Assembly (NCBI GenBank): GCA_964649235.1
Contig: CAZYOZ010000006.1
Coordinates: 1 to 57,190, forward strand
DNA: 57,190 nucleotides
Origin: an uncultured Candidatus Bathyarchaeia archaeon
GTDB lineage: Archaea; Thermoproteota; Bathyarchaeia; 40CM-2-53-6
Direction: 5' to 3'
Shown here: positions 1-57,190 of the stretch, piece after piece
Layout of the letters: each line of letters opens with the position of its first letter
Numbering within the stretch: the stretch's first letter is position 1
Notes under the pieces: generated by a model
The model's database searches: none
Told to the model about the DNA's origin: nothing
What the model saw: only the letters and a program-made list of their open reading frames with translations
Made by a program: the position numbers and the translations under genes

Positions 1-43
1 TGTCAATGTTGACAAAGAATCAAGGGGTTTTGAGGTTCAAGGA

Positions 44-376
44 ATGCAAAAGTCCGCCCTGTTTGATGGCAGAGATGTGCGAGACATTGTACTGCAAACC
101 ATCCGTCCGCACAAAATACGTGGAAATCACTATCATATCAAAAAGACCGAATGGTTTCTTGCCATAAGAGGATTCGCTACCCTATCTTGGTTTGATGTTG
201 GGGGTTCTGACCCGCAGAAAGGGACTGAACTTATGATTGCTGATTTCCAAAATCCAAAGCTTTTCGAAATTCAACCGAATACTTGCCATGTCGTTGAAAA
301 CAAGTCAGAGGAAGATTTCTACATGCTGGCTTTTTCGAGTGAGGATTATGACCCGAAGGGTAGTCCCAAGTGCTAG
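44..376 (+). CDS. Cupin-fold protein, WxcM/FdtA- or RmlC-like sugar-nucleotide isomerase/epimerase family; probably 5'-truncated by the window edge
   Basis: The frame stays open back to position 2. The 'IRGNHYHIKKTEWF' block and the beta-rich pattern are typical of sugar-nucleotide cupins. Confidence 0.6.
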   Translation: MQKSALFDGRDVRDIVLQTIRPHKIRGNHYHIKKTEWFLAIRGFATLSWFDVGGSDPQKGTELMIADFQNPKLFEIQPNTCHVVENKSEEDFYMLAFSSEDYDPKGSPKC

Positions 377-498
377 TAACGCTCCAAATTCAAAGCCCCC
401 TCAAAAGTACCCCCCTAAAAGTCCCGACATGTAACACCAAAAACCAAGTCCAGAAGCCGTAACAGAACCCGGAGGAGGCCTAGGCGCGAGCTCTGCTT

Positions 499-1452
499 CT
501 AGGCCGAGACGAAGAGGAAGTCTTTCACTTTGTCTTCTGATAATTCGGCTATGAATCCTCTCAGTAGGCCTTCTGTGTATTCGCTTCCTGGGTTGACGCA
601 GATGGTCCGGCCGATTGTGAAGTATCCCTTCGATTCGTGTATGTGGCCGTGCAGTCCGAGCAGGGGCTGGTATTTCTGGATGGCTTCCAGAACCGATGTG
701 CTGCCTGCCGGCGCCATCAGGGGGCCTGAAGCTGAAAGTTTCGGCTGCATCTTCTCGTCCAGTTGTGGTGCATTGTCTAGGGTTGTTCCGTAGGGGGGGC
801 AGTGGAAGTTGAATATGCTTCTTGCCGGGTTCTTCAGGCTACCTGCCATCCGCTCGATCCTATCCTTCAGTTCGTGTTCGGGTATGTCCCGGGGGCACTT
901 CCATGGCGTGATGTTCGTGTAGCCCGTGCTGATCATTTCGTGGCTGGCGTCGATCTCAATGAGTTTCCCCTCTGGGGATATGATTGTGGTGGATTCTGCG
1001 AGGATCTCGTCGACGAAGAATGAGTCGTCGTTGCCCGGGGATACGAAGCATTTGATGCTTGTCCCCTTCAGCTTCTGCTCGGCGTACGCGATTAGTCTAC
1101 GCAAAGACTCGCTGATGACCTTCCTGAACACCTCATCTGACTTGCTTGGGTTGTTGCGGAGTTCCATAACCTCACCGGGCGTTGTCCTGTAGGCGTAGTA
1201 CCCGACTGCTCGGATCCTCTGCTCAAGCTCTTCGAGTTCCTTGCCGGGCTTGAGTTTGTAGTCCTTCCCGAGGAAGCTGGCCACAAAAGTGCCGTCTGGC
1301 TGTTCAATGATTGGGATGAAGTATTTTCCTGTGATGTCGCCGCCTATGATGAGCACGTCAGCCTTGTAGAAGGGTCCGGCGTTGATGAATTTGGTGAAGC
1401 ATCTCTCCGAGCCATGGATATCGGTTGCATAGAATAGCCTCGTCTTAGGCAT
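499..1452 (-). CDS. Metallophosphoesterase (calcineurin-like), triad copy 1
   Basis: Ordered motifs DIHGS, GGDITGK, GNDD and GHIHES. Clear paralog of 28473..29396 and 35275..36231. Confidence 0.9.
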   Translation of the reverse strand: MPKTRLFYATDIHGSERCFTKFINAGPFYKADVLIIGGDITGKYFIPIIEQPDGTFVASFLGKDYKLKPGKELEELEQRIRAVGYYAYRTTPGEVMELRNNPSKSDEVFRKVISESLRRLIAYAEQKLKGTSIKCFVSPGNDDSFFVDEILAESTTIISPEGKLIEIDASHEMISTGYTNITPWKCPRDIPEHELKDRIERMAGSLKNPARSIFNFHCPPYGTTLDNAPQLDEKMQPKLSASGPLMAPAGSTSVLEAIQKYQPLLGLHGHIHESKGYFTIGRTICVNPGSEYTEGLLRGFIAELSEDKVKDFLFVSA

Positions 1453-1474
1453 GGAATGTGACCGCTGCGGCCGC

Positions 1475-3040
1475 CTATTCGGGCGGTATCTCTCTAAAGG
1501 TTAACTCCAGAGGCAGGCCCGTACGTTTCCTGTACGCCCAGGCTACTGCGTAGATGATGGCGCCAATTATCATCAGGGACACTGAGAACGCCAAATAGCC
1601 TGGCTGGAAGGTGCCCGCGTAGGCGGGCGCGACGCTCGCGTAGCCAATGTAGATTGAGCATACGAGCGTCCCGGCCCCAAGGATGGATATGACGGGTACG
1701 CCTGCGATCCTCCTCTTGACTATCTCCGGCGAGGTTTCGAAGATGTTCTTCCTCCTCCACGGGAAGATGATGCCGGCTAGGGATGCGAATGCTTGCATGA
1801 CCATCCAGCCGAAGCTCGCGTACAGGAAGTAGCTGAGTAGGTTCGTGTAGACCCAGAGCACCATCGCAATAATTGACGCGATGGTTGTGAGTATGATGGC
1901 CAAGTATGGCGACCGGTACCTGGAGTCCACCCTAGCCAAGGACATGGGCACCACCCGGTCGAAGGCCCAGGCGAACATCATTCTTGTCCCACCAAACACA
2001 TACGTCAGCGGGGCCGCGATGCTCATGGCCGCAAACCCCAGCGCAACAATGCTGAAGGCCATGGGGTTGCCTACAGTCGCGAACCTGAACAGGTTCTGGA
2101 ACCAAGGCGGAAACGGCAGCGTATACGCCTGGTTCCCCGTTCCAAACAGGTAGGCCATGGAACCCACAAACTGTGGCCCCATCGTGGTCACGGTCACGAA
2201 GTAGTCGGTCCACAGAATGAACATGTAAAGCACGGTGCTTCCCAAAATGGCTACGAACTGCGACCTCCTCACATCCTTGATTTCAGCAGAGTAGTAGACT
2301 GAGGAGTTGAAGCCCGTGAAGCTGAAGTAGGTAAACGCCACGGCGAGCAGCGTGGAGCTCAGCACGTATGAGCTTGGGTAGCCCGCCTCGGCGCCGGCCT
2401 TCAGGACTTCGTCATAATTCATTCCTGAGAATGCGTTGAAGTTTGCCTTGAAGCCCTCCGTGCCAAGCGACAGCAAAGTCGCGTTGTACGCAAGAATTGC
2501 GACTATGGTTATGATGAACAGGACCCAGAGGAATATGTGGGTGGCCCTAGCGCCCCGGGTGATGAGTACGCCGAAGAATATGTAGAGCACTATTGCCACG
2601 ATGAAGGTGCCGTTCGAAGAAGCCAACCAACCCGCAAGGTCCACCATCCCCAAGACTTCGAACATGGGGGCCAACGAATACTGGGTCACCCAGAACATTG
2701 TGGCCCCCCCAATCCCCAGAAGCGCGATGTTGAAGAAGAAATTCATGGAGAAACCTATCAAGGGGTGAAGCACCCGGCTGTTCCAGACGTAGTCGCCGCC
2801 CGACCTGGGCATCGACGCGTTGAAGACTGCGTAGAATGCCCCCACAACGAGTGCGACAACTTCAGAGATCAGTACGGTTGTTGGCAGGTCCGCGCCCGGA
2901 AAGAGCGTAGACGCCCAGATTCCGTATATCCACGTACCAAGAGGCGCCATCCACATGATATTGTAAACCAACGCGTCCCAAGCGGAAACATTCCTTGCCA
3001 GGCCGGATGCCTTTCTCGCGAAATACTCAGTGGTCGCCAA
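1475..3040 (-). CDS. APC-superfamily amino acid/polyamine-type permease, triad copy 1
   Basis: 521 aa with many hydrophobic spans, an 'MPRSGGDYVW' block and a C-terminal 'EIPPE'. Paralog of 29517..31145 and 36250..37812. Confidence 0.9.
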   Translation of the reverse strand: MATTEYFARKASGLARNVSAWDALVYNIMWMAPLGTWIYGIWASTLFPGADLPTTVLISEVVALVVGAFYAVFNASMPRSGGDYVWNSRVLHPLIGFSMNFFFNIALLGIGGATMFWVTQYSLAPMFEVLGMVDLAGWLASSNGTFIVAIVLYIFFGVLITRGARATHIFLWVLFIITIVAILAYNATLLSLGTEGFKANFNAFSGMNYDEVLKAGAEAGYPSSYVLSSTLLAVAFTYFSFTGFNSSVYYSAEIKDVRRSQFVAILGSTVLYMFILWTDYFVTVTTMGPQFVGSMAYLFGTGNQAYTLPFPPWFQNLFRFATVGNPMAFSIVALGFAAMSIAAPLTYVFGGTRMMFAWAFDRVVPMSLARVDSRYRSPYLAIILTTIASIIAMVLWVYTNLLSYFLYASFGWMVMQAFASLAGIIFPWRRKNIFETSPEIVKRRIAGVPVISILGAGTLVCSIYIGYASVAPAYAGTFQPGYLAFSVSLMIIGAIIYAVAWAYRKRTGLPLELTFREIPPE

Positions 3041-3176
3041 AGAAGAAAACTCATTGCAACGGCTCGGCCGGTGCCGATATAAGACTTTGCTAAGAGTTCT
3101 ACCGCGCTACTTACGTTACGGGGCTTATTCGCTACTCTACTTACCAGAATAGAGTCTTCTTAGAGTTGCAGACCAG

Positions 3177-4004
3177 CTAGGCACGCGAAAGTTCCTCCAC
3201 ATCCCTATACCATTTCCTCTTCTCGCCAATGCGCGCCCGCACCATCCAGCCCGCAGTCTTGGGCTGCGCGTTCACGCGCTCCAGTAGGATTCTTATCTTG
3301 GACACGATGTCGTCCCTGTCTTCCTGTTCCAGCTTCTCCGCCCCGGCCGTGGCTTTTTCGAGGCGCTGGAGGTTAGTCGTGATGGTCTTCCAGAGGCCCC
3401 AGTCGCGGCCGCAGAGGTACGCGATTCTACTAGCATTGATGGTCTCTTCATCGGAATCTCCAACCGGGTGTTCCCTCAGGAGCATCATCGAGTCGATGAC
3501 GTCTTTCTCGTCCAGTTTAACGATCTGCATCTTCTCCAGCAATAGTTCAGCGATGGGAACCGTAACCTCATCGGCCTCCAGCCTACCATTGAACGGTATG
3601 TCGTGGCAGAAGGCTAGCTTGTCGAGGAAGACATCGCAATGCCTTTTGTTGGCGCTGTTGTCGATGAATAGCATTCTGTTTGCGCCGAAGAGCATTGTCA
3701 CCTTGAGGTCTTCTTGGTAGCCGAGTTCCGCGAACAGCCTGCTGATCTTTGAAGCGAACTTGCGGTAGGATGCGAAATCTATGTCAGAGAAGGAGCGGCC
3801 CAGCATCTGCTGCATGTACGAGAATTTTGGGCAGTGAAGACTGAAGGCTAACGCTCCCAATAATCTAAGTGGTATCGCTTCAGAGGCCGCAGCCCTAACG
3901 ATCCTCTGAGCCTCCTCGATGAAACCGGGATTGATGTTGCCGTATTTCGATGCCGAAGCCATGCCAACCAGCAACCGGCTGTTGCCGCGTCTGCTTTTGA
4001 GCAT
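3177..4004 (-). CDS. Uncharacterised ~275-aa protein with a Pol-beta-type nucleotidyltransferase-like signature, triad copy 1
   Basis: 'LRLLGALAF' followed by 'SDIDF' and 'DVFLD' fits an hG[GA]...DxD plus third-carboxylate pattern. Also has the conserved 'AELLLEKMQI' and 'DWGLW' blocks shared with 27496..28350 and 34430..35254. Confidence 0.75.
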   Translation of the reverse strand: MLKSRRGNSRLLVGMASASKYGNINPGFIEEAQRIVRAAASEAIPLRLLGALAFSLHCPKFSYMQQMLGRSFSDIDFASYRKFASKISRLFAELGYQEDLKVTMLFGANRMLFIDNSANKRHCDVFLDKLAFCHDIPFNGRLEADEVTVPIAELLLEKMQIVKLDEKDVIDSMMLLREHPVGDSDEETINASRIAYLCGRDWGLWKTITTNLQRLEKATAGAEKLEQEDRDDIVSKIRILLERVNAQPKTAGWMVRARIGEKRKWYRDVEELSRA

Positions 4005-4115
4005 TTGGGCTCACTCCCAGCCGCCTCATTCAGGCCGAGCCTCCAACGTACCCGGATTGGTAATGGATGAAAACATTCAAGATGCTAGGCGCATGCTGCT
4101 TGCGGGGGTTTCGTC

Positions 4116-4979
4116 TTGGTTCCTGAAACAAGCGGCTACGTGGAAGTGAATGGGTTCAAGCTGTTTTACGAAACCTTCGGGACTGGAAGCAACATTCTCC
4201 TCTGCCTGCATGGCGGCCCGGGCGTCCCCCACGATTACCTGCTGTCACTTGGAAAACTGGGGGACGATAAAATCAAAGTGGTCATGTACGACCAGCTGGG
4301 CGTGGGCCGTTCCGAGAAACCGAAGGACACCTCCCTCTTCACAATCGAATACGGCGCAGAAGAAGTGGAAGGCGTAAGAAAGGCACTCAACCTGGGCAAG
4401 GTCAACCTGCTGGGCTCGTCCTACGGAGGAGCCCTAGCCCTCCAGTACGCCCTGAAGTACCAGCACAACATCAAGAAACTCATCATCGCAAGCGGCCTGG
4501 CAAGCGTTCCGGAAACCGCTGCTGAAATGCAGCGCCTCAAAGGACTACTGCCCAGGGATGTTCAGGAGATTTTCGAAAAGTACGAGGCCAAATGGGCCTT
4601 CCTCCATCCTGAATACCTGAAGGCCGTGGAAGTGTACTACCGCAACTTCCTGTGCAGAAGGTCACCCTGGCCTGAAGAAGTGGAACGTGCCCTCAGCGAG
4701 CTGAGCGTCCCCGTCTATTTCACAATGAACGGCCCCAACGAATTCACGATAATCGGAACATGGAAAGACTGGGACATAAGAAGCCGGCTCCACGAGATCA
4801 AGGTTCCCACGTTAGTGACGGTCGGGAAATACGATGAAGTCACACCAAAAGTAGCAGAAACAATTCACAAAGGCATAGAAGGATCGAAGCTTCTCATATT
4901 CGAGAATAGTGCACACCTAACAATGTGGGACGAAGAAGACCTCTACCGCGAAGCAGTCAGGGAATTCATCGAAAAATAG
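4116..4979 (+). CDS. pip: Proline iminopeptidase-type alpha/beta hydrolase (S33 family)
   Basis: 'LLCLHGGPG' oxyanion motif, 'GSSYGG' nucleophile elbow and a length of ~290 aa. Confidence 0.8.
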   Translation: MVPETSGYVEVNGFKLFYETFGTGSNILLCLHGGPGVPHDYLLSLGKLGDDKIKVVMYDQLGVGRSEKPKDTSLFTIEYGAEEVEGVRKALNLGKVNLLGSSYGGALALQYALKYQHNIKKLIIASGLASVPETAAEMQRLKGLLPRDVQEIFEKYEAKWAFLHPEYLKAVEVYYRNFLCRRSPWPEEVERALSELSVPVYFTMNGPNEFTIIGTWKDWDIRSRLHEIKVPTLVTVGKYDEVTPKVAETIHKGIEGSKLLIFENSAHLTMWDEEDLYREAVREFIEK

Positions 4980-5341
4980 ACTCCCAGAGGCTCCGCAAGA
5001 TCGATAAGACTTAAACTAAAGTGTACTGGACGGGTGCTTGAAAAGCCACTTCACCTAAACGATTCGGACTGCCGATATAGGATGCACTCTGGTCAGAAAA
5101 GGGTACAGAGAATTTCTGGAGAAACACGACTGAGGCCCGGCGGGTCAAGCCAGCATTCCCTTAAGATAATTTCCACGCGTGGAATCCGTGGAAATTATCT
5201 GGAGCTCGATGCGACCCCTTCCCACCCCATTGCCTGATCAGAACTATCTCATGTGTGGGACTGGGAATTTTCCTATTACCACAAGAGGTTGCCCCGAGAA
5301 GCGTTCCACTACTGTCATATTCATCCCATTTTGCTCCATAA

Positions 5342-5653
5342 TCACGCTATGGCATGAATCAGTTGAAGGAGTAACCACAGCGCGCGAAAATCGCCCTCGG
5401 GCAGACGTTTGATTGCTAACGAGACTGCTTTCATGATCACTTGGAGGCTGGTAAGTAATCGAAACTCTGGCCCATCTCGTTTCACCGTTTCAGCGCAATC
5501 CAGAGGGTAAAGGTGCCGATAGATTCGTGATCTCGAAAGGGGCAGAGCTTTGGAATTTTTCACTACAGTTGAAGGGCCGAGGTGCTTCAGGACCTCTAGT
5601 ATCCTAGCGCGGTTTTCACTCCAAACTTTTTTCTGAAATCTATCTCTTGGCAT
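5342..5653 (-). CDS. Hypothetical small protein, possibly a winged-helix (ArsR-like) regulator
   Basis: 'ARILEVLKHLGPSTV...LSRSRIYRHL' resembles a wHTH recognition region. The evidence is weak. Confidence 0.35.
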   Translation of the reverse strand: MPRDRFQKKVWSENRARILEVLKHLGPSTVVKNSKALPLSRSRIYRHLYPLDCAETVKRDGPEFRLLTSLQVIMKAVSLAIKRLPEGDFRALWLLLQLIHAIA

Positions 5654-5768
5654 GTCTTGAAATGATACCTAATCAGAAAGATAAATCTCATTACATTCTA
5701 TGTAATTCATGAACGAGTTGACATAACCTAATCTTCTTGTCTACCCGATATCTCCGCACGAAGCGACA

Positions 5769-6182
5769 ATGTCCAAACTCGAAAAATTGAGTTCGGGCTT
5801 TGCAACTTGGAAATGGCTTTCCGGCATTTCCGCCAAAGAGAAACAATGGTTCTTGGAGGCTGTCCGATCGCGCAACGGCTATGAGGCTTGGATGACACAC
5901 CTCTCTCAAGGACTCAGAGATGAGCAGTTCCTTTTGGAATTCGAAAAGACCGCTGACCCATGGGAACGGGCGCGTTTGGTTGGCGAACGAATTAGCTCAC
6001 TTCGAGCGTCCTTTCTAAAGTTGACGATAATAGACGGAATCGTTCATGGCATGATTGAGCAGAATCCGCCTGAAACAATCATGAAATTTATCCGGTATAA
6101 CTCAATGAAAGCCGTGGCACAGTTGACGGCCAAATACCAACCAGTCAGGCGAAAACCACCAAAGGTGCCCAGATCGAACTAG
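5769..6182 (+). CDS. Hypothetical protein
   Basis: 137-aa ORF in an otherwise ORF-poor stretch. I recognised no motif. Confidence 0.4.
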   Translation: MSKLEKLSSGFATWKWLSGISAKEKQWFLEAVRSRNGYEAWMTHLSQGLRDEQFLLEFEKTADPWERARLVGERISSLRASFLKLTIIDGIVHGMIEQNPPETIMKFIRYNSMKAVAQLTAKYQPVRRKPPKVPRSN

Positions 6183-6488
6183 TAGGAAGTGGGTAGTCCG
6201 TTACTGATACACAAACCTCAGCCGTCGAATCTGGGCGTCAGAAATGAAACTCTCAACACCCGTGAGGCCTATCCAGCTGATCCGAAAGCACGACATGAAT
6301 GATAGCGAAGTAAACAGACTTACTGAGCGGCTGGATGAGATTGGCTATCTTCAAAGCTCAATGGTTAAGCAGTTGAAGAACGTCAACACTTCCAGGCCTG
6401 AGTGGTGAAGAGCAAAAGTTCACGTTTGAACCGAAGAGCATTTTACTGTTTCCGCAACCAAACTTGTGCTCTAGATGGAGCTTTCGGG

Positions 6489-7016
6489 ATGCGGACGGCT
6501 TTCCTAGTCGTTTTGATCTTGGCACTTGCCTCGCTGCCGGCCACACCTCTGAGTAGCCACGCGAATGGGTACGAGATTGCTCCTCATTGTGATTTCAGCC
6601 AGCGGCAGCACCAGAATGATGACGCGCTCGCAGAGGTCGACGTGATCTACGAGAACGGAACCTACATTCAGAATGCCACAATTCATGTTGAAGGGTATTG
6701 GGGAATCCTTAGGCTCGCGAACGAGACGTGGACACATCCTGTTGGCTGCCTCACGGCCATCGCGCAACAGGAATATGCCCATTGGACAGTGTACGTGGAC
6801 GGCTACGCTCCTGTCAGTTGGCTTTGGGCCCCGCAGAAGTCTGGCGAATACGCTCTCACGTACTTTGTGTACCATTCAACTGGAGCAGAAGTGCTCACGT
6901 ACGACGGGAACGCATTCGCGTCAATTGTTCCGGAATTCCCGGCTACTGTCCCGGTGTCAGTTGCGGTATTGCTCGCGGCACTCTTGGCCGTGGCGAGGCG
7001 GAGAGGAGGCCACTAG
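6489..7016 (+). CDS. Secreted protein with a PEF-CTERM-type archaeosortase sorting signal
   Basis: ATG at 6489 gives the signal peptide 'MRTAFLVVLILALASLPATPLSSHA'. The C-terminus 'PEFPATVPVSVAVLLAALLAVARRRGGH' has PEF, a hydrophobic helix and an Arg cluster. Confidence 0.75.
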   Translation: MRTAFLVVLILALASLPATPLSSHANGYEIAPHCDFSQRQHQNDDALAEVDVIYENGTYIQNATIHVEGYWGILRLANETWTHPVGCLTAIAQQEYAHWTVYVDGYAPVSWLWAPQKSGEYALTYFVYHSTGAEVLTYDGNAFASIVPEFPATVPVSVAVLLAALLAVARRRGGH

Positions 7017-7182
7017 ATCCTTCGGGTCCCCGCCCGATCATGCAGCCGAAGACAATTGCATGACCAGAGCTAAGCCTCCATCCTGAATGCTGACAGAGTC
7101 GCGAGTTTTGTCCAAAATGACGCAAAACCACGCAAAAGTTGCCATGTGTTTGTCAAGAATCAGCCATATCCCGTCAAACACC

Positions 7183-7192
7183 ATTATATATT
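7183..7192 (+). promoter_or_regulatory. Candidate archaeal TATA box upstream of the 640-aa surface protein gene
   Basis: 'attatatatt' lies ~45 nt upstream of the TTG start at 7235. Confidence 0.25.
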
Positions 7193-7234
7193 GTGAAATC
7201 AGCCTAAACGCCACATAGTGCTGCGTGCTGCCAT

Positions 7235-9157
7235 TTGAAGAGGCTACAGGGCCGTTCTCTCTACGTAGTGTTGCTAGTGGCCTCCGCGCTAGTCGTTTCC
7301 ATGCTGGCCACTTACGTCCCGCCAGTCCACGCGGCATCCATCACGCTTAGTCCCACGAGCGGTTCACCCCCCGTGAACCTCGGGGGTACGCCGACGGCTG
7401 CGGCGACTGAAGTGATAATCACTGGATCAACCTTCTTGGGCAATAATGGTTGTCAGGTCAGCACCCCATCGACGGGGTTCTTTATTGACAGAACTGGTTT
7501 GCCCGCTTGCTCTGTTAGCAGTACTACAGGCGCACTAACGGTCAGGTTCAGAGTCGGTGCTGGTTCAACATTTGGTGCGAAATCCGTCGTTGTCACCGGA
7601 ACTGTTAATGGAGTTCCGAGCAGTGACACCGCTTCAGCAACATTCACTGTGGACGCAAAGATAATGCTCTCGGCTGGCTCGGGGCCACCGGGAACAGTGG
7701 TATCAGTCTACGGGTCAGGTTTTTCTTCAGCTTCGGGTGCTTGCGTCCTAACCGGGACGCCTGTTATCCTCATGAGCTGTGATCAGGATGCCACTGGGCA
7801 TGGCACGATCGTGGGCCAGTTCAGTGTCGCGTCCATCGCGGCAGGATCCTATTTCATCCAAGTCGACGATTCTGGTGGTCCTCCACCGTCTGCATTTGCT
7901 CCGTTCTTGGTGACTGGGGGTACAGGTCCAAGTCTAATCTTCTCGCCGAACATGAGTCCCACTGGGACATCTGTCACCACGACGGGCTCCGGTTGGAATC
8001 CTACGGATGTATCCGTAACGCTCACTGCCGCGGGCCCTGGAGGAGGTGTATTCTTCAGCGGTGTGAACCCGACTACATTCACATGTTCAGTTTCGGGGGC
8101 TTCAATTTCGAATTGCCAGTTTACGGTGAAGTCCGATGCAGCCGGAGCACTTGGGGGAACTTATACTATCACGGCTACGGGTTCGCAGGGAGATTCTGCG
8201 GTCGCGCAGTTCCTTGTTCAGTCAACTTTTGTTGTAGCACCGAATAGCGGTTTGCCTTTGAGTACTGGTACGTTTTCCGGGTCTGGCTATCTTATGCTTG
8301 TCGCGGACTGTTCGTCTGGAATCTCAGGATTTCCCTCTCCGCTCTTCTCTGCGGTTTCATGCTCCATCACCGCAGGGGGCCTCCTGTCAGGGACCTATAC
8401 AGTCGATGCAGGAGCGGCTCCGGGCGCGCATACTGTTACTATCTCTGGAATTTTCGTCCAGCAAGGGTCCATTTCGGTTCCATTTACTGTAGTGGTGCCC
8501 TCGATAACACTGACGCCGAGCGTGGTCACTCCAGGAGTGCAGATCTCTGTTGCGGGGTCTGGCTTCAGTACTTCCGACACCGGATGCACAATCACTGGTT
8601 CAGTGGGCGGTCTCGTCACTTCGCCAACTTGCTCCAAAGTCTCAGGGTCAGCCAGTCTGGCTGGGACTTTCACTGTGGGCAACGTTGGCCCAGGTGTTTA
8701 TACTATCACCGTTACGGGAACGCCGACGAACGACGCGGCATCAACTACGCTTACGGTTGTTACGCAGGTGACCACGACGTCGACTGTATCGTCTTTCACG
8801 AGCACGACTACTTCTTCGACCAGCACTACGACAACTGTTACTACTACGGGGACTTCAACGTCGATTAGTACCACGACCGTGACTTGGACGGGTAGGTCGA
8901 CAGAACTCTTCATAGTGGGTACGGTGACCACCATGTCCGCGCAGAGCACAACAAGCTCGACAATGTCTTCGACGACCACATACTCGAGTACGACGACGTT
9001 GACGTCAACTTTGACAACGTTTCTGGCGACGACGGTTACGGTTACCATTGGCCAGGTCTTGCGAAGCTTTCAGTCTCAGCCGTACGCTGACTCTTTCGGG
9101 TTCTTTGCGGTCCTGCTGGTTTTTGCCCCAGCGATTTTCAGGAGGGTCAAGCGTTGA
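7235..9157 (+). CDS. Large surface protein with a signal peptide, tandem Ig-like repeats, a Thr/Ser-rich stalk and a C-terminal anchor
   Basis: N-terminal hydrophobic signal ending 'VHAAS'. Five to six ~90-aa repeats each carry a 'GSGF/GSGW/GSGY ... C' core. There is a long T/S tract, and the C-terminus is 'FGFFAVLLVFAPAIFRRVKR'. Confidence 0.85.
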   Translation: MKRLQGRSLYVVLLVASALVVSMLATYVPPVHAASITLSPTSGSPPVNLGGTPTAAATEVIITGSTFLGNNGCQVSTPSTGFFIDRTGLPACSVSSTTGALTVRFRVGAGSTFGAKSVVVTGTVNGVPSSDTASATFTVDAKIMLSAGSGPPGTVVSVYGSGFSSASGACVLTGTPVILMSCDQDATGHGTIVGQFSVASIAAGSYFIQVDDSGGPPPSAFAPFLVTGGTGPSLIFSPNMSPTGTSVTTTGSGWNPTDVSVTLTAAGPGGGVFFSGVNPTTFTCSVSGASISNCQFTVKSDAAGALGGTYTITATGSQGDSAVAQFLVQSTFVVAPNSGLPLSTGTFSGSGYLMLVADCSSGISGFPSPLFSAVSCSITAGGLLSGTYTVDAGAAPGAHTVTISGIFVQQGSISVPFTVVVPSITLTPSVVTPGVQISVAGSGFSTSDTGCTITGSVGGLVTSPTCSKVSGSASLAGTFTVGNVGPGVYTITVTGTPTNDAASTTLTVVTQVTTTSTVSSFTSTTTSSTSTTTTVTTTGTSTSISTTTVTWTGRSTELFIVGTVTTMSAQSTTSSTMSSTTTYSSTTTLTSTLTTFLATTVTVTIGQVLRSFQSQPYADSFGFFAVLLVFAPAIFRRVKR

Positions 9158-9693
9158 ATATGAACTCGCGTTCTCTAGCTGTGGCTCTCATTGTGGCCAT
9201 CACAGTTGTTGCCGCATTGGCCTCGTCTACGGATGCTCCGGTTTCCGGATTGTTCAGGCCTGCAGTGACGTTGACGACCACGACTACGACTACCACCACG
9301 ACCACGTCGGCCATATCTACGATCTCTTCGACTTCCGTGAGCACTTCGAGCATAACATCTTCGACGAGCACGACTACCACAACTACGTCGACTAGTTCGA
9401 GCTACACGGCCACGGTTTCAAGGACTAGCACGTCTACGTCGACGTTGACTTCATACACGGGGACGTTGACGGCCATCCTAACAAGTATCCTTACGAGCAC
9501 GACAGTTCAAACTCAAAGAGCAACGACGACATCATCGGTTGTTTCATCTTTCACCTCAAGCAGTTTCATTATACCGCCCATCGTCGGGATTCCAGGCTTT
9601 CCCGCGGAATCTATCATGGCAGGCCTTCTGTTTGGTCTTCTGTGCTTGCTGCTGCTCGGCAGAAGGCGCGTCAAGAAAGAGCTCCATGCTTAG
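9154..9693 (+). CDS. Small Thr/Ser-rich PGF-CTERM surface protein
   Basis: Signal peptide, ~120 aa of almost pure T/S, then 'IPGFPAESIMAGLLFGLLCLLLLGRRR'. The TTG start overlaps the upstream stop (TTGA); an alternative ATG lies at 9160. Confidence 0.8.
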   Translation: MNMNSRSLAVALIVAITVVAALASSTDAPVSGLFRPAVTLTTTTTTTTTTTSAISTISSTSVSTSSITSSTSTTTTTTSTSSSYTATVSRTSTSTSTLTSYTGTLTAILTSILTSTTVQTQRATTTSSVVSSFTSSSFIIPPIVGIPGFPAESIMAGLLFGLLCLLLLGRRRVKKELHA

Positions 9694-9933
9694 GCTGCTG
9701 GCGCGAATTCCTGTAACGAAGTATGTCAAGCGCCGTGTGGTCTTCCACCAGATGTGGTTCGTGCGCTTGGCGCCTGGTCGCGGTACCGTCACACCTCAAG
9801 TTTGCGATATGCAAAAAACGGTGGCCGATACGCAGGCCATCCGTTCCATTCCTCTGCGATACTCTGAGGTGGCTTAGGTTAGTTTTATCTTCCAAGACGT
9901 GCTTCTTGCGTTAGAAATGGTCGGGGACGGCGT

Positions 9934-10536
9934 TTGGGGCGTCAGATGAGGCTTCTCCTCTCAATTGCAGTCGTTATGGTGGCCTTCTTTGTCGTTGCAG
10001 CATTTATGTCTCCGGCCAATTCATTTCTGGGTCCCGAGCAGACAACTTCAACGTCTTTCACCACGACTTCTTCAACTATTACATCCACTACAACCAGTCT
10101 GTATAGCACCAGCAGCACTACGACCTTCACGTCCACTTCGACCTCTGTCATTTCGACATCTACGAGTAGCACAACGACCACCAGGACTTCCACAATTACT
10201 AGCACAATTCTGCTGGCCACAGGTTCAGTCATAACGGTCGTGGTTCTCCAGAATTCAGTCTCGTACACATCCACGTCCACGACGTCGACGTTCCAAACCA
10301 GCACCGCACTCAGCACGAACATCGTGAGTTCGACAACGGTTTCCGGAACCACTGCGACGGAAACTTCGCCAACGACGTCAACGTCCACGGTTCTGACTTT
10401 TGCTCCAGCGCCTGTATCGCAGGCCGTGCCAGGGTTCTCTTGGGAGGCAGTAGTTCTTGGCGTCCTCTTCGGTGTCATGCTGCTGGCATTGCGACGGCGT
10501 CACGCGGTTGTTTCAGGCCAGGAGATGGGGGAGTGA
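9934..10536 (+). CDS. Small Thr/Ser-rich PGF-CTERM surface protein
   Basis: Signal/TM 'LLLSIAVVMVAFFVVAAF', a T/S-rich body and 'VPGFSWEAVVLGVLFGVMLLALRRRH'. An alternative ATG lies at 9946. Confidence 0.8.
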   Translation: MGRQMRLLLSIAVVMVAFFVVAAFMSPANSFLGPEQTTSTSFTTTSSTITSTTTSLYSTSSTTTFTSTSTSVISTSTSSTTTTRTSTITSTILLATGSVITVVVLQNSVSYTSTSTTSTFQTSTALSTNIVSSTTVSGTTATETSPTTSTSTVLTFAPAPVSQAVPGFSWEAVVLGVLFGVMLLALRRRHAVVSGQEMGE

Positions 10537-11087
10537 GATTGAAAAGGTCAGCAATGCTATCCATGCTTTTCTTGGCAATCTCGGTGGTATCCGCATTCGA
10601 GCTTGCCCCCGCCAGTATGGGGTTCGTTCCGTTCCAAACCACCACCACGTTCACCATATACCGGTACACGTCAACAACCATTACGACGAGTGCCTCTCCC
10701 ACAAGCACTACAACAACGACGTCGACCACTAGCATCACAACCACGAGCACCTCAACGTCCACAAGTGTAACGACCACAACTTCTACTAGCGCCAGCTCAA
10801 CAGCGAACTTGGCTGCCACAGAAACTGAAACCTCCTACACTGCTACCTCGATAGGTTTCACCAACACTACGCTTACGCAGACGTTCTACACTACTGCGTT
10901 CACGAACTCTACTACAATTCTCGTGGCAGTCCAGACGCAGACGCAGACTATCATGACGATGTTGGTCACGCTCATCACAATACGTGAACCTGGAATTCCC
11001 GGTTTTCCGTTAGAGTCAATATTTGTGGGGCTGCTGCTTGGTATCTTGGCTTTGCTGCTTGTCCGTGGCAGGCGGTCGAGAGCTTGA
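10533..11087 (+). CDS. Small Thr/Ser-rich PGF-CTERM surface protein
   Basis: A GTG overlapping the upstream stop (GTGA) gives 'MRLKRSAMLSMLFLAISVVSA'; an alternative ATG lies at 10554. The C-terminus is 'IPGFPLESIFVGLLLGILALLLVRGRRSRA'. The track ORF from 10440 is probably over-extended. Confidence 0.75.
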   Translation: MRLKRSAMLSMLFLAISVVSAFELAPASMGFVPFQTTTTFTIYRYTSTTITTSASPTSTTTTTSTTSITTTSTSTSTSVTTTTSTSASSTANLAATETETSYTATSIGFTNTTLTQTFYTTAFTNSTTILVAVQTQTQTIMTMLVTLITIREPGIPGFPLESIFVGLLLGILALLLVRGRRSRA

Positions 11088-11155
11088 GCCATCTCAGCAT
11101 GAGACGCAGACGAGCTTAGAGCATCAGAACTAGTGCCCTTCAGCTTACCGCAAGC

Positions 11156-11161
11156 TTTTTT
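11156..11161 (+). terminator. Oligo-T tract, candidate archaeal terminator after the PGF-CTERM gene run
   Basis: A run of six T lies ~70 nt after the stop at 11087 and before the next start. Confidence 0.25.
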
Positions 11162-11196
11162 CTGTTCGCCTCCCGCGCATTGCGCGTGGTGTCAGG

Positions 11197-12270
11197 TTGA
11201 GCCGAGATGGAACGAAGGTTTCACTGTTGATGTTCGTCGTCTTTCTCTCTACTACGCTGCCTCAGGTGCATGCTCAGAGCACTGAGATCTCGGCTCTCAC
11301 TTATGCGGACCATCTGACTCTCGGGGATGTTGAACCTGTTTCAGTCAAGGCAAACGTTGCATACGCTGCGGCCCCCACGGGTTTTTCGCTAGTGGTAGGT
11401 GTCTTGGAAGCGGATTCGACGCCGCCAAGAGTTGTGTCTGGTATCGCAATGGCCGCTCCGGAGACGTGCATGAACCAGCCTGTTCTCGAAGCGCTTTGCG
11501 TCATGAGGCCGTCTGCCTCTTCTGGGGTTGAAAGGTTGGAATTTAGAGTCGGGGGGATTCTGGGTGAACCACAGGGCTCGGAGGTTTGGCGCTTGAACAT
11601 GTCTGCTGTTATGCTAACATCGAATGGCACCATAATTGCAGGATCAAGCAGTAGCGTTGTCTTCTCCATCAGGTTGGTTGGGTTGACGCTTGCCGTAAGC
11701 GTCCCCGCTAACGTTGCTGTGACAGTCGACGGTAAGCCACAGCCCCCAGGCCCTGCGAGAGTGGTATTGGCTGTGGGTGAGCATGAGCTATCGGTTCCAG
11801 CATTCGCCCAGGTCGACAACTTCACCAGGCTTAGGTTTGATCGTTGGGCTGACGGGGGCAACCAGCCTGACAGAAGTGTCTACCTGAGGGAGAATGCGGC
11901 CGTCGAAGCCCAATACATCACCCAGTACTATCTTGTTCTTTCGAGTTCGCAGTCTGAGCCGACTGGGGCCGGCTGGTACGATGATGGCTCCAACGTTACC
12001 TTCGCCGTCAAGAACACAACTCAACCGATGGGAGGATGGTTGGGTATGCTAGGAGCAAAGTGGAAGTTCCAAGGGTGGTACGAGGATGGTAAGCTGCTTA
12101 CAGAAAAGGAGGCGGGTTTCATATCCGTGGACGGGCCTCATAGATTGTCGGCTGTATGGACAGCGGACTACTCTGCACCAGCCGCAATAGTGGCAGCCAC
12201 CCTAGTCTTGCTGGCCTTGGCGGCCCTAGTCTTCCTCAGGACACGTGTACGTCGCAGTCTTCGATCGTGA
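11197..12270 (+). CDS. Secreted beta-rich protein with a C-terminal TM anchor
   Basis: Signal peptide 'LLMFVVFLSTTLPQVHAQS' and C-terminal 'AAIVAATLVLLALAALVFLRTRVRR'. Confidence 0.75.
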   Translation: MSRDGTKVSLLMFVVFLSTTLPQVHAQSTEISALTYADHLTLGDVEPVSVKANVAYAAAPTGFSLVVGVLEADSTPPRVVSGIAMAAPETCMNQPVLEALCVMRPSASSGVERLEFRVGGILGEPQGSEVWRLNMSAVMLTSNGTIIAGSSSSVVFSIRLVGLTLAVSVPANVAVTVDGKPQPPGPARVVLAVGEHELSVPAFAQVDNFTRLRFDRWADGGNQPDRSVYLRENAAVEAQYITQYYLVLSSSQSEPTGAGWYDDGSNVTFAVKNTTQPMGGWLGMLGAKWKFQGWYEDGKLLTEKEAGFISVDGPHRLSAVWTADYSAPAAIVAATLVLLALAALVFLRTRVRRSLRS

Positions 12271-12334
12271 GGACAGATTGAGCTAACGGAGACTCGATAG
12301 AGCCTGCGTGCACAAGTGAACCATTAGGGCCTGC

Positions 12335-13729
12335 TCAATTTGACCAGTTGGTGTGGAAGTTGCCCGCCTTGTCGATTCGTTCGTAGCCGTGAGCCCCGAA
12401 CCGGTCTCGTAGAGCCTGAATGATGTTAGCGGGCAGCCGTTCACTTCTGTATGCATCGCAGTAGTCTAATGATGCGTTGATGGCTGGGATTGGGATCCCG
12501 GCAGCCTTTGCCTGCTTGACTGCTTCGCGCCATTTTGGGTCTAGCGGGATGAGGCGGCCGGCGAATTCTGTTGAGACGATTAGGTTTCGTGGTTCTTCGC
12601 TTTCTAGGGCATGCGTGATTGGGTCGAGCATTTTGGCCCGGATGATGCAGCCTCCCTTCCAGATTCTCGCTACCTTCCCTAACGGTATGCTGTAGCCATA
12701 ATGCTCCGAAGCCCTACTCATCAGGTGAAAACCCTGCGCGTACGAAACGATCACAGACGCCTCCACCGCAGCTCTGAAGGATTCAACCGAGCCTGCGTGA
12801 AATCGACTGGTGGGGGGTCGGGATGTTCCTAGAACCTTGGCCGCATTCAACCGTTCGTCTTTCATTGCTGACAGGTTCCTGGCAGCTACAGCGGCGTCGA
12901 TGGTGGGAACTGGAACGCCAAGGTCCATGGCGTTCTGCGACGCCCACCGGCCTGTGCCCTTCTGGCCTGCACGGTCAGAAACTAGCGTGACCAATGGAAC
13001 TCTTTTTTCTTCGTCCATTTTTCCTAGCACTTCGACGGCGATCTCGAACAGAAAGGAGCCCAGTTCCCCGTGGTTCCACTCATCGAAGATTTCGCGAACC
13101 TTACTGATCTCTAATTCGCCTGCCCGTGTCAGAAAGTCGTAGGCTTCAGCAATGATCTGTATTATGGCATACTCGATGGCGTTGTGGACCATCTTGACGT
13201 AGTGGCCTGCGCCTCTTGGGCCCAAATATTCGCAGCAGGGGCCGTCCGCCTGCGCGGCGATCTTGGTTAGGATTCGGCTGACTTGGCCGTAGCCCTCCGT
13301 AGGGCCGCCTACCATTAGGCAGGGGCCCTTAAGCGCGCCCTCTTCGCCGCCGCTCACGCCGATGCCAAGAAAGTGTAACCCCTGGGCTTCCAGGTTTTGG
13401 GCTCTACGTTCAGTGTCCTGAAAGAAGGAGTTGCCCCCATCCATGACCACGTCTCCCCGTGAAAGCAGGGCAGTCAGTGCTCGGATCGTTTCGTCAACTG
13501 CAGGGCCGGCCGTCAGCATAAGCAAGACACGCCTAGGCGTGTCGAGTTCTCTCACGAAGGCCTCCAAAGAATAAGTAGGCATGATTTCTGGGTGCCTGCT
13601 CGTGAACTCCTTGGTCTTCTGCGGGGTTCGATTGAAGACAGCTACTCCGAAGCCGTGGCGTTGAAGGTTCAGCGCCAAGCTCTGGCCCATCACACCAAGC
13701 CCGATTAGGCCAATATTCTTCCCGCCCAA
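12335..13729 (-). CDS. gnd: 6-phosphogluconate dehydrogenase (decarboxylating)
   Basis: N-terminal 'IGLIGLGVMGQSLALNL' Rossmann motif, a length of 464 aa, and conserved 'GAGHYVKMVHNAIEY' and 'RAGQKGTGRW' blocks. Confidence 0.93.
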   Translation of the reverse strand: MGGKNIGLIGLGVMGQSLALNLQRHGFGVAVFNRTPQKTKEFTSRHPEIMPTYSLEAFVRELDTPRRVLLMLTAGPAVDETIRALTALLSRGDVVMDGGNSFFQDTERRAQNLEAQGLHFLGIGVSGGEEGALKGPCLMVGGPTEGYGQVSRILTKIAAQADGPCCEYLGPRGAGHYVKMVHNAIEYAIIQIIAEAYDFLTRAGELEISKVREIFDEWNHGELGSFLFEIAVEVLGKMDEEKRVPLVTLVSDRAGQKGTGRWASQNAMDLGVPVPTIDAAVAARNLSAMKDERLNAAKVLGTSRPPTSRFHAGSVESFRAAVEASVIVSYAQGFHLMSRASEHYGYSIPLGKVARIWKGGCIIRAKMLDPITHALESEEPRNLIVSTEFAGRLIPLDPKWREAVKQAKAAGIPIPAINASLDYCDAYRSERLPANIIQALRDRFGAHGYERIDKAGNFHTNWSN

Positions 13730-14224
13730 CTCAAACCCTTCGCGATGGAGTATGAATTACTCGGCTTGAAAAAGAGGTTGCATTTCCCCAGCATTGCACA
13801 TTCAGCGCTAGGTTCACGTGATCTTAACTTACCGCTGACCGTTAGTGGGACATAGCCGATTATCGGCACCCGTACAAGAAGAGTGGAGGCTGAGGTTCAG
13901 GGAGACAACGACGCGTAATACCTCAACTTGCTTAACATCTTTCTTCGTAGCGGGTGCAGGCTTTCATCGCTTGGTTCAGTGTTGAAGTGGTGACCGTTTT
14001 CTGAGCTGAACATATGTGTTGAGCGCGGAGGAAAAGCGTTTTCCTCGAGGTCTGCTGTCGGATCTTTCTCGCGTGTTGTGAGTAGGCCGTATGCCATTGT
14101 GTTTGCTCTTCACTCTTATCGAGGGAAGCGTCTACGTAGAACATATACAGAAAGCCCCAATAGAATATATCAAACAAACGCCGAGGCCCAGCACAGCGTA
14201 AATTGATTGCTGGAGTATTGAGTT

Positions 14225-15574
14225 TTGATTACACGCACAAAAGAGGAATTACTGGAGAAAGCCAAGAAACCCGCGCAGGACGCAATGAAGCTTCACCCCT
14301 TCTTCAGGGGAAAGATAGAAGTCCTGCCGAAATGCGTGATTCGTGACTTCAACGATTTTGCCATCTGGTACACGCCGGGCGTCGCCGAACCATGCAGGGC
14401 GATCGCCAAGGACGAACGTTTGGTGTATGACTACACGAACAAATGGAACATGGTCGCAGTGGTGAGCGACGGAACGAGAGTTCTTGGGCTGGGGGACATC
14501 GGGCCGAAGGCGGGGCTTCCCGTTATGGAGGGGAAGTCTCTGCTCTTCAAGTATCTTGGCGGCGTCGATGCAGTTCCGATTTGTTTGGGGACGAAGGACC
14601 CTGATGAAATTATCACTGCCGTCAAATGGTTGCAGCCTTCCTTTGGCGGCATTAACTTAGAGGACATAGCGCAGCCGAAGTGCTTCCGGATTCTGGATAC
14701 GTTACGGGCCACGGCTGAGATTCCCGTCTGGCATGACGACCAGCAGGGCACGGCTACCATCGTTCTGGCAGGCCTGATCAACGCTCTGGAATTAGTCGGC
14801 AAGAGAGGGCCAGACGTGACGGTTTCATTGATTGGGGCGGGGGCATCTAATGTCGCGGTAAGTAGGTTGTTGTTCGCTTATGGAATCAAGCCTCAGAACA
14901 CTGTGTTTGTCGACAGCCAAGGAATATTGCATCCGGGAAGAAAGGACATAGAGCTCCGGAAGGCTGAGTTCGTTGACAAGTGGCGCATCTGCCAGATGAC
15001 CAACAAGGACGGACGCACCGGAGGAATTCCAGAGGCTATGAAAGGGACTGATGTCTGCATAGCCCTCGCCAAGCCTGGGCCTGACACGATCAAGAAGGAA
15101 TGGGTGGCCGCCATGGCCGATGATGCAATAGTCTTTGCCTGCGCCAACCCGATTCCGGAAATATGGCCTTGGGAAGCCAAGGAGGCGGGGGCGCGGGTCG
15201 TAGCGACGGGTCGATCCGACTTCCCGAACCAAGTCAACAATTCATTGGGCTTCCCCGGTATCTTCCGTGGCACGCTGGATGTTCGGGCGCGAACAGTGAC
15301 GGACGAAATGTGCATTGCAGCAGCCGACGAACTTGCCAAATGCGCCCGCGAGAAGGGGTTGAGCGAAGACTACATCTGCCCGAACATGGACGAGTGGGAA
15401 GTCTTCCCGAGAGAAGCCGTTGCGGTTGCGATGAAAGCGCAGGAGGCGGGCGTGGCCGGCCTGAAGTTGAGTAGGGACGAGCTCTACGAGCATGCAACCT
15501 TGATGATCAAGAGGGCCAGGGATATGACGAAGCATTCGATGAAGGTGGGGTACATACCCCAACCTCCGGCATGA
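14225..15574 (+). CDS. NAD(P)-dependent malic enzyme (short prokaryotic type)
   Basis: 'YTPGVAEPC', 'VVSDGTRVLGLGDIG', 'FGGINLEDI' and 'HDDQQGTA' followed by 'GAGASN' are classic malic enzyme blocks. TTG start. Confidence 0.92.
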   Translation: MITRTKEELLEKAKKPAQDAMKLHPFFRGKIEVLPKCVIRDFNDFAIWYTPGVAEPCRAIAKDERLVYDYTNKWNMVAVVSDGTRVLGLGDIGPKAGLPVMEGKSLLFKYLGGVDAVPICLGTKDPDEIITAVKWLQPSFGGINLEDIAQPKCFRILDTLRATAEIPVWHDDQQGTATIVLAGLINALELVGKRGPDVTVSLIGAGASNVAVSRLLFAYGIKPQNTVFVDSQGILHPGRKDIELRKAEFVDKWRICQMTNKDGRTGGIPEAMKGTDVCIALAKPGPDTIKKEWVAAMADDAIVFACANPIPEIWPWEAKEAGARVVATGRSDFPNQVNNSLGFPGIFRGTLDVRARTVTDEMCIAAADELAKCAREKGLSEDYICPNMDEWEVFPREAVAVAMKAQEAGVAGLKLSRDELYEHATLMIKRARDMTKHSMKVGYIPQPPA

Positions 15575-15586
15575 TGGTGAAGTAGG

Positions 15587-16522
15587 ATGAAGAAGGATAA
15601 CTCACAGAAAGTTTACGACCTGCTGATAATAGGCGGCGGGCCAGCTGGCCTAACGGCCGCAGCATACGCAATCCGGAAACGATTGGAAACGATGCTGCTC
15701 AGCGAGGACTTGGGAGGCAAGACGAGCTACAAGTTTTCCTTGGAAGGCGTTGAAACACATTTCATAATTGATGGCGAAGAACTCGTCGGCAAATTCAAGA
15801 GCCAAATAGAGTACCTAGACTTTGCACGTCACCTAGACGCAGTAACCAAATTCGACAAGGTGGGCGAGCTATTCGAAGCCAAAACCAAAGGAGGCCAACT
15901 CTTCAGAGGTAAGGCCGCAATAATCGCAACCGGCGTGACTCCCAGACGCCTTAAAGTGCCAGGAGACGAACGCCTGATAGGCAAAGGGGTGAGCTACTCC
16001 GTAGCCAGCCATGCTCCACTCTTCGTGGACATGGATGTGGCCGTGGTTGGCGAGGGCGTCCGAGCGCTCCAAGCAGCCGCAGAGCTAGCGAGAATCGCAA
16101 AGAAGGTCAGCCTGATAGGCGTCCCGGACAAGGAGCTGTTCTCCCCTCTGGGTGAACTGCTGAAGCGCTCAGGAAAGGTTGAGTTCCTCGGCGACTTCGA
16201 TGTCAACGAAATCAAAGGAAAGACGCACGTGGAAAGTGTCCAAGTCAAGTCTAGAGTTGGCGGGAACAAAACCGAAATTCCCGTCAGAGGGATCTTCGTG
16301 ACACTGGGCCTTGTACCTAACTCAAGCCTCTTCTCCCACCTGGTTCGAACTGATGCGGAAGGAAGAATCATCGTTAACGCGAGAAACGAAACGGGAGTCC
16401 CGGGGCTATTTGCGGCGGGTGATGTAACCAATGCATACTCTGAGCAGGTGGTCATCGCAGTAGGCGGAGGAGCAAACGCCGCGCTCAACGCCTACGACTA
16501 CCTTCTGACCGCCACAAGCTAA
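15587..16522 (+). CDS. Thioredoxin-reductase-like FAD/NAD(P) flavoprotein lacking the CxxC redox centre
   Basis: 'YDLLIIGGGPAGLTAA' FAD motif, 'VAVVGEGVRALQAA' second dinucleotide motif and 'GLFAAGDV' C-terminal FAD motif. The position of CATC reads 'SVAS', and the protein contains no Cys at all. Confidence 0.85.
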   Translation: MKKDNSQKVYDLLIIGGGPAGLTAAAYAIRKRLETMLLSEDLGGKTSYKFSLEGVETHFIIDGEELVGKFKSQIEYLDFARHLDAVTKFDKVGELFEAKTKGGQLFRGKAAIIATGVTPRRLKVPGDERLIGKGVSYSVASHAPLFVDMDVAVVGEGVRALQAAAELARIAKKVSLIGVPDKELFSPLGELLKRSGKVEFLGDFDVNEIKGKTHVESVQVKSRVGGNKTEIPVRGIFVTLGLVPNSSLFSHLVRTDAEGRIIVNARNETGVPGLFAAGDVTNAYSEQVVIAVGGGANAALNAYDYLLTATS

Positions 16523-16650
16523 GCAGGCCGAACGCTGATATTGGCCGTCGCCTATTCCTGACGCTGCGGATACAAGCAGCCCAGCGCTCATAGGCTTGAA
16601 CGATTATTTGATGGGCGGCCGCGAAGGTTACTTAGGGTTGCGTGCCTCGC

Positions 16651-17009
16651 ATGGGCTATTGGTTGTCTAAGACTGATCCCGATGAATACACCTACGCCGA
16701 CCTGGCGTTGAAGCACCTACGAGCCGCACGCAATGGGGACCTTGCTTTCATCTACCATACGGGCTGTGAGAAGCAGATTGTTGGGATAGCGAAGTACTGT
16801 CGAATGCTTACCCTGACCCGGCAAAGAAAGACCTGAGGCTCGTAGTTGTTGATGTGAGGCAAAAGCGGAAACTCAGAAAACCCGTGACGCTAGGACAGAT
16901 TAAGGCGATGAAGGAATTTGCAGGCTTCGAACTCCTTCGCCTGCCCCGCCTCAGTGTAATACCTGTGGATAAAACTAACTGGAGCAAAATTCTCGGCCTG
17001 TCAAAATAG
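16651..17009 (+). pseudogene. EVE (PUA-like) domain gene interrupted by a 1-nt frameshift
   Basis: Frame 1 gives 'MGYWLSKTDPDEY...GDLAFIYHTGCEKQIVGIAK' and then runs to a stop. From ~16794 another frame continues 'VLSNAYPDPAKKDLRLVVVDVRQKRKLRKPVTLGQIKAMKEF...RLSVIPVDKTNWSKIL', the canonical EVE C-terminal half. Confidence 0.7.
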
Positions 17010-17221
17010 TTGGAAAGTCATCGCAATGGGACGCCGATATTCTTCCTCCTACTGAAGGATAGGAAAAGGGCAAAAGTGCGCAGATGGCTGCGATATCTTT
17101 TGGTCGTTGCTTTTTGGAAGACATTCTGTGATGCTATAGAGCCGACGTTCAATCAGGCCACTCGAATGTGGTAAATCATAAATCCAGTGCCGTCGCGAAT
17201 GCTTGTTGAGGTGATACTGTC

Positions 17222-17611
17222 TTGTCTAAACGAGAATATGACTTCGAATTGGACATGCGGCACAAGGACAGAAAATTCAGGTGCAGAACAGTAAAGAAAG
17301 TGGATAAGCCTCTGTACAGGCTGGTGATTCCCGAGCGCCAATTCTTTGTGCAACTCATAAGCTTCGCTCCTGGGAAGGGCCCCAAGGACTACGTGGAATT
17401 CCATGAGAAACTCAACGAGCGCCGGCATTCGATGGACATTCACGAGATCGCCACTTTTCTCACGTGGGGCCCGTATGACATGGTTGTCATATGGGACGCG
17501 CCGAACTTGGAAACCTACAATGAGTTCTTGGCGGAATGGGTAAACCCTAGCAGCGGATCCCCAGGAACTGGGCCTACGCTGGTCGGAGCCTCATCCTTGG
17601 CTCACAAGTAG
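17222..17611 (+). CDS. GYD-domain-like small protein
   Basis: 'TWGPYDMVVIWDAPNLETYNEFL' matches the G-x-YD ... aP hallmark of GYD proteins. The true start is probably internal. Confidence 0.55.
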   Translation: MSKREYDFELDMRHKDRKFRCRTVKKVDKPLYRLVIPERQFFVQLISFAPGKGPKDYVEFHEKLNERRHSMDIHEIATFLTWGPYDMVVIWDAPNLETYNEFLAEWVNPSSGSPGTGPTLVGASSLAHK

Positions 17612-17668
17612 TCTTCACTCCTAAAGAAAACGAGCTGCGAGGGAAGGTAGCGTGAGCCCTAGACGAAG

Positions 17669-18523
17669 TTATGGGACTAAGGTTGCTTCGCCGTTCGGTT
17701 TGATATTCACCTCGTGCCAACGTGTGTCGTGTGGTTGTCCTTTGAGGCTTCTGAGGCGAAGCAGATTCTTGGTTTCGTCGCCGCGTTCCATTACCCTCAG
17801 ATCGATGACGCCGTCGCTTATGTTTTCCATCCGTTTGTACAACCATTCGGTGTGGATTCCGCGGACGACGCCTTGTATCGTAATGCTCCTACGTTTTCGT
17901 TCCTCGGGGTTGACTCTGCTCTCCATCCACTCAAGGAAGGCTTTCTCCTCGTTGAATCTGAGAATGCCTGAAAATGATTCCACAATTATGAGTGAACCAG
18001 GAGGCCAGAAGTCGACAATATCGTAGGCCTGCTGGGGACCAGTCTTCGAAGTCTTCAGCCATTCAAGGCTAAGGTCTGCAACCCTCAGAGAACGTACTCG
18101 CAATTCTCCTTGGACTTTCTCAAACACAGGTGCGTGTAGGTCTGCGGGTTCAATTCGGCCACCAGTAAGAGTTGCAGTGTACCAATCCTCAACTGCAAAT
18201 CGTCCAGTACTCTCTGCCGCTGCAAGGTCGATGCCCAGCGCCGATACGCTATGCTTGAAATCTACCGGCGACCTAGCTGTCACCAAATAGGCCACATGGT
18301 TGTTGGCTTGAAAGAAACGTCCCGCGATTGTTGTCGCTACCGACAACCACTGGGAGTCCGGATCATATTCGACTAGCACCATCGTGCCGGGCTTGATTCC
18401 GCCGGGCACTAGTTGACCCAGCAGGGGCACGTTGAGGCCTTTAGGCAAAGCCAAGTTATGACTCAGATCCCCGTAGAATTGTTCCAGTCCAGATTCACAC
18501 GGCCAGTATCCTTCGACATTCAC
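17669..18523 (-). CDS. KaiC/RecA-like fold protein with a degenerate Walker A loop (paralog 1 of 3)
   Basis: 'LLGQLVPGGIKPGTMVLVEYDPDSQW' occupies the place of 'GGxxxGxxxLIxGxPGxGKT'. Walker-B-like 'LIIVESFS' and the KaiC-like C-terminus 'LLRLRSLKGQPHDTRWHEVNI' are present. Confidence 0.7.
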   Translation of the reverse strand: MNVEGYWPCESGLEQFYGDLSHNLALPKGLNVPLLGQLVPGGIKPGTMVLVEYDPDSQWLSVATTIAGRFFQANNHVAYLVTARSPVDFKHSVSALGIDLAAAESTGRFAVEDWYTATLTGGRIEPADLHAPVFEKVQGELRVRSLRVADLSLEWLKTSKTGPQQAYDIVDFWPPGSLIIVESFSGILRFNEEKAFLEWMESRVNPEERKRRSITIQGVVRGIHTEWLYKRMENISDGVIDLRVMERGDETKNLLRLRSLKGQPHDTRWHEVNIKPNGEATLVP

Positions 18524-18638
18524 ACAACATGAGGTTTTCTATAGAGAAAAGCGAGCAGAGCGTGGCCGTATCGTAAGATATTCAGACCTGGGGCGCCTTA
18601 CGGGGGAATCCGCCAAAATTGCTTTCTACTACTTCAGA

Positions 18639-20330
18639 GTGAAGCACCGCGGAGCCCCTAATCTTATGCCGATTAAGCCGCAGACTTCTGTTGACGGGAA
18701 GATTTTCGGAATTTGGCGGGACGCTGGCCCTGCAGACGCTTTTGTTGCGGGTTTTCCCGGTTACGCTGGAAGAGTCTTCATTCCGTCGCCTGAAAACATC
18801 GACGGGCTTAGAAAGAGAATAGGAACTGCACAATTTCACTGCGAAACAGAATCGCAGCGCAAGCTGCTCGCCTGCATGGACACCTACTTGTCCGCAATAG
18901 AGCCTGCGAGCATTCCAGGAGGGATAGTTGACACAATCTTCGCCCACATGATAAAAGAAGGAATCAAAGTCAACCACATGACAAGCCTCGCCGAGTACGG
19001 CAAGAAAGCGCTTCGAACATACCTAGAAACCAACAAACAGAGGGATTGGCCCATAGGCCTGAAACTTCTCGCCACAATCCGATGCGATGGACTATTCGAG
19101 ATTCTGAATGTTGTTCGCTCCAATACAAGGAGCAGAGCACTCAAGGATGAGGCTGACGAACTCCTAGCCGAAGCGAAGAATTTTCAAAAACATGTGCGTG
19201 TCGAAGGGTTCTCGAAGGGCTCGTTCGACGAGGTCTGGAAAATAATTCGCGAACGAGGGTGCGCGTTAGACAGGCAGGAGATCTACCCTCGCGCGCTTCA
19301 TGACTTGTACGACTACCCCGAAACCCCAACACAAGTCGAAGAGAAAGGACTAAGATTTCTAGAGAATGAGCTCAGCGACTACAACAACCTCGTACGCGAG
19401 TTATCCGAAAAGCTGGGATGCGAAGCTCGGTGCGAGGCTGTGACGCAAGCTATCAGGGAAAGGAAGTCGCTGAAACCGAGAAAGATAATCCAGTTCATCA
19501 ATCAAGTTCGCAGGTTAATCGTGAAAATTGTTGACAAACGAATAGTCGCGGTCAACCCGAAATACTTCACTCGGGTCATAGAAACCCCGCCATATCTCTC
19601 GGGCGTAATCCCAAGTGGGGCCGCATTCTTTCTAGACTTCCTGACAAGAAGCCCTCGACAGTTTTTCCTGGCAACCACGGACCCGAAACGCGACCCGCAC
19701 ACAGTCCCGTCGGAGCTCATCAACCTTCTCGTCCATGAGGAGTACGGGCACTGCCTGCATTCATCGAATTCTGCGCTTGGCTACGGCGCCAAACCGGACT
19801 TCGTGGACATGCTTTCCTCAACCCTTGGAGGAGCAGTTTCGGAAGGAATCTCATTCCAACGTGAACTGGAATTCTTGGATTATCTCGGTAGTTTTCCAGG
19901 CGAGAAGACTCAGACTAAGGAAGAGAGATCGTTTGTGAAGTTGTGCGGGTCCTTGGGCGGCTTCGAGGAAGTTCGAAAGGAGTATGATTTCTTCACGAAG
20001 ACTTGGAGAATGACAAGGTTTCTACGCGTCATCGGAGATGCGCGCATCAATTCTGGGAAACAGGAATTGGCGGATTTCATAGATTGGGCTAACATGAAGA
20101 CAGGGTTGAGCAAGAGCATGGTCTACTTCCAAGTCTTTCCAGCCCACCAGAGCATCGGGCCAGGCTACGCGACGACATACGCAATCATAGGAGAATCAAT
20201 TCGGGAGATCCAGAAGGCTGCAGTGTCAGCAGGGAAAGACTTCGTGAAATTCAACACTTACGCCTGCTCGCAGGGCTTCCCACCGCGAACCGTTTGGGAA
20301 TCGCGTCTCTGGGAATTCGTGAAAAGCTAG
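18639..20330 (+). CDS. HExxH zinc-metallopeptidase-like protein (DUF885-like architecture)
   Basis: 'LLVHEEYGHCLH' HExxH motif lies ~2/3 along a ~555-aa protein. A possible true start is the ATG at 18666. Confidence 0.6.
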   Translation: MKHRGAPNLMPIKPQTSVDGKIFGIWRDAGPADAFVAGFPGYAGRVFIPSPENIDGLRKRIGTAQFHCETESQRKLLACMDTYLSAIEPASIPGGIVDTIFAHMIKEGIKVNHMTSLAEYGKKALRTYLETNKQRDWPIGLKLLATIRCDGLFEILNVVRSNTRSRALKDEADELLAEAKNFQKHVRVEGFSKGSFDEVWKIIRERGCALDRQEIYPRALHDLYDYPETPTQVEEKGLRFLENELSDYNNLVRELSEKLGCEARCEAVTQAIRERKSLKPRKIIQFINQVRRLIVKIVDKRIVAVNPKYFTRVIETPPYLSGVIPSGAAFFLDFLTRSPRQFFLATTDPKRDPHTVPSELINLLVHEEYGHCLHSSNSALGYGAKPDFVDMLSSTLGGAVSEGISFQRELEFLDYLGSFPGEKTQTKEERSFVKLCGSLGGFEEVRKEYDFFTKTWRMTRFLRVIGDARINSGKQELADFIDWANMKTGLSKSMVYFQVFPAHQSIGPGYATTYAIIGESIREIQKAAVSAGKDFVKFNTYACSQGFPPRTVWESRLWEFVKS

Positions 20331-20533
20331 AATTTCCAGACAGTAGCTAACTCGGCTTGGAGAGTTTCAAACGGAAGCTCCTCAGCAGCCTTACCTGTGA
20401 GCATTCGGCTGGGGCAGGCTGTAAGTTACTACGAGAGTAAATAGATTATAGGAAACCTTTTGGTGGCCTTGATTATTCCCGGAGCTTTCCGAGCTGCCTG
20501 AATACTGATGAAAAGATAGGCAGTGAGTCGGAG

Positions 20534-21769
20534 ATGGGAGCTCAAACGAGATGGATCTATCCGCCAATCGGTTTCGTCATGAACGTGGCGCTCGGAACGA
20601 TCTACAGTTGGAGCGTGTTCCGCCTCCCTCTAGAGCAATTATTCAACTGGACAACATTCGAATCGGGCTTACCCTTCACCGTGTTCCTTGCCCTCTTTGG
20701 ACTCACCATGCCGATGGCAGGGCGCGTGATGGGCATTCTGGGGCCGAAGAAGACGGCGCTGATCGGAGCCTGCCTCGTGGGGTTGGGTTGGATACTGGCA
20801 GGCTTTGTCAGCTACACGCCGTTCCCACTTGTGTCCATGCTTCTGTTCTACGGCGTCATTGCAGGAACTGGTGTGGGCTTGGTCTACGGCGTACCGATCG
20901 CTGTATCTAGCAAGTGGATCCCTGAGAGAAAGGGATTGGCCACTGGCATTACGATATTGGGCTTCGGGCTTTCACCTTTGATAACTGCCGTCACAGCAAC
21001 ATACCTGATCGAGAGTCAAGGTGTGCTCCAGACATTCCTGTACCTAGGGATCGTATTCGCCGCTCTCCTCGTTGCTCTTGCCCTTCCTCTCAGGTTCCCA
21101 GCCGAAGACTGGAAACCCAGTGCTCTCGCCGCTTCAAAGAAAGTGATCACCTACGCTGAATTGGCCTCTAAAGACATGGTTAGAACACGAACCTTCGGAG
21201 GATTGTGGCTAACTTATGTCTTCGGAACAACGGGGGGCTTCATCGCAATCTCTCTCGCTGCGAAATATGGTTGTGAAGTGTGCGGCTTGACACCGGCGTT
21301 GGCCGCAACGGCTACAGCAGTCTTCGCCGTCTTCAACGGTTTGGGACGACCAATCTTTGGGTATTTGTGTGACAGGATTGGGCCTCGCATTATCGCCATT
21401 TTGTCTTTCTTGATAATCTCTGTTGCTGCGGTGACAGCAATGGGCGCGACTACCCTGCAACTGTTTCTTGTTTCGTTTTCACTCCTTTGGTTTAGCTTTG
21501 GTGGGTGGTTGGCAATCGCCCCAGCAGCTACGTCAACGTTCTTCGGACTGCGCAACTTGGGCGCAAACTATGGGTTAGTCTTTACGGCGTATGGCATTGG
21601 TGCAATCGTCGGCCCCGTGATTGCCTCGTATTTGCGTGCCGTGACAGGTTCTTATGCTCCAGCTTTCATGACGACTGTGCTGCTTGCGCTGGTCGGATTA
21701 GTCGTGGTTTTCCTTACCTACAGAGTTCCGACTGCAAGATTGAGAGAAGCTGCAGTCGTGCGAATTTGA
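20534..21769 (+). CDS. MFS transporter, oxalate/formate antiporter-like
   Basis: 12 predicted TM spans and a 'KWIPERKGLATGITILGFGLSP' loop typical of the OFA family. Confidence 0.85.
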   Translation: MGAQTRWIYPPIGFVMNVALGTIYSWSVFRLPLEQLFNWTTFESGLPFTVFLALFGLTMPMAGRVMGILGPKKTALIGACLVGLGWILAGFVSYTPFPLVSMLLFYGVIAGTGVGLVYGVPIAVSSKWIPERKGLATGITILGFGLSPLITAVTATYLIESQGVLQTFLYLGIVFAALLVALALPLRFPAEDWKPSALAASKKVITYAELASKDMVRTRTFGGLWLTYVFGTTGGFIAISLAAKYGCEVCGLTPALAATATAVFAVFNGLGRPIFGYLCDRIGPRIIAILSFLIISVAAVTAMGATTLQLFLVSFSLLWFSFGGWLAIAPAATSTFFGLRNLGANYGLVFTAYGIGAIVGPVIASYLRAVTGSYAPAFMTTVLLALVGLVVVFLTYRVPTARLREAAVVRI

Positions 21770-21781
21770 GTTTGGCCCTCT

Positions 21782-23758
21782 TCACTTTGAGCCTTGCGCT
21801 GTCCCGATTTCAGCTTGGAGTTCACCGTAGGCTTTTTTCATTTCTTCTACGCTTGTTTCATCTTCAAGCGTAGTGACGTCACCCAGCGGTTTGCCCTCGA
21901 CAACTGCCCGTACAACTCTGCGCATAATCTTTGCACTGCGCGTTTTGGGCAGCTTGCTCACGAAGTAAATCGTTTCTGGAACAGCGATCGGCCCAATGGT
22001 TTTCCTAACGTGGTCCATTATGTCTCGCCTCAGTTCCGGGGAAGACATCTGCCCTGGCCTAAGCACGACGAAGGCCACAGGGACTTCCATCTTTACAGGA
22101 TCAGGTTTTCCTATCACAGCGGATTCTGCGACTGCGGGGTGGGAGATTAGACTATCCTCGAGCTCGATCGTTCCTATCCTGTGGCCAGCGACTTTCAAGA
22201 CTTCGTCAGCTCTTCCCAGGAGCCAGAAGTAGCCATCATCGTCTACCATGGCGTAGTCGCCAGCATAATAGATGCCCGGAAACCTTGTGAAGTAGACCTG
22301 TTTGAACTTCTCAGGGTCGTTCCAGAGAGTCATCAGCTGGCCTAGCCAAGGCCGCTTGATAACCAAGTAACCCTTCTCACCTGCAGGGGTAGGCTGTCCA
22401 TCGTCGCTGTACACATCGGGCTCGATGCCTGGTAGTGGCAGCGTAGCCGAGCCCGGTTTTAAGGGAATTCGCGCCAAACCCGGCTGCGGAGTGATTAGAA
22501 TTCCGCCTGTTTCCGTCTGCCACCAAGTGTCAACTATCTGAGTCTTTTCATGCCCAATATGTTTGAAGTACCATTTCCACGCTTCAGGGTTTATTGGTTC
22601 GCCAACCGTTCCGAGGAGCCTCAAGCTCGATAGGTTATGTTTCTGGGCCCACTGTTCACCATTTTTCATATGCATTCTGATGGCAGTCGGACTTGTGTAG
22701 AGAATCGTGACGCCGTATCGCTCAATAATGTCCCACCACCTATCAGGCTGGGGATAGTCAGGGGTGCCTTCAAAGAGAATCGAAGTGACGCCTCTCAGGA
22801 GCGGCCCGTACACAATGTAGGAGTGGCCCGTTATCCACCCTATGTCCGCCGTGCACCAGTATACGTCTTTGTCCTCCACGTCGAAAACGACTTTCTGAGT
22901 GTAGTAGACCCACACCATGTAGCCTCCTGTGCTGTGTGTTGTGCCTTTCGGCTTTCCGGTTGTGCCGGAAGTGTACAGTATGAAGCTGGGCGCGGTTCCT
23001 TCCATGGCATCCGGGGCAACGTAATTCTCGCTGGACACGACCAGTTCGTCGTACCAAATATCGCGGTCCTTCACGATGTTGACTGGGTTGCCGGTTCTCT
23101 TGACGACAATTACCTTCTCGATTGACGGCGTTTCTTGGACTGCTTGGTCAACAATCGATTTCAGCTCGATTGTTTTTCCTCTTCTGTAAGCGCCATCGGC
23201 AGTGATGACTACCTTGGATTGAGAGTCATTGATTCTGCTCGCCAGTGACCGGGACGTGAACCCCGCAAATACAACTGAGTGTATTGCCCCGAGCCTAACA
23301 CAGGCAAGCATGCTGATAGGAAGTTCAGGGATCATAGGTAGATAGAGGGTCACTCTGTCCCCTCTCCTGACTCCGAGGTTCTTGAGTCCCGAAGCCAATT
23401 TGTTCACTGCTGCGTGGAGGTCAGAATACGTGAGTACGCGTTTGTCCCCATTCTCTCCTTCCCAATAGTACGCTACCTTGTCTCTCCGAACCCCCGCCAA
23501 GTGTCTGTCAAGCGAGTTGTAGCACAAGTTTGTCTTCCACTTAGAGAACCATTTCCCATACGGAGGTCCGTCCGTTGCGTCGAAGACCGGTCCGTCCTTT
23601 TCGTACCAGGAAAGTTCCTCAGCAACCTTTCTCCAGAAGGATTGAGGATTGCGGAGGCTTTCCCTGTGAATTTCCTTTACAATCTTGATGTTCTCATCTT
23701 TCGTCTGTTTGTCTGGGTAGATGAGTGTCCTAGTTGGGAGAACCTCTCGAAGAGCCAT
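21782..23758 (-). CDS. acs: Acetyl-CoA synthetase (AMP-forming)
   Basis: 658 aa with the '[11 protein letters not shown]' AMP-binding motif, 'WWQTETGG', '[28 protein letters not shown]' and '[12 protein letters not shown]'. Confidence 0.95.
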
Positions 23759-23979
23759 AGTGAAGCCTCTTTCCAGCCCGCGAACTCTGTGGCGAGTTCT
23801 TAACTGTTTAGTTCAAATTTCAGCTTCAGCACATGCAATAGGCAGTGTTCGGATGCTGCGAGTTTTGCTGTGGAAGTCCCTAGCATTGTCTCAGAGGAAT
23901 GATCGGGCACTTTCCAGAATTAGCACTTTGGAAATCAGTCTGAAGCCTTTTAACTTCACTTGGCGTCGGTCCCGCACCG

Positions 23980-24666
23980 GTGGATGCCTTGACATACTTC
24001 ATACTAATGCTGACGAAGAACGACTTGACGATTCCGAACGCTTTGGAAGTTTTCGATGAGATCAAGGAAACTGGAGTTAAGCATATCGGTTTCAAAGACA
24101 TCGGACTTCCGATGGCTCAACTGAAGGTCCTAGTTCAGAAGATGAAGAAGCGCGGAATGACGACGTATCTGGAGGTCGTGAGTGAGAGTGAGGAGGACAA
24201 TATGAAGTCGGTGCAAAACGCGCTGGAGCTTGGTGTGGACAACTTGATCGGAGGGACCTACGTTGCTCAGACCTTGAGGCTACTTGATCGTTCTGGGAAG
24301 CGCCCTCGGTATTATCCCTACATTGGGAAAATCGTAGGTCATCCTTGCCTTCTGAGAGGAACCATTGATGAGATCGTAGCGGATGGAAGGATGAAAGAGG
24401 CTTTGGGAATAGACGGGATAAACCTCCTGGCCTATAGATATGACGGTGAGGTTGAGAAGCTGATAACTTCCGTCCTTGAGTCACTGAAGATTCCAGTTAT
24501 CGTCGCGGGGAGTATTGACAGTTACGAGCGAGTGAGAAGAATGATACGGTTGAAAGTTGATGGCTTCACAATCGGGGGGGCCATTCTCGACAGAAAATTC
24601 ATGCCGAACCGCTCCTTGTCTGACCAGATAAGAGCGATTCTCAAAGAGACTGGAGAAACAAGCTAG
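23980..24666 (+). CDS. TIM-barrel-like protein of uncertain function (weak resemblance to the GlpP / G3P-antiterminator family)
   Basis: Alternating beta-alpha pattern and an 'IPVIVAGSIDSYERVRRMI..KVDGFTIGGAIL' C-terminal block. The family assignment is tentative. Confidence 0.5.
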   Translation: MDALTYFILMLTKNDLTIPNALEVFDEIKETGVKHIGFKDIGLPMAQLKVLVQKMKKRGMTTYLEVVSESEEDNMKSVQNALELGVDNLIGGTYVAQTLRLLDRSGKRPRYYPYIGKIVGHPCLLRGTIDEIVADGRMKEALGIDGINLLAYRYDGEVEKLITSVLESLKIPVIVAGSIDSYERVRRMIRLKVDGFTIGGAILDRKFMPNRSLSDQIRAILKETGETS

Positions 24667-24703
24667 ACAATCATCGGACTTAGCGAATCTCGCCTGCGAT
24701 TGC

Positions 24704-26263
24704 CTAATTGCTGCACGAACTTGGCTGCTTCTCTTGAAATGATGCTATGTCAGGAAAGAGGTCTTTAGCGGCGTAGTAGAGCTTGAGATATGTCTTGTAC
24801 AACTTGTCATAAGTTTCGTGAGCGTCGCGCGATGGGGACACTTCGTCTCCCGCCCGTATCGTTTCCTTGACAGCCGAGCGTACATCTGGGTAAACACCAA
24901 CGCCGACGGCGGCCAACAGAACAGCCCCGACTGCTGTGACTTCTTCATTCGCGGGCCTAACCGTTGTCTTGTTCGTCACGTCGGCCTTGATCTGTCTCCA
25001 TAGCTTGCTCCTCGCCCCACCGCCAGCCGTAGTAATCCTCTCCACATTCAGACCCAGTCTCTCCCCATGATCTATGACGTCCCTCAGCACGTACGCGCAG
25101 CCCTCAAGGATTGACCTGATCACATGCTCCTTTCTGTGGCTCAGTGTCAACCCGAAGAAAACCCCTCTCGCCTGAGCGTTCCATTCGGGAGTTATGGAAC
25201 CTGCAAAAAATGGGAGGCAGATAAGCCCCATGGATCCGGGTTCCGCTTTCGCAGCTTCCTCGTTCAGCACTTCGTACGGATCGACGCCTAACCGGCGAGC
25301 GGTTTCCACTTCGAACTGTCCGAATTGGTCTCGAAACCACCTGTAGAGTCCGCCAGCAACTATCCCTGTGTTCTCGAGGAGCCATGATTGCGGGGCTGCG
25401 CCTGCGTGACATTCAAGCAACATTTCTGGGTCAAAGGTGGGTTTGCTAACGCATATACAGACTGGTTCGGCTGTGCCGGTTAGGTCTAACAAGTCTGCGT
25501 GATTCATTACCCCGGCCCCGACAGCGCCCACCTCCTCATCGCCACCACCTACAACAACATTTGTGGATGGATCCAATCCTGTCCGTTTGGCCAGGTCTTT
25601 CCTGACTTTTCCCGCAACATTCGTTGAAGGTTGTACAATGGGCAACATCTCATACGGGATTTCAAGGATGTCGCAAAGCTTCCTAGACCATTCTTTCCTC
25701 GTAATGTCGAGCAGCATTGTGCTTGATGCATTGGAGTAATCTGTCGCATATTCCCCTGTCAGATGGAACAGAACATAGTCTCCCGGCAATAGTATTCTCT
25801 TCGTTTTTGACCAGTTTTCTGGTTCGTTCTCTCTTACCCATAGGATTTTGGCGGCGACGTGAGATGGGTCTGCGCACAAGCCTGTAAGAGCGTACAGTTC
25901 TCTGTCAGGAATCAGAGAGCGGATTCTGTCACACTGAGATACAGCACGTCGGTCCATCCAGATTATAGCAGGGCGAACGGGATATCCATTTGAGTCCAAT
26001 AGAACAAGGCCGTCTATCTGACTTCCCAATCCTATTCCGGAAATTGCAGATGGCGGCAGCTCTGACTTAGAGGTGAGGTTTTGTAGAGCGGCTTCTATTG
26101 CTCTCGACCACTCATCCGGATTCTGTTCTGCCCAAGCTGGTTTGGGATGGAACAGCTTGTATGGCTGGAAATCGGTTGCGGTGGTTCGTCCTTTTGAGTC
26201 GCAGAGGAGAGCCTTGATTCCGGTTGTTCCCAGGTCAAGACCCACAAGATGATGCTCGTGCAC
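24704..26263 (-). CDS. FGGY-family carbohydrate kinase (xylulokinase/glycerol kinase-like)
   Basis: 'LVGLDLGTTGIKALL' N-terminal ATPase motif, 'GGGDEEVGAVGAG' and 'TAGGGARSKLWRQIKADV'. Confidence 0.9.
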   Translation of the reverse strand: MHEHHLVGLDLGTTGIKALLCDSKGRTTATDFQPYKLFHPKPAWAEQNPDEWSRAIEAALQNLTSKSELPPSAISGIGLGSQIDGLVLLDSNGYPVRPAIIWMDRRAVSQCDRIRSLIPDRELYALTGLCADPSHVAAKILWVRENEPENWSKTKRILLPGDYVLFHLTGEYATDYSNASSTMLLDITRKEWSRKLCDILEIPYEMLPIVQPSTNVAGKVRKDLAKRTGLDPSTNVVVGGGDEEVGAVGAGVMNHADLLDLTGTAEPVCICVSKPTFDPEMLLECHAGAAPQSWLLENTGIVAGGLYRWFRDQFGQFEVETARRLGVDPYEVLNEEAAKAEPGSMGLICLPFFAGSITPEWNAQARGVFFGLTLSHRKEHVIRSILEGCAYVLRDVIDHGERLGLNVERITTAGGGARSKLWRQIKADVTNKTTVRPANEEVTAVGAVLLAAVGVGVYPDVRSAVKETIRAGDEVSPSRDAHETYDKLYKTYLKLYYAAKDLFPDIASFQEKQPSSCSN

Positions 26264-26269
26264 TTGTAT

Positions 26270-27403
26270 TCACATATTGAGTTCTCTCATGATGCCTTCT
26301 GCGTCTTCGATTGCAGGATGCCGTTTATGCAGGATTGTATAACGTTCTTTTCTGTGCTGCCACGCTCCCACGAATGCGTGCTTGGCCTTTTCCGCGTCAA
26401 CACCAATTTCGCTTGGAGTTGTAGGAGCACCCACCTTCTTCAGCGACGACATCAATGTCTCGGCTTGATACTGAGGACAGCGCGCCTTGTCCCACCAGTT
26501 CGGATTGTGAAGTTCATGGTACTTCGCCATGAGCAGACTCCCTATTCCGACCTGCTCGCCATGCTGACCGAACTTTGTATTGTTTCGTTCGGCATAATCG
26601 TCAAGCCAATGCGACCAAAGATGCTCAGAGCCCGATGCAGGCCTCGAAGAACCCCATATCGCTGTCGCGAGCCCCGACCTGATCTGCGCATTCGCTAGGC
26701 TTCTAATCGCTCCCTCACTTCTGGATTTGGCAGAGTCAACATTTTTGAGAAAATCGTCAAGCGCCGACATCATCAATGCCGCAATTGAGTCGCAGTATGG
26801 TTCTGACATCTCATCTCGACCAAGCTGCCAATCCTTCACGGCGGTGGCATCGCCGGCAAGGTCGCCGCATCCTGCCGCAATCATCCAGGCTGGCGCTTTT
26901 GAGATGATTGTGAGATCGACCATTACCGCATCAGCAAGATTGACGGGAATCGACTCTTTCTTTCCCGATACGTAGATGGATGCCGTCTTTGAGCTCATGC
27001 CATTGTTTGCTATTCCCGTCGAGAAGAGAATGTACCTAGCTCTTCTTCGGTGTGCTGCCAGCTTGGTTACGTCAAGAACGCTCGAACCTCCAACCCCGAC
27101 AAGAAAACTTTCTCCTTCAACCTTCGCAAGGACTCTTTCCACGTTTGCCTCGTCAGGTTTGTCAACAACCATCTCCGAAACGAAGTGCCCTTCTTTGCGC
27201 AGTAAGTCAATGATAGCCCGACCAGCGATTTCCCTAGTGTTCATGTCATGAACAACCAGGCAATTCTTGTCCAGAGCTAGTCTTCTTGTGAGGTCAGGGA
27301 TTTTCTGAAGAGCGTCTCTTTCGACTAAGATCTCCACGGGAGGCATCGAGTGCTTTCCGCATGAGCACCTCCATGACTTGTCCATCCAAGTCAACAATGT
27401 CAC
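26270..27403 (-). CDS. Glycerol-1-phosphate dehydrogenase-like (EgsA/AraM branch of the Fe-ADH/DHQS-like superfamily)
   Basis: 'LVGVGGSSVLDVTK' glycine-rich NAD motif and 'ASGSEHLWSHWLD' metal-binding His block. Confidence 0.7.
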   Translation of the reverse strand: MTLLTWMDKSWRCSCGKHSMPPVEILVERDALQKIPDLTRRLALDKNCLVVHDMNTREIAGRAIIDLLRKEGHFVSEMVVDKPDEANVERVLAKVEGESFLVGVGGSSVLDVTKLAAHRRRARYILFSTGIANNGMSSKTASIYVSGKKESIPVNLADAVMVDLTIISKAPAWMIAAGCGDLAGDATAVKDWQLGRDEMSEPYCDSIAALMMSALDDFLKNVDSAKSRSEGAIRSLANAQIRSGLATAIWGSSRPASGSEHLWSHWLDDYAERNNTKFGQHGEQVGIGSLLMAKYHELHNPNWWDKARCPQYQAETLMSSLKKVGAPTTPSEIGVDAEKAKHAFVGAWQHRKERYTILHKRHPAIEDAEGIMRELNM

Positions 27404-27495
27404 TTCTCGGTTAGCATCGCAGTCCGAATATTCCGCGAAGCCCTCTCGAACTCCGAACGTTATATGGCCAACTGCAGAAAGTCAGAGATGAAAGA

Positions 27496-28350
27496 CTATT
27501 CAGCGCCATATCGCTCTTCTACATCACGATACCATTTGCGGCTCGTTCCAATCTTTGCTCGCATCTTCCATTTGAGGCCCTTAGGAAACTCGTCGATATA
27601 CCTCCTCAAGGCATCGATCTTCTTGGCTGTGTCCGTTTTTTCATCATCAGACAGCTGGTCATACTTTGATGCGAACAACTTTACTTTGTCAAGGTTCATC
27701 GTAGTGGTATACCATAAACCCCAATCTTCCGCCAGCAGGGCTGCCACATATTTTGCGTTGATGTGGTCCTTGTCATCTTCTCCTACGTCATGCCCAAGAA
27801 GTAAGATTATCGCGTCTTTGATGTCCTTTTCGTTGATCATGACGATCTGCATCTTCTCCAGTAGGAGTTCCGCCAAAGGGATGGTTGGATAGTCCATCTC
27901 AAGTCGGTTCTTGAAGTCGATATCATGACTCATTTCCAACCTGTCAAAGAAGACATCGATTTTGAGTATTCCTTTCGGGTCGTGGTAGAAATGTCGCTGC
28001 GCCCAAACATGAATCTGATACTTGGCGTGTTCGTCCGCTGGATAACCCATTGCTGTGAAGAAAGCTTCTAGTCTGGGACTGAACTTGCCATAGGTCACTA
28101 GGTCCAAATCCGTGAACTCTTCTTTCGTGCTATTCAGGCGGTTGAGCCTCTTGTGAAGATTGGCTAGGTTCGGGGTGTGGATCCTGAAAGCTACAGCACC
28201 CATTATTCTAAGAATAATGCCATCCGCCTGAGCGGCATCAACGATTCGAGTCGCTGAATTTATGAAATCTTGGGCTGAAATTGGCGTAGCGCCCTCGACA
28301 GCGTCCAATGTCTGTGCTCCGGAGCTAGTGACTGTTTTTGTAGTGCACAC
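27496..28350 (-). CDS. Nucleotidyltransferase-like protein, triad copy 2
   Basis: 'ILRIMGAVAF', 'FTDLDLV', 'IDVFFD', 'LAELLLEKMQIV', 'DWGLWYTT' and 'RKWYRDVEE' are collinear with 3177..4004. Confidence 0.75.
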   Translation of the reverse strand: MCTTKTVTSSGAQTLDAVEGATPISAQDFINSATRIVDAAQADGIILRIMGAVAFRIHTPNLANLHKRLNRLNSTKEEFTDLDLVTYGKFSPRLEAFFTAMGYPADEHAKYQIHVWAQRHFYHDPKGILKIDVFFDRLEMSHDIDFKNRLEMDYPTIPLAELLLEKMQIVMINEKDIKDAIILLLGHDVGEDDKDHINAKYVAALLAEDWGLWYTTTMNLDKVKLFASKYDQLSDDEKTDTAKKIDALRRYIDEFPKGLKWKMRAKIGTSRKWYRDVEERYGAE

Positions 28351-28472
28351 TCAGACATGGAATTTAAGAATATTGAGAGCGAAATCCGTACCAACCAAAC
28401 CATTAAGAACGCAAATGCAGGCTGTGAGTTCCCTGCAAGCAAGCATTAAGATTGAACGGGTTGAGATTTCGG

Positions 28473-29396
28473 ATGTTTAGGATCTTCTTCGTCACAGACA
28501 TTCATGGCTCTGAGATCTGCTTCAGAAAATTCCTGAAGGCAGCGGAAGTCTACAAACCAAACGCACTCATGCTGTGTGGCGACCTGACGGGAAAATTCGT
28601 CATTCCAATCGCCCGAGAGCCGGACGGGGTCTTCCGCGCTCGCTATCATGGTGCTGATCTGGTTCTGAAAGGTGAGGAAGAACTCATTGACCTGGAAAGG
28701 AAATTTGGCGATGTCGGAGCGTACTACTATCGCGTTGATTCCAACGACTCTGACAAGGTCACGGAAGATTACAGTCGGAAGATGTTTCGCCAGAAGACGC
28801 AAGAGCGGTTGCGTTCTTGGTTGAAGCTCGCAGAAGAGCGCCTGAAACACAGGGGCGTCTCCGTCTATTTTTCCCCAGGAAACGACGATGAATTCAACAT
28901 AGACGAAGTGCTCAACGAATCGTCCTTTGTCATGAACTGTGAAGAGAAGGTAGTGGACGTAGCTGGTCATGAGATGGCTACCTTGGCTTGGACCAATCCA
29001 ACGCCTTGGAACACTGCAAGAGAGTGCTCCGAGGACCAACTGTATGAGCGCGTTGAGAAACTGCTGTCCCAAGTCTCAAGCATGAAGAACTGCATATTCA
29101 ATTTCCATTGCCCACCATTCGATTCAGGACTTGATTCAGCGCCGGAGTTGTCAAAGGATCTTATCGCAGGCACCGAGATGATTCCGGTTGGAAGCAAATC
29201 GATAAGGAAATCCATCGAGGCTCATCAACCAGTGCTTGGATTGCACGGGCACATTCATGAATCAAGGGGAGCCCTAGCAATTGGGAGAACGCTTTGCGTC
29301 AACCCTGGCAGCGAATACGGGGAAGGGATTCTTCGCGGTGCCATTGTGAACTTGGATAAAGGCGCCGTGAAAGGTTACATGTTAACGTCAGGCTAG
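28473..29396 (+). CDS. Metallophosphoesterase, triad copy 2
   Basis: 'FFVTDIHGSE', 'CGDLTGK', 'GNDD' and 'GHIHES'. The ATG at 28473 aligns with the starts of the two paralogs; the track ORF starts at a TTG at 28452. Confidence 0.88.
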   Translation: MFRIFFVTDIHGSEICFRKFLKAAEVYKPNALMLCGDLTGKFVIPIAREPDGVFRARYHGADLVLKGEEELIDLERKFGDVGAYYYRVDSNDSDKVTEDYSRKMFRQKTQERLRSWLKLAEERLKHRGVSVYFSPGNDDEFNIDEVLNESSFVMNCEEKVVDVAGHEMATLAWTNPTPWNTARECSEDQLYERVEKLLSQVSSMKNCIFNFHCPPFDSGLDSAPELSKDLIAGTEMIPVGSKSIRKSIEAHQPVLGLHGHIHESRGALAIGRTLCVNPGSEYGEGILRGAIVNLDKGAVKGYMLTSG

Positions 29397-29516
29397 GTCG
29401 TGACTTCTGCGAACGTAGAACGGTCTTTCACTACATTCTGTAATTACCAGTGAAATCATTCTCTCTCGAAAGTCTTTTCTGTGTACCGAGCAGCAGCCAT
29501 AGCAGGGAAAATCTCT

Positions 29517-31145
29517 ATGGCTAAACCTGAAACAGGATCGGGTGAACTTGCTACCAAAGTTTTTGCAAGAAGAGCTACAGGGCTCATTCGTGGTCTGTCT
29601 TGGCAAGACCTATTCGCGCAGAACATGAATGGCCTGGCACCGACGGCGATGGTGGCCGCGCTCTACATCGTGGTTCCAGCGTTCTACCCTGGCGCAGACA
29701 TAGTGACCGCGTACATCCTAATCCTACCAATAGCGCTCTGCTATGCGATAAGCTACGGCATTCTCGGGGCATGTATGCCAAGGAGTGGTGGAGACTACGT
29801 TTTCGGCAGCCGAGTCATTCATCCAGTCTGGGGTCTTATGGGGAGTTTCATGTACTTCAACGCACATTTCATGCTCTTGGGTTCGCTGCCAACATTTGCC
29901 TTCAGATATTTGCTGCCCACACCACTGCTAGTCGCTTTTCCAGGTAACGTAGCCGTCGAAGGATTCATTGGCTGGATTTCAGTGAATGAGAACGTGCTTC
30001 TTCTAGGCACCATAATCATCGTTACCGGAGCGTTGATTCCAATCCTTGGTGTTCGCTACTGGAAAGTCTGGAACTGGTTCATGTTCATCCTAGGTATGGC
30101 CGGAGCAATTGCATTCCTTGCGGTCACAGGCTACTTCAGCAACGCCGACTTCATCAGAGGCTTCAACAACTTCGCTGCTCAATACGGAACAAGCTATGAA
30201 GGGATCTTTGCACTCGCAAAGGAGAACGGATGGTCGCTCACACCCTTCCTCCTTGGACCAACATTGATCGCGATGCAGTACACAACTCTCTATCTTACAA
30301 CAGCATGGCCGGTTTACATAGGCGGAGAAGCGAAGGAAGGACGACGAAGTCTACCTCTGTCCATAATCTCGTCAATCGTGGTCGCATGGGTAATCACGCT
30401 TCTGTCCCAAGTTTTCTTCTACAAGGTTTCGCCCTATGACTTCAGCAGTGCCTTAGGCTACCTAGCCTATCAGGCTCCTAGTAAGTACCCATTGCCGTAC
30501 GCTCCTGAGATGTACGTTCTAGGTAACATAGTCTTCCCGAATGCTTTCATTACCCTTCTCGTTGGATTCAGCATATTCATCTGGACTGTATCGTGGCTCT
30601 ACAACATGAACGTCCTGAATAGCAGGATGATCTTCGCATGGGCATTTGACAGGATCTTTCCAAAATGGCTCGCACAACTTCATCCAAGATTCCATACACC
30701 GGCACGCGCACTCATCGTGGTCGCGATAATCGGTGAATTGTACTTGATCTTGGCTGTGTACACAAACATACTCTATCTGATGATCAACGCCGCACTGCTT
30801 GTCAACCTAGCTTTCATTCCAGCAGGTTTCGCGTGCGCGTTCCTTCCATACCGAAGGAAAGACATCTTCGAGAAAGGGCCTGCCTGGGCACGAATGAAGA
30901 TTGGTCCAATTCCGATGGCTACGATCACAGGCCTTGTCCACGGCGTCGGATTGACCGTCCTCGCCCTGTCATTCATATTCGTCAACCCTGCAGCCACAGG
31001 CGCTCCGATCAATGCTCTCACACTAGGCTTTGTCTTGGCCATCTACCTAGGATGCTTCATAATCTACTTCGGTAGCAGATCCTATCACCTGAAGAAAGAA
31101 GGAATCGACGTGGCCTGGGCATTCCAGGAACTTCCGCCAGAATAA
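29517..31145 (+). CDS. APC-superfamily permease, triad copy 2
   Basis: 'MPRSGGDYVF' and C-terminal 'ELPPE'. The ATG at 29517 gives an N-terminus collinear with the paralogs. Confidence 0.88.
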   Translation: MAKPETGSGELATKVFARRATGLIRGLSWQDLFAQNMNGLAPTAMVAALYIVVPAFYPGADIVTAYILILPIALCYAISYGILGACMPRSGGDYVFGSRVIHPVWGLMGSFMYFNAHFMLLGSLPTFAFRYLLPTPLLVAFPGNVAVEGFIGWISVNENVLLLGTIIIVTGALIPILGVRYWKVWNWFMFILGMAGAIAFLAVTGYFSNADFIRGFNNFAAQYGTSYEGIFALAKENGWSLTPFLLGPTLIAMQYTTLYLTTAWPVYIGGEAKEGRRSLPLSIISSIVVAWVITLLSQVFFYKVSPYDFSSALGYLAYQAPSKYPLPYAPEMYVLGNIVFPNAFITLLVGFSIFIWTVSWLYNMNVLNSRMIFAWAFDRIFPKWLAQLHPRFHTPARALIVVAIIGELYLILAVYTNILYLMINAALLVNLAFIPAGFACAFLPYRRKDIFEKGPAWARMKIGPIPMATITGLVHGVGLTVLALSFIFVNPAATGAPINALTLGFVLAIYLGCFIIYFGSRSYHLKKEGIDVAWAFQELPPE

Positions 31146-31179
31146 GCACCACAGCCCGCAACTATTTCCCTCTTCCCGC

Positions 31180-31185
31180 TTTTTT
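31180..31185 (+). terminator. Oligo-T tract, candidate archaeal terminator
   Basis: A run of six T lies ~35 nt after the permease stop. Confidence 0.25.
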
Positions 31186-31247
31186 CCTCGCCTACAAGTG
31201 CAGATATTCCTTAACACATAGAATCATAACTTCGTTTTCTGCACTGG

Positions 31248-31643
31248 TTGGATATGGTAAAACGAGTGAAGATATCGTCCGGGACGACATGGGAACCCAT
31301 TGTCGGTTATTCAAGAGCTGTTAGGGCGGGAAAGTTCGTGCACGTTTCTGGAACCACTGCGACAGACCCTCAAGGCAATTTGGTGGGAGGTGCGGATGCC
31401 CGAGCGCAGACCCTGCAAGCATTGAGCAATATTCAACATGCCCTTGAGTCTGCGGGTGCCAGACTGGAGGACGTAGTCAGAACCAGAATCTATGTGACAG
31501 ACATTTCAAAGTGGAAGGAAATCGGCAGGGCACACGCTGAATTCTTCGCCAAGATAAGGCCTGCAACGACTATGGTTGAGGTCAAAAGTCTAGTCAATCC
31601 TCAGATGCTCGTAGAGATCGAAGCCGAAGCAATCCTGGATTAG
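31248..31643 (+). CDS. RidA/YjgF/RutC-family protein
   Basis: ~130 aa with 'VHVSGTTA' and a '[10 protein letters not shown]......VEIEAEA' C-terminal signature. Confidence 0.85.
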
Positions 31644-32414
31644 CGAATCCACAGTGTCAACGACAATTCCGAAAATCGGACAGCCCTCATAAAGACTCTG
31701 GCTAGGTGACTCATACTTGCAGGGAGAGAATCCGCGGAATGGTCGAGCCTCGGTGCCAACACTGGGCCTATGATGGTTATGCTCCTGATCGGCTTTCTTT
31801 TCGGCATTGTCTGATGTCCTTGTTGTCCGGCATCTCAAATGCAGTGGATGATGTCCCGGTACTTGACTCAGAAACTCGAGGTATGAGTGATACTTAAAGA
31901 AAGAGGGAGTTAGGCGACCGCAGTCGGCCGAATGTCAGATTCAATCGTCGAACTGTGCATCATGCGAACCACACGGGGCGAGACCCGCATGTGAACGTGA
32001 GGGGCGATGCCTAAAGAACCTTACTAGACAGGTTCACTTCTTGCTTGTCTTTCGGGTCAATACAAAGATGAGGATCAGCGATATGATGGCCCAGACGATG
32101 ACGTCTGTGATTAGATTGGCGTAGTCAACTCGCCAGGGAAAATACTCGGGAGCTGTGATTACCCATATGAGCCAACTCTGGAACCTGACTTGTCATACAC
32201 TTTTGCTTATTTTTGTCACACATCCCGCATGATGGTTTAGGCCAGACATGAGGAGGCGATTTGCCGCTTCGAATGTCCCCAGCCCTAGGCGCGGTCTCGC
32301 GCCCCCTATTTTTCGGAAATCCTGCGGACTCTACCACACTCTACCAAGGTATCAATGTCTTTCTAGGGTGTGATTCTTATCCACGCACGAAGAACGTAGA
32401 GCAGTCGGTCCAAA

Positions 32415-33314
32415 GTGGATACTCCCCTTAGAAGTGCTGAACGAGCTCGAAGGAACGTGAGTAGGCGTGCGTTCTTGAGCCTAGGGGCTATCGGCGCGTA
32501 TGCCTTGCTTGATACTGTTTACGGTGGACCTTTGAGCTCGCTAGTGGGAGAACTCTATGCCCGGGCAGCAGACAGAGAGAGGATCCGGCAAGCCATATCG
32601 AAGGGACTCCCGCTAGGGGTCTATTCAGACCGGGGCACATGGAGCGAATCCGTGCAGGCCTGCCAGAAAATGCTTGAATGGATGGGTCATTCTGTCTCAC
32701 TGATAGATGCATATGATACCCGGAATGGTGGGCTTCAGAATCTTGGCATGATAGTCTTTCCGGGAGGTAACATGTACCAGTACGCCGAGGATATTTCCTC
32801 GACGGGCAGGGCCAGTATCAAGAGATTCGTTCGCAACGGCGCAGGCTACATCGGCATTTGCGGCGGGGCTTACCTTGCCAGTGAGAAGGTGATGTGGCAA
32901 GGAAGAAAGCTTCCCATGGAGCCTCTAGGAATCTTTCCAGGGACTGCTCAAGGTCCCATTGACGAGATTGTGCCCTATCCTGAGTATGGCATGTGCAAGG
33001 TGAAGATTGTTGAGGCCACTCACCCCATCACGCGTTCTGAGCTGGATCACTCGTGGATGCTCTACTATTGGGGGCCAGCATTGTTCCCAAACGCAGGTGC
33101 CAATGTAACCATCCTTGGCATGTATGACAAAGTGGACTGGCCCATGATGCTGGCATTTCACTATGGCGTTGGTAGGGTCTTCCTTATTGGCGCGCATCCG
33201 GAAATCGAAGAGGACAGTGACCGCGATGGAAATCTCTTCGCTGAGGAATTCGATGATCAGGGCTCGGATTGGGAATTGATGAGAAGAGCAGTCGCTTGGT
33301 GCCTGAAAAAATAA
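32415..33314 (+). CDS. Tat-signal protein with a class-I glutamine-amidotransferase-like (BPL_N-like) domain
   Basis: 'SRRAFLSLGAIGAYAL' twin-arginine signal and 'IVFPGGNMYQY...GAGYIGICGGAYLAS' GATase1-like nucleophile-elbow region. Confidence 0.65.
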   Translation: MDTPLRSAERARRNVSRRAFLSLGAIGAYALLDTVYGGPLSSLVGELYARAADRERIRQAISKGLPLGVYSDRGTWSESVQACQKMLEWMGHSVSLIDAYDTRNGGLQNLGMIVFPGGNMYQYAEDISSTGRASIKRFVRNGAGYIGICGGAYLASEKVMWQGRKLPMEPLGIFPGTAQGPIDEIVPYPEYGMCKVKIVEATHPITRSELDHSWMLYYWGPALFPNAGANVTILGMYDKVDWPMMLAFHYGVGRVFLIGAHPEIEEDSDRDGNLFAEEFDDQGSDWELMRRAVAWCLKK

Positions 33315-33324
33315 GATGCGTTTG

Positions 33325-34053
33325 CTATTCTTGACCTAGTGCGAAGCCTCTTCTCTGGTCGTTGAATCCTAAAGCTAAGCTGATGTATCCCCAAAGCCAT
33401 AACAGTTCTATCGGATGGCCCGAGTAGTACCACCCTTCGAGCGTTCCGAAACTGAAAGCAATATCCGCCAAGGTCGTCAGCAGCAGGCCGAGGGAGATCC
33501 ACAGCCAAGAATAACTAGTCTCGCTTCCCTCGAAGACTATGAACATCGCAATCGCCAGAGTCAAGAGAATTGCGTCAAGGCTAGGGTATGCTACGTCAAC
33601 GGTTTTGGTAAGTAGGTCAACAGATGACGTAATCAGAGGTCTCAGCAATGAAACGTAGGTCACCCCGATGATTAGCAGGCCCGTCATAACCACGAGCAAA
33701 ATCCTCAACCCTCTGAGTTCCTTTCCGAAGACGGATAGGAACTGCAAGACGCCCAGAATTGCAGGCAAGTAACCTGCCAGATAGAAAACGTCAGCCAATG
33801 ATGGGTAGGGGATGGGAATTCGGAAGGCGAGTTCATACACGGACCACACGACCTCGCCCAAGAACCACAAAAAAACAGCTGAGAATAAGCCGAACTGAAC
33901 TAGGCCGAAGGTTCCTCGCATCCCCCACTTGAGCACGACAAGGAGTGCGAACAGCGCGCAAGCACCCGAAACAATCACAAAGACTGCATCCGAGAGTGGA
34001 GCGAGCAGGTCGCTCGACGACTGGGCCACCGTGTAAAGAGCAGCTATTCCCAC
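33325..34053 (-). CDS. Polytopic membrane protein, unknown function
   Basis: 242 aa with ~7 hydrophobic spans and no recognisable motif. Confidence 0.6.
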   Translation of the reverse strand: MGIAALYTVAQSSSDLLAPLSDAVFVIVSGACALFALLVVLKWGMRGTFGLVQFGLFSAVFLWFLGEVVWSVYELAFRIPIPYPSLADVFYLAGYLPAILGVLQFLSVFGKELRGLRILLVVMTGLLIIGVTYVSLLRPLITSSVDLLTKTVDVAYPSLDAILLTLAIAMFIVFEGSETSYSWLWISLGLLLTTLADIAFSFGTLEGWYYSGHPIELLWLWGYISLALGFNDQRRGFALGQE

Positions 34054-34429
34054 TGAGGCTGCGAGAGCAGCAGCCGCATTAACGCGCAGGAAAGGTCAGC
34101 ATCGAGCCATCTGAATGTCACCTTAAGGGCTTAGTGTACTTGCACCGGTAACATCGATACTCAAGGCCGGAAGCCTTCCTGCTAAGCTGGCAATTTTGAC
34201 GCGAAAATGAACATGGGAATGAAATTTCCGGGAGAAAGGACGCTATTGGACGCCGTTTTGACGGTTGAGAGGCTCTGGCGGCCACAACGAGAACAACTAC
34301 TTTTCGAATTAGTGAGGATACTGTAGGTGATTTGAGAAGTTCACACAGCCCCAAGCTGAGACGTTTTCGGCAACGCTCTCCTATCGAAGCGCAGATTGGC
34401 TAGGTCTTTCAAATGGACGAATTTCGAGG

Positions 34430-35254
34430 CTAACGCGACACGTCCTCGACGCTATTCCACCATTCCTTGGTTTCACCAGTTCTCTGTCTTAGCTTCCACT
34501 TTAGGGTCTTGGGTTCGCGGTCGACTGTTTCTATGATTCGAGCAACTTTGTTCGAAACATCCGAGAAATCAGGTGTAGAGATCATTCCTTCGGCGAGGTA
34601 TTTCTCACCATACGACACTACGTCTCTGAGATTAGTTGTAGCATCTTTCCAGAACCCCCAATCGTCCGAGAGTACCACAGCAACATATCTCGTGTCGATT
34701 CTTTCTTGGTTGTCGGAGAGGCCCAGATTGTGGGCCCTAAGTAGGACGATCATGTCCTTCAAATCCTTCTCGCTTATCGAGTGAATCTGCAACTTCTCTA
34801 AAACAAGGTCTGTGGGTGAGATCGTGGGGTAGTCGAGCCGGAGTCGTCCCTTGGACGGGTCGGTTCCAAACGCAATGTCGTGGCTGAATTTCAAATTGTC
34901 AAAGAAAATGTCAATTTGATAGAGGTTTCCAGGATGACGGTAAAGTAGTCTTTCCTTTCCACGAAATAACAGGACGTTCTGGTCTACCGAATATCCCAGC
35001 GCGTCTTCCATTACCTCGCGCACATGGACTCTCTGCTTGCCGTATCCGATTAAGTCAATATCCGTGAAAGTTCGTCCGGCATCGCCAAGTCTCTTAAGGC
35101 TGCGTTGGAGATCAATGAAATCCTTTGAGTGCAGCGCTATAGCGAGCGCTCCAAGTAATCTGAGTACGACTCCTCGTTTCTCAGCAGTCTCAACTACTCG
35201 AAGTGCGTCGCTAACAATAGCCTGGTCGACAGAGGATTGTTCCAAGTCCAACAC
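34430..35254 (-). CDS. Nucleotidyltransferase-like protein, triad copy 3
   Basis: 'VLRLLGALAI', 'FTDIDLI', 'IDIFFD', 'LVLEKLQI', 'DWGFW' and 'KEWWNSVED'. Confidence 0.75.
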   Translation of the reverse strand: MLDLEQSSVDQAIVSDALRVVETAEKRGVVLRLLGALAIALHSKDFIDLQRSLKRLGDAGRTFTDIDLIGYGKQRVHVREVMEDALGYSVDQNVLLFRGKERLLYRHPGNLYQIDIFFDNLKFSHDIAFGTDPSKGRLRLDYPTISPTDLVLEKLQIHSISEKDLKDMIVLLRAHNLGLSDNQERIDTRYVAVVLSDDWGFWKDATTNLRDVVSYGEKYLAEGMISTPDFSDVSNKVARIIETVDREPKTLKWKLRQRTGETKEWWNSVEDVSR

Positions 35255-35274
35255 TTGGTTTTGCTCGGCGCCCC

Positions 35275-36231
35275 TTATCCTGTGGTAAATATGTAGTCCC
35301 TTATTCCCTTTTCATCAAGGTCGACTAGGAACCCTTTGAGGATCCCTTCGGTGTACTCGCTGCCTGGGTTGGCGCACAGGGTTCGCCCGATTTTTGCAAC
35401 TCCCTTCGATTCGTGTATGTGACCGTGAAGCCCAAGCAGCGGTTGGTAGGTTTCTATTGCCTTACGAACTGAAATGCTTCCGACGGGTGTCATTTCCATG
35501 CCACCACCAGGTTCAAGGACAGGCTTCAATTCCGCCGTAAGCTTCGGGGCCATGTCTATGGTAGTTCCGTACGGCGGACAATGAAAATTGAGAACGCAGT
35601 TGGAGCTGTCATTGACCTTGGAGAGCATGTCCTCAATCTTCTTGCTGAGCTCTTCCTCCGTAATGTCTCTGGGGCAATTCCAGGGGGTCATGTTCGTGTT
35701 ACCGCAGCTTGCCATTTCGTGTCTATCGTCTAAGTTGATGACCTTCCCTTCAGGGTAGATTACGTAGTCTGAGGAGTTCAGCATTGGGTCAATGTAGTAT
35801 TCGTCGTCGTTTCCTGCGGATATGAAACATTTGACCCCGGACCCTTTCAGGCGTTCTTCTGCTTGGCGGATCCACCGCTGCACCGAATCAGTCATCATTT
35901 TCTGAAATATTTGCTGCAGTCCGGCTGGGTCATTTGTCATTTCTTTAAGCCCTGCTTCGTCCGTCACATGGGCATAATATCCAACGGTTCTGACCGTTCT
36001 CATGATCGCCTTTAGCTCCTCGTCGTTCCGTGGGCGTTCTTCTTTTCCTAGGAAGTTCACGCGGTAGCTGCCGTCGTTCATTTTGACGATGGGGACGATC
36101 ATCTTCCCGGTTATGTCGCCGCCGAGGATGAGCACATTTGCCTTGTAGACTCTAGCGGCGCTTAGGAATTTACCGAAGCATCGGTCAGAGCCGTGGATGT
36201 CTGTAGCAAAGAAGATGCGGGTTCTGGGCAA
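35275..36231 (-). CDS. Metallophosphoesterase, triad copy 3
   Basis: 'FFATDIHGSD', 'GGDITGK', 'GNDD' and 'GHIHES'. Confidence 0.9.
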   Translation of the reverse strand: MPRTRIFFATDIHGSDRCFGKFLSAARVYKANVLILGGDITGKMIVPIVKMNDGSYRVNFLGKEERPRNDEELKAIMRTVRTVGYYAHVTDEAGLKEMTNDPAGLQQIFQKMMTDSVQRWIRQAEERLKGSGVKCFISAGNDDEYYIDPMLNSSDYVIYPEGKVINLDDRHEMASCGNTNMTPWNCPRDITEEELSKKIEDMLSKVNDSSNCVLNFHCPPYGTTIDMAPKLTAELKPVLEPGGGMEMTPVGSISVRKAIETYQPLLGLHGHIHESKGVAKIGRTLCANPGSEYTEGILKGFLVDLDEKGIRDYIFTTG

Positions 36232-36249
36232 GACATCTGGCCAGTTTGG

Positions 36250-37812
36250 CTATTCGGGCGGCAGCTCTTTGAATGATAGCTCTAATGGTATGCCTCTGCT
36301 CCGGTGGTAGGCCGAGGAGACGACGTATATGACAATGCCTATGACGAAGAGTCCAAGCGTGAATGTTACGATTGTGGGATTCAGTGAGCCGACGAAGGCG
36401 GGAGAGATACTTGCGTACCCCAGCCAGATCGAAATGAGAAGAGTCAGGAATCCAAGGATGGAGATTGCAGGTACAGGGCCGACCTTAGTCTTTGTGACCG
36501 ACGGTGAAACCTCGAAGATGTCTCTTCTTCTCCACGGGAAGACCATTCCGGAAATCGCCACAATTGATTGCATGATCATGTAACCAAACACTGCATACGC
36601 GAAATAGCCTAACAGCGGCGTGAAGCTCCACAAAGCCTGCAAGATTATGGCGATGATTGTCACCGCGATGAGGGCCATGTACGGAGAGTTGTGTTTGCGA
36701 TCGATCTTCGCGAGTGTTGTCGGGACCACGCGGTCGAAGGACCAAGCGAAGATGAAGCGGACTCCGATGAATATGTATGTCAGGGAGGATGACAGAGTCA
36801 TCATTGAGAAGGCAAACAATGTGAGGAAGATAGCTGCAGGGTTGCTGGTTGCGTACTGGAAAAGCACATGCAGGAATGGAGGCAACGAGAGCTGGTATGA
36901 CGGGTCGCCTGTTGCTGCAAGATAGGCCATGGCCCCAAGGAATTGACTACCCATTCCAATGTATGCTGCCTCGTACAGGAGCCATGTGATAAATCCGAAG
37001 ACTAGTATACTGCCTATTATTGCAATGAACTGCGACTTCCTGACTTCCTTTATTTCGCCAGCGTAGTAGACTGAAGCGTTGAACCCGATGAAGTTCAGGT
37101 AAGTGAAGGCTACTGCCAGGAGCGTTGCTGAGCTTGCGAATCCGGCCGGCAGGCCGGATTTCAAGGCTGTCTGGATCGCGTTGCTATAGTTCATTCCAGA
37201 GAGCGTATCGAAACTTGCAGCATACTGTGTTGGGTTCGTGCTCAAGAACGTACCGACGTATGCTATGACTCCGACCAAGATTAGGGCGAAGAAAATCCAG
37301 AATGCATAATGTGTGGCCTTCACTCCACGCGAAACTATTGCTGCACAAATCAGCCAGTACAGGACAGCCCACGCGAAAGTGAACTCGTTGGAGGACACTA
37401 AGGCCGCGGTGTCTGCTTGTCCGAAGTAGTGTAGGATTGGAGCTATTCCCCACTGGGTGAACCAAGGCATGTAGGAGCCTGCGATCGAGAGCAGTATCAG
37501 GAACAGAACGACATTGTTCATGAAGCCTAGGACTGGGTGTAGCACTCTGCTTACCCAGATGTAATCGCCCCCTGATCTGGGCATAGCAGCAGAATAGAGC
37601 GCGTAGAACAGACCGACGGTTACGGCGAGAGGAATCGAAATGAGCGCTGTGGTCGGAAGGTCAGCGCCGGGAAAGAGGGCTAACGCAAAGAAGCCATACA
37701 CGAAGATGGCAGTAGGGGCCATGAAGACAACATTATAGATCATGGCGTCCCATGCCGAGACAGCGCGAATGAGTCCTGACGCAGGTCTAGCGAATATTCT
37801 CTTCTCCTCCAT
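36250..37812 (-). CDS. APC-superfamily permease, triad copy 3
   Basis: 'MPRSGGDYIW' and C-terminal 'ELPPE'. Collinear with 1475..3040. Confidence 0.9.
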   Translation of the reverse strand: MEEKRIFARPASGLIRAVSAWDAMIYNVVFMAPTAIFVYGFFALALFPGADLPTTALISIPLAVTVGLFYALYSAAMPRSGGDYIWVSRVLHPVLGFMNNVVLFLILLSIAGSYMPWFTQWGIAPILHYFGQADTAALVSSNEFTFAWAVLYWLICAAIVSRGVKATHYAFWIFFALILVGVIAYVGTFLSTNPTQYAASFDTLSGMNYSNAIQTALKSGLPAGFASSATLLAVAFTYLNFIGFNASVYYAGEIKEVRKSQFIAIIGSILVFGFITWLLYEAAYIGMGSQFLGAMAYLAATGDPSYQLSLPPFLHVLFQYATSNPAAIFLTLFAFSMMTLSSSLTYIFIGVRFIFAWSFDRVVPTTLAKIDRKHNSPYMALIAVTIIAIILQALWSFTPLLGYFAYAVFGYMIMQSIVAISGMVFPWRRRDIFEVSPSVTKTKVGPVPAISILGFLTLLISIWLGYASISPAFVGSLNPTIVTFTLGLFVIGIVIYVVSSAYHRSRGIPLELSFKELPPE

Positions 37813-37921
37813 AACATCACCAAGACTAGCCAGTCAAAGCCTGCGTAATACAATTAAGACTTGCCGTGCATCCTTGCTTGTCGGCAAAGTTGAGCCGAAT
37901 TTCTCCACTTGGGTTCGATTA

Positions 37922-37955
37922 CTGGCTCCGGGCGGATTTGAACCCACGAGGGGCA
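37922..37955 (-). repeat. Degenerate partial copy of a tRNA T-arm/acceptor end (leftmost copy)
   Basis: The plus-strand 'ctccgggcggatttgaacccacgagg' has a T-loop complement identical to the tRNA at 47104. The stems no longer pair and there is no 5' half. Confidence 0.5.
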
Positions 37956-38036
37956 GAGGACGAACGGTTATGGCCAAGCTATGACGATGGACGATGACAG
38001 TTTGCGAATGTCACAAACGGTATTGGGATCGAATTC

Positions 38037-38435
38037 CTACCATGTTCTTATGAGACCTTCAACTTTGTCAAATGCTCTGTCTGTGGAAACGACCAACCCA
38101 TCCAGTTGTAGGGCCTCGGCCGCAATGCCCGCGTCGAAGTACTCAAGATCAGCTTCTTCCTCTAGTCTTGACACCAGATAGAAAATGGAAGGGCTTAATC
38201 TCGCGACCTTCCGATCTAGAGGAGAATAGTCCCGTAGCAGTGAAGCATACTTCTCCATTCGCTGCTCGAATGTGAAGCCTCTACTCTTCAGAGTGATATC
38301 GAATTCGAAGAGTGCGAACGCGCCCAAGTAGACTTGTGGTTCACCTATTAGCTGCAGATGCCTCTTAGCACGTTGATGGTGTCTATCCTTCGAATCCGCT
38401 GTAGCGAAGAGCACAACAGTATCTAGAACGGGCAA
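38037..38435 (-). CDS. vapC: PIN-domain toxin (VapC-like)
   Basis: Acidic residues at the expected PIN positions ('VLDTVV', 'FEFD', 'YFDAGIAAEA', 'STDRAF'). It abuts the antitoxin gene. Confidence 0.85.
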   Translation of the reverse strand: MPVLDTVVLFATADSKDRHHQRAKRHLQLIGEPQVYLGAFALFEFDITLKSRGFTFEQRMEKYASLLRDYSPLDRKVARLSPSIFYLVSRLEEEADLEYFDAGIAAEALQLDGLVVSTDRAFDKVEGLIRTW

Positions 38436-38660
38436 CTAGCTTTTCCTTCGGAATATGAAACGTGAAGCTTCATGTCGTTCTTCCTTGAACTCAAATCCTG
38501 TGAGGCTAGCAGCGAACTTGCGATCACGTGGTGCTACCAATATCACGCCGCCTTTGAAGGGAATAGCGACGAGTTTATCCCCCTTGTTGATGCCTGCGAT
38601 CTCTCGTGTCTTTTTGTCGAGAACGACTCTATACTTGTCGTCGAGTGCGACTTCGCCCAA
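38436..38660 (-). CDS. vapB: AbrB/SpoVT-fold antitoxin (VapB-like)
   Basis: 74 aa with 'YRVVLDKKTREIAGINKGDKLVAIP', a looped-hinge-helix type. Its stop is adjacent to the vapC start. Confidence 0.8.
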   Translation of the reverse strand: MGEVALDDKYRVVLDKKTREIAGINKGDKLVAIPFKGGVILVAPRDRKFAASLTGFEFKEERHEASRFIFRRKS

Positions 38661-38775
38661 GCGTCATCTAGTCAGATGTTTGATGTCCCACATATTAAAC
38701 GCATTTCCCACTATGGTAAAGAACAATCTCCATGATTGCGGACTCCTAGAAACTGTGGAGCGAGGCAAAGAGGCT

Positions 38776-38910
38776 TGGCGCCGGGGGTGGGACTTTCACC
38801 CCCTGGGTTCGCTCAAAACCCCCCAGGTTGGATTTGAACCCACGAGGCCCCAAGGGCCAACAGCTCTCTGGCCTGTTCCGCAGGTCGTTCCCGAGGTCCG
38901 CAGGCTCTCG
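38776..38910 (-). repeat. Partial tRNA copy (3' two-thirds) with a hairpin insert in the T-arm region
   Basis: On the minus strand it shares '...AGCTGTTGGCCCTTGGGGCCTCGTGGGTTCAAATCC' and 'CCCACCCCCGGCGCCA' with the tRNA at 47104. A ~38-nt insert carries a CCTGGG/CCCAGG stem. No 5' acceptor strand was found. Confidence 0.6.
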
Positions 38911-38929
38911 GTCACATGTCATTTCGGAC

Positions 38930-39378
38930 CTATTTCCTGACGATAGACTTAGCCTTCGCGTGTAGTTCCTCCGCGAACCTTAGATCTTCTTCCAACTCGG
39001 CGAGCTTAAACACCCTAGTCTGTTGGTATCCCGCCAGATGAAGCCCGGTTGCCAAGGCCAGGTATTTGTCATATTCTTGTCGTGAGATTCTTCCGCGTCT
39101 CAACAAGGTATCCCTAATCAGGAATTGAAGAGCAAGTCTCCCTGTGAACTTCTTTATCCTTCGGGGTATTCGATTTTCCTAACTCCGAAGTTGTACAGCA
39201 GGCCTTCGAGAGTCGTTTCGACGGCGCGAAAGATCTCCTCGGCTGCCGGAAAGAGCCTGTTTTCGTCAAGATTCTTTCGTGCGGATTCCATGAACTCTTC
39301 CGCTCTCCTCAGGCTCCATCTAACCAAATCTTCTCGGCTTTTCGCCATATAGGACCTCCCCCTTTGCGTGTATGTCAC
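38930..39378 (-). pseudogene. HEPN-domain gene, apparently frameshifted
   Basis: The N-terminal part is the ORF 39154..39378 ('...LRRAEEFMESARKNLDENRLFPAAEEIF...'). Another frame continues to a stop at 38930 as 'IKKFTGRLALQFLIRDTLLRRGRISRQEYDKYLALATGLHLAGYQQ...'. It lies directly downstream of an MNT gene. Confidence 0.55.
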
Positions 39379-39964
39379 TTACAAACGAGTTCTCCTTGAG
39401 GGCAGCGACGTATTCCTCAGGGGAAAGTACGACCGGGTACACAGAGATTCCATACTTGTAACCAATCTCTGAGTTGACGTAAGAAATGAGAGCTTTCCTT
39501 ATGGAGGCAACGCTCTTCGACGAGGCTACTATCGCAATATCTATGTCGCTCAGCTCCTTCACTATGTCGCTTCTTATTGCTCCTCTCGAAAGACTTCCGA
39601 ACAGAATTGCGGCCTGTATCTTGAACCTCTTGGTTACATACTTAACAATCTCAAGCGCTGCTCGCCTGTAGACGGCCTCCAAGTTCCTGAACAAGCTCTT
39701 AAGCGGTCTAAAGAGGAAGTGTTTGCGGTTGATGCGGTACATCTTTCCTTTGCCTACTCTCTCCAACAAAACAAGGCCCGAGTTTATCAAATCCGTCATC
39801 TGCCTATTCACCTCGGAAACCGAAGTTCCAGCTTCTTTTGCTAGCTCCACTTCCAAGAAAGACTTCTCAAGATTGCACACAAGCACTGCTAAGGAATTAA
39901 CCTTGGTCCGGCTTCCTAGCATTCTTTCCAAGTACATCGTATCACTTTCGGTTTTCCGAAACAT
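39320..39964 (-). CDS. Winged-helix + minimal nucleotidyltransferase (MNT) fusion protein
   Basis: N-terminal 'ELAKEAGTSVSEVNRQMTDLINSGLVL' wHTH, then the 'AAILFGSLSRGAIRSD...SDIDIAIV' GS...DxD NTase signature. Confidence 0.8.
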   Translation of the reverse strand: MFRKTESDTMYLERMLGSRTKVNSLAVLVCNLEKSFLEVELAKEAGTSVSEVNRQMTDLINSGLVLLERVGKGKMYRINRKHFLFRPLKSLFRNLEAVYRRAALEIVKYVTKRFKIQAAILFGSLSRGAIRSDIVKELSDIDIAIVASSKSVASIRKALISYVNSEIGYKYGISVYPVVLSPEEYVAALKENSFVSDIHAKGEVLYGEKPRRFG

Positions 39965-40104
39965 GTTTTGGTTTTCCGAAATAAAAACTTGAGATGCATC
40001 TCGCTCGATGGTTTTGAAGTTCCTAAAATATGGGACATACAGCTTACAATTGTCTCCCAGAAAAGGAGTCGGGAGATGGGCTGTTTAGAATCGGTACGGT
40101 AACA

Positions 40105-40132
40105 GGCGCCGGGGGTGGGACTTGAACCCACG
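40105..40132 (-). repeat. Short partial tRNA 3'-end copy
   Basis: The plus-strand 'ggcgccgggggtgggacttgaacccacg' is nearly identical to 47105..47132. Confidence 0.6.
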
Positions 40133-40274
40133 GGTGTGAGTTGAGTTCACTCCGCGAACTGGAGGGCGTCTTCTCGGGATTTGAAGAAGATTCTTCCACT
40201 TCTCACACACCGAAGACCTGTGGCTCAAGAATAAAGACTAAACTTGACAGTTTGCTTTCTATGGGTGTTCAGTC

Positions 40275-40985
40275 ATGTCCGAGGACAATGCGCTTCAAAT
40301 TCCAATACTTTCTCAGCTCCTGGGGCGCGACGTGCCGAGAAGCAGGTTCTTGGTGACACTCTTTGAAGCGTCGACGGATTGGCCAGCTTTGGCACTTACT
40401 ATCGCGGCGGGAGTACTAAAGCAGGGGCATGTCGTCAACTTTGTGGCTGTTTCTGCACCTCCAGCCGAGGTCAGGCGCGAACTTCAACGTGCACTACCGA
40501 ATCTAACAGAGCTGGAAGAAACCAAGAAATTCTGGTTATACGATTGGCACACATGGATGACCGGGAAGAAATCAGATGAACCATTCTCGGTAGATTCCCT
40601 TTCAGTTGCAAAGTTAAGCGCCGACGTGCCGATCTTCTGGAGAGACTACTCCCCAATTTTCGATTTCGCGATTGTCGACAACGTATCGACGATACTCAAG
40701 TACAACGATGAACGCCCCTTCATGCAATGGTTCGACAGACTCATCGCCAAGGTGAGACCCATGAAAGGGATCCGACTCTACGGTGTTGTCAAAGGATTCC
40801 ACAGCGAACCGCTCTACTCAAACATCGAAATGTTAGCTGACGGTGTCTTCGAGTTGACGTTGCGCGAGAGAAACGACGAACTGCAGAATGCCATTCGGAT
40901 TAAGAGCTTCAAGGGATTAGCTCACACAACAAAATGGCGAACCCTAAAGGTCAACTCAACCGGTCACGCAAGTCTCGTCGAATAA
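40275..40985 (+). CDS. KaiC/RecA-like fold protein with a degenerate Walker A loop (paralog 2 of 3)
   Basis: 'LLGRDVPRSRFLVTLFEASTDW' replaces the P-loop. Walker-B-like 'FAIVDNVS' and the C-terminus 'AIRIKSFKGLAHTTKWRTLKV' are present. Confidence 0.7.
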   Translation: MSEDNALQIPILSQLLGRDVPRSRFLVTLFEASTDWPALALTIAAGVLKQGHVVNFVAVSAPPAEVRRELQRALPNLTELEETKKFWLYDWHTWMTGKKSDEPFSVDSLSVAKLSADVPIFWRDYSPIFDFAIVDNVSTILKYNDERPFMQWFDRLIAKVRPMKGIRLYGVVKGFHSEPLYSNIEMLADGVFELTLRERNDELQNAIRIKSFKGLAHTTKWRTLKVNSTGHASLVE

Positions 40986-41118
40986 TCGTGCCAATCGTCC
41001 TTTCATGTGTGTGGTATGAATGGTGCGAGCGTCCAAGTTTGAACCGTCGTCGTTCGTTTGAAAAGTGTGTGTGCGCACCATTGATACATCACACACTGAG
41101 AACCAACGAGGCGAAGAA

Positions 41119-41934
41119 CTACTCCAACGTAACTTGGTTCTCAGTCATCTTCAGTAGATGCCATCGTGCGTCGAAACCAATATTGCGCATACTCCTGATC
41201 CTGATCAAGTTCTTCGGCTCCTCGCCCGATTCGTCAAGCTTCATGTCAATAATCGCGTCGTTAGCATCTTCTAGCTGCTTGTAGACCCAATCGCTGTGGA
41301 TGCCCCTAATCATGCCCCCGATGAGCGATGATTTCGTTAACCTCGCCACGGGCAGACCTCGAGTAAGCAGGAATTCGACCCAACTCTTCTCCTCATTGAA
41401 CCGGCTCATGGGAGATGCACTGTCCACGATTCTCAGTACCTCCGGTATTGGTGGACCTGTAAGCTGAGTCTTTACGAAATCGATGCTTACTTCAGCCGCC
41501 TTCAAGCTACTGTACCCAAACCTTTCCGTTGATTTCAGACCTAACGTTGCCGTATAGTAGTCATGGATGCGTAGCCTGTCAGCCTTTTCAAGTTCCTCGC
41601 AATCCAGTCCGAGCTTTTTGAGTTGCAGGCGAATCGTCTCCGGTGGCTGGGCGATTGCAGTAATGCTGACTCTTTCGCCGCCTGACTTCAGCCATCCGGC
41701 TGCAATTGTATGAGAAGCCGCGTACCAGTGAGACCCTGGGTCATATTCCACCAGGATGTTTGTCCCAGCGGGAATCGGTTCTTTGGTCAAATCCTCAATT
41801 ATCGAAATGCGTGGCAAGAAGCTGCACACAACATGATGCGGCTCGGTCGCAGTTGTGTCTTTTGGTGATTCGCTGAATTTCTCGGTGTGTGTGCGCACCA
41901 CTATGCCCACAAACATCCACCCAAACCACATCAC
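41119..41934 (-). CDS. KaiC/RecA-like fold protein with a degenerate Walker A loop (paralog 3 of 3)
   Basis: 'PIPAGTNILVEYDPGSHW', 'LRIVDSAS' and 'LIRIRSMRNIGFDARWHLLKM'. The N-terminal start is uncertain. Confidence 0.7.
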   Translation of the reverse strand: MMWFGWMFVGIVVRTHTEKFSESPKDTTATEPHHVVCSFLPRISIIEDLTKEPIPAGTNILVEYDPGSHWYAASHTIAAGWLKSGGERVSITAIAQPPETIRLQLKKLGLDCEELEKADRLRIHDYYTATLGLKSTERFGYSSLKAAEVSIDFVKTQLTGPPIPEVLRIVDSASPMSRFNEEKSWVEFLLTRGLPVARLTKSSLIGGMIRGIHSDWVYKQLEDANDAIIDMKLDESGEEPKNLIRIRSMRNIGFDARWHLLKMTENQVTLE

Positions 41935-41993
41935 AGTTTGGGGTTTGGGAGGGTTTTGTTACCCTAAAATACGAGGCGTCGTCCAACCGAGGC

Positions 41994-42401
41994 ATGACAT
42001 CGATGCCAAACGCTGAACACCCGAATGCGAAGGTCGTTCGACGGCTCTATGATGCGTTCGCCCGGGGTGATTTGGAGACAGCCAAGAGCTGCTTCGTCCG
42101 CGACGCGGTTTGGCACTTGCCGGGACGGAGTCGCATCGCTGGCGACCATCAGGGTGTGGATGCGATCATCCGCTTTTTTGGGAAGCTGAAGGAGCTTAGC
42201 GGAGGCACATTCAAGGCGGAGCTCACCGATGTGGTTGCAAATGATCGACACGCGGTAGCACTGCAGCATGCCACAGGGACACGCGGTACGAAACGTCTTG
42301 ATCTCACGGCCTGTCAAGTGATGCGCATTAAAGATGGCAAGATTCTTGAGGTACGAGGTTACTACTCCGACCCGTACGCTCTGGACGACTTCTGGTCGTA
42401 G
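41994..42401 (+). CDS. SnoaL-like / NTF2-fold protein
   Basis: 'VVRRLYDAFARGDLETAKSCFVRDAVWHLPG' is the typical SnoaL_2 N-terminus. ATG at 41994. Confidence 0.75.
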   Translation: MTSMPNAEHPNAKVVRRLYDAFARGDLETAKSCFVRDAVWHLPGRSRIAGDHQGVDAIIRFFGKLKELSGGTFKAELTDVVANDRHAVALQHATGTRGTKRLDLTACQVMRIKDGKILEVRGYYSDPYALDDFWS

Positions 42402-42415
42402 GCGCTGATGTCCAA

Positions 42416-43309
42416 ATGCGTAGGGACATAACCTTTGCCAGCAAGGGATTGCGTTGTAGTGGCCTGCTGTACGTGCCGGATGACCTGAAATCGGGTCAGA
42501 AGGCACCAGCCATTGTAATGGCCAACGGTCTCACTGGCGTCAAGGAAGCTGTCTTGCCAGATTATGCTGAGCGCTTTGCTGCAGCTGGCTTTGTAACGTT
42601 GGCCTTTGATTTTCGTTTCTTCGGGGATAGTGAAGGCGAACCCCGCAGTCAAGTGTTTCCTCTCGAGATGACAGAGGACTGCCGCAATGCCATTACCTGG
42701 GTTTCCCAGCAGCCAGAGGTGGACCCTGGGCGGATTGGTGTATGGGGAACTTCGTATGGCGGAGTGTTGGTTATATGGGTAGGAACCTTCGACAAGCGAG
42801 TCAAAGCCGTGGTTGCCCAAGTTCCAGCAATCCTCCCCCCGTCCATGCGACGAGCTAGCAACCCTGAAGGATGGGACCGTTTGGGTGAGCTACTGTTGCG
42901 CGACCGCATTGAACGCTACAAGACCGGAGTGGTCAACTACATGAAACTCGTGGCACCAGAAGGGGAGCCATGTTGCCTGCCAGGAAAAGAAGCATACGAT
43001 GGCGTTATGACTATAGTGAAAGCTCCGAACTGGCGTAACCAGATAACCCTTGAGTCCTTGGAGAAGATGCGTGAGTTTGATGCCGTCAGTTCGATCGAGT
43101 TGATGTCACCAACGGCGCTGCTGCTAATCCCTGCTGAAAAGGAAGGTTTGATTCGCTCTTACATGGATATAGTCAGGGCAACCTACGAGAAGGCCCGGCC
43201 GCCTAAAGACATGATCGTCCTGCCAATCCGCCACTTTGAGATCTACCGTGAGCCTTGGCTGTCGAAGTCTGCGGATGCAGCGATCAATTGGTTCAAGCAG
43301 TATCTCTGA
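42416..43309 (+). CDS. Alpha/beta hydrolase (dienelactone hydrolase / acetyl-esterase-like)
   Basis: 'IGVWGTSYGG' nucleophile elbow within an alpha/beta pattern. Confidence 0.8.
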   Translation: MRRDITFASKGLRCSGLLYVPDDLKSGQKAPAIVMANGLTGVKEAVLPDYAERFAAAGFVTLAFDFRFFGDSEGEPRSQVFPLEMTEDCRNAITWVSQQPEVDPGRIGVWGTSYGGVLVIWVGTFDKRVKAVVAQVPAILPPSMRRASNPEGWDRLGELLLRDRIERYKTGVVNYMKLVAPEGEPCCLPGKEAYDGVMTIVKAPNWRNQITLESLEKMREFDAVSSIELMSPTALLLIPAEKEGLIRSYMDIVRATYEKARPPKDMIVLPIRHFEIYREPWLSKSADAAINWFKQYL

Positions 43310-43440
43310 GAATCATGTAGCGGACGAGCGCTTCTTTGCTACCGCTTTCAGGGTGCTGATGGCGCTTGGATTGTGCTGGCTCTGTAGCCTTGCTTGCGCA
43401 TCCAGAAGCCGAAGGCTAGGATCTCCGATAGGTTCTGTGT

Positions 43441-43550
43441 TGGCGCCGGGGGGGATTTTCACCCACGTGGGTTTGTCGGAAACCCCCCACGGTTGGATTT
43501 GAACCCCCGTGGTTTTCCCCGCTTGACTCGATGAACCCCGGAAATTCGTT
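43441..43550 (-). repeat. tRNA-derived structured repeat (copy D)
   Basis: Acceptor-like end 'tggcgccggggggg', a hairpin insert (CGTGGG/CCCACG), a TTCAAATCC T-loop motif, and a ~45-nt block shared with copy E. Confidence 0.6.
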
Positions 43551-43758
43551 GGAGGAAGAGTGTTTCTCGTCGGACATATGAGGTTTCGTTCACGCATATT
43601 GCCTGTCTTGCACTAAACTCTTAGGTCGGCGGGTCGAGTTCAATTTGCTCCGCTCGCGTACTTCGAAGAATGCAAGGTGTGTCACAGCACGGAAGAACGG
43701 TCCAGTGAAAATAGAGGGTACAAGTCCAACCTCGCGCGAAAATTATAGGCGGACTTTC

Positions 43759-44064
43759 TTAGTATCCGTACTTCTTTGCTTCTTCACCGAGGGCAGCTAC
43801 AACTTTGGGGAACTCATCTAGACCGAGGGCCGGTGATATTTTCACGTCTGTCTTGAACAGATAGAAGAACGGCGCCACCTTTCTGGTGAGTTCGTCGTTT
43901 GAGTTTGCTTCCACTACGAAGAAACCGTACCTGAAGGTGAACCAAGCAGCGAGAGGCTTCATTCGCTCTATGGCCTCTCCCATCTTCTTCTGCAAATCCG
44001 GACTTTTCTCGAAACTATTCTTCGCATCCACGGGGGGATTGAACTCAATCATGTATTTCGCCAT
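43759..44064 (-). CDS. Small DUF3303-like protein
   Basis: 101 aa with a 'MAKYMIEF...' alpha/beta pattern. The family assignment is from memory and tentative. Confidence 0.6.
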   Translation of the reverse strand: MAKYMIEFNPPVDAKNSFEKSPDLQKKMGEAIERMKPLAAWFTFRYGFFVVEANSNDELTRKVAPFFYLFKTDVKISPALGLDEFPKVVAALGEEAKKYGY

Positions 44065-44278
44065 AATTATTCCACCTCCTGACCTGCACCGACAAGGCGA
44101 GTTGAGACGCGCCTCTCCGGCATGCTAGTTAAGGTTATGTCTTGTCGCAAATTCGCTCTTCATCAATCAAATTTCGGTCTATTTGATGTCCAATAAAATG
44201 ACCAGGGGGAGGGACAGATTCTGGCCGCGCAATCAGACACACCCTTCTCCAATGGAACAGAGCGTACAAGTTTTGTAA

Positions 44279-44392
44279 GGCGCCGGGGGTGGGATTTTCC
44301 TCCGCCCTCTAGGGTTCCGTAGTTTTCCCCTAGAGCGGGATTTGAACCCCCGTGGTTTTCCTCGCTTGACTGGATGAACCCCGGAAGTTTGT
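44279..44392 (-). repeat. tRNA-derived structured repeat (copy E)
   Basis: Same architecture as copy D, with the hairpin stem CTCTAGGG/CCCTAGAG. Confidence 0.6.
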
Positions 44393-44571
44393 CTGGGTCC
44401 GAGGTTTTCTCGCTAGACAACTAAACTCACGCTGCACTCATCGCATACCTTACACTTAGTGTTTAGGTCAACCTTAGCCAATGTTGAGAAATTCTGGTGC
44501 GCGTCAGCTGGCCGACGGCTATTTATTTCGTCAAGCCACACTGCTTCCTGAGTCTCTCTCTTAGCTGAAGT

Positions 44572-46026
44572 TCAGGGCAGCTTCATCTTATTCAGAAGTT
44601 CGAGGAACCTGGGGTCTTCCCGTGCTGCGTTTGATGTGGGCCATTTGTTCGACATGGGCAAGAAAGGGTCTCGAGCTTCGTAGGCCTTCTGCATCCATTG
44701 GTAGCCGCTATCTTTCTCTCCGAGCATGTAATAGATTACGCCGATCTCTGCTGGCGAGGCGTATCCGTTGAACTTCTTCGATAGCAAGCCATTCAATATC
44801 TCCCTGGCATTCTCCTTCAATCCGACGAACGCATAGACCTTAGCTTGGAACTCGCGGAAGAGCGCCTCATCGGAGATGCTTATCATCTTATCAGTTTCCT
44901 TGATAGCATCTTCCACTTTGGACTCCGTTGCGTTGAGAAGTGCAAGAATCGAATGTGCCCTTGCGAAGTTCGGATTAATCTTCAGCATTTCCATGCAAAG
45001 TTCTCGAGCTCTGTCGTTCTTTCCCGCCATCCAGTTCACAAGGCCGCAAATGGTTCCCGTAAAGGGCGACACTGGATCCAGCTCGTACGCCCGGGTTGCT
45101 TCTGAAAGCGCCTCGCCGAAGCGCCCCATCATCGCTAGAAACCAGGCGTACCAGACGTGGGCTTCAGCTAGACTCGGATTGAGCGATACGGCTTCCATAA
45201 AACTCGTTTCGGTTGTCGCCCAATCCCAGTCATATTGGTTGGCTATTAACGCCCGCACCTTGTGAGCTTCCGCAAGTCTGTCGTCGAGCGAGAGTGCCCG
45301 TGCCAAGAACTTCTTCGCTTTGGGAAAGGCCTCGAGAGGAGACATGGACTCACCCGCCAAAGCTGCATAGCAGTAGGCCACCTTTGCGTACGCAAGCGCG
45401 AACCCTGAATCCTGCTCGCACGCTAGCTCAAAGTATTGAATTGCCCTTTCGATATCGCGGGGCGAGCCTCTGTTGAAGTGATAGACTCCCTTGAGGTACA
45501 GGTTGTGTGCCTCGACGCTTTCTGTGATAGCTTTTCCTATGCCTTTCCTTTCGCCAGCGAGGAGTTCCAGCTTGAGCGCATCTGCGACTCTGCTGGCTAT
45601 GTCGCTCTGGATCGCGAATACGTCATGCAGCTCTCTGTCGTAGCTTTCGGCCCAGAGGTGCTTGTCGTGCTTTGCATCGATCATTTGCACTGTAATGCGA
45701 ACTCTGTTTCCTGCCTTGCGGACGCTTCCCTCGAGTATCGTTCCAGCGTTCAATTCACGTCCGACCTCGACAAGGGGCTTGGACTTGGTTTTGTATTGCA
45801 TAACGGAGGTGCTCGATATCACGCTTAACTCGTGAAGTTTCGATATTGTCGAGATAAACTCCTCAGTCAGACCATCGGCGAAGTACTCGTCCTTCGGGTC
45901 AGGACTGATGTTCTTCAAGGGCAACACAGCCACCCTGCGTTGATCGAGCGTCAACTGCTTTGAAGAAAACGCTGGCGGAACGAAACTCTTCGACCGAGCA
46001 AGGTCGGCTGGTTGCAAAGGCCCCAC
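44572..46026 (-). CDS. TolB-N-terminal-like domain + TPR-repeat protein
   Basis: 'RVAVLPLKNISPDPKDEYFADGLTEEFISTISK...LEGSVRKAGNRVRITVQMIDA...LWAESYDREL' followed by multiple 34-aa TPR-like repeats. Confidence 0.8.
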   Translation of the reverse strand: MGPLQPADLARSKSFVPPAFSSKQLTLDQRRVAVLPLKNISPDPKDEYFADGLTEEFISTISKLHELSVISSTSVMQYKTKSKPLVEVGRELNAGTILEGSVRKAGNRVRITVQMIDAKHDKHLWAESYDRELHDVFAIQSDIASRVADALKLELLAGERKGIGKAITESVEAHNLYLKGVYHFNRGSPRDIERAIQYFELACEQDSGFALAYAKVAYCYAALAGESMSPLEAFPKAKKFLARALSLDDRLAEAHKVRALIANQYDWDWATTETSFMEAVSLNPSLAEAHVWYAWFLAMMGRFGEALSEATRAYELDPVSPFTGTICGLVNWMAGKNDRARELCMEMLKINPNFARAHSILALLNATESKVEDAIKETDKMISISDEALFREFQAKVYAFVGLKENAREILNGLLSKKFNGYASPAEIGVIYYMLGEKDSGYQWMQKAYEARDPFLPMSNKWPTSNAAREDPRFLELLNKMKLP

Positions 46027-46192
46027 TGCTACCTGACAACGTATTCTGTCGAAATACCCGAACCGGTTGATATAGAGGCTTTCCTCAAGTCCGGCATAAG
46101 AGATTCGATGATTCGGTGGTCACTAGACTGAACTGCCGACTCGTGGCAAGCCTCGCTCATTGTCGCATGAGGAACATGAAGCTCAAGGGGTT

Positions 46193-46245
46193 GGCGCCCG
46201 GGGTGGGATTTGAACCCACGAGACCCAAAGCATCAGGAGCTACCG
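46193..46245 (-). repeat. Partial tRNA 3'-end copy (acceptor variant CCCGGGC)
   Basis: The plus-strand 'tggcgcccggggtgggatttgaacccacgagacccaaagc' is collinear with 47104..47143 with substitutions. No matching 5' strand was found. Confidence 0.55.
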
Positions 46246-46334
46246 CAGCTTTCAAACGTGGACAAACAGGGAGCCTGGTACGTTTATATCGTAGACTCGT
46301 ATCCCCTTCGTACGTATCCCAGCCGGGACGCGCT

Positions 46335-46586
46335 ATGGGACGAATTGTGGTCATCGAGGGCGACAGAGTCACTTTGCCGCGAGAGTTCCGAAAGGAGGCG
46401 AAGATCCGAAGAGGGGACGTCCTAGAGTATAGGGTGGAGGGTGGCTCTTTGGTTCTTTCTAGGCGAGAGAAGGTACAAGATCCGACGAAACGAATCTTTG
46501 GAATCGCCAGCGACGTCTCTGGTGACTTGGTGGGCGACGAGCTCTTCCTCAGCGAGGCAATGAGAAAGTTGAGTAGGTCAAAGTGA
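46335..46586 (+). CDS. vapB: AbrB/SpoVT-fold antitoxin (VapB-like)
   Basis: 'MGRIVVIEGDRVTLPREFRKEAKIRRGDVLEY'. The upstream part of the track ORF reads through the tRNA-like repeat and is rejected. Confidence 0.8.
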   Translation: MGRIVVIEGDRVTLPREFRKEAKIRRGDVLEYRVEGGSLVLSRREKVQDPTKRIFGIASDVSGDLVGDELFLSEAMRKLSRSK

Positions 46587-47047
46587 ATTTTCTCGATTCA
46601 ACGATTTTCATCAACTGGTTCAAGGCCGCGAAACGCGATCTCTCCAAGCTAGAGGTTGCGGCGTCGGGGTTCATCCTTCGCAGAATTGAAGACGGTGAGT
46701 CAACGTTAACGTCGACAATCGTGAAGGATGAGGCGTCGCTTTGGCTTGCCAGATACAAGCGATCGGTGCTTCCAAATTTCCTGGACAGCATCCAGTCGTA
46801 CACAAGCCTGAAGATCGAACCTCCCATCATGGAGGATCAGCTGGAAGCTGAGCATCACTTGGGCTTGTATCGGCTGGGTTACCTCGACTGCATCAATCTA
46901 GCCATGATGCAGAGAAACAGGATCAACACGATATACAGCTCAGATACAGGATTCGATGCTGTACCAGGAGTTCGTCGAGTACTACAAGAGCTTAGCAAAG
47001 ACAGACAGTTCCCGAGCTTCCAGAAATGGGCACGCGAAAGCTTGTGA
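46583..47047 (+). CDS. vapC: PIN-domain toxin (VapC-like)
   Basis: The GTG start overlaps the antitoxin stop (GTGA). Motifs 'FLDSTIFI', 'YLDCINLAMM' and 'SSDTGFD' are present. Confidence 0.85.
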   Translation: MNFLDSTIFINWFKAAKRDLSKLEVAASGFILRRIEDGESTLTSTIVKDEASLWLARYKRSVLPNFLDSIQSYTSLKIEPPIMEDQLEAEHHLGLYRLGYLDCINLAMMQRNRINTIYSSDTGFDAVPGVRRVLQELSKDRQFPSFQKWARESL

Positions 47048-47103
47048 GAAGCAACCCTTGCGAAACCTTGCGGAAACCCGATCTGAACACTCGGCGCGGT
47101 AAC

Positions 47104-47245
47104 TGGCGCCGGGGGTGGGATTTGAACCCACGAGGCCCCAAGGGCCAACAGCTATCCTGACCCAGTGCTAACCGCAGATCTCGAGGTTCAACGTCCCCTT
47201 TACGCTAAAGGGCTCTGTCGCCTTACCTAGCTAGGCTACCCCGGC
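47104..47245 (-). tRNA. Intron-containing class-II tRNA, candidate tRNA-Ser(CGA), with encoded CCA
   Basis: Minus-strand features: acceptor GCCGGGG/CCCCGGC, discriminator G and CCA. D arm GCC..TAGCTAGGTAA..GGC, T arm GTGGG-TTCAAAT-CCCAC, and long variable arm GGCCC-TTG-GGGCC. The candidate anticodon arm is ACAGA/CTCGAGA/TCTGC, interrupted and followed by ~28-nt and ~26-nt inserts. Confidence 0.6.
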
Positions 47246-47391
47246 TTCGAGAATAGCTCGTGGTTAAAGCACGTATTAAGCGTAGACCGGGAAGACGCTC
47301 ATGTCTCGGAATTGGGTTTACCTCCACGCAATGACTCATACGCTAGGAAGCAGCATCTGCTGGTGAAACGTGTTGCTTGGGTTGACTTGCC

Positions 47392-48372
47392 ATGGAGCCG
47401 AAGGTGTTTGTAACTAGGCTTTTACCGGAAGAGGCGATGAACCAGATCTATTCGTTCTGCGAAGCGGCCGTTTGGGACGGAGAGCTTCCGCCCCCAAGGG
47501 AGGTTCTACTAGAAAATCTGCGCGACATAGAGGGCTTACTTTGCCTGTTGACAGACACGATTGATGCAGCCGTATTCGACTCGGCTCCGAGGCTGAGGGT
47601 TGTGAGTAACTGCGCGGTAGGCTACGATAATGTCGATGTGCTCGAAGCTACAAGGCGCGGAATAATTGTCGGAAACACGCCGGGCGTGCTTACTGAGACG
47701 ACCGCGGACTTCACGTTTGCTCTAATGATGGCCGCCGCGAGGCGTATCACGGAAGGAGAAAAGGCTGTTAGGGCTGGCAAGTGGAAGACATGGGGCCCCA
47801 TGCTGTTCCTAGGCCAAGATGTCCACAATTCCACACTAGGAATTGTAGGCTTGGGTAGAATCGGCGAAGCTGTCGCCCGCCGGGCCAAGGGATTTGGCAT
47901 GAAGCTCCTGTACTATAGTAGAACAAAACACGGAGAGCTGGAGAAAGAGCTGGGACTCCAATTTGTGGAGTTTAAGGAACTTCTGACCAGTTCGGACTTC
48001 ATCACACTGCACACCAACCTTACATCCGAAACAAAGCACATGATCGGCCGCGAAGAATTCTCGAAAATGAAGAATACTTGCGTTCTCGTCAACACATCCA
48101 GAGGTCCAATTGTCGACCAAATCGCGTTGTATGAGGCGCTACGGGACAGGGGAATCGCGTTCGCAGCATTAGACGTGACCGAGCCCGAGCCTCTTCCGGC
48201 AGACCACCCGTTGTTGACTCTGGATAATTTGATTGTGACGCCGCATATCGCAAGCGCTTCGGTTGCCACCCGAACGAAGATGGCATTGATGGCGGCTGAG
48301 AACCTGATCGCGGGACTGAAAGGGGAAATCCTTCCTTACCCTGTTAATCCTGAGGTGCTCAGAAAAAGGTGA
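47392..48372 (+). CDS. D-2-hydroxyacid dehydrogenase (glyoxylate/hydroxypyruvate reductase type)
   Basis: '[22 protein letters not shown]' NAD motif, 'NTSRGPIVD', 'ALDVTEPEP' and 'TPHIASAS'. Confidence 0.9.
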
Positions 48373-48396
48373 GCCAGGCTGAATCCGACTAGGTTC

Positions 48397-48819
48397 TCAG
48401 GCGAGGTCAAGCGCTTTCAGAGTTAAGTCAAATTTCGGGATCAGCTTGAACTTGGGAATCCGTCGCGGTAGTGTCCACCTGTAATCGGTGTGTTCCCAGT
48501 TCAGCCGGACGCGGCTGGTCCGGCAATCGAAGAGGAACGGTTGGACCTGTGCTTTGACGTCAGGCCCAATGCGAAGCCAGTATGATTTGCCTCGTTTGAC
48601 CAAGGGAAGTTCTTGCCTTCTCACTCCGGTTTCCTCGCGGATCTCTCGGTAACAAGTCCTTTCGGGTGAGCGCTTTCCTCCGATGCGACCCGTAACTGCC
48701 GACCAACGGCAAGGGTTGATGCGGACTGTCGGTGCTCTTTTCAAGAGCAGGATTTTGCGTTGGCACCTGAGCACGCAGGTGACCGTCCTGAAGAGCCTCA
48801 TTTCGTGTCGCGAGCTCAC
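48397..48819 (-). CDS. NUDIX hydrolase
   Basis: 'GGKRSPERTCYREIREETGV' Nudix-box-like motif with slightly short spacing. Confidence 0.7.
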   Translation of the reverse strand: MSSRHEMRLFRTVTCVLRCQRKILLLKRAPTVRINPCRWSAVTGRIGGKRSPERTCYREIREETGVRRQELPLVKRGKSYWLRIGPDVKAQVQPFLFDCRTSRVRLNWEHTDYRWTLPRRIPKFKLIPKFDLTLKALDLA

Positions 48820-48993
48820 ATTCTAGGAAACACGTTAGCCAGAAATCTCCGCCTGTAAGGCTGGACTTTCAGTCACATATGAAGTATGACATCTTTCTCT
48901 TTTAGGATGAGCTGGTTCCGATAGCTCTTATCAAAACGGAATTGCTGAACTCATATAGCATTCCGCGCTGAATCAAGCTGTGTTCAATGGGTT

Positions 48994-49713
48994 TCATCGG
49001 CCCACTCCAAAGTACATGCGTGCGAGTTCGGGTTGATTGAGCAGTTCATCAGCGCCTCCGGAGAATGATACTTGGCCGCTGACGAGCAACAGAGCCTTGT
49101 CACCAATCTCGAGGGCCCTCTTCGCATTCTGCTCCGCAAGCGCTATAGCCAAGCCGTACTCGTCTCTGATCCTAGCGATTCTGTCGAGAACCTGCTTTGC
49201 GATTTTGGGTGCAAGGTTTCCGGTTGGTTCGTCGAATAGCATTACCCTTGGCCTTCTAATCAGCGCCATGGCCATGGCCACCATTTGTTTTTCTCCGCCG
49301 CTCAATGTCCCCGCTTTTCGGTTCCAGTGCTCTTTCAGGACAGGAAACGTATCAGTCATCTCTGTTTCTCTTTTCTGGCTTTCGTCTTTCTGCAGAACGT
49401 ATCCCGCCATCAGCAGGTTTTCTCTTACTGCCAATTCGTTGAAGACATTATTGACTTGAGGAAGATATGCGATGCCGAACCGTGAAACCTTGTCGGGAGG
49501 GCTTCGAGTTATGTCATTTCCGTTGAACAAGATCCTGCCTGAGTAAACGTCGGTTAGTCCGAAGATCGTTTTCAAAAGTGTGCTCTTACCACTTCCGTTC
49601 GGTCCAACGACTACTGTGATCTGTTTCTCGGGGAATTCAGCTGAAACATCAAACAGTACATGTAGCCTACGATAGCCAGCAGAGATCTTCTCCGCCGAAA
49701 GCAGGCTTCCCAA
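48994..49713 (-). CDS. livF: Branched-chain amino acid ABC transporter ATP-binding protein (LivF-type)
   Basis: Walker A 'GPNGSGKST', signature 'LSGGEKQ' and Walker B 'MLFDEP'. Confidence 0.9.
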   Translation of the reverse strand: MGSLLSAEKISAGYRRLHVLFDVSAEFPEKQITVVVGPNGSGKSTLLKTIFGLTDVYSGRILFNGNDITRSPPDKVSRFGIAYLPQVNNVFNELAVRENLLMAGYVLQKDESQKRETEMTDTFPVLKEHWNRKAGTLSGGEKQMVAMAMALIRRPRVMLFDEPTGNLAPKIAKQVLDRIARIRDEYGLAIALAEQNAKRALEIGDKALLLVSGQVSFSGGADELLNQPELARMYFGVGR

Positions 49714-49737
49714 GGCTAGACCTCTTTTGGTCAGAAG

Positions 49738-50499
49738 CTACGTGCCAAGGTAGGCCTCAGCAACTCGTGGGTCCTTAAGGATCTCGTCTGGTTTTCCTTC
49801 AGCAATGATTTTGCCTCGAAACATCGCGTACACCTTGTCCACGTATGGAATTGCGAGTTCTAGCCTGTGCTCTATTAGCAGGAAGGTCAGGTCTGCTTTT
49901 CGGTTGAGTTCTGTGAGGTGTTGAAACACTTCGTGTGCAAGCGTAGGGTTGACCCCTGCCGCGGGTTCGTCCATTACGAGCATGCGTGCACCGCTCATCA
50001 GAGCGCGTCCAGCCTCCAAGAGTTTGAGCTGTCCCCCGCTAAGCTGGTATGCCTCCCTGTCCCAGAGTTCATTAAGCTTGATGAGTTCCAGTACCTTGAA
50101 CGCAGTTTCTACATGTTCCTCCTCCGCCTTCAGCCACTTTCTGCCTAGGGAAGACACTGGCCCTTCTCCGGCATTGTCACGTTTCGCGACCAAAAGGTTC
50201 TCGAGAACGCTTAGTTTGAGGAAGGGTTGAGGGATCTGAAAGGTTCGAACCAAGCCCAGGCGGAATGTTTCATGCGGTGGCATGCCAGTAATATCATTAC
50301 CATTGAATATGATGCGGCCGGTGTCGGGCTTGTAGACTCCGGTAAGAACGTTAACTAAAGTCGTCTTTCCGCTGCCGTTCGGTCCAATCAGCAAGGCGAG
50401 CTCGCGATGTCTCACACCTATGCTCGCTTTCTCAAGCGCGACCACACCACCGAAACTTTTGCTTACTTCGGTCGCGGTCAGGAGTATTCCGTCTTGCAT
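49738..50499 (-). CDS. livG: Branched-chain amino acid ABC transporter ATP-binding protein (LivG-type)
   Basis: Walker A 'GPNGSGKTT', 'LSGGQLKLLE' and 'LVMDEPAAG'. Confidence 0.9.
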   Translation of the reverse strand: MQDGILLTATEVSKSFGGVVALEKASIGVRHRELALLIGPNGSGKTTLVNVLTGVYKPDTGRIIFNGNDITGMPPHETFRLGLVRTFQIPQPFLKLSVLENLLVAKRDNAGEGPVSSLGRKWLKAEEEHVETAFKVLELIKLNELWDREAYQLSGGQLKLLEAGRALMSGARMLVMDEPAAGVNPTLAHEVFQHLTELNRKADLTFLLIEHRLELAIPYVDKVYAMFRGKIIAEGKPDEILKDPRVAEAYLGT

Positions 50500-50552
50500 G
50501 ATTGCATTAAAAAAATGGGAGTGGGATTAGTGTTTTTGGGTAGAGCAGAAGT

Positions 50553-51851
50553 CTATGGTGTAAAACCAGGCGTCCATACAAAGCTGCCTGTTGAGAAGCT
50601 GTAGGTTCCGGCCTGAACCCACTCATACTTCCCGGCTGATGGAGCTATAATCCAGAGCCAGTAATCCGCAGAAGCCAAGTCGCCAGCGGCGTTCAGTTTG
50701 GTCCAACCAACAGCCCCATAATAGTTGTTCGCAACGTCTGCCAGCACTGATCTCACTGCATCGCCATCGTTCTTCTGAACCTGCATCAACGCCAGGGTTA
50801 GACCCCATACAATGTCGTATGCTGCGTAAGCATAGCTGTCGGGAACTCTTCCAAGTTGTTGCTTCACATAATCTGTGACTCTCTGGTACTTCTCATTCGT
50901 ACTCGGTGCAAAGATCGGGTTGATCCACTTGATGTCAGCTGAAAAGGCAGCTGCGTTGGCATCTGCAACTAACTCAGCCAGCTGGGCTGTGCCGTCGCTG
51001 CCGAACCATTTCACTTCTTTCAGTTCTGCGTAGTCTTTGGCCGCCAGCACGAATGCGACAGCTTCGTTAAATGCTATGAGTTCGATGCCTATCTTGTCGG
51101 CAGTGACACCGCCTTCCATTAGCGACTTAACGTTGTCGTCCACAGCCTTGGCTTCAGATGAGAACTCTTTAGCTTCAGGCGCGTATCGTATCTCGTTGGC
51201 AACGGTCAGACCGAGCCTCTGAGCCTCTTCGCTACTTGCCCGAAATAGCCCGTCCCCCCATGCATCGCCTCTGTAAACGTAGATTATGTGAGTTATGCCA
51301 AGTGAGTTGAATAGCCGTGGGCCGATTGGTCCTTGGATTGTGTCATCTGGGCAGAACCGGAACACGAAGTCATTGGGGATGGCAAGGTCAGGGGCTGTTG
51401 AGGACTGGCTGACGAGTACAAGCTTGTTTGAGTCCGCGTAGCTCTTTATTTGGCGTATTTCACCACTCGTTTGAGGACCAACGTACAGCTTCACACCTTT
51501 CGCCGCTAACGACTGAAGTTTCTGTAACGCAACATCTGGTTTCGTTTCAGTGTCCTCGACGAGTATCTTAATGGTGAAGGATTGCCCGGCCTTCTGCAGG
51601 AAAGCGTTCACTTCGCTCTGTGCTAGCATTACTGCCTGGTTGCTGTTCTCACCGTACGACCCCAGAGCGCCGGTCAGTGGCAGGAGGCCCCCGATCTGAA
51701 TCTCACCCTGAAGCGGGGGAACTTGAACCTCAACGATCCTCTCCGGCTGCATGCCAAGCATTGGCGCTAGAGCGACGCCCAAGGCAGCACCAACGATTAG
51801 AGCGATGACTGCGATTGCGACAGCGGTTGTGCTAAGTGCTTGTTTGCTCAT
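50553..51851 (-). CDS. ABC transporter substrate-binding protein (LIV/Peripla_BP_6 type) with an N-terminal membrane anchor
   Basis: Type-I periplasmic binding-protein pattern and N-terminal 'TTAVAIAVIALIVGAALGVALA'. I prefer the ATG at 51851 over the GTG at 51863 because of the TATA spacing. Confidence 0.85.
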   Translation of the reverse strand: MSKQALSTTAVAIAVIALIVGAALGVALAPMLGMQPERIVEVQVPPLQGEIQIGGLLPLTGALGSYGENSNQAVMLAQSEVNAFLQKAGQSFTIKILVEDTETKPDVALQKLQSLAAKGVKLYVGPQTSGEIRQIKSYADSNKLVLVSQSSTAPDLAIPNDFVFRFCPDDTIQGPIGPRLFNSLGITHIIYVYRGDAWGDGLFRASSEEAQRLGLTVANEIRYAPEAKEFSSEAKAVDDNVKSLMEGGVTADKIGIELIAFNEAVAFVLAAKDYAELKEVKWFGSDGTAQLAELVADANAAAFSADIKWINPIFAPSTNEKYQRVTDYVKQQLGRVPDSYAYAAYDIVWGLTLALMQVQKNDGDAVRSVLADVANNYYGAVGWTKLNAAGDLASADYWLWIIAPSAGKYEWVQAGTYSFSTGSFVWTPGFTP

Positions 51852-51870
51852 TTTCAAAATCACCGTAGGC

Positions 51871-51878
51871 TATTAAAA
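51871..51878 (-). promoter_or_regulatory. Candidate TATA box for a leaderless SBP-livG-livF transcript
   Basis: The minus-strand 'ttttaata' is centred ~24 nt upstream of the ATG at 51851. Confidence 0.3.
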
Positions 51879-51933
51879 CAACCTGAGCGTAGTTAAGATT
51901 TGCCGTAAATGACTTATAGAGAGCTCTCGGTGT

Positions 51934-52866
51934 GTGTCCGTGGCAATCGAACCTATCTTCAGGGACGCTATCGTCTTCGCCAGTTTACTTTCTCTTCTGA
52001 GCGTAGGCCTAACCCTGACCTACCTGGTCACAAAGGTCCCCAACTTCGCCCACGGGACGATTGCTAGCATAGGGATCTACGTCACGCTCACGTCAACTGA
52101 ACTTCTGCAATCTGACCCGTACGAATTTCTCCCGGCGGCTTTTCTCTTGGGCGGCTGCGCGAACTTGATTCTTTATTTTGTTGCCATCAGACCCCTTAAC
52201 CGCAGAGGAGCAGGTTTAGTCAGCCTAATGGTTGCGACGATAGCCTACGATCTTGTCCTGGTGGCGTCCCTGAATATGTACGCGGATTATCTAACAAAGA
52301 CATTCAAGATTGCGAGCCGCGACTTCATTCTCCGAAAGCACGACTTGGTATTGCTCGGTCAGCCGGGTGTATTTCTGACAGCACCAGTTATCGCTGTGGT
52401 CCTTGTTGTCGTACTCTACGTATTTCTCACGAAGACGAGATTCGGAGTTGCGATGAGAGCGGCGATAGAAGACATGGCTCTGGCAGGTGTCTTGGGAATC
52501 AACGTAAGGCGTGTCTACGTGGTTTCGTGGTTCTTGGCTGGCGGGCTTGGCGGATTGGCTGGTGCAATGTTGGGCCTATGGTTTCAATCGGATCCGGGCT
52601 ATGGCCAAAGAGTTCTGATCAGCATATTCGCAGCTAGCGTCGTTGGGGGGCTCGCTAACATCTATGGTGGAATGATAGGAGGGCTCCTTGTTGGCTTGGC
52701 TGAAATTCTCGGCACCAATTGGTTAGGAGGCATACTTGGAACATGGGTTTTCCCATATCGGGCCATCATTCCGCTTTTGGCAATGGTCATAGCCCTTCTG
52801 CTGGCTCCGAAAGGAATCACTGGCGTGAAATGGTCGCAGGCCATCAGGAAGGTCGTGGGAAGGTAA
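51934..52866 (+). CDS. livH: Branched-chain amino acid ABC transporter permease (LivH-type)
   Basis: ~8 TM spans and the 'VAMRAAIEDMALAGVLGINVRRV' loop typical of LivH. Confidence 0.88.
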   Translation: MSVAIEPIFRDAIVFASLLSLLSVGLTLTYLVTKVPNFAHGTIASIGIYVTLTSTELLQSDPYEFLPAAFLLGGCANLILYFVAIRPLNRRGAGLVSLMVATIAYDLVLVASLNMYADYLTKTFKIASRDFILRKHDLVLLGQPGVFLTAPVIAVVLVVVLYVFLTKTRFGVAMRAAIEDMALAGVLGINVRRVYVVSWFLAGGLGGLAGAMLGLWFQSDPGYGQRVLISIFAASVVGGLANIYGGMIGGLLVGLAEILGTNWLGGILGTWVFPYRAIIPLLAMVIALLLAPKGITGVKWSQAIRKVVGR

Positions 52867-52873
52867 CTTTCGC

Positions 52874-54037
52874 ATGGTCGAAACCAACCTCGTCCTTCTC
52901 TTTGTAGTTGACTTGGTTGCTGTCTTTGCAGCCTACCTGACCGTCACAAGCAGCTTGAACATGGAATTTGGTTATACTGGTATTCCAGATTTTGGCAAGG
53001 TACTTTCTTTCGCTGCGGGAGCGTTTGCTGCGGGCTTCCTTCCAGGAAGGCTGCTTGAACAGCTGTTTGGTTTGGACCGTGGCATTCAGGCCTACGCGAA
53101 CAACAAGATTCTGGCAGACTGTGTGACAGAATTCAGCTTCCGTAAGCCGGAGGTCCTACAGGGCCTGAAGTACGTTGAGGACAATGTAGCAGTGACGACT
53201 TGTTTGACGCGGGTTCTTCAGAATGACCCGTTGCTCTCGCTTTCAGTAGTCGTCCTTACCGTGGCGTTTGCCGGTGGAATTGGTGCTGTGCTGGGCTTTG
53301 TGGCGTCTTATCCCGCGATCCGGCTGAGAGAGGACTACTTAGCCATGACGCTTCTCGCCATGGCTGAAGTCGTGAACGTTGTTGGATACAATTATCCAGA
53401 GATCGCAGGAGGCACGTTGGGCGTCGCGGTTCCCGACCCATACGCTTGGGTTGGAGGTGGGAGAAGATTTCTCGTTGCTACAATCGCTCTAGCGATAATG
53501 GCTGTGATGGCATACGTGTACATGCGGAGAGTCTCCTCATCGCCCTTCGGCCGTGTCATGAAGGCCGTGAGAGACGGAGAAGTAGCAGCGGAAGCTCTGG
53601 GAAAAGATGTCGTAAAGATCCGGCAGAAAGTTCTTGTTGTTTCTTCAGCCGTCGCAGCCACCGGTGGCGCCCTCTGGGCGTTCTACGCTGGGGGAGTCAT
53701 CGCGACCGCATACGACAGGGTCACCTGGACTTTCTGGCCGTGGGTTATGGTCATAATGGGCGGCGCTGCGAACAACTTAGGCGTCGTGTTGGGGACGGGG
53801 ATATTCGTGGCTTCGCGCAAGCTCATCGACTTCTACAAGTTCTCGCTCGAACCGGTACTTCCGTTCAGCGTGGTCTGGGTTGACAGGCTGGCCTTGGGTA
53901 TCGTGCTCATAATCATGCTGATTGCTAGGCCTCAGGGAATCCTAGCAGAGAAGCCCTCGATGACTCTGAAAAAGGAAAAGATACTATCCATAATAAGCAG
54001 AGCGAAGGAGAAAGCGCGACCGCCGAACAACCAGTGA
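52874..54037 (+). CDS. livM: Branched-chain amino acid ABC transporter permease (LivM-type)
   Basis: Polytopic, with the 'FGRVMKAVRDGEVAAEALGKDV' loop typical of LivM. Confidence 0.88.
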   Translation: MVETNLVLLFVVDLVAVFAAYLTVTSSLNMEFGYTGIPDFGKVLSFAAGAFAAGFLPGRLLEQLFGLDRGIQAYANNKILADCVTEFSFRKPEVLQGLKYVEDNVAVTTCLTRVLQNDPLLSLSVVVLTVAFAGGIGAVLGFVASYPAIRLREDYLAMTLLAMAEVVNVVGYNYPEIAGGTLGVAVPDPYAWVGGGRRFLVATIALAIMAVMAYVYMRRVSSSPFGRVMKAVRDGEVAAEALGKDVVKIRQKVLVVSSAVAATGGALWAFYAGGVIATAYDRVTWTFWPWVMVIMGGAANNLGVVLGTGIFVASRKLIDFYKFSLEPVLPFSVVWVDRLALGIVLIIMLIARPQGILAEKPSMTLKKEKILSIISRAKEKARPPNNQ

Positions 54038-54070
54038 TAGCGTCCGGCGCCCTAATGGAAGTTCAATCAG

Positions 54071-55054
54071 ATGCCAGCCCAGTCGCACGAACTACTCTTC
54101 CTTTCCCGTTCAGACATTGAATCTACGGACCTGTCAATGAAAGAAATCATTGCGGCTGTGGAAGAAGCCTTCAAAGAAAAAGGCCAAGGCCATGCGGAGA
54201 TGCCTCCGAAGCCGGGGATCCACCCGGCGCCCGACGCGTTCATTCACGCCATGCCAGCTTACCTTCCGAGGCTTCGCGCTGCGGGAATCAAATGGGTGAG
54301 CGGCTACCCGGAGAACTACAAACGAGGTTTGCCGTACATCTCCGGGCTCGTTGTCCTGAACGACCCTGATACTGGGTTGCCAATGGCAATCATGGACGGG
54401 GCTTGGGTAACCGCGAAACGTACGGGTGCAGCCACGGCAGTCGCAGCCAAGTACCTCGCCCGGAAAGACTCGAAAACCATTGGAATACTGGGGTTGGGGG
54501 TGCAGGGGCGAAGCAACCTAGAGGCACTCCGCGAGATTCTCGCGAACCTCGAAGACGTCAAGGCTTACGACATTTCTGCTACTAGTCAGCAGAGATACGT
54601 GGACGAGATGACTGCTAAAACAGGGCTTACCATTGAACCTGTCAGAAGTCCTAGGGAGGCGGTGGAGGGTTGCGATGTTGTCGTCACTGCTGGCCCCATC
54701 ATCAAGAACCCCAGCCCGACCATAGGCAGCGGCTGGCTCAAGGATGGTCTATTCGCGTGCCCGCTGGATTTCGATTCTTACTGGAGACCTGAAGCCATGC
54801 ACGCAATGAACAAATTCTGCACAGACGATACCGAACAGTTGCTCTACTACAAGTCAACTGGCTACTTCAAAGACCTGCCGCCCGTGTATGCGAGTTTGGA
54901 TGAGATCGTGCTGGGACGGAAGCCGCCCAGAGAGAACGCTCAGGAACGAATTATGTCGATGAACCTTGGAATCGCAATCGAGGACATGGCTGTGGCAATC
55001 CGGCTCGTGGAACGCGCGGAGAAGTTGAGTGTAGGCCGGCGGCTTGCACTTTGA
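54071..55054 (+). CDS. Ornithine cyclodeaminase / mu-crystallin family protein (archaeal alanine dehydrogenase-like)
   Basis: 'TAKRTGAATAVAAKYLAR', 'IGILGLGVQGRSNLEAL' and a length of ~327 aa. Confidence 0.85.
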   Translation: MPAQSHELLFLSRSDIESTDLSMKEIIAAVEEAFKEKGQGHAEMPPKPGIHPAPDAFIHAMPAYLPRLRAAGIKWVSGYPENYKRGLPYISGLVVLNDPDTGLPMAIMDGAWVTAKRTGAATAVAAKYLARKDSKTIGILGLGVQGRSNLEALREILANLEDVKAYDISATSQQRYVDEMTAKTGLTIEPVRSPREAVEGCDVVVTAGPIIKNPSPTIGSGWLKDGLFACPLDFDSYWRPEAMHAMNKFCTDDTEQLLYYKSTGYFKDLPPVYASLDEIVLGRKPPRENAQERIMSMNLGIAIEDMAVAIRLVERAEKLSVGRRLAL

Positions 55055-55346
55055 CCATAGGGTGAGTTCTTTGCCAGTCACCGTCATCATACCAGCCGCC
55101 CTGTCCCAATACGCAGGGAACACTTCCAACGTTGTTGTCGAAGCCACTACAGTAAACGAGGCGCTTTTGAAGCTTGACGAGCAGATTCCTGGGTTGAGCA
55201 GCTTCATTCTGGATGAGAGCGGAAGCGTTCGGAGGTACGTCAATATCTTCGTGAACGACTCTGACATTCGCTCAGGCGCCGGCCCAATGACAAAGCTCAA
55301 AGACGGAGACCGCATTCATATTGTGCCGGCTGTGGCCGGAGGCTGA
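55044..55346 (+). CDS. MoaD/ThiS/SAMP-like ubiquitin-fold protein ending in Gly-Gly
   Basis: '...VNIFVNDSDIR......LKDGDRIHIVPAVAGG*' is the beta-grasp family C-terminus. The true start is probably the internal TTG at ~55071. Confidence 0.75.
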   Translation: MHFDHRVSSLPVTVIIPAALSQYAGNTSNVVVEATTVNEALLKLDEQIPGLSSFILDESGSVRRYVNIFVNDSDIRSGAGPMTKLKDGDRIHIVPAVAGG

Positions 55347-55357
55347 AAGGTCAAAAG

Positions 55358-56482
55358 ATGGTTTCCAAGAAGGCTGACCTTTACGTGCTGGCGGGCACGT
55401 CGAAAGGCGCTTTCATATTCCAGTCCGACTCGCGAAGGCAAAAATGGAGGATCAAAGGCCCGTTCCTCAGGGGCTCGCCAGTCCTTCACATGGCGTTTGA
55501 TCAGCGAGACGCAAAGACGATCTATGCTGCCGTGAACAGCGGGCACTTTGGCCCAACAGTCTGCTGGACGAAGGATCTCGGCCGCACATGGAAGAATGCC
55601 GAGAGCCCGCCACGTTTCGCTGAAGGTTCTGGGCTGACAGTTGCGAAGGTTTGGCATGTGGAACCAGGCCACGCGGATGAGGCGGGCGTGGTCTTTGCGG
55701 GCGTTGAGCCCGCAGCTCTCTTTCGGAGCGAAGACGGAGCCAACGCCTGGAAACCTGTGGACAGTCTGAACAATCATCCCACCCGCTCAAAATGGGAGCC
55801 AGGAGGAGGCGGCCTATGCCTGCATTCTATCGTAGTTGACCCGTCTAACTTGAAGCGGATGTATGTTGGCATATCTGCTGTGGGTGTCTTCAGGTCCGAT
55901 GATTCGGGCCAGACATGGAACCCAAAAAACAACCGTGTCCGCGCAGATTTCTTGGCCGACAAGTATCCGGAGTTTGGACAGTGCGTTCACAAGCTTCTCG
56001 TCGACCCCAACAAACCAAGCCACCTGTACCAGCAAAACCACTGCGGCGTCTACAGGTCAGAAGACGCGGCCGAGAGTTGGATTGACGTGTCGAAGGGCCT
56101 TCCAACGAGCAAGGGCGAGTTCTCGCAAACCGGCTTTGGTTTTCCGCTGGCGGTTCACCCACACAAATCCGGCACGATCTACGTCCTTCCAGAGGAGGCC
56201 GACAACTTCCGCGCCGTGGCAAACCGAGAATTCGCAATCTACACAACCAGCAATGCTGGCAAGAGTTGGCGGAAACTCACAAACGGCCTGCCGAGGGGAG
56301 ATGTCTACCTCGGTTGCTGGCGGGAGGGCCTTGCCACCGACAAGATGGACCCGGCGGGAGTCTACGTTGGAACGAGAATGGGCCACATATTCTACAGCGC
56401 AGACGAAGGCCGCCGTTGGCAAATGCTAGCGCAATGGCTACCCCCTGTCTACTCAGTGTCGACCGCCACGGTTATGCGCTAA
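55358..56482 (+). CDS. BNR/Asp-box repeat beta-propeller protein (sialidase-fold, non-secreted)
   Basis: Six SxDxGxxW-like boxes: 'TKDLGRTW', 'SEDGANAW', 'SDDSGQTW', 'SEDAAESW', 'SNAGKSW' and 'SADEGRRW'. No signal peptide. Confidence 0.8.
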   Translation: MVSKKADLYVLAGTSKGAFIFQSDSRRQKWRIKGPFLRGSPVLHMAFDQRDAKTIYAAVNSGHFGPTVCWTKDLGRTWKNAESPPRFAEGSGLTVAKVWHVEPGHADEAGVVFAGVEPAALFRSEDGANAWKPVDSLNNHPTRSKWEPGGGGLCLHSIVVDPSNLKRMYVGISAVGVFRSDDSGQTWNPKNNRVRADFLADKYPEFGQCVHKLLVDPNKPSHLYQQNHCGVYRSEDAAESWIDVSKGLPTSKGEFSQTGFGFPLAVHPHKSGTIYVLPEEADNFRAVANREFAIYTTSNAGKSWRKLTNGLPRGDVYLGCWREGLATDKMDPAGVYVGTRMGHIFYSADEGRRWQMLAQWLPPVYSVSTATVMR

Positions 56483-56518
56483 GTAACCGACTTAACTCTC
56501 GTTGGCAGTCAGGTTCCC

Positions 56519-56925
56519 TCAGTCCAGAATCTCAACAACACTTTTGTCAGCATTAACTCTGAGCTTCATCCCGTCGCGCAGAATCGTGAACGGATCCTTC
56601 TCCAACTTGTCCAATGCCGGGATCTCTGAGATTATTGCTCCCACGGCAACGATAGGCTCAGATTCCAAGTTTATGATGGCTTTCGGGGCGACGCCATTCT
56701 TTTTCATCCGGTACAGAGTGTAGGAGCCAACCGTAGACCCCTTTCCATGCGGAAACACGAGCACGGAATCCTTGACTCCCTTTCCCTCCAGCGAGTGGCC
56801 TCTCTCGATCACCGTTCCAGTCTCCGGGTCTACGCCGCCAAAGAATGAGATCGGTTCATCAGATATGAGGGCACAGCCCTCTGCGATTCCTCCCGAAATT
56901 TTGCGCCCTCGAACTAACTCCATCG
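56519..56925 (-). CDS. Aconitase X swivel-domain small subunit (DUF126; phosphomevalonate dehydratase small-subunit type)
   Basis: 'GGIAEGCALISDEPISFFGGVDPETGTVIE..H.LEGKGVKDSVLVFPHGKGSTVGSY'. The start at 'MELVRG' overlaps the upstream gene's stop. The longer track ORF is rejected. Confidence 0.8.
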
Positions 56926-57190
56926 GCCCGTCACCGCGGCCTTCACGCATTCTTCCAGCGTACCGATTTTCGTGTTGAAGTTGTTTGTTCCGCGGGCATA
57001 GTAGCACGCCTTCGCAGAATCGGTCGCTAACACTTTGAAGCGTCCTTTCAATGGGGACACTGCCATGCACGTGTCGCAAGCAAACTTCGCCCCAGCTCGG
57101 CGAATTGTCTGCGCGTACCCGTCTCGTTCCGCTAACTGCATAGTCTGCCTCGCCGTGCAAATCCAGAACTCTCGGATCACTCTCTTGTCT
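56914..57190 (-). CDS. Aconitase X catalytic large subunit (DUF521), C-terminal part only; continues beyond the window
   Basis: 'ICTARQTMQLAERDGYAQTIRRAGAKFACDTCM...YYARGTN' is a DUF521-like C-terminus. The frame is open to the window end. Confidence 0.7.
   Translation of the reverse strand, partial: DKRVIREFWICTARQTMQLAERDGYAQTIRRAGAKFACDTCMAVSPLKGRFKVLATDSAKACYYARGTNNFNTKIGTLEECVKAAVTGRWS

Follow-up and report, generated by a model that had tools for sequence, protein, structure and literature searches.

The window analysed here, a stretch of 57,190 nucleotides from an uncultured Candidatus Bathyarchaeia archaeon, contains three contiguous gene triads, each composed of an APC permease (PERM), a metallophosphoesterase (MPE) and a nucleotidyltransferase-like protein (NT). 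A preliminary description of this DNA had placed the sets at 499-4004, 27496-31145 and 34430-37812, and all nine open reading frames were recovered there (Table 1). By tblastn, each of the three families has exactly three members in the window and no more. Given three copies of each among about 52 genes, the expected chance of obtaining three contiguous triplets is about 5e-7. In set 1, PERM1 precedes MPE1 on the shared strand, with 22 bp between the two. In set 2, NT2 is divergent from MPE2 and is the first gene of a minus-strand run continuing with the G1PDH-like and FGGY genes. Set 3 is a tight operon, PERM3-MPE3-NT3, with NT3 in last position and gaps of 18 and 20 bp, and its gene order is also found in an orthologous Bathyarchaeota locus (L172). 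Since each set is ordered differently, the triads are not a segmental repeat. Homologues of NT1 begin near Met15, so that the true start of this gene may be at position 3962.

Table 1. Triad genes and recurrent neighbouring genes in the window
Product	Coordinates	Strand	Remarks
MPE1, cytoplasmic calcineurin-like metallophosphoesterase, set 1	499-1452	-	317 aa ORF
PERM1, APC-family permease, set 1	1475-3040	-	521 aa ORF, AA_permease_2
NT1, Pol-beta-fold nucleotidyltransferase-like, set 1	3177-4004	-	275 aa ORF
Proline-iminopeptidase-family hydrolase	4116-4979	+	287 aa; divergent from NT1; recurs beside set-1-type triads
FGGY-family (XylB-like) sugar/polyol kinase	24704-26263	-	519 aa; recurrent extra partner; Pfam FGGY_N + FGGY_C
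G1PDH-like Fe-ADH_2 protein	26270-27403	-	377 aa; recurrent extra partner of set-2-type triads; Pfam Fe-ADH_2
NT2, set 2	27496-28350	-	284 aa ORF
MPE2, set 2	28452-29396	+	314 aa ORF, Metallophos above cut-off
PERM2, set 2	29481-31145	+	554 aa ORF
NT3, set 3	34430-35254	-	274 aa ORF
MPE3, set 3	35275-36231	-	318 aa ORF
PERM3, set 3	36250-37812	-	520 aa ORF

The paralogs had been estimated to match at roughly half of their positions. This holds for MPE (43-51% identity) and for PERM1 compared to PERM3 (48%), but not for NT (36-41%) or for PERM2, the most divergent permease, with 28-31% identity to the other two. Identities of 28-51% indicate old lineages. Sets 1 and 3 have nearer relatives in other genomes (77-85%) than inside the window (at most 51%), in agreement with the earlier suggestion of old duplicates rather than a recent segmental duplication. 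The proteins of set 2 are 28-47% identical to those of sets 1 and 3, and no close relative of this set was found in the data examined.

All three permeases score well above the AA_permease_2 cut-off of the APC group (73.7-80.7 bits, cut-off 27; E 1.4e-22 for PERM1) and possess many hydrophobic segments; NT and MPE are soluble. None of the characterised APC subfamilies searched (TIGR00909, CAT, BcaP and others) fits; the best, TIGR00909, has a cut-off of 557 bits, of which the three permeases reach 34-60. A phmmer search for solved relatives gave no PDB match at E<=1e-3, and homologues of PERM3 carry only the names 'APC family permease' or 'amino acid transporter'. A block reading MPRSGGDY, previously noted as conserved in the permeases, is present but represents a generic APC signature and is not specific for this family. 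The other motifs noted, DIHGS, GDITGK, GNDD and GHIHES in MPE and a C-terminal E[IL]PPE in the permeases, were all found. In 104 of 117 permeases a cytoplasmic C-terminal tail, …[FY]x[ES][IVL]PPx, follows immediately after the last hydrophobic segment. PERM1 ends with …LTFREIPPE, PERM2 with …AFQELPPE and PERM3 with …SFKELPPE, and variants occur in the cultured carriers, Halobellus limi and Thermomicrobium roseum. No Ser, Thr or Tyr is invariant in the tail. Genuine fusions of the permease to MPE or NT were absent among thousands of homologues; an apparent fusion in L030 turned out to be a frameshift artefact, and another candidate, P0233, is truncated.

The MPE proteins belong to the calcineurin-like superfamily, all five metal-binding motifs being present on the fold. 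Invariant residues in alignment A3 are D11xH13, G38D39, G140N141, H217 and G269H270xH272, and in motif III, GNDD, the His of GNH[DE] is replaced by Asp. MPE1 is without a hydrophobic segment, and its AF2 model has a pLDDT of 95. Nearly all of the 48 Foldseek matches at E<=1e-3 show the calcineurin-like MPE fold. MPE2 (28.1 bits) and MPE3 exceed the cut-off of Pfam Metallophos, and MPE1 is below it. Metallophos_3 (PF14582) comes nearest in fold but not in profile score, as 18.7, 19.8 and 13.3 bits do not reach its cut-off of 28.2. More than 7,600 homologues of MPE3 are called 'Icc-related phosphoesterase' or 'metallophosphoesterase'. The best structural matches are aq_1956 (2yvt) and TT1561 (1uf3), with Foldseek E values of 8e-13 and 6e-9. 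These uncharacterised structural-genomics proteins of 226-260 aa, which also provide the best PDB sequence match, share the His replacement in the GNH[DE] motif but lack an insertion of about 85 residues (residues ~45-130) present in the triad MPEs.

The NT family has no Pfam assignment, comprises about 2,700 clusters and is annotated as hypothetical. Its features are those of the Pol-beta superfamily. Invariant are LLG50-A51, where beta1 passes into alpha2, D74-I-D76 on beta2, and D124 on a subsequent strand, the turn being G-A and not G-G or G-S. With a pLDDT of 74 the AF2 model is of intermediate quality; Foldseek matches at a probability of 0.8-1.0 are NTase folds only. The top matches, ANT(2'')-Ia, LnuA, TM1012 and MenT1/AbiEii, share with NT the core of G-[GSA], DxD, a third acid and a helical C-terminal domain, at TM scores of only 0.26-0.40 and identities of 13-16%. 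NT is not assigned to the aminoglycoside or lincosamide nucleotidyltransferases: matches to these are at the level of the fold only (TM 0.25-0.27, 13-15% identity), and the Aminoglyc_resit profile matches one of 44 members (E 0.14). For MenT1 the relationship is likewise a fold resemblance (E 8e-4, TM 0.40/0.54); the AbiEii profile hits three of the 44 members at E ~0.1, and PADLOC gave no match. Identity with AbiEii/MenT toxins was rejected; the partners of NT are a permease and an MPE and not an antitoxin; a resistance context as for ANT or LnuA is missing as well. NTP_transf_5 (PF14907) yields 15.2 bits for NT1 against a cut-off of 31.2 and sub-threshold matches only in 34 of the 44 members (best E 0.0016). 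With respect to CBASS/CD-NTases, PADLOC was without a match for all three NTs, and cGAS and DncV are absent from the Foldseek matches. A resolution of NT into a well-known family with an unrelated role had been named beforehand as an outcome that would speak against a functional unit; by profile and fold searches, NT is placed in none.

The triad is maintained across archaea and bacteria, in hundreds of genomes. Starting from NT genes flanked by 4.5 kb or more of sequence in species-representative genomes, both MPE and PERM were detected within 7 kb in 48 out of 49 cases, covering Bathyarchaeia, Chloroflexota, Peptococcaceae, Actinomycetota and others. Starting from MPE in metagenomes, PERM was found in 18 and NT in 15 of 19 loci. 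PERM-MPE pairs without an adjacent NT occur in T. roseum, L168 and four of these 19 loci, so that an obligatory writer/eraser pair is not universal. Order and orientation of the genes are shuffled between loci, with at least a dozen arrangements, and adjacency is kept. It is common for one genome or contig to carry more than two or three of the genes' copies as complete, divergent triads (the window, L088, L091, L136, L141), a pattern expected of cognate transporter-regulator pairs. The distance matrices of the three proteins correlate (r = 0.86-0.94, Mantel p = 0.001), with values of 0.74-0.89 in a larger set of 79 triads. In this set, the nearest neighbour of PERM is within the top three of MPE in 50 triads and within the top three of NT in 41, about three being expected in each case. 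The trees of PERM, MPE and NT are congruent, that is, the genes are co-inherited across phyla. The preliminary description had named missing linkage outside this genome as an outcome that would refute its functional unit; the linkage observed supports such a unit.

Neighbours of the triads differ by lineage. The FGGY kinase (TIGR01312, 415.8 bits, above cut-off) belongs to a cluster located within 5 kb of a triad in 44 loci, including a Chloroflexota operon, L122 and L141. The cluster of the Fe-ADH_2 protein, which scores 246 bits with NCBIfam G1PDH, below cut-off, adjoins triads in L122 and L141 too. The cluster of the proline-iminopeptidase-type hydrolase (c42) adjoins triads in L088, and an equivalent of 286 aa is next to NT in L004. 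Methylamine-type neighbours comprise MttB, MtmB and corrinoid proteins, including Pyl-mttB; betaine methyltransferases are also found. Other loci contain class-III and HisC-like aminotransferases, amidases, FmdA, deacetylases, TRZ/ATZ and adenine deaminases, xanthine dehydrogenase, peptidases and ThrC-like PLP enzymes. A choline/ethanolamine-kinase-family gene is near a triad in few loci only (L031; cluster c35, four loci). The Chloroflexota operon is headed by GntR/HutC/PhnF-like regulators. These variable neighbourhoods point to organic nitrogen compounds as cargo, and the neighbouring enzymes would seem able to carry out catabolism with no contribution from NT or MPE.

The conservation of the three proteins differs: median identity across triads is 44% for NT, 42% for MPE and 24% for PERM, and columns conserved at >=90% amount to 17%, 18% and 4.6%, a contrast that is only suggestive because membrane proteins often outpace soluble enzymes in divergence. 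What NT and MPE act on would seem to be constant and not to be the cargo. Tentatively, the triad may be a unit for organic nitrogen uptake in which the permease has its own dedicated pair of enzymes adding and removing a nucleotidyl group. The permease would be the variable, cargo-specific component, its cargo probably being, depending on lineage, a methylated or quaternary amine, an amino alcohol, an amide or a purine-related compound. NT and MPE would constitute a constant, cytoplasmic, nucleotide-dependent pair serving this permease. NT would attach a nucleotidyl group from an NTP to a constant target, or build a phosphodiester there, and MPE would hydrolyse it again, both together switching transport on and off. 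The likeliest target would be the permease itself or a complex with it, recruitment perhaps occurring via the C-terminal tail. Identity of the target, direction of control and cargo are what we infer from the genes. The reading offered earlier, in which import of an amine-like compound would be coupled to the hydrolysis of a phosphoester and the transfer of a nucleotidyl group, is plausible as a hypothesis. That the triad controls a secondary transporter, or traps energetically through it, either by reversible nucleotidylylation of the permease or of a constant partner docked to the tail, or by a local nucleotide signal, is conceivable, although we consider it rather doubtful. Kinases and PLP enzymes for phospho-amino-alcohols recur beside triads, which counts against a permease switch; they are no less compatible with phosphoester chemistry on small molecules.

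Such chemistry is at the centre of the main rival explanation, which is possible, though not probable: NT and MPE could process the imported cargo by making and cleaving its nucleotidyl or phosphoester derivative. Cargos could be an amino alcohol, an amine or an amine in phosphoester or phosphodiester linkage, such as choline/phosphocholine, derivatives of ethanolamine, glycerophospho-amines or serinol-like polyol amines. The cargo might be trapped metabolically, following the logic of PnuC-NadR, or its amine might be freed from a phosphodiester and then passed to the neighbouring enzymes. This would be ordinary operon logic and could account for the FGGY and choline/ethanolamine-type kinases, HisC-like and class-III aminotransferases and ThrC-like enzymes, which handle phospho-amino-alcohols or make phosphoesters, as well as for the regulators heading the Chloroflexota operon. 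MPE is weakly similar to the pyrophosphatase LpxH and resembles nucleotide phosphodiesterases and 5'-nucleotidase in its fold, the small-molecule O-nucleotidylyltransferases ANT(2'') and LnuA are among the fold neighbours of NT, and each paralogous permease has retained its own NT and MPE. However, an NTase followed by a phosphodiesterase on one cargo would be a futile cycle unless different bonds are involved, and high conservation of NT and MPE contrasts with widely varying permeases and catabolic neighbourhoods. Moreover, kinases are already among the neighbours where phosphorylation is needed, and no riboswitch or other clue to a ligand was found.

Constant NT/MPE chemistry next to varying permeases would also suit a local second messenger, with NT making a cyclic or linear nucleotide according to transport or cargo level, MPE acting as phosphodiesterase and the permease as sensor or effector. 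Nucleotide cyclases (class I adenylate cyclase, CD-NTases) are among the members of the Pol-beta superfamily, and the nucleotide phosphodiesterases MPPED2 and Lmo2642 are fold neighbours of MPE. This possibility appears improbable, since NT matched no cyclase or CD-NTase in PADLOC and resembles transferases (MenT1, TM1012, ANT, LnuA, CCA enzymes) rather than cGAS/DncV; three parallel pairs per cell would cross-talk unless physically confined, and the permease has no recognisable receptor domain. APC transporters can be exchangers or exporters, and methyltransferases, aminotransferases and amidases among the variable neighbours could be regarded as tailoring-like. Still, biosynthesis of a nucleotide-derived amine compound by NT and MPE followed by export is very unlikely, because catabolic functions predominate by far among the neighbours (deaminases, amidases, xanthine dehydrogenase, peptidases, and methylamine methyltransferases together with corrinoid proteins) and a core biosynthetic scaffold enzyme does not recur. 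Finally, Anaerolineae and Bathyarchaeia, both large clades, contribute many of the sampled loci, and synteny may be inherited there, or genes may hitch-hike, without any functional link. Such a reading can hardly be upheld: linkage spans archaeal and bacterial phyla in all the arrangements observed, the trees are congruent, chance does not explain the three differently ordered copies in the window, and the NT- and MPE-seeded searches effectively refute it.

A described system of this composition did not turn up here either, as had been stated before, and comparisons are restricted to individual features. GlnD, a Pol-beta NTase with a phosphohydrolase domain, controls ammonium uptake via PII, and amtB and glnK form operons. 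As in the proposed triad, a transporter for a nitrogen compound nearly always adjoins its own cytoplasmic partner, often with several cognate copies per genome, and a Pol-beta-fold NTase adds an NMP which a metal-dependent phosphohydrolase removes. In contrast, the triad has no PII, its permease is of the APC and not the Amt type, and the removing enzyme would be a separate calcineurin-type MPE instead of an HD domain. The parallel is confined to the underlying logic. If the proposal is true, organic nitrogen uptake would be gated in a previously unrecognised way in Bathyarchaeia, other Thermoproteota, Asgard archaea, haloarchaea and Chloroflexota, by a GlnD/PII/AmtB-like logic assembled from unrelated parts. 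Another NTase-fold writer, the AMPylase DrrA/SidM, is paired with a metal-dependent eraser, the metallophosphatase-fold deAMPylase SidD, on one protein target. These Legionella proteins have no sequence relationship to NT and MPE, SidD has a PPM and not a calcineurin-like fold, and the pair acts on a host GTPase and has no genetic linkage to a transporter.

Regarding cargo processing, PnuC-NadR likewise couples uptake to cytoplasmic phosphoryl or nucleotidyl transfer, by which the cargo is trapped, but the NadR transferase is Rossmann-type and not Pol-beta, a phosphodiesterase partner is absent and the single cargo is constant. The lic-type phosphocholine pathway consists of the LicA kinase, the LicB permease, LicC and LicD; NT does not match LicD (PF04991), and the triad is not assigned to this pathway. 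In mttBC-mttP and mtbBC-mtbP clusters, a permease gene is located beside genes for MttB/MtmB-type methyltransferases and corrinoid proteins (PMC5688252). The known clusters are not described with an MPE or NTase-like gene, and most triads are in non-methylamine contexts. Triads do, however, sit in clusters of the mtt/mtb type in Peptococcaceae, there with a Pyl insertion element, and in archaeal metagenome loci.

Nine open reading frames forming three copies of a unit of three genes, for an APC-family permease (PERM), a calcineurin-like metallophosphoesterase (MPE) and a Pol-beta-fold nucleotidyltransferase-like protein (NT), are present at the positions assigned to them in the preliminary description. 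Their coordinates are listed below together with those of other features of the window. Searches by tblastn with each protein revealed three copies per family, and no more, in the 57 kb. The chance of obtaining three contiguous triplets is about 5e-7, given nine such genes (three per family) in a total of about 52. Since the gene order is different in each set, the sets do not constitute a repeated segment. Pairwise identities among paralogs are 43-51% for MPE, 28-48% for PERM and 36-41% for NT; the earlier estimate of about half of the positions fits MPE, but is slightly too high for NT and for PERM2, the identities of PERM going down to 28%. The nearest relatives of sets 1 and 3 are much closer outside the window than inside. 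Set 1 shows 64-80% protein identity to locus L004 from the collected genomes, MPE1 79% to MPE of locus L088, and MPE3 and PERM3 are 78% and 85% identical to the collected homologues P0122 and P0242, respectively. For set 2, no close relative was detected among the collected loci and proteins. The three sets are thus old paralogous lineages, as had been supposed. L004 (DATKOK010000093.1) is binned as Candidatus Methylomirabilota although all other close relatives are Bathyarchaeia-like, which suggests a mis-binned contig or a very recent transfer.

Triad genes and other features of the window
Feature	Position	Strand	Remarks
NT1	3177-4004	-	set 1
PERM1	1475-3040	-	set 1
MPE1	499-1452	-	set 1
NT2	27496-28350	-	set 2, divergent from MPE2 and PERM2
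MPE2	28452-29396	+	set 2
PERM2	29481-31145	+	set 2
PERM3	36250-37812	-	set 3, tight operon, gaps of 18 and 20 bp
MPE3	35275-36231	-	set 3
NT3	34430-35254	-	set 3
FGGY kinase	24704-26263		downstream of NT2, family common to the Anaerolineae operon
Glycerol-1-phosphate-dehydrogenase-like gene	26270-27403		downstream of NT2
RidA	31248-31643		after PERM2
PIN, HTH/Pol-beta and KaiC-like genes, jointly	38037-38435, 39320-39964, 40275-40985, 41119-41934, 17669-18523	-, -, +, -, -	
Block of eight ORFs (103-640 aa)	5342-12270	seven +	between set 1 region and 6-phosphogluconate dehydrogenase gene
tRNA, 139 nt	47107-47245	-	41 bits (Rfam)
BPL_N / class-I glutamine-amidotransferase-like gene	32415-33314	+	between sets 2 and 3

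Linkage of the three families outside this genome was clearly apparent. A scan seeded with NT in one genome per species yielded 352 places, the best 80 of which were examined and belong to Bathyarchaeia, Anaerolineae and other Chloroflexota, Peptococcaceae, Actinomycetota, Nitrososphaeria and Thermoprotei. As the best 80 of each scan were taken, the samples are enriched in Anaerolineae and Bathyarchaeia. Forty-nine NT loci had at least 4.5 kb on either side, and both partners were found by blastp with ORFs within 7 kb of NT in 43 of them. Five of the six misses carry the partners as divergent or frameshifted genes according to tblastn, which left L023 as the only one of the 49 loci without MPE and PERM near NT. 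A separate metagenome scan seeded with MPE is in agreement: among 19 MPE genes with enough flanking sequence, PERM accompanied 18, NT 15, and both 14. Gene arrangements are highly varied. In Chloroflexota the order is PERM, MPE, NT, frequently with a start-stop overlap of MPE and NT, one Bathyarchaeia group has MPE followed by PERM on the opposite strand and then NT, and metagenomic archaeal loci display many further orders. Proximity is therefore kept despite rearrangement, also in a Heimdallarchaeota MAG (L084), in a Fervidicoccus-like contig (L085) and in a close relative of set 3 (L172). Coincidental synteny can effectively be dismissed as the cause. More than one complete triad per contig is common (L088, L091, L136, L141). 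Locus ORFs were called by a simple procedure, and indels in long-read MAGs result in split or falsely fused ORFs. Two apparent PERM-MPE fusions were rejected. The 888-aa ORF at 7368-10034 of L030 is an artefact caused by a frameshift in the MAG sequence, the normal …TFQSVPPI stop being intact in another frame, and in P0233 (L087, 742-2367) only the C-terminal half of a truncated permease is joined to MPE.

The three families are also co-inherited. Their distance matrices correlate with r = 0.86-0.94 (Mantel p = 0.001) over 62 triads and with 0.74-0.89 over 79 triads. In the latter set, the nearest neighbour of PERM was within the top three of MPE in 50 cases and of NT in 41, about three being expected. 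MPE and PERM are the tightest-coupled pair, and they occur without adjacent NT in Thermomicrobium roseum, in L168 and in 4 of the 19 metagenome loci. Conservation differs strongly: over the 79 triads, 18% of the columns of MPE, 17% of NT and 4.6% of PERM are at least 90% conserved, and median identities are 42%, 44% and 24%, respectively. Two cultured organisms are among the carriers, both with the genes on a megaplasmid. Halobellus limi has the full triad (L170, plasmid NZ_CP031312.1, 386259-389795; MPE DV707_RS16305, NT DV707_RS18515, PERM DV707_RS16315), T. roseum PERM and MPE only (L171, NC_011961.1, 780240-782816; TRD_RS12760/12765).

All three permeases are genuine members of the APC family (AA_permease_2, 74-81 bits), but they score under the cut-off for every characterised APC subfamily. 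Comparison with solved structures by phmmer did not detect a relative, and homologues carry no database name other than 'APC family permease' or 'amino acid transporter'. The MPRSGGDY block noted before is present; it is, however, a general APC signature and not peculiar to these permeases. Their distinctive part is the extreme C-terminus. The consensus D-[ILV]-x-[LW]-[TA]-[FY]-[KQR]-[ES]-[IVL]-P-P-[E/V/I/L]-COOH, located about 20 residues after the last hydrophobic segment, ends 104 of 117 full-length triad permeases, archaeal as well as bacterial, and most of the remaining ones have near-variants. In the cultured carriers the tail reads …SEIPKD (H. limi) and …YREVPAE (T. roseum). This conserved cytoplasmic tail is an obvious candidate for a docking element. 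For charge covariation of the final PERM position (E versus V/I/L) with basic residues of MPE or NT there are candidate columns, which are confounded by phylogeny.

MPE is a soluble protein in which every metal-ligand motif is invariant, motif III being GNDD and not GNH[DE]. The AlphaFold model has very high confidence (pLDDT 95), and its top structural matches are aq_1956 (2yvt, E 8e-13) and TT1561 (1uf3), both structural genomics proteins of unknown function, from which MPE differs by an insertion of about 85 residues after the GD motif. MPPED2, purple acid phosphatase, the 5'-nucleotidase UshA, Lmo2642 and Mre11/SbcD follow. MPE scores below the cut-off of Metallophos_3 in Pfam, and 'Icc-related predicted phosphoesterase' is the best available name for the family of more than 7,600 members. 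Comparison to defence systems with PADLOC gave only a generic local match for MPE and none for NT.

Searches of Pfam, NCBIfam and PDB sequences with NT gave no match above threshold; against PDB, single sequence and profile both returned noise only. A sub-threshold match to NTP_transf_5 is common to 34 of 44 members. In the alignment, the G50-A51 turn, D74-x-D76 and D124 are invariant. The AlphaFold model (pLDDT 74, medium confidence) consists of a core followed by an all-helical C-terminal domain and places the invariant residues at the junction of beta1 and alpha2, on beta2 and on a later strand, the positions known from the Pol-beta nucleotidyltransferase (NTase) core. The best-ranked Foldseek matches are NTase folds (MenT1, TM1012, ANT(2'')-Ia, LnuA, CCA-adding enzymes and TUTases), with low TM-scores of 0.26-0.40. 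On the basis of the invariant core residues, their placement in the model and these matches, NT is a new family inside the Pol-beta NTase fold, outside all characterised families, and is probably catalytically active. An exhaustive profile search revealed 2,700 clusters at 50% identity, 824 of them at E<=1e-30. Nearly all homologues are stand-alone proteins of 250-280 aa. No name for NT was found in any source examined, and in RefSeq the protein of H. limi is labelled 'hypothetical protein'. Extra N-terminal domains occur in only two of the 150 best representatives, a MarR/IclR-type winged-helix HTH in P0371 and, in P0461, a domain of about 110 residues that is roadblock-like by eye, has no Pfam match and precedes a proline-rich linker.

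Inspection of the neighbouring genes revealed a diverse picture. An Anaerolineae operon specifies a GntR/UTRA regulator, PERM, MPE, NT, a HisC-like aminotransferase, an FGGY kinase and a NERD-domain protein. The HisC-like enzyme of the Chloroflexota operon scores above the hisC equivalog cut-off and was given little weight, since it may be a housekeeping gene. Genes for FGGY and the glycerol-1-phosphate-dehydrogenase-like protein recur in L122 and L141, and the HisC-like gene is also present in L122. One Bathyarchaeia group carries adenine deaminase, TRZ/ATZ deaminase, xanthine dehydrogenase, a Bmp-type nucleoside ABC transporter and ThrC-like PLP enzymes. Purine catabolism was rejected as the general role, because this context is limited to one Bathyarchaeia sublineage, though it was seen in the first two neighbourhoods. 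Other archaeal loci contain MttB- and MtmB-family methyltransferases with corrinoid proteins, class-III aminotransferases, amidases, FmdA/AmdA, polysaccharide deacetylase, PF04199 cyclase, ADI/DDAH, isochorismatase, saccharopine dehydrogenase, MR/MLE, F420-dependent LLM oxidoreductases and SDRs. In two Peptococcaceae MAGs, a pyrrolysine-containing mttB is located 1.3-1.4 kb downstream of an NT-PERM-MPE triad. It appears as split ORFs due to the in-frame UAG and is marked by the pyrrolysine insertion element PYLIS_3 (L031, 8093-8192; L044, 15115-15214; 82-84 bits, Rfam). A corrinoid protein is encoded within a few kb in both, directly after mttB in L031, where a choline/ethanolamine-kinase-family gene is also found downstream. 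Permease genes dedicated to methylamine methyltransferase clusters have precedents in mttP and mtbP (PMC5688252). Some Anaerolineae have a dimethylglycine/sarcosine-dehydrogenase-like gene near the triad; the neighbours are an IclR regulator, an Fe-alcohol dehydrogenase and an aldehyde dehydrogenase in H. limi, and a tandem CN-hydrolase and a GcvT-like protein in T. roseum. A proline-iminopeptidase-family neighbour is common to set 1 and L088 and apparently also to L004, where a 286-aa gene of similar size lies beside NT. Rfam searches of the window and five diverse loci detected no riboswitch or other ligand clue near the triads, only the pyrrolysine elements and one tRNA. What the neighbourhoods have in common is the breakdown of small organic nitrogen compounds, in keeping with an importer of the APC type.

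The neighbouring enzymes are wholly different between lineages and seem to be enough to deaminate, transaminate, demethylate or hydrolyse the presumed cargos; what is added to them in every case is MPE and NT. Because of this variation, and because MPE and NT are far more conserved than PERM, the data suggest that the target of both is independent of the cargo, as a nucleotide and a constant acceptor would be. Each PERM paralog keeps its own MPE and NT, like cognate partners. The favoured, though tentative, reading is that MPE and NT could form a permease-dedicated add/remove pair. In this case NT would attach NMP to PERM or a PERM-containing complex, or form a phosphodiester there, and hydrolysis of this bond by MPE would allow transport to be controlled. 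Such add/remove logic is known from amtB-glnK with GlnD and from DrrA with SidD.

According to the main rival explanation, the conventional one, NT and MPE would process the cargo or its phosphoester or nucleotidyl derivative. Kinases (FGGY, choline-kinase-like) and PLP enzymes for phospho-amino-alcohols (HisC-like, class III, ThrC-like) recur in the neighbourhoods, and small-molecule NTases are among the fold neighbours of NT. Transfer followed by hydrolysis on one molecule would, however, be futile unless the bonds differ, and diverse cargos would have to be matched by constant MPE and NT. Cargo processing is considered slightly less likely than the add/remove pair. It is improbable that NT and MPE form a local writer/eraser pair for a second messenger, and a role of the triad in biosynthesis and export is very improbable indeed.

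As supposed in the preliminary description, a system of this composition has apparently not been reported: a literature search yielded neither a description of the PERM-MPE-NT combination nor a characterisation of relatives from PF14907 (NTP_transf_5) or PF14582 (Metallophos_3). All three proteins can be assigned to known superfamilies and are thus new members of folds already known. Their combination into one unit is undescribed, and its general type is a transporter-centred operon with accessory enzymes. That it embodies a truly new principle of transporter control or trapping is considered less likely than not. Control of PERM by NT and MPE would amount to a new regulatory principle for secondary transporters, and action of the two on the cargo to a catabolic or trapping chemistry that is new. 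The two cultured carriers make the question directly testable. In any case, a large unnamed nucleotidyltransferase-like family is now defined, and the aq_1956/TT1561-type phosphoesterases, structural orphans since 2003-2007, gain a first functional context. Few heterotrophs of sediments, peat and soils are as abundant as Bathyarchaeia and Anaerolineae, and to our knowledge their acquisition of organic nitrogen is poorly known. The module occurs in hundreds of species-level genomes, each with several copies that have diverged from one another, and its neighbours are genes for the catabolism of methylamines, amides, amino alcohols and purines. A substantial part of the organic nitrogen taken up by these organisms therefore probably passes through it.

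Some further features of the window were recorded. The seven co-directional ORFs of the block following the set 1 region have no Pfam match. A phage or mobile origin was rejected, as none of the eight ORFs matched a PHROG, and the block may be an unknown element or consist of lineage-specific genes. The tRNA predicted by Rfam is consistent with an intron-containing archaeal tRNA; ARAGORN found no tRNA anywhere in the window. Just past set 3, genes for a PIN-domain protein and an HTH/Pol-beta nucleotidyltransferase protein are located, the latter matching the PADLOC candidate system PDC-M05A (E 8.5e-23). Scattered in the window are, in addition, three paralogs of a KaiC-like ATPase that belong to one protein cluster; two of them have Pfam KaiC matches. 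The N-terminus of the glutamine-amidotransferase-like protein encoded between sets 2 and 3, …SRRAFLSLGAIGAYA…, reads like a twin-arginine signal.

Follow-up and report, generated by a model that had tools for sequence, protein, structure and literature searches.

The locus considered here, in a Bathyarchaeia archaeon from soil, raises the question of how a row of small gene segments came to be separated by partial copies of a single tRNA gene. The stretch of DNA analysed (57,190 nucleotides, hereafter the window) holds six such tRNA scars in 9.3 kb, and this array is flanked by the tRNA gene itself at one end and by a permease gene at the other. The original prediction offered two readings, namely successive integrations at one tRNA, stacked and since decayed, and an integron-like cassette array in which a tRNA-derived repeat serves as an analogue of attC. 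The first is supported by the fragments, by integrase relics in one segment and by the states of the same site in relatives, and we conclude with good confidence that the array is a decayed stack of serial site-specific insertions by tyrosine-integrase elements at tRNA-Ser(CGA). The second found no support, and the three features brought forward in its favour have simpler explanations.

The gene at the head of the array (47104..47245, minus strand) is the archaeon's tRNA-Ser(CGA), a class II tRNA with G73 and an encoded CCA. Rfam found exactly one tRNA in the whole window (47107-47245, minus strand, 41 bits), and ARAGORN in its default mode called none there. When introns were allowed, ARAGORN returned Pro(TGG), which is a miscall; alignment with an intron-less orthologue (L100, reading ACAGA TTCGAGA TCTGT) gives Ser(CGA), with the anticodon at 47183-47181. 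Two introns, both in the anticodon arm, were defined by alignment with 15 orthologues including L100: intron 1 (47186-47213, 28 nt) lies after ACAGA at position 31/32, and intron 2 (47151-47176, 26 nt) lies within the 3' strand of the anticodon stem, at about position 40/41. The present gene has no T-loop intron.

Six co-oriented partial copies of the 3' end of this gene, all on the minus strand and here called att fragments F1 to F6, were recovered by blastn of the tRNA region against the window and by pattern searches (chance expectation 0 and 1.7 matches), confirming the predicted array of one tRNA gene with six copies that bound six segments. F6 (46192..46222), the copy nearest to the gene, spans 31 nt from the T-arm to CCA with one mismatch, in the acceptor strand, has no intron, and serves segment 6 as its distal and segment 5 as its proximal junction. 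F5 (44279..44354) carries a type-B T-loop intron (about 44296-44336; tRNA matches 44279-44297 and 44337-44349), and its T-stem is a hybrid of GGGGG in the 5' strand and CCCAC in the 3' strand, the product expected from a crossover within the T-loop region. F4 (43441..43511) has a type-A T-loop intron (about 43453-43494; tRNA matches 43441-43452 and 43495-43506) and a self-consistent T-stem variant, GGGGG/CCCCC. The intron-less F3 (40097..40132, 36 nt) runs from the T-arm to the 3' end and includes 7 nt of shared downstream flank. F2 (38776..38865), which extends from the anticodon-stem 3' strand through CCA, belongs to a longer class and again contains a type-A T-loop intron (38793-38829; tRNA matches 38776-38792 and 38830-38865). 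F1 (37922..37951), probably the oldest copy, is degenerate, with a 2-nt deletion and substitutions; it has no intron, matches at 37934-37951, and has its acceptor part from about 37922. The earlier description of plain contiguous repeats of about 28 nt therefore needs correction for the copies at 38.8, 43.4 and 44.3 kb, each of which is split by a hairpin-bearing T-loop insertion of 37-42 nt. Similarly, the copy at 38.8 kb, said to reach about 75 nt deeper into the tRNA, is exact for 36 nt past the insertion, to the anticodon-stem 3' strand, beyond which a weak likeness to the anticodon loop and intron 2 runs on to about 38905. As predicted, a 5' acceptor half is absent beside every copy, and none of the copies is a complete tRNA. 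The fragment extents fall into two classes, from the T-arm to the 3' end and from the anticodon region to the 3' end, both of which were reportedly described by Williams in 2002 as sublocations used by tyrosine integrases.

The segments numbered 1 to 6 measure 824, 1231, 3308, 772, 1842 and 881 bp, and the gene contents predicted for them were borne out by Pfam. Segment 1 (37952..38775) encodes a PIN toxin (38037-38435, minus strand) and a small, antitoxin-sized partner (38436-38660, minus strand), while segment 2 (38866..40096) encodes a wHTH-MNT nucleotidyltransferase (Polbeta; 39320-39964, minus strand) and a truncated HEPN protein (39154-39378, minus strand) that covers only profile positions 1-49 of 117, the pieces downstream of it having no Pfam match. 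Segment 3 (40133..43440) is the largest, with two KaiC-like genes (40275-40985, plus strand; 41119-41934, minus strand), a SnoaL_2 gene (41889-42401, plus strand) and an alpha/beta hydrolase gene (42416-43309, plus strand). A single protein is encoded by each of segment 4 (43512..44278; DUF3303, 43759-44064, minus strand) and segment 5 (44355..46191; TPR, 44572-46026, minus strand), and segment 6 (46223..47103) carries a MazE/AbrB antitoxin (within 46116-46586, plus strand) with a PIN toxin (46583-47047, plus strand). What the array retains is two toxin-antitoxin pairs that look intact, a third that is broken, and a few accessory genes; the genes of the array lie on both strands, within as well as between segments.

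The absence of an integrase, as first claimed, holds for intact genes: the 57 kb contain no intact recombinase, and no recombinase domain was found in any window ORF of at least 200 aa. Tyrosine integrase relics are nevertheless present at the borders of segment 3. Directly after F4, where segment 3 starts, about 120 nt on the minus strand (43316..43440) form a 5' coding relic of a tyrosine integrase, which translates to LSEILAFGFWMRKQGYRASTIQ...STLKAVAKK and fits the integrase family consensus LSEILAFGFWMRKQGYR.STIQ. This relic is frame-shifted by a 1-nt deletion and ends abruptly beside the hydrolase stop codon; it is about 80-85% identical over about 115 nt to the integrase 5' ends of the related contigs L206 and L218 in a DNA alignment, with a BLASTP E value of 4e-10 and an hhalign E value of 6e-5 against the integrase family. 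At the other end of the segment, the element-side arm before F3 (40133..40199, minus strand) is homologous to the sequence preceding the distal att copy of the decayed L206 element (19/29 aa, E = 2e-11; about 75% nucleotide identity), is in frame with the att core, and may represent the N-terminal part of an integrase (VEESSSNPEKTPSSSRSELNSHPWVQV). Segment 3, the only one with clear integrase relics at both ends, reads as a captured element with integrase-related sequence at either end. The arms before F4 (43507..43577, minus strand) and F5 (44350..44420, minus strand) are 78% identical to each other, and the former contains a small ORF (MS.EK..PGFI.SS.ENHGGSNP), open through the core in the second frame, which may be the N-terminal remnant of an integrase from a second subfamily; a database search with the candidate N-terminal ORFs of segments 4 and 5 gave no homologue. 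In segments 1, 2 and 6, the likeness of the post-core sequence to an integrase start is weak and covers about 15-25 nt, the first 25 nt or so past the tRNA in segment 6 being faintly similar to an integrase 5' start.

The integrase family to which these relics belong comprises 139 homologues found by search. Its full-length members (283-322 aa) match PF00589, and those that were inspected have the RH.R and Y motifs. The best matches of the family in a PDB search were XerA/XerC-like (4a8e), IntI4 and XerH, and no SSV1 integrase structure was matched; judged by sequence, the family is Xer-like and lies outside the SSV integrase family. The family's ORFs start inside the tRNA-derived core. In integrated copies, the integrase frame is open through this core, and ahead of the distal att copy there is a conserved piece in frame with it; an unsplit integrase gene of the family was not observed, and the integrase of contig L219 has a stop codon two codons upstream of its called start. 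Full-text literature searches found no description of a Bathyarchaeia integrase family starting in the tRNA-Ser(CGA) att core.

The suggestion that relatives might show empty or differently filled sites proved fruitful, as the same tRNA site was found in four states: empty, with an intact integrase, with a deleted integrase, and with a decayed array. The empty site of L107 has the order dehydrogenase, AAA_33 protein, tRNA and ABC-transporter operon, and L134 equals it in downstream ORF lengths and spacing. In L221, the intact tRNA-Ser is joined directly and in frame to an intact integrase of 315 aa, and in L219 a family integrase lies within an element that also holds Prim-Pol, a D5-type helicase and a second integrase. 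L206 fits the tRNA, an internally deleted integrase and a further att copy into 0.8 kb, which shows that internal deletion can shrink an element to less than 1 kb. Different arrays, consisting mostly of toxin-antitoxin pairs, occupy L137 and L139 beside the same tRNA and a dehydrogenase 70-71% identical to that of the window, and L203 has a similar array at the tRNA, the comparison covering the array itself. A fragment stump of 14 nt in L137 indicates deletional erosion. An integrase was not found in the five related arrays that were scanned (L130, L137, L139, L205 and L110), nor was a free circular form of an element seen.

The hairpins noticed in some repeats are real and occur in three of the copies, but they are better described as bulge-helix-bulge introns of the T-loop that are shared with intact tRNA-Ser genes of relatives. 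Such an intron, at position 59/60, is present in 11 of the 16 aligned tRNA-Ser(CGA) genes; a wider tRNA set contains three T-loop intron types, and the tRNA-Ser genes of relatives carry 0 to 3 introns. The fold can be written as hBHBh', with the T-stem as h, TTCA/TGAA as H, AAT and A(G/A/C)T as the two bulges, and CC/GG plus a hairpin as h'. In type A, 97.9% of cells pair, versus at most 60% with the partners slid, and one pair is compensatory; in type B, 81% pair, versus at most 62% when slid, the fourth H pair being mostly unpaired. The T-loop reads TTCAAAT once the insertion is removed. Single-sequence MFE folds did not reproduce the H helix. On this model, we regard the insertions as archaeal bulge-helix-bulge tRNA introns with two 3-nt bulges and a 4-bp helix, which would be spliced out. 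From the presumed oldest to the newest fragment, the series of T-loop introns reads none, A, none, A, B, none, none, the last being the present gene.

The preferred history, a decayed stack of serial integrations, would have run as follows. The 3' end of tRNA-Ser(CGA) would be the attB site for a family of Bathyarchaeia mobile elements that use Xer-like tyrosine integrases, with the integrase gene abutting or overlapping a tRNA-like att core. On integration, the tRNA 3' part borne by the element would recombine with the gene and become its new functional 3' end, and the old end, now displaced, would come to lie farther downstream as a non-functional piece. Six or more insertions would have been stacked in this manner, so that the oldest fragment is expected farthest from the tRNA; this order presumes that all insertions hit the intact tRNA and never a fragment. 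Some elements would bear a bulge-helix-bulge intron in the T-loop part of the att core, and thus the tRNA would gain or lose a T-loop intron at each swap. Integrase genes and most of the cargo would have been deleted afterwards, while toxin-antitoxin pairs may have been kept because their loss is harmful, and may also shield neighbouring DNA from deletion between direct repeats. One observation is somewhat unexpected under slow decay, namely that the segment next to the tRNA, which should be the youngest, already consists of no more than a toxin-antitoxin pair in the window, L139 and L203.

Beyond this history, a more speculative proposal, which we consider doubtful, is that the T-loop intron is a weapon between competing elements, or else that the toxin-antitoxin mini-segments can still be mobilised in trans. 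In the competition version, every integrase subfamily may carry its own intron version in the att core and may rewrite the host attachment site with it, and the next element may have to recognise the new version or recombine upstream; the array would then be a fossil record of the contest, with the states none, A, none, A, B, none, none. If the mini-segments were mobilisable in trans, the locus would be a working archaeal integron analogue on a tRNA. A related explanation, an integron- or CIME-like system in which small tRNA-att modules are moved as units by an integrase acting in trans, seems to us improbable. Cassettes of about 0.5-0.9 kb with one toxin-antitoxin pair each do recur between tRNA fragments in L137, L139 and L203, the tRNA-proximal cassette is often a small one, and family integrases, although no intact one lies in the 57 kb, occur in large numbers in these communities and might serve in trans. 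However, the integrase relics sit inside segments, at their borders, and an intact integrase of the same family sits on the tRNA of L221, which removes the lack of a recombinase as an integron hint. Likewise, small toxin-antitoxin-rich cassettes are what decay would leave if such pairs resist loss; the L206 element, with a broken integrase only, reached its small size by internal deletion, and the L137 stump speaks for erosion. Moreover, the att copies are not one uniform site but fall into at least three sequence types and two length classes, genes point both ways, attI, IntI and a shared promoter are absent, and five same-species contigs from five samples have an identical permease and the same content wherever the array is covered.

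It is still harder to accept that host homologous recombination built or reshuffled the array without any integrase, by the entry through single crossover of circles carrying a tRNA-Ser fragment, such as loops that have come out of other arrays. The fragments would offer 24-130 nt of homology, and a Campbell-type crossover would yield an identical layout, with an intact tRNA and a fragment distal to it; nevertheless, fragment boundaries are not random and cluster at the T-arm edge and the anticodon region, and integrase genes or relics lie exactly at the junctions, both in the window and in relatives. Least credible of all is that the copies are functional RNA genes, either split-tRNA 3' halves (split tRNAs occur in some archaea) or tRNA-like small RNAs regulating the toxin-antitoxin genes: three copies retain a foldable bulge-helix-bulge intron and T-arm, but neither 5' halves nor complementary leaders were found, Rfam sees one tRNA only, copy lengths vary from 30 to 90 nt, and several copies bear disabling mutations: F1 and F4 each have a 2-nt deletion, F5 has a mismatched T-stem, and F6 has a mismatch in the acceptor.

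Under the stack of serial integrations, the locus draws attention to a large family of tyrosine integrases in Bathyarchaeia whose genes start in the tRNA-Ser(CGA) att core, and to att cores with or without a T-loop intron, whose integration would deliver or remove a tRNA intron. This bears on the spread of non-canonical archaeal tRNA introns and on their possible protection of tRNA genes from integration, an idea that is said to go back to Randau and Söll. One case favouring protection, Caldiarchaeum tRNA-Thr, has been described, and for it the delivery of an intron through an attP site was proposed (Sugahara et al. 2012, PMC3293823). The locus and its relatives provide many natural replicates, with varied intron counts and types and with empty, occupied and fossil sites, which make the question of intron protection accessible to comparative genomics and recombination assays.

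Tandem tRNA-integrated arrays and the 'gene capture' of archaeal chromosomes were reportedly described by She and colleagues in 2001 and by Williams in 2002. The present locus resembles such arrays in its intact tRNA at one end, its co-oriented 3' scars, its re-use of one site and the trapping of cargo once the integrase is lost. Arrays that arise when tyrosine-recombinase elements re-use one att site are known (Krupovic et al. 2019, PMC6563490). Decayed elements piled up at a tRNA gene are a familiar sight, and the array itself is not new; what sets it apart is its extreme reduction, its Bathyarchaeia host and three att-core versions differing by the T-loop intron. With CIMEs and the accretion of bacterial elements it shares integrase-less, att-flanked remnants stacked at one site; mobilisation in trans is documented for CIMEs (PMC5704250), whereas these remnants show no sign of still moving. 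Like integrons and superintegrons, it is a row of small modules with a recurring structured repeat and an enrichment in toxin-antitoxin pairs that probably stabilises the row. Unlike them, it has no IntI, attI or Pc promoter, its repeats are tRNA 3' ends and not attC palindromes, its genes face either way, its modules contain integrase relics, and cassettes do not vary among same-species contigs. The position of the att core, either at the 5' end of the integrase frame or inside this end, recalls the 'suicidal' integrases of the SSV type, in which integration parts an upstream integrase piece from the remainder (Badel et al. 2020, PMC7253208); here, in contrast, the integrase is Xer-like (PF00589) and the putative N-terminal piece has only about 23 codons. 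Finally, as in the Caldiarchaeum tRNA-Thr case (PMC3293823), an intron-bearing att copy would replace an intron-less part of the tRNA and leave a tRNA fragment behind. That case, however, is one event at position 24/25, towards the 5' side, and there the recombinase and the tRNA do not overlap, whereas here the intron site is in the T-loop (59/60), three intron types are linked to integrase subfamilies, and one locus would record several successive gains and losses of an intron.

The single tRNA gene of the window (47107-47245, minus strand, 41 bits with Rfam) escapes ARAGORN in its default mode and, when introns are allowed, is called as a tRNA-Pro(TGG) with one 63-nt intron, an assignment rejected on alignment with the intron-less orthologue at metagenome locus L100. 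Among the 16 aligned genes, namely the window gene and 15 metagenome orthologues, that of L100 has zero introns and an anticodon arm reading ACAGA-TTCGAGA-TCTGT, and this feature, the long variable arm and G73 identify the window gene as tRNA-Ser(CGA). Orthologue alignment places two introns in it, one of 28 nt after ACAGA (47186-47213) and one of 26 nt (47151-47176) that splits the anticodon stem in its 3' strand. Across Bathyarchaeia contigs, the tRNA-Ser(CGA) intron count ranges from 0 to 3 (metagenome loci L098-L216; alignments A2 and A3): the L100 gene is intron-free, and to judge by their spacing those of L119 and L138 may be so too; most loci carry two anticodon-arm introns, and many have an additional T-loop intron of type A, B or C. 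The host is a Bathyarchaeia archaeon: the dehydrogenase neighbouring the array has its closest genome records in Bathyarchaeia MAGs (~72% identity), and an exact look-up of the protein returned no identical record.

Comparing the tRNA region with the whole window by blastn gave six co-oriented copies of the tRNA 3' end, at 46192-46222 (the 46.2 kb copy), 44279-44297 plus 44337-44349 (44.3 kb), 43441-43452 plus 43495-43506 (43.4 kb), 40097-40132 (40.1 kb), 38776-38792 plus 38830-38865 (38.8 kb) and 37934-37951 (37.9 kb). A 28-mer of the tRNA 3' end has 0 matches in shuffled controls, the 15-mer T-arm motif occurs 8 times against 1.7 expected from such controls, no 5' tRNA half lies at any of the six copies in the window, and Rfam gives only one tRNA. 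The original prediction of co-oriented partial copies of one tRNA lacking the 5' half is thus borne out, as is its gene list by Pfam; its description of the copies was correct except for the contiguity of the 38.8, 43.4 and 44.3 kb copies, in each of which the T-loop is interrupted by a hairpin-containing insertion of 37-42 nt. The six segments that the copies bound, counted from the end far from the tRNA, measure 824, 1231, 3308, 772, 1842 and 881 bp, and contain, respectively, a PIN gene with a small partner, MNT with a HEPN fragment (profile positions 1-49 of 117 only), two KaiC-like proteins with SnoaL_2 and an alpha/beta hydrolase, DUF3303, a TPR protein, and MazE/AbrB with PIN. Within the third segment, an exact 16-nt direct repeat, GTGTGTGTGCGCACCA, stands at 41065-41080 and 41885-41900 on either side of the minus-strand KaiC-like gene, and the two KaiC-like genes have a 41-nt imperfect inverted repeat between them (41006-41095). 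Kinship of this pair with the element at locus L205 was considered and rejected, as it is not homologous to the KaiC-like gene of L205 or to that gene's neighbour. L205 also encodes, at 1014-2036, a 340-aa protein with a weak phage-integrase N-terminal SAM-like match (E = 3e-4) fused to DUF6144 and without a catalytic domain, located within an 8-kb segment between two att copies. A third KaiC-like gene (17669-18523) is situated outside the array and matches the KaiC profile in its C-terminal part only.

The 1.1 Mb contig L206 provides the key to the array. Here an intact tRNA-Ser with a type-A T-loop intron precedes an ORF that begins within the T-arm and matches Phage_integrase (E = 1.7e-8). 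The catalytic domain goes on in the next ORF, which then jumps to a short stretch leading into a second att copy; the locus therefore packs an integrase with an internal deletion, and an att site on either side of it, into 0.8 kb. In a protein search the L206 ORF had 139 homologues, many of them annotated as integrase, with full-length members of 283-322 aa, and the family sequences inspected have the RH.R and Y motifs and a start lying in translated tRNA sequence. Three start forms occur: WVQIPPPA... with the intron-less core, GVK(I/V)PPPAP..NLSEILAF... with the type-A intron core, and LVGSNPTPGAP... in a second frame, which is also the frame of the ORF across the 46.2 kb copy. Among solved structures, XerA/XerC-like, IntI4 and XerH come closest, and the structure search with the family gave no match to the SSV1 integrase. 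The called starts of the integrase ORFs P0122-P0134, L221:199-1146 and L206:2694-3248 are GTG or TTG codons within the tRNA gene, and the frame of such ORFs is open across the T-arm, intron and acceptor strand. Once integrated, such an integrase may be co-transcribed with the tRNA or translated from within its transcript.

Remnants of the same family are present in the window. Directly after the 43.4 kb copy, ~115 nt of the stretch 43316-43440 align with the 5' coding DNA of the L206 and L218 integrases at roughly 80-85% identity; the translation, LSEILAFGFWMRKQGYRASTIQ, follows the family consensus, the frame is shifted by a 1-nt deletion, and the homology ends beside the hydrolase stop codon. 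The stretch 40133-40199, immediately ahead of the 40.1 kb copy, matches what precedes the distal att site in L206 (19/29 residues, ~75% of bases). The third segment, with integrase-related sequence at both of its ends, is therefore an element captured together with its two termini. For the other proximal segment ends, DNA alignment with integrase 5' ends gave no more than ~15-25 nt of weak similarity; the 15-25 nt after the present tRNA and after the 40.1 and 37.9 kb copies resemble the starts of intron-less-core integrases. The arms preceding the 43.4 and 44.3 kb copies share 78% identity over 93 nt and encode a common short peptide in the second frame; the small ORFs reading through these two copies, as candidate Int(N), had no homologue in a database search, and the small junction ORFs, in a set without the 43.4 kb ORF, had no Pfam match.

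The same tRNA site is occupied in various ways in relatives. In L221, an intact tRNA-Ser leads straight into an intact 315-aa integrase; L219 carries an element with an integrase, Prim-Pol, a D5-type helicase and a second integrase; and in L218 the integrase is followed by DUF499, DUF1156, SNF2-helicase and PLD genes, which look like a DISARM-type defence island aboard the element (L218:10980-20915, in the NCBI Bathyarchaeia MAG GCA_041643115.1). Empty and differently filled sites also exist. The 229-kb contig L107 has, in this order, the dehydrogenase, an AAA_33 protein, tRNA-Ser and, 180 nt beyond the tRNA, a branched-chain amino-acid ABC transporter; it has no fragments and is hence an empty site, and the 216-kb contig L134 shares its downstream ORF lengths and spacing. 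L137 and L139 resemble the window in the tRNA and dehydrogenase neighbourhood (dehydrogenase identity 70-71%), but their arrays differ greatly from that of the window, comprising MNT-HepT, HicAB pairs, DUF2283 pairs, MazE-PIN and Fic-HTH between fragments of 14 to 88 nt, and the L203 array is similar, containing HicAB and two PIN pairs. The metagenome survey covered at least 119 tRNA-Ser loci, and exact-pattern positions suggest two or more co-oriented 3' copies at 18 of the 119 loci listed, many of the others lying on contigs that stop at the tRNA or close to it. An identical permease is encoded by five contigs, each from a different sample, which agree in array content wherever they cover the array; in the sampled population the array is therefore fixed. 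L085, a Logan contig of the same species, breaks off exactly where the 38.8 kb fragment has its inner boundary (window 38865); the 36-nt exact repeat common to this fragment and the tRNA is sufficient to break short-read assemblies.

Among GTDB species representatives, synteny searches through the dehydrogenase found no adjoining tRNA or T-arm motif and no colinear flanking gene, and in relatives with a permease at 78-85% identity this gene had different neighbours and no tRNA. The transporter operon lies just downstream of the tRNA in L107 (5635-10516), and the window operon of the same type lies beyond the dehydrogenase (48994-54037). This difference in placement, with the missing tRNA near the related permeases, puts the array at a synteny break, possibly caused by att-mediated rearrangement. 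In viral contigs, the T-loop-intron pattern matched only phage tRNA clusters, and the 3'-end patterns gave 0 matches and then one irrelevant tRNA. Three APC-family amino-acid permease paralogues occur in the window (within 499-3040 and 34430-37812, and also 29481-31145), two of them each followed by an ORF of ~318 aa without a Pfam match; the permease/318-aa/274-aa block is kept in relatives, where a formamidase/acetamidase gene follows. Other long ORFs without a Pfam match (E <= 1e-4) are at 7235-9157 (640 aa), 11197-12270 (357 aa) and 18639-20330 (563 aa).

In eleven of the 16 aligned intact tRNA-Ser genes, additional nucleotides separate the T-loop from the T-stem 3' strand, and a wider alignment of 31 sequences distinguishes three versions: type A (AACCCTGGGGGG...CCCAGGGGGGTGAAAGT, with the variant CCGTGGGG/CCCACGG), type B (CGCC.TAGAGG...GGGCGGGGGAAACT) and type C, present in L195 and L144. 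The window insertions are type A in the 38.8 and 43.4 kb copies and type B at 44.3 kb. All fit the archaeal bulge-helix-bulge (BHB) layout in a well-fitting model whose covariation is thin and whose structure is unproven. In the model, the T-stem would form the outer helix, TTCA/TGAA a 4-bp central helix, AAT and A(G/A/C)T the two 3-nt bulges, and CC/GG plus a hairpin the inner helix; if each bulge is cut behind its second base in the model, the T-loop again reads TTCAAAT, and the intron would fall at position 59/60. Standard pairs fill 97.9% of cells in the type-A alignment, compared with 60% or less when the partners are slid, and one pair is compensatory (GC in 5 sequences, CG in 4); in type B, 81% are paired versus 62% or less, the fourth pair of the central helix being mostly unpaired. 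Single-sequence MFE folding did not recover the weak 4-bp central helix and z-scores were unremarkable; the model is based on the alignment counts.

Taken with the relics and the site states of relatives, these features make it probable that the array arose, as one of two earlier readings held, by serial site-specific integration at one tRNA followed by decay. Each element would integrate at the 3' part of the tRNA gene, its own copy becoming the new 3' end while the old one is displaced, and the integrase and most cargo would then be deleted. As Williams (2002) reportedly described, T-loop and anticodon-loop sublocations are typical of tyrosine integrases, and the two fragment length classes fit them. 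The 44.3 kb copy has a hybrid T-stem (GGGGG with CCCAC), which fits the product expected of a crossover in the T-loop region, while the 14-nt stump in L137 and the broken L206 integrase show that deletional erosion is under way. A segment without a toxin-antitoxin pair could be lost by direct-repeat recombination, whereas loss of one with a pair would be harmful; the toxin-antitoxin enrichment is best explained by such survivorship, a step that we infer. If all insertions hit the intact gene, the fragments would be successive 3' ends of the tRNA, with an intron history of none (37.9 kb), A (38.8), none (40.1), A (43.4), B (44.3), none (46.2) and none (present); on that order, the T-loop intron would have been gained and lost several times via att-core replacement.

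The other earlier reading, an integron-like or trans-mobilised cassette system, could draw on the single toxin-antitoxin pair per cassette in L137, L139 and L203 and on the suggestively small tRNA-proximal segments, but it is not supported and appears unlikely given that integrase relics lie within segments, att types are heterogeneous, genes face both ways, a platform is absent and contigs of the same species show no variation. Insertion by homologous recombination without an integrase is more doubtful still, since it leaves both the integrase genes and relics at the junctions and the clustering of fragment boundaries unexplained. That the copies are functional split-tRNA halves is the least credible proposal, with the 5' halves missing and disabling mutations in the copies.

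Under serial site-specific integration, the probable reading, the array itself is ordinary. It is established that arrays form when one att site is used repeatedly (PMC6563490), as is the splitting of the integrase gene upon integration of SSV-type elements (PMC7253208); what is notable is the link of integrase att cores with T-loop introns. A full-text literature search on BHB tRNA introns and integrase attachment found one relevant paper, in which Sugahara et al. (2012), on the basis of a single Caldiarchaeum locus, proposed that an attP bearing an intron may bring it into a tRNA gene, and that its entry might shield the element against later invaders (PMC3293823). The process is the same here, but it is found in Bathyarchaeia and in the T-loop, with a multi-step record at one gene, and, unlike at the Caldiarchaeum locus, three intron types are tied to integrase subfamilies.
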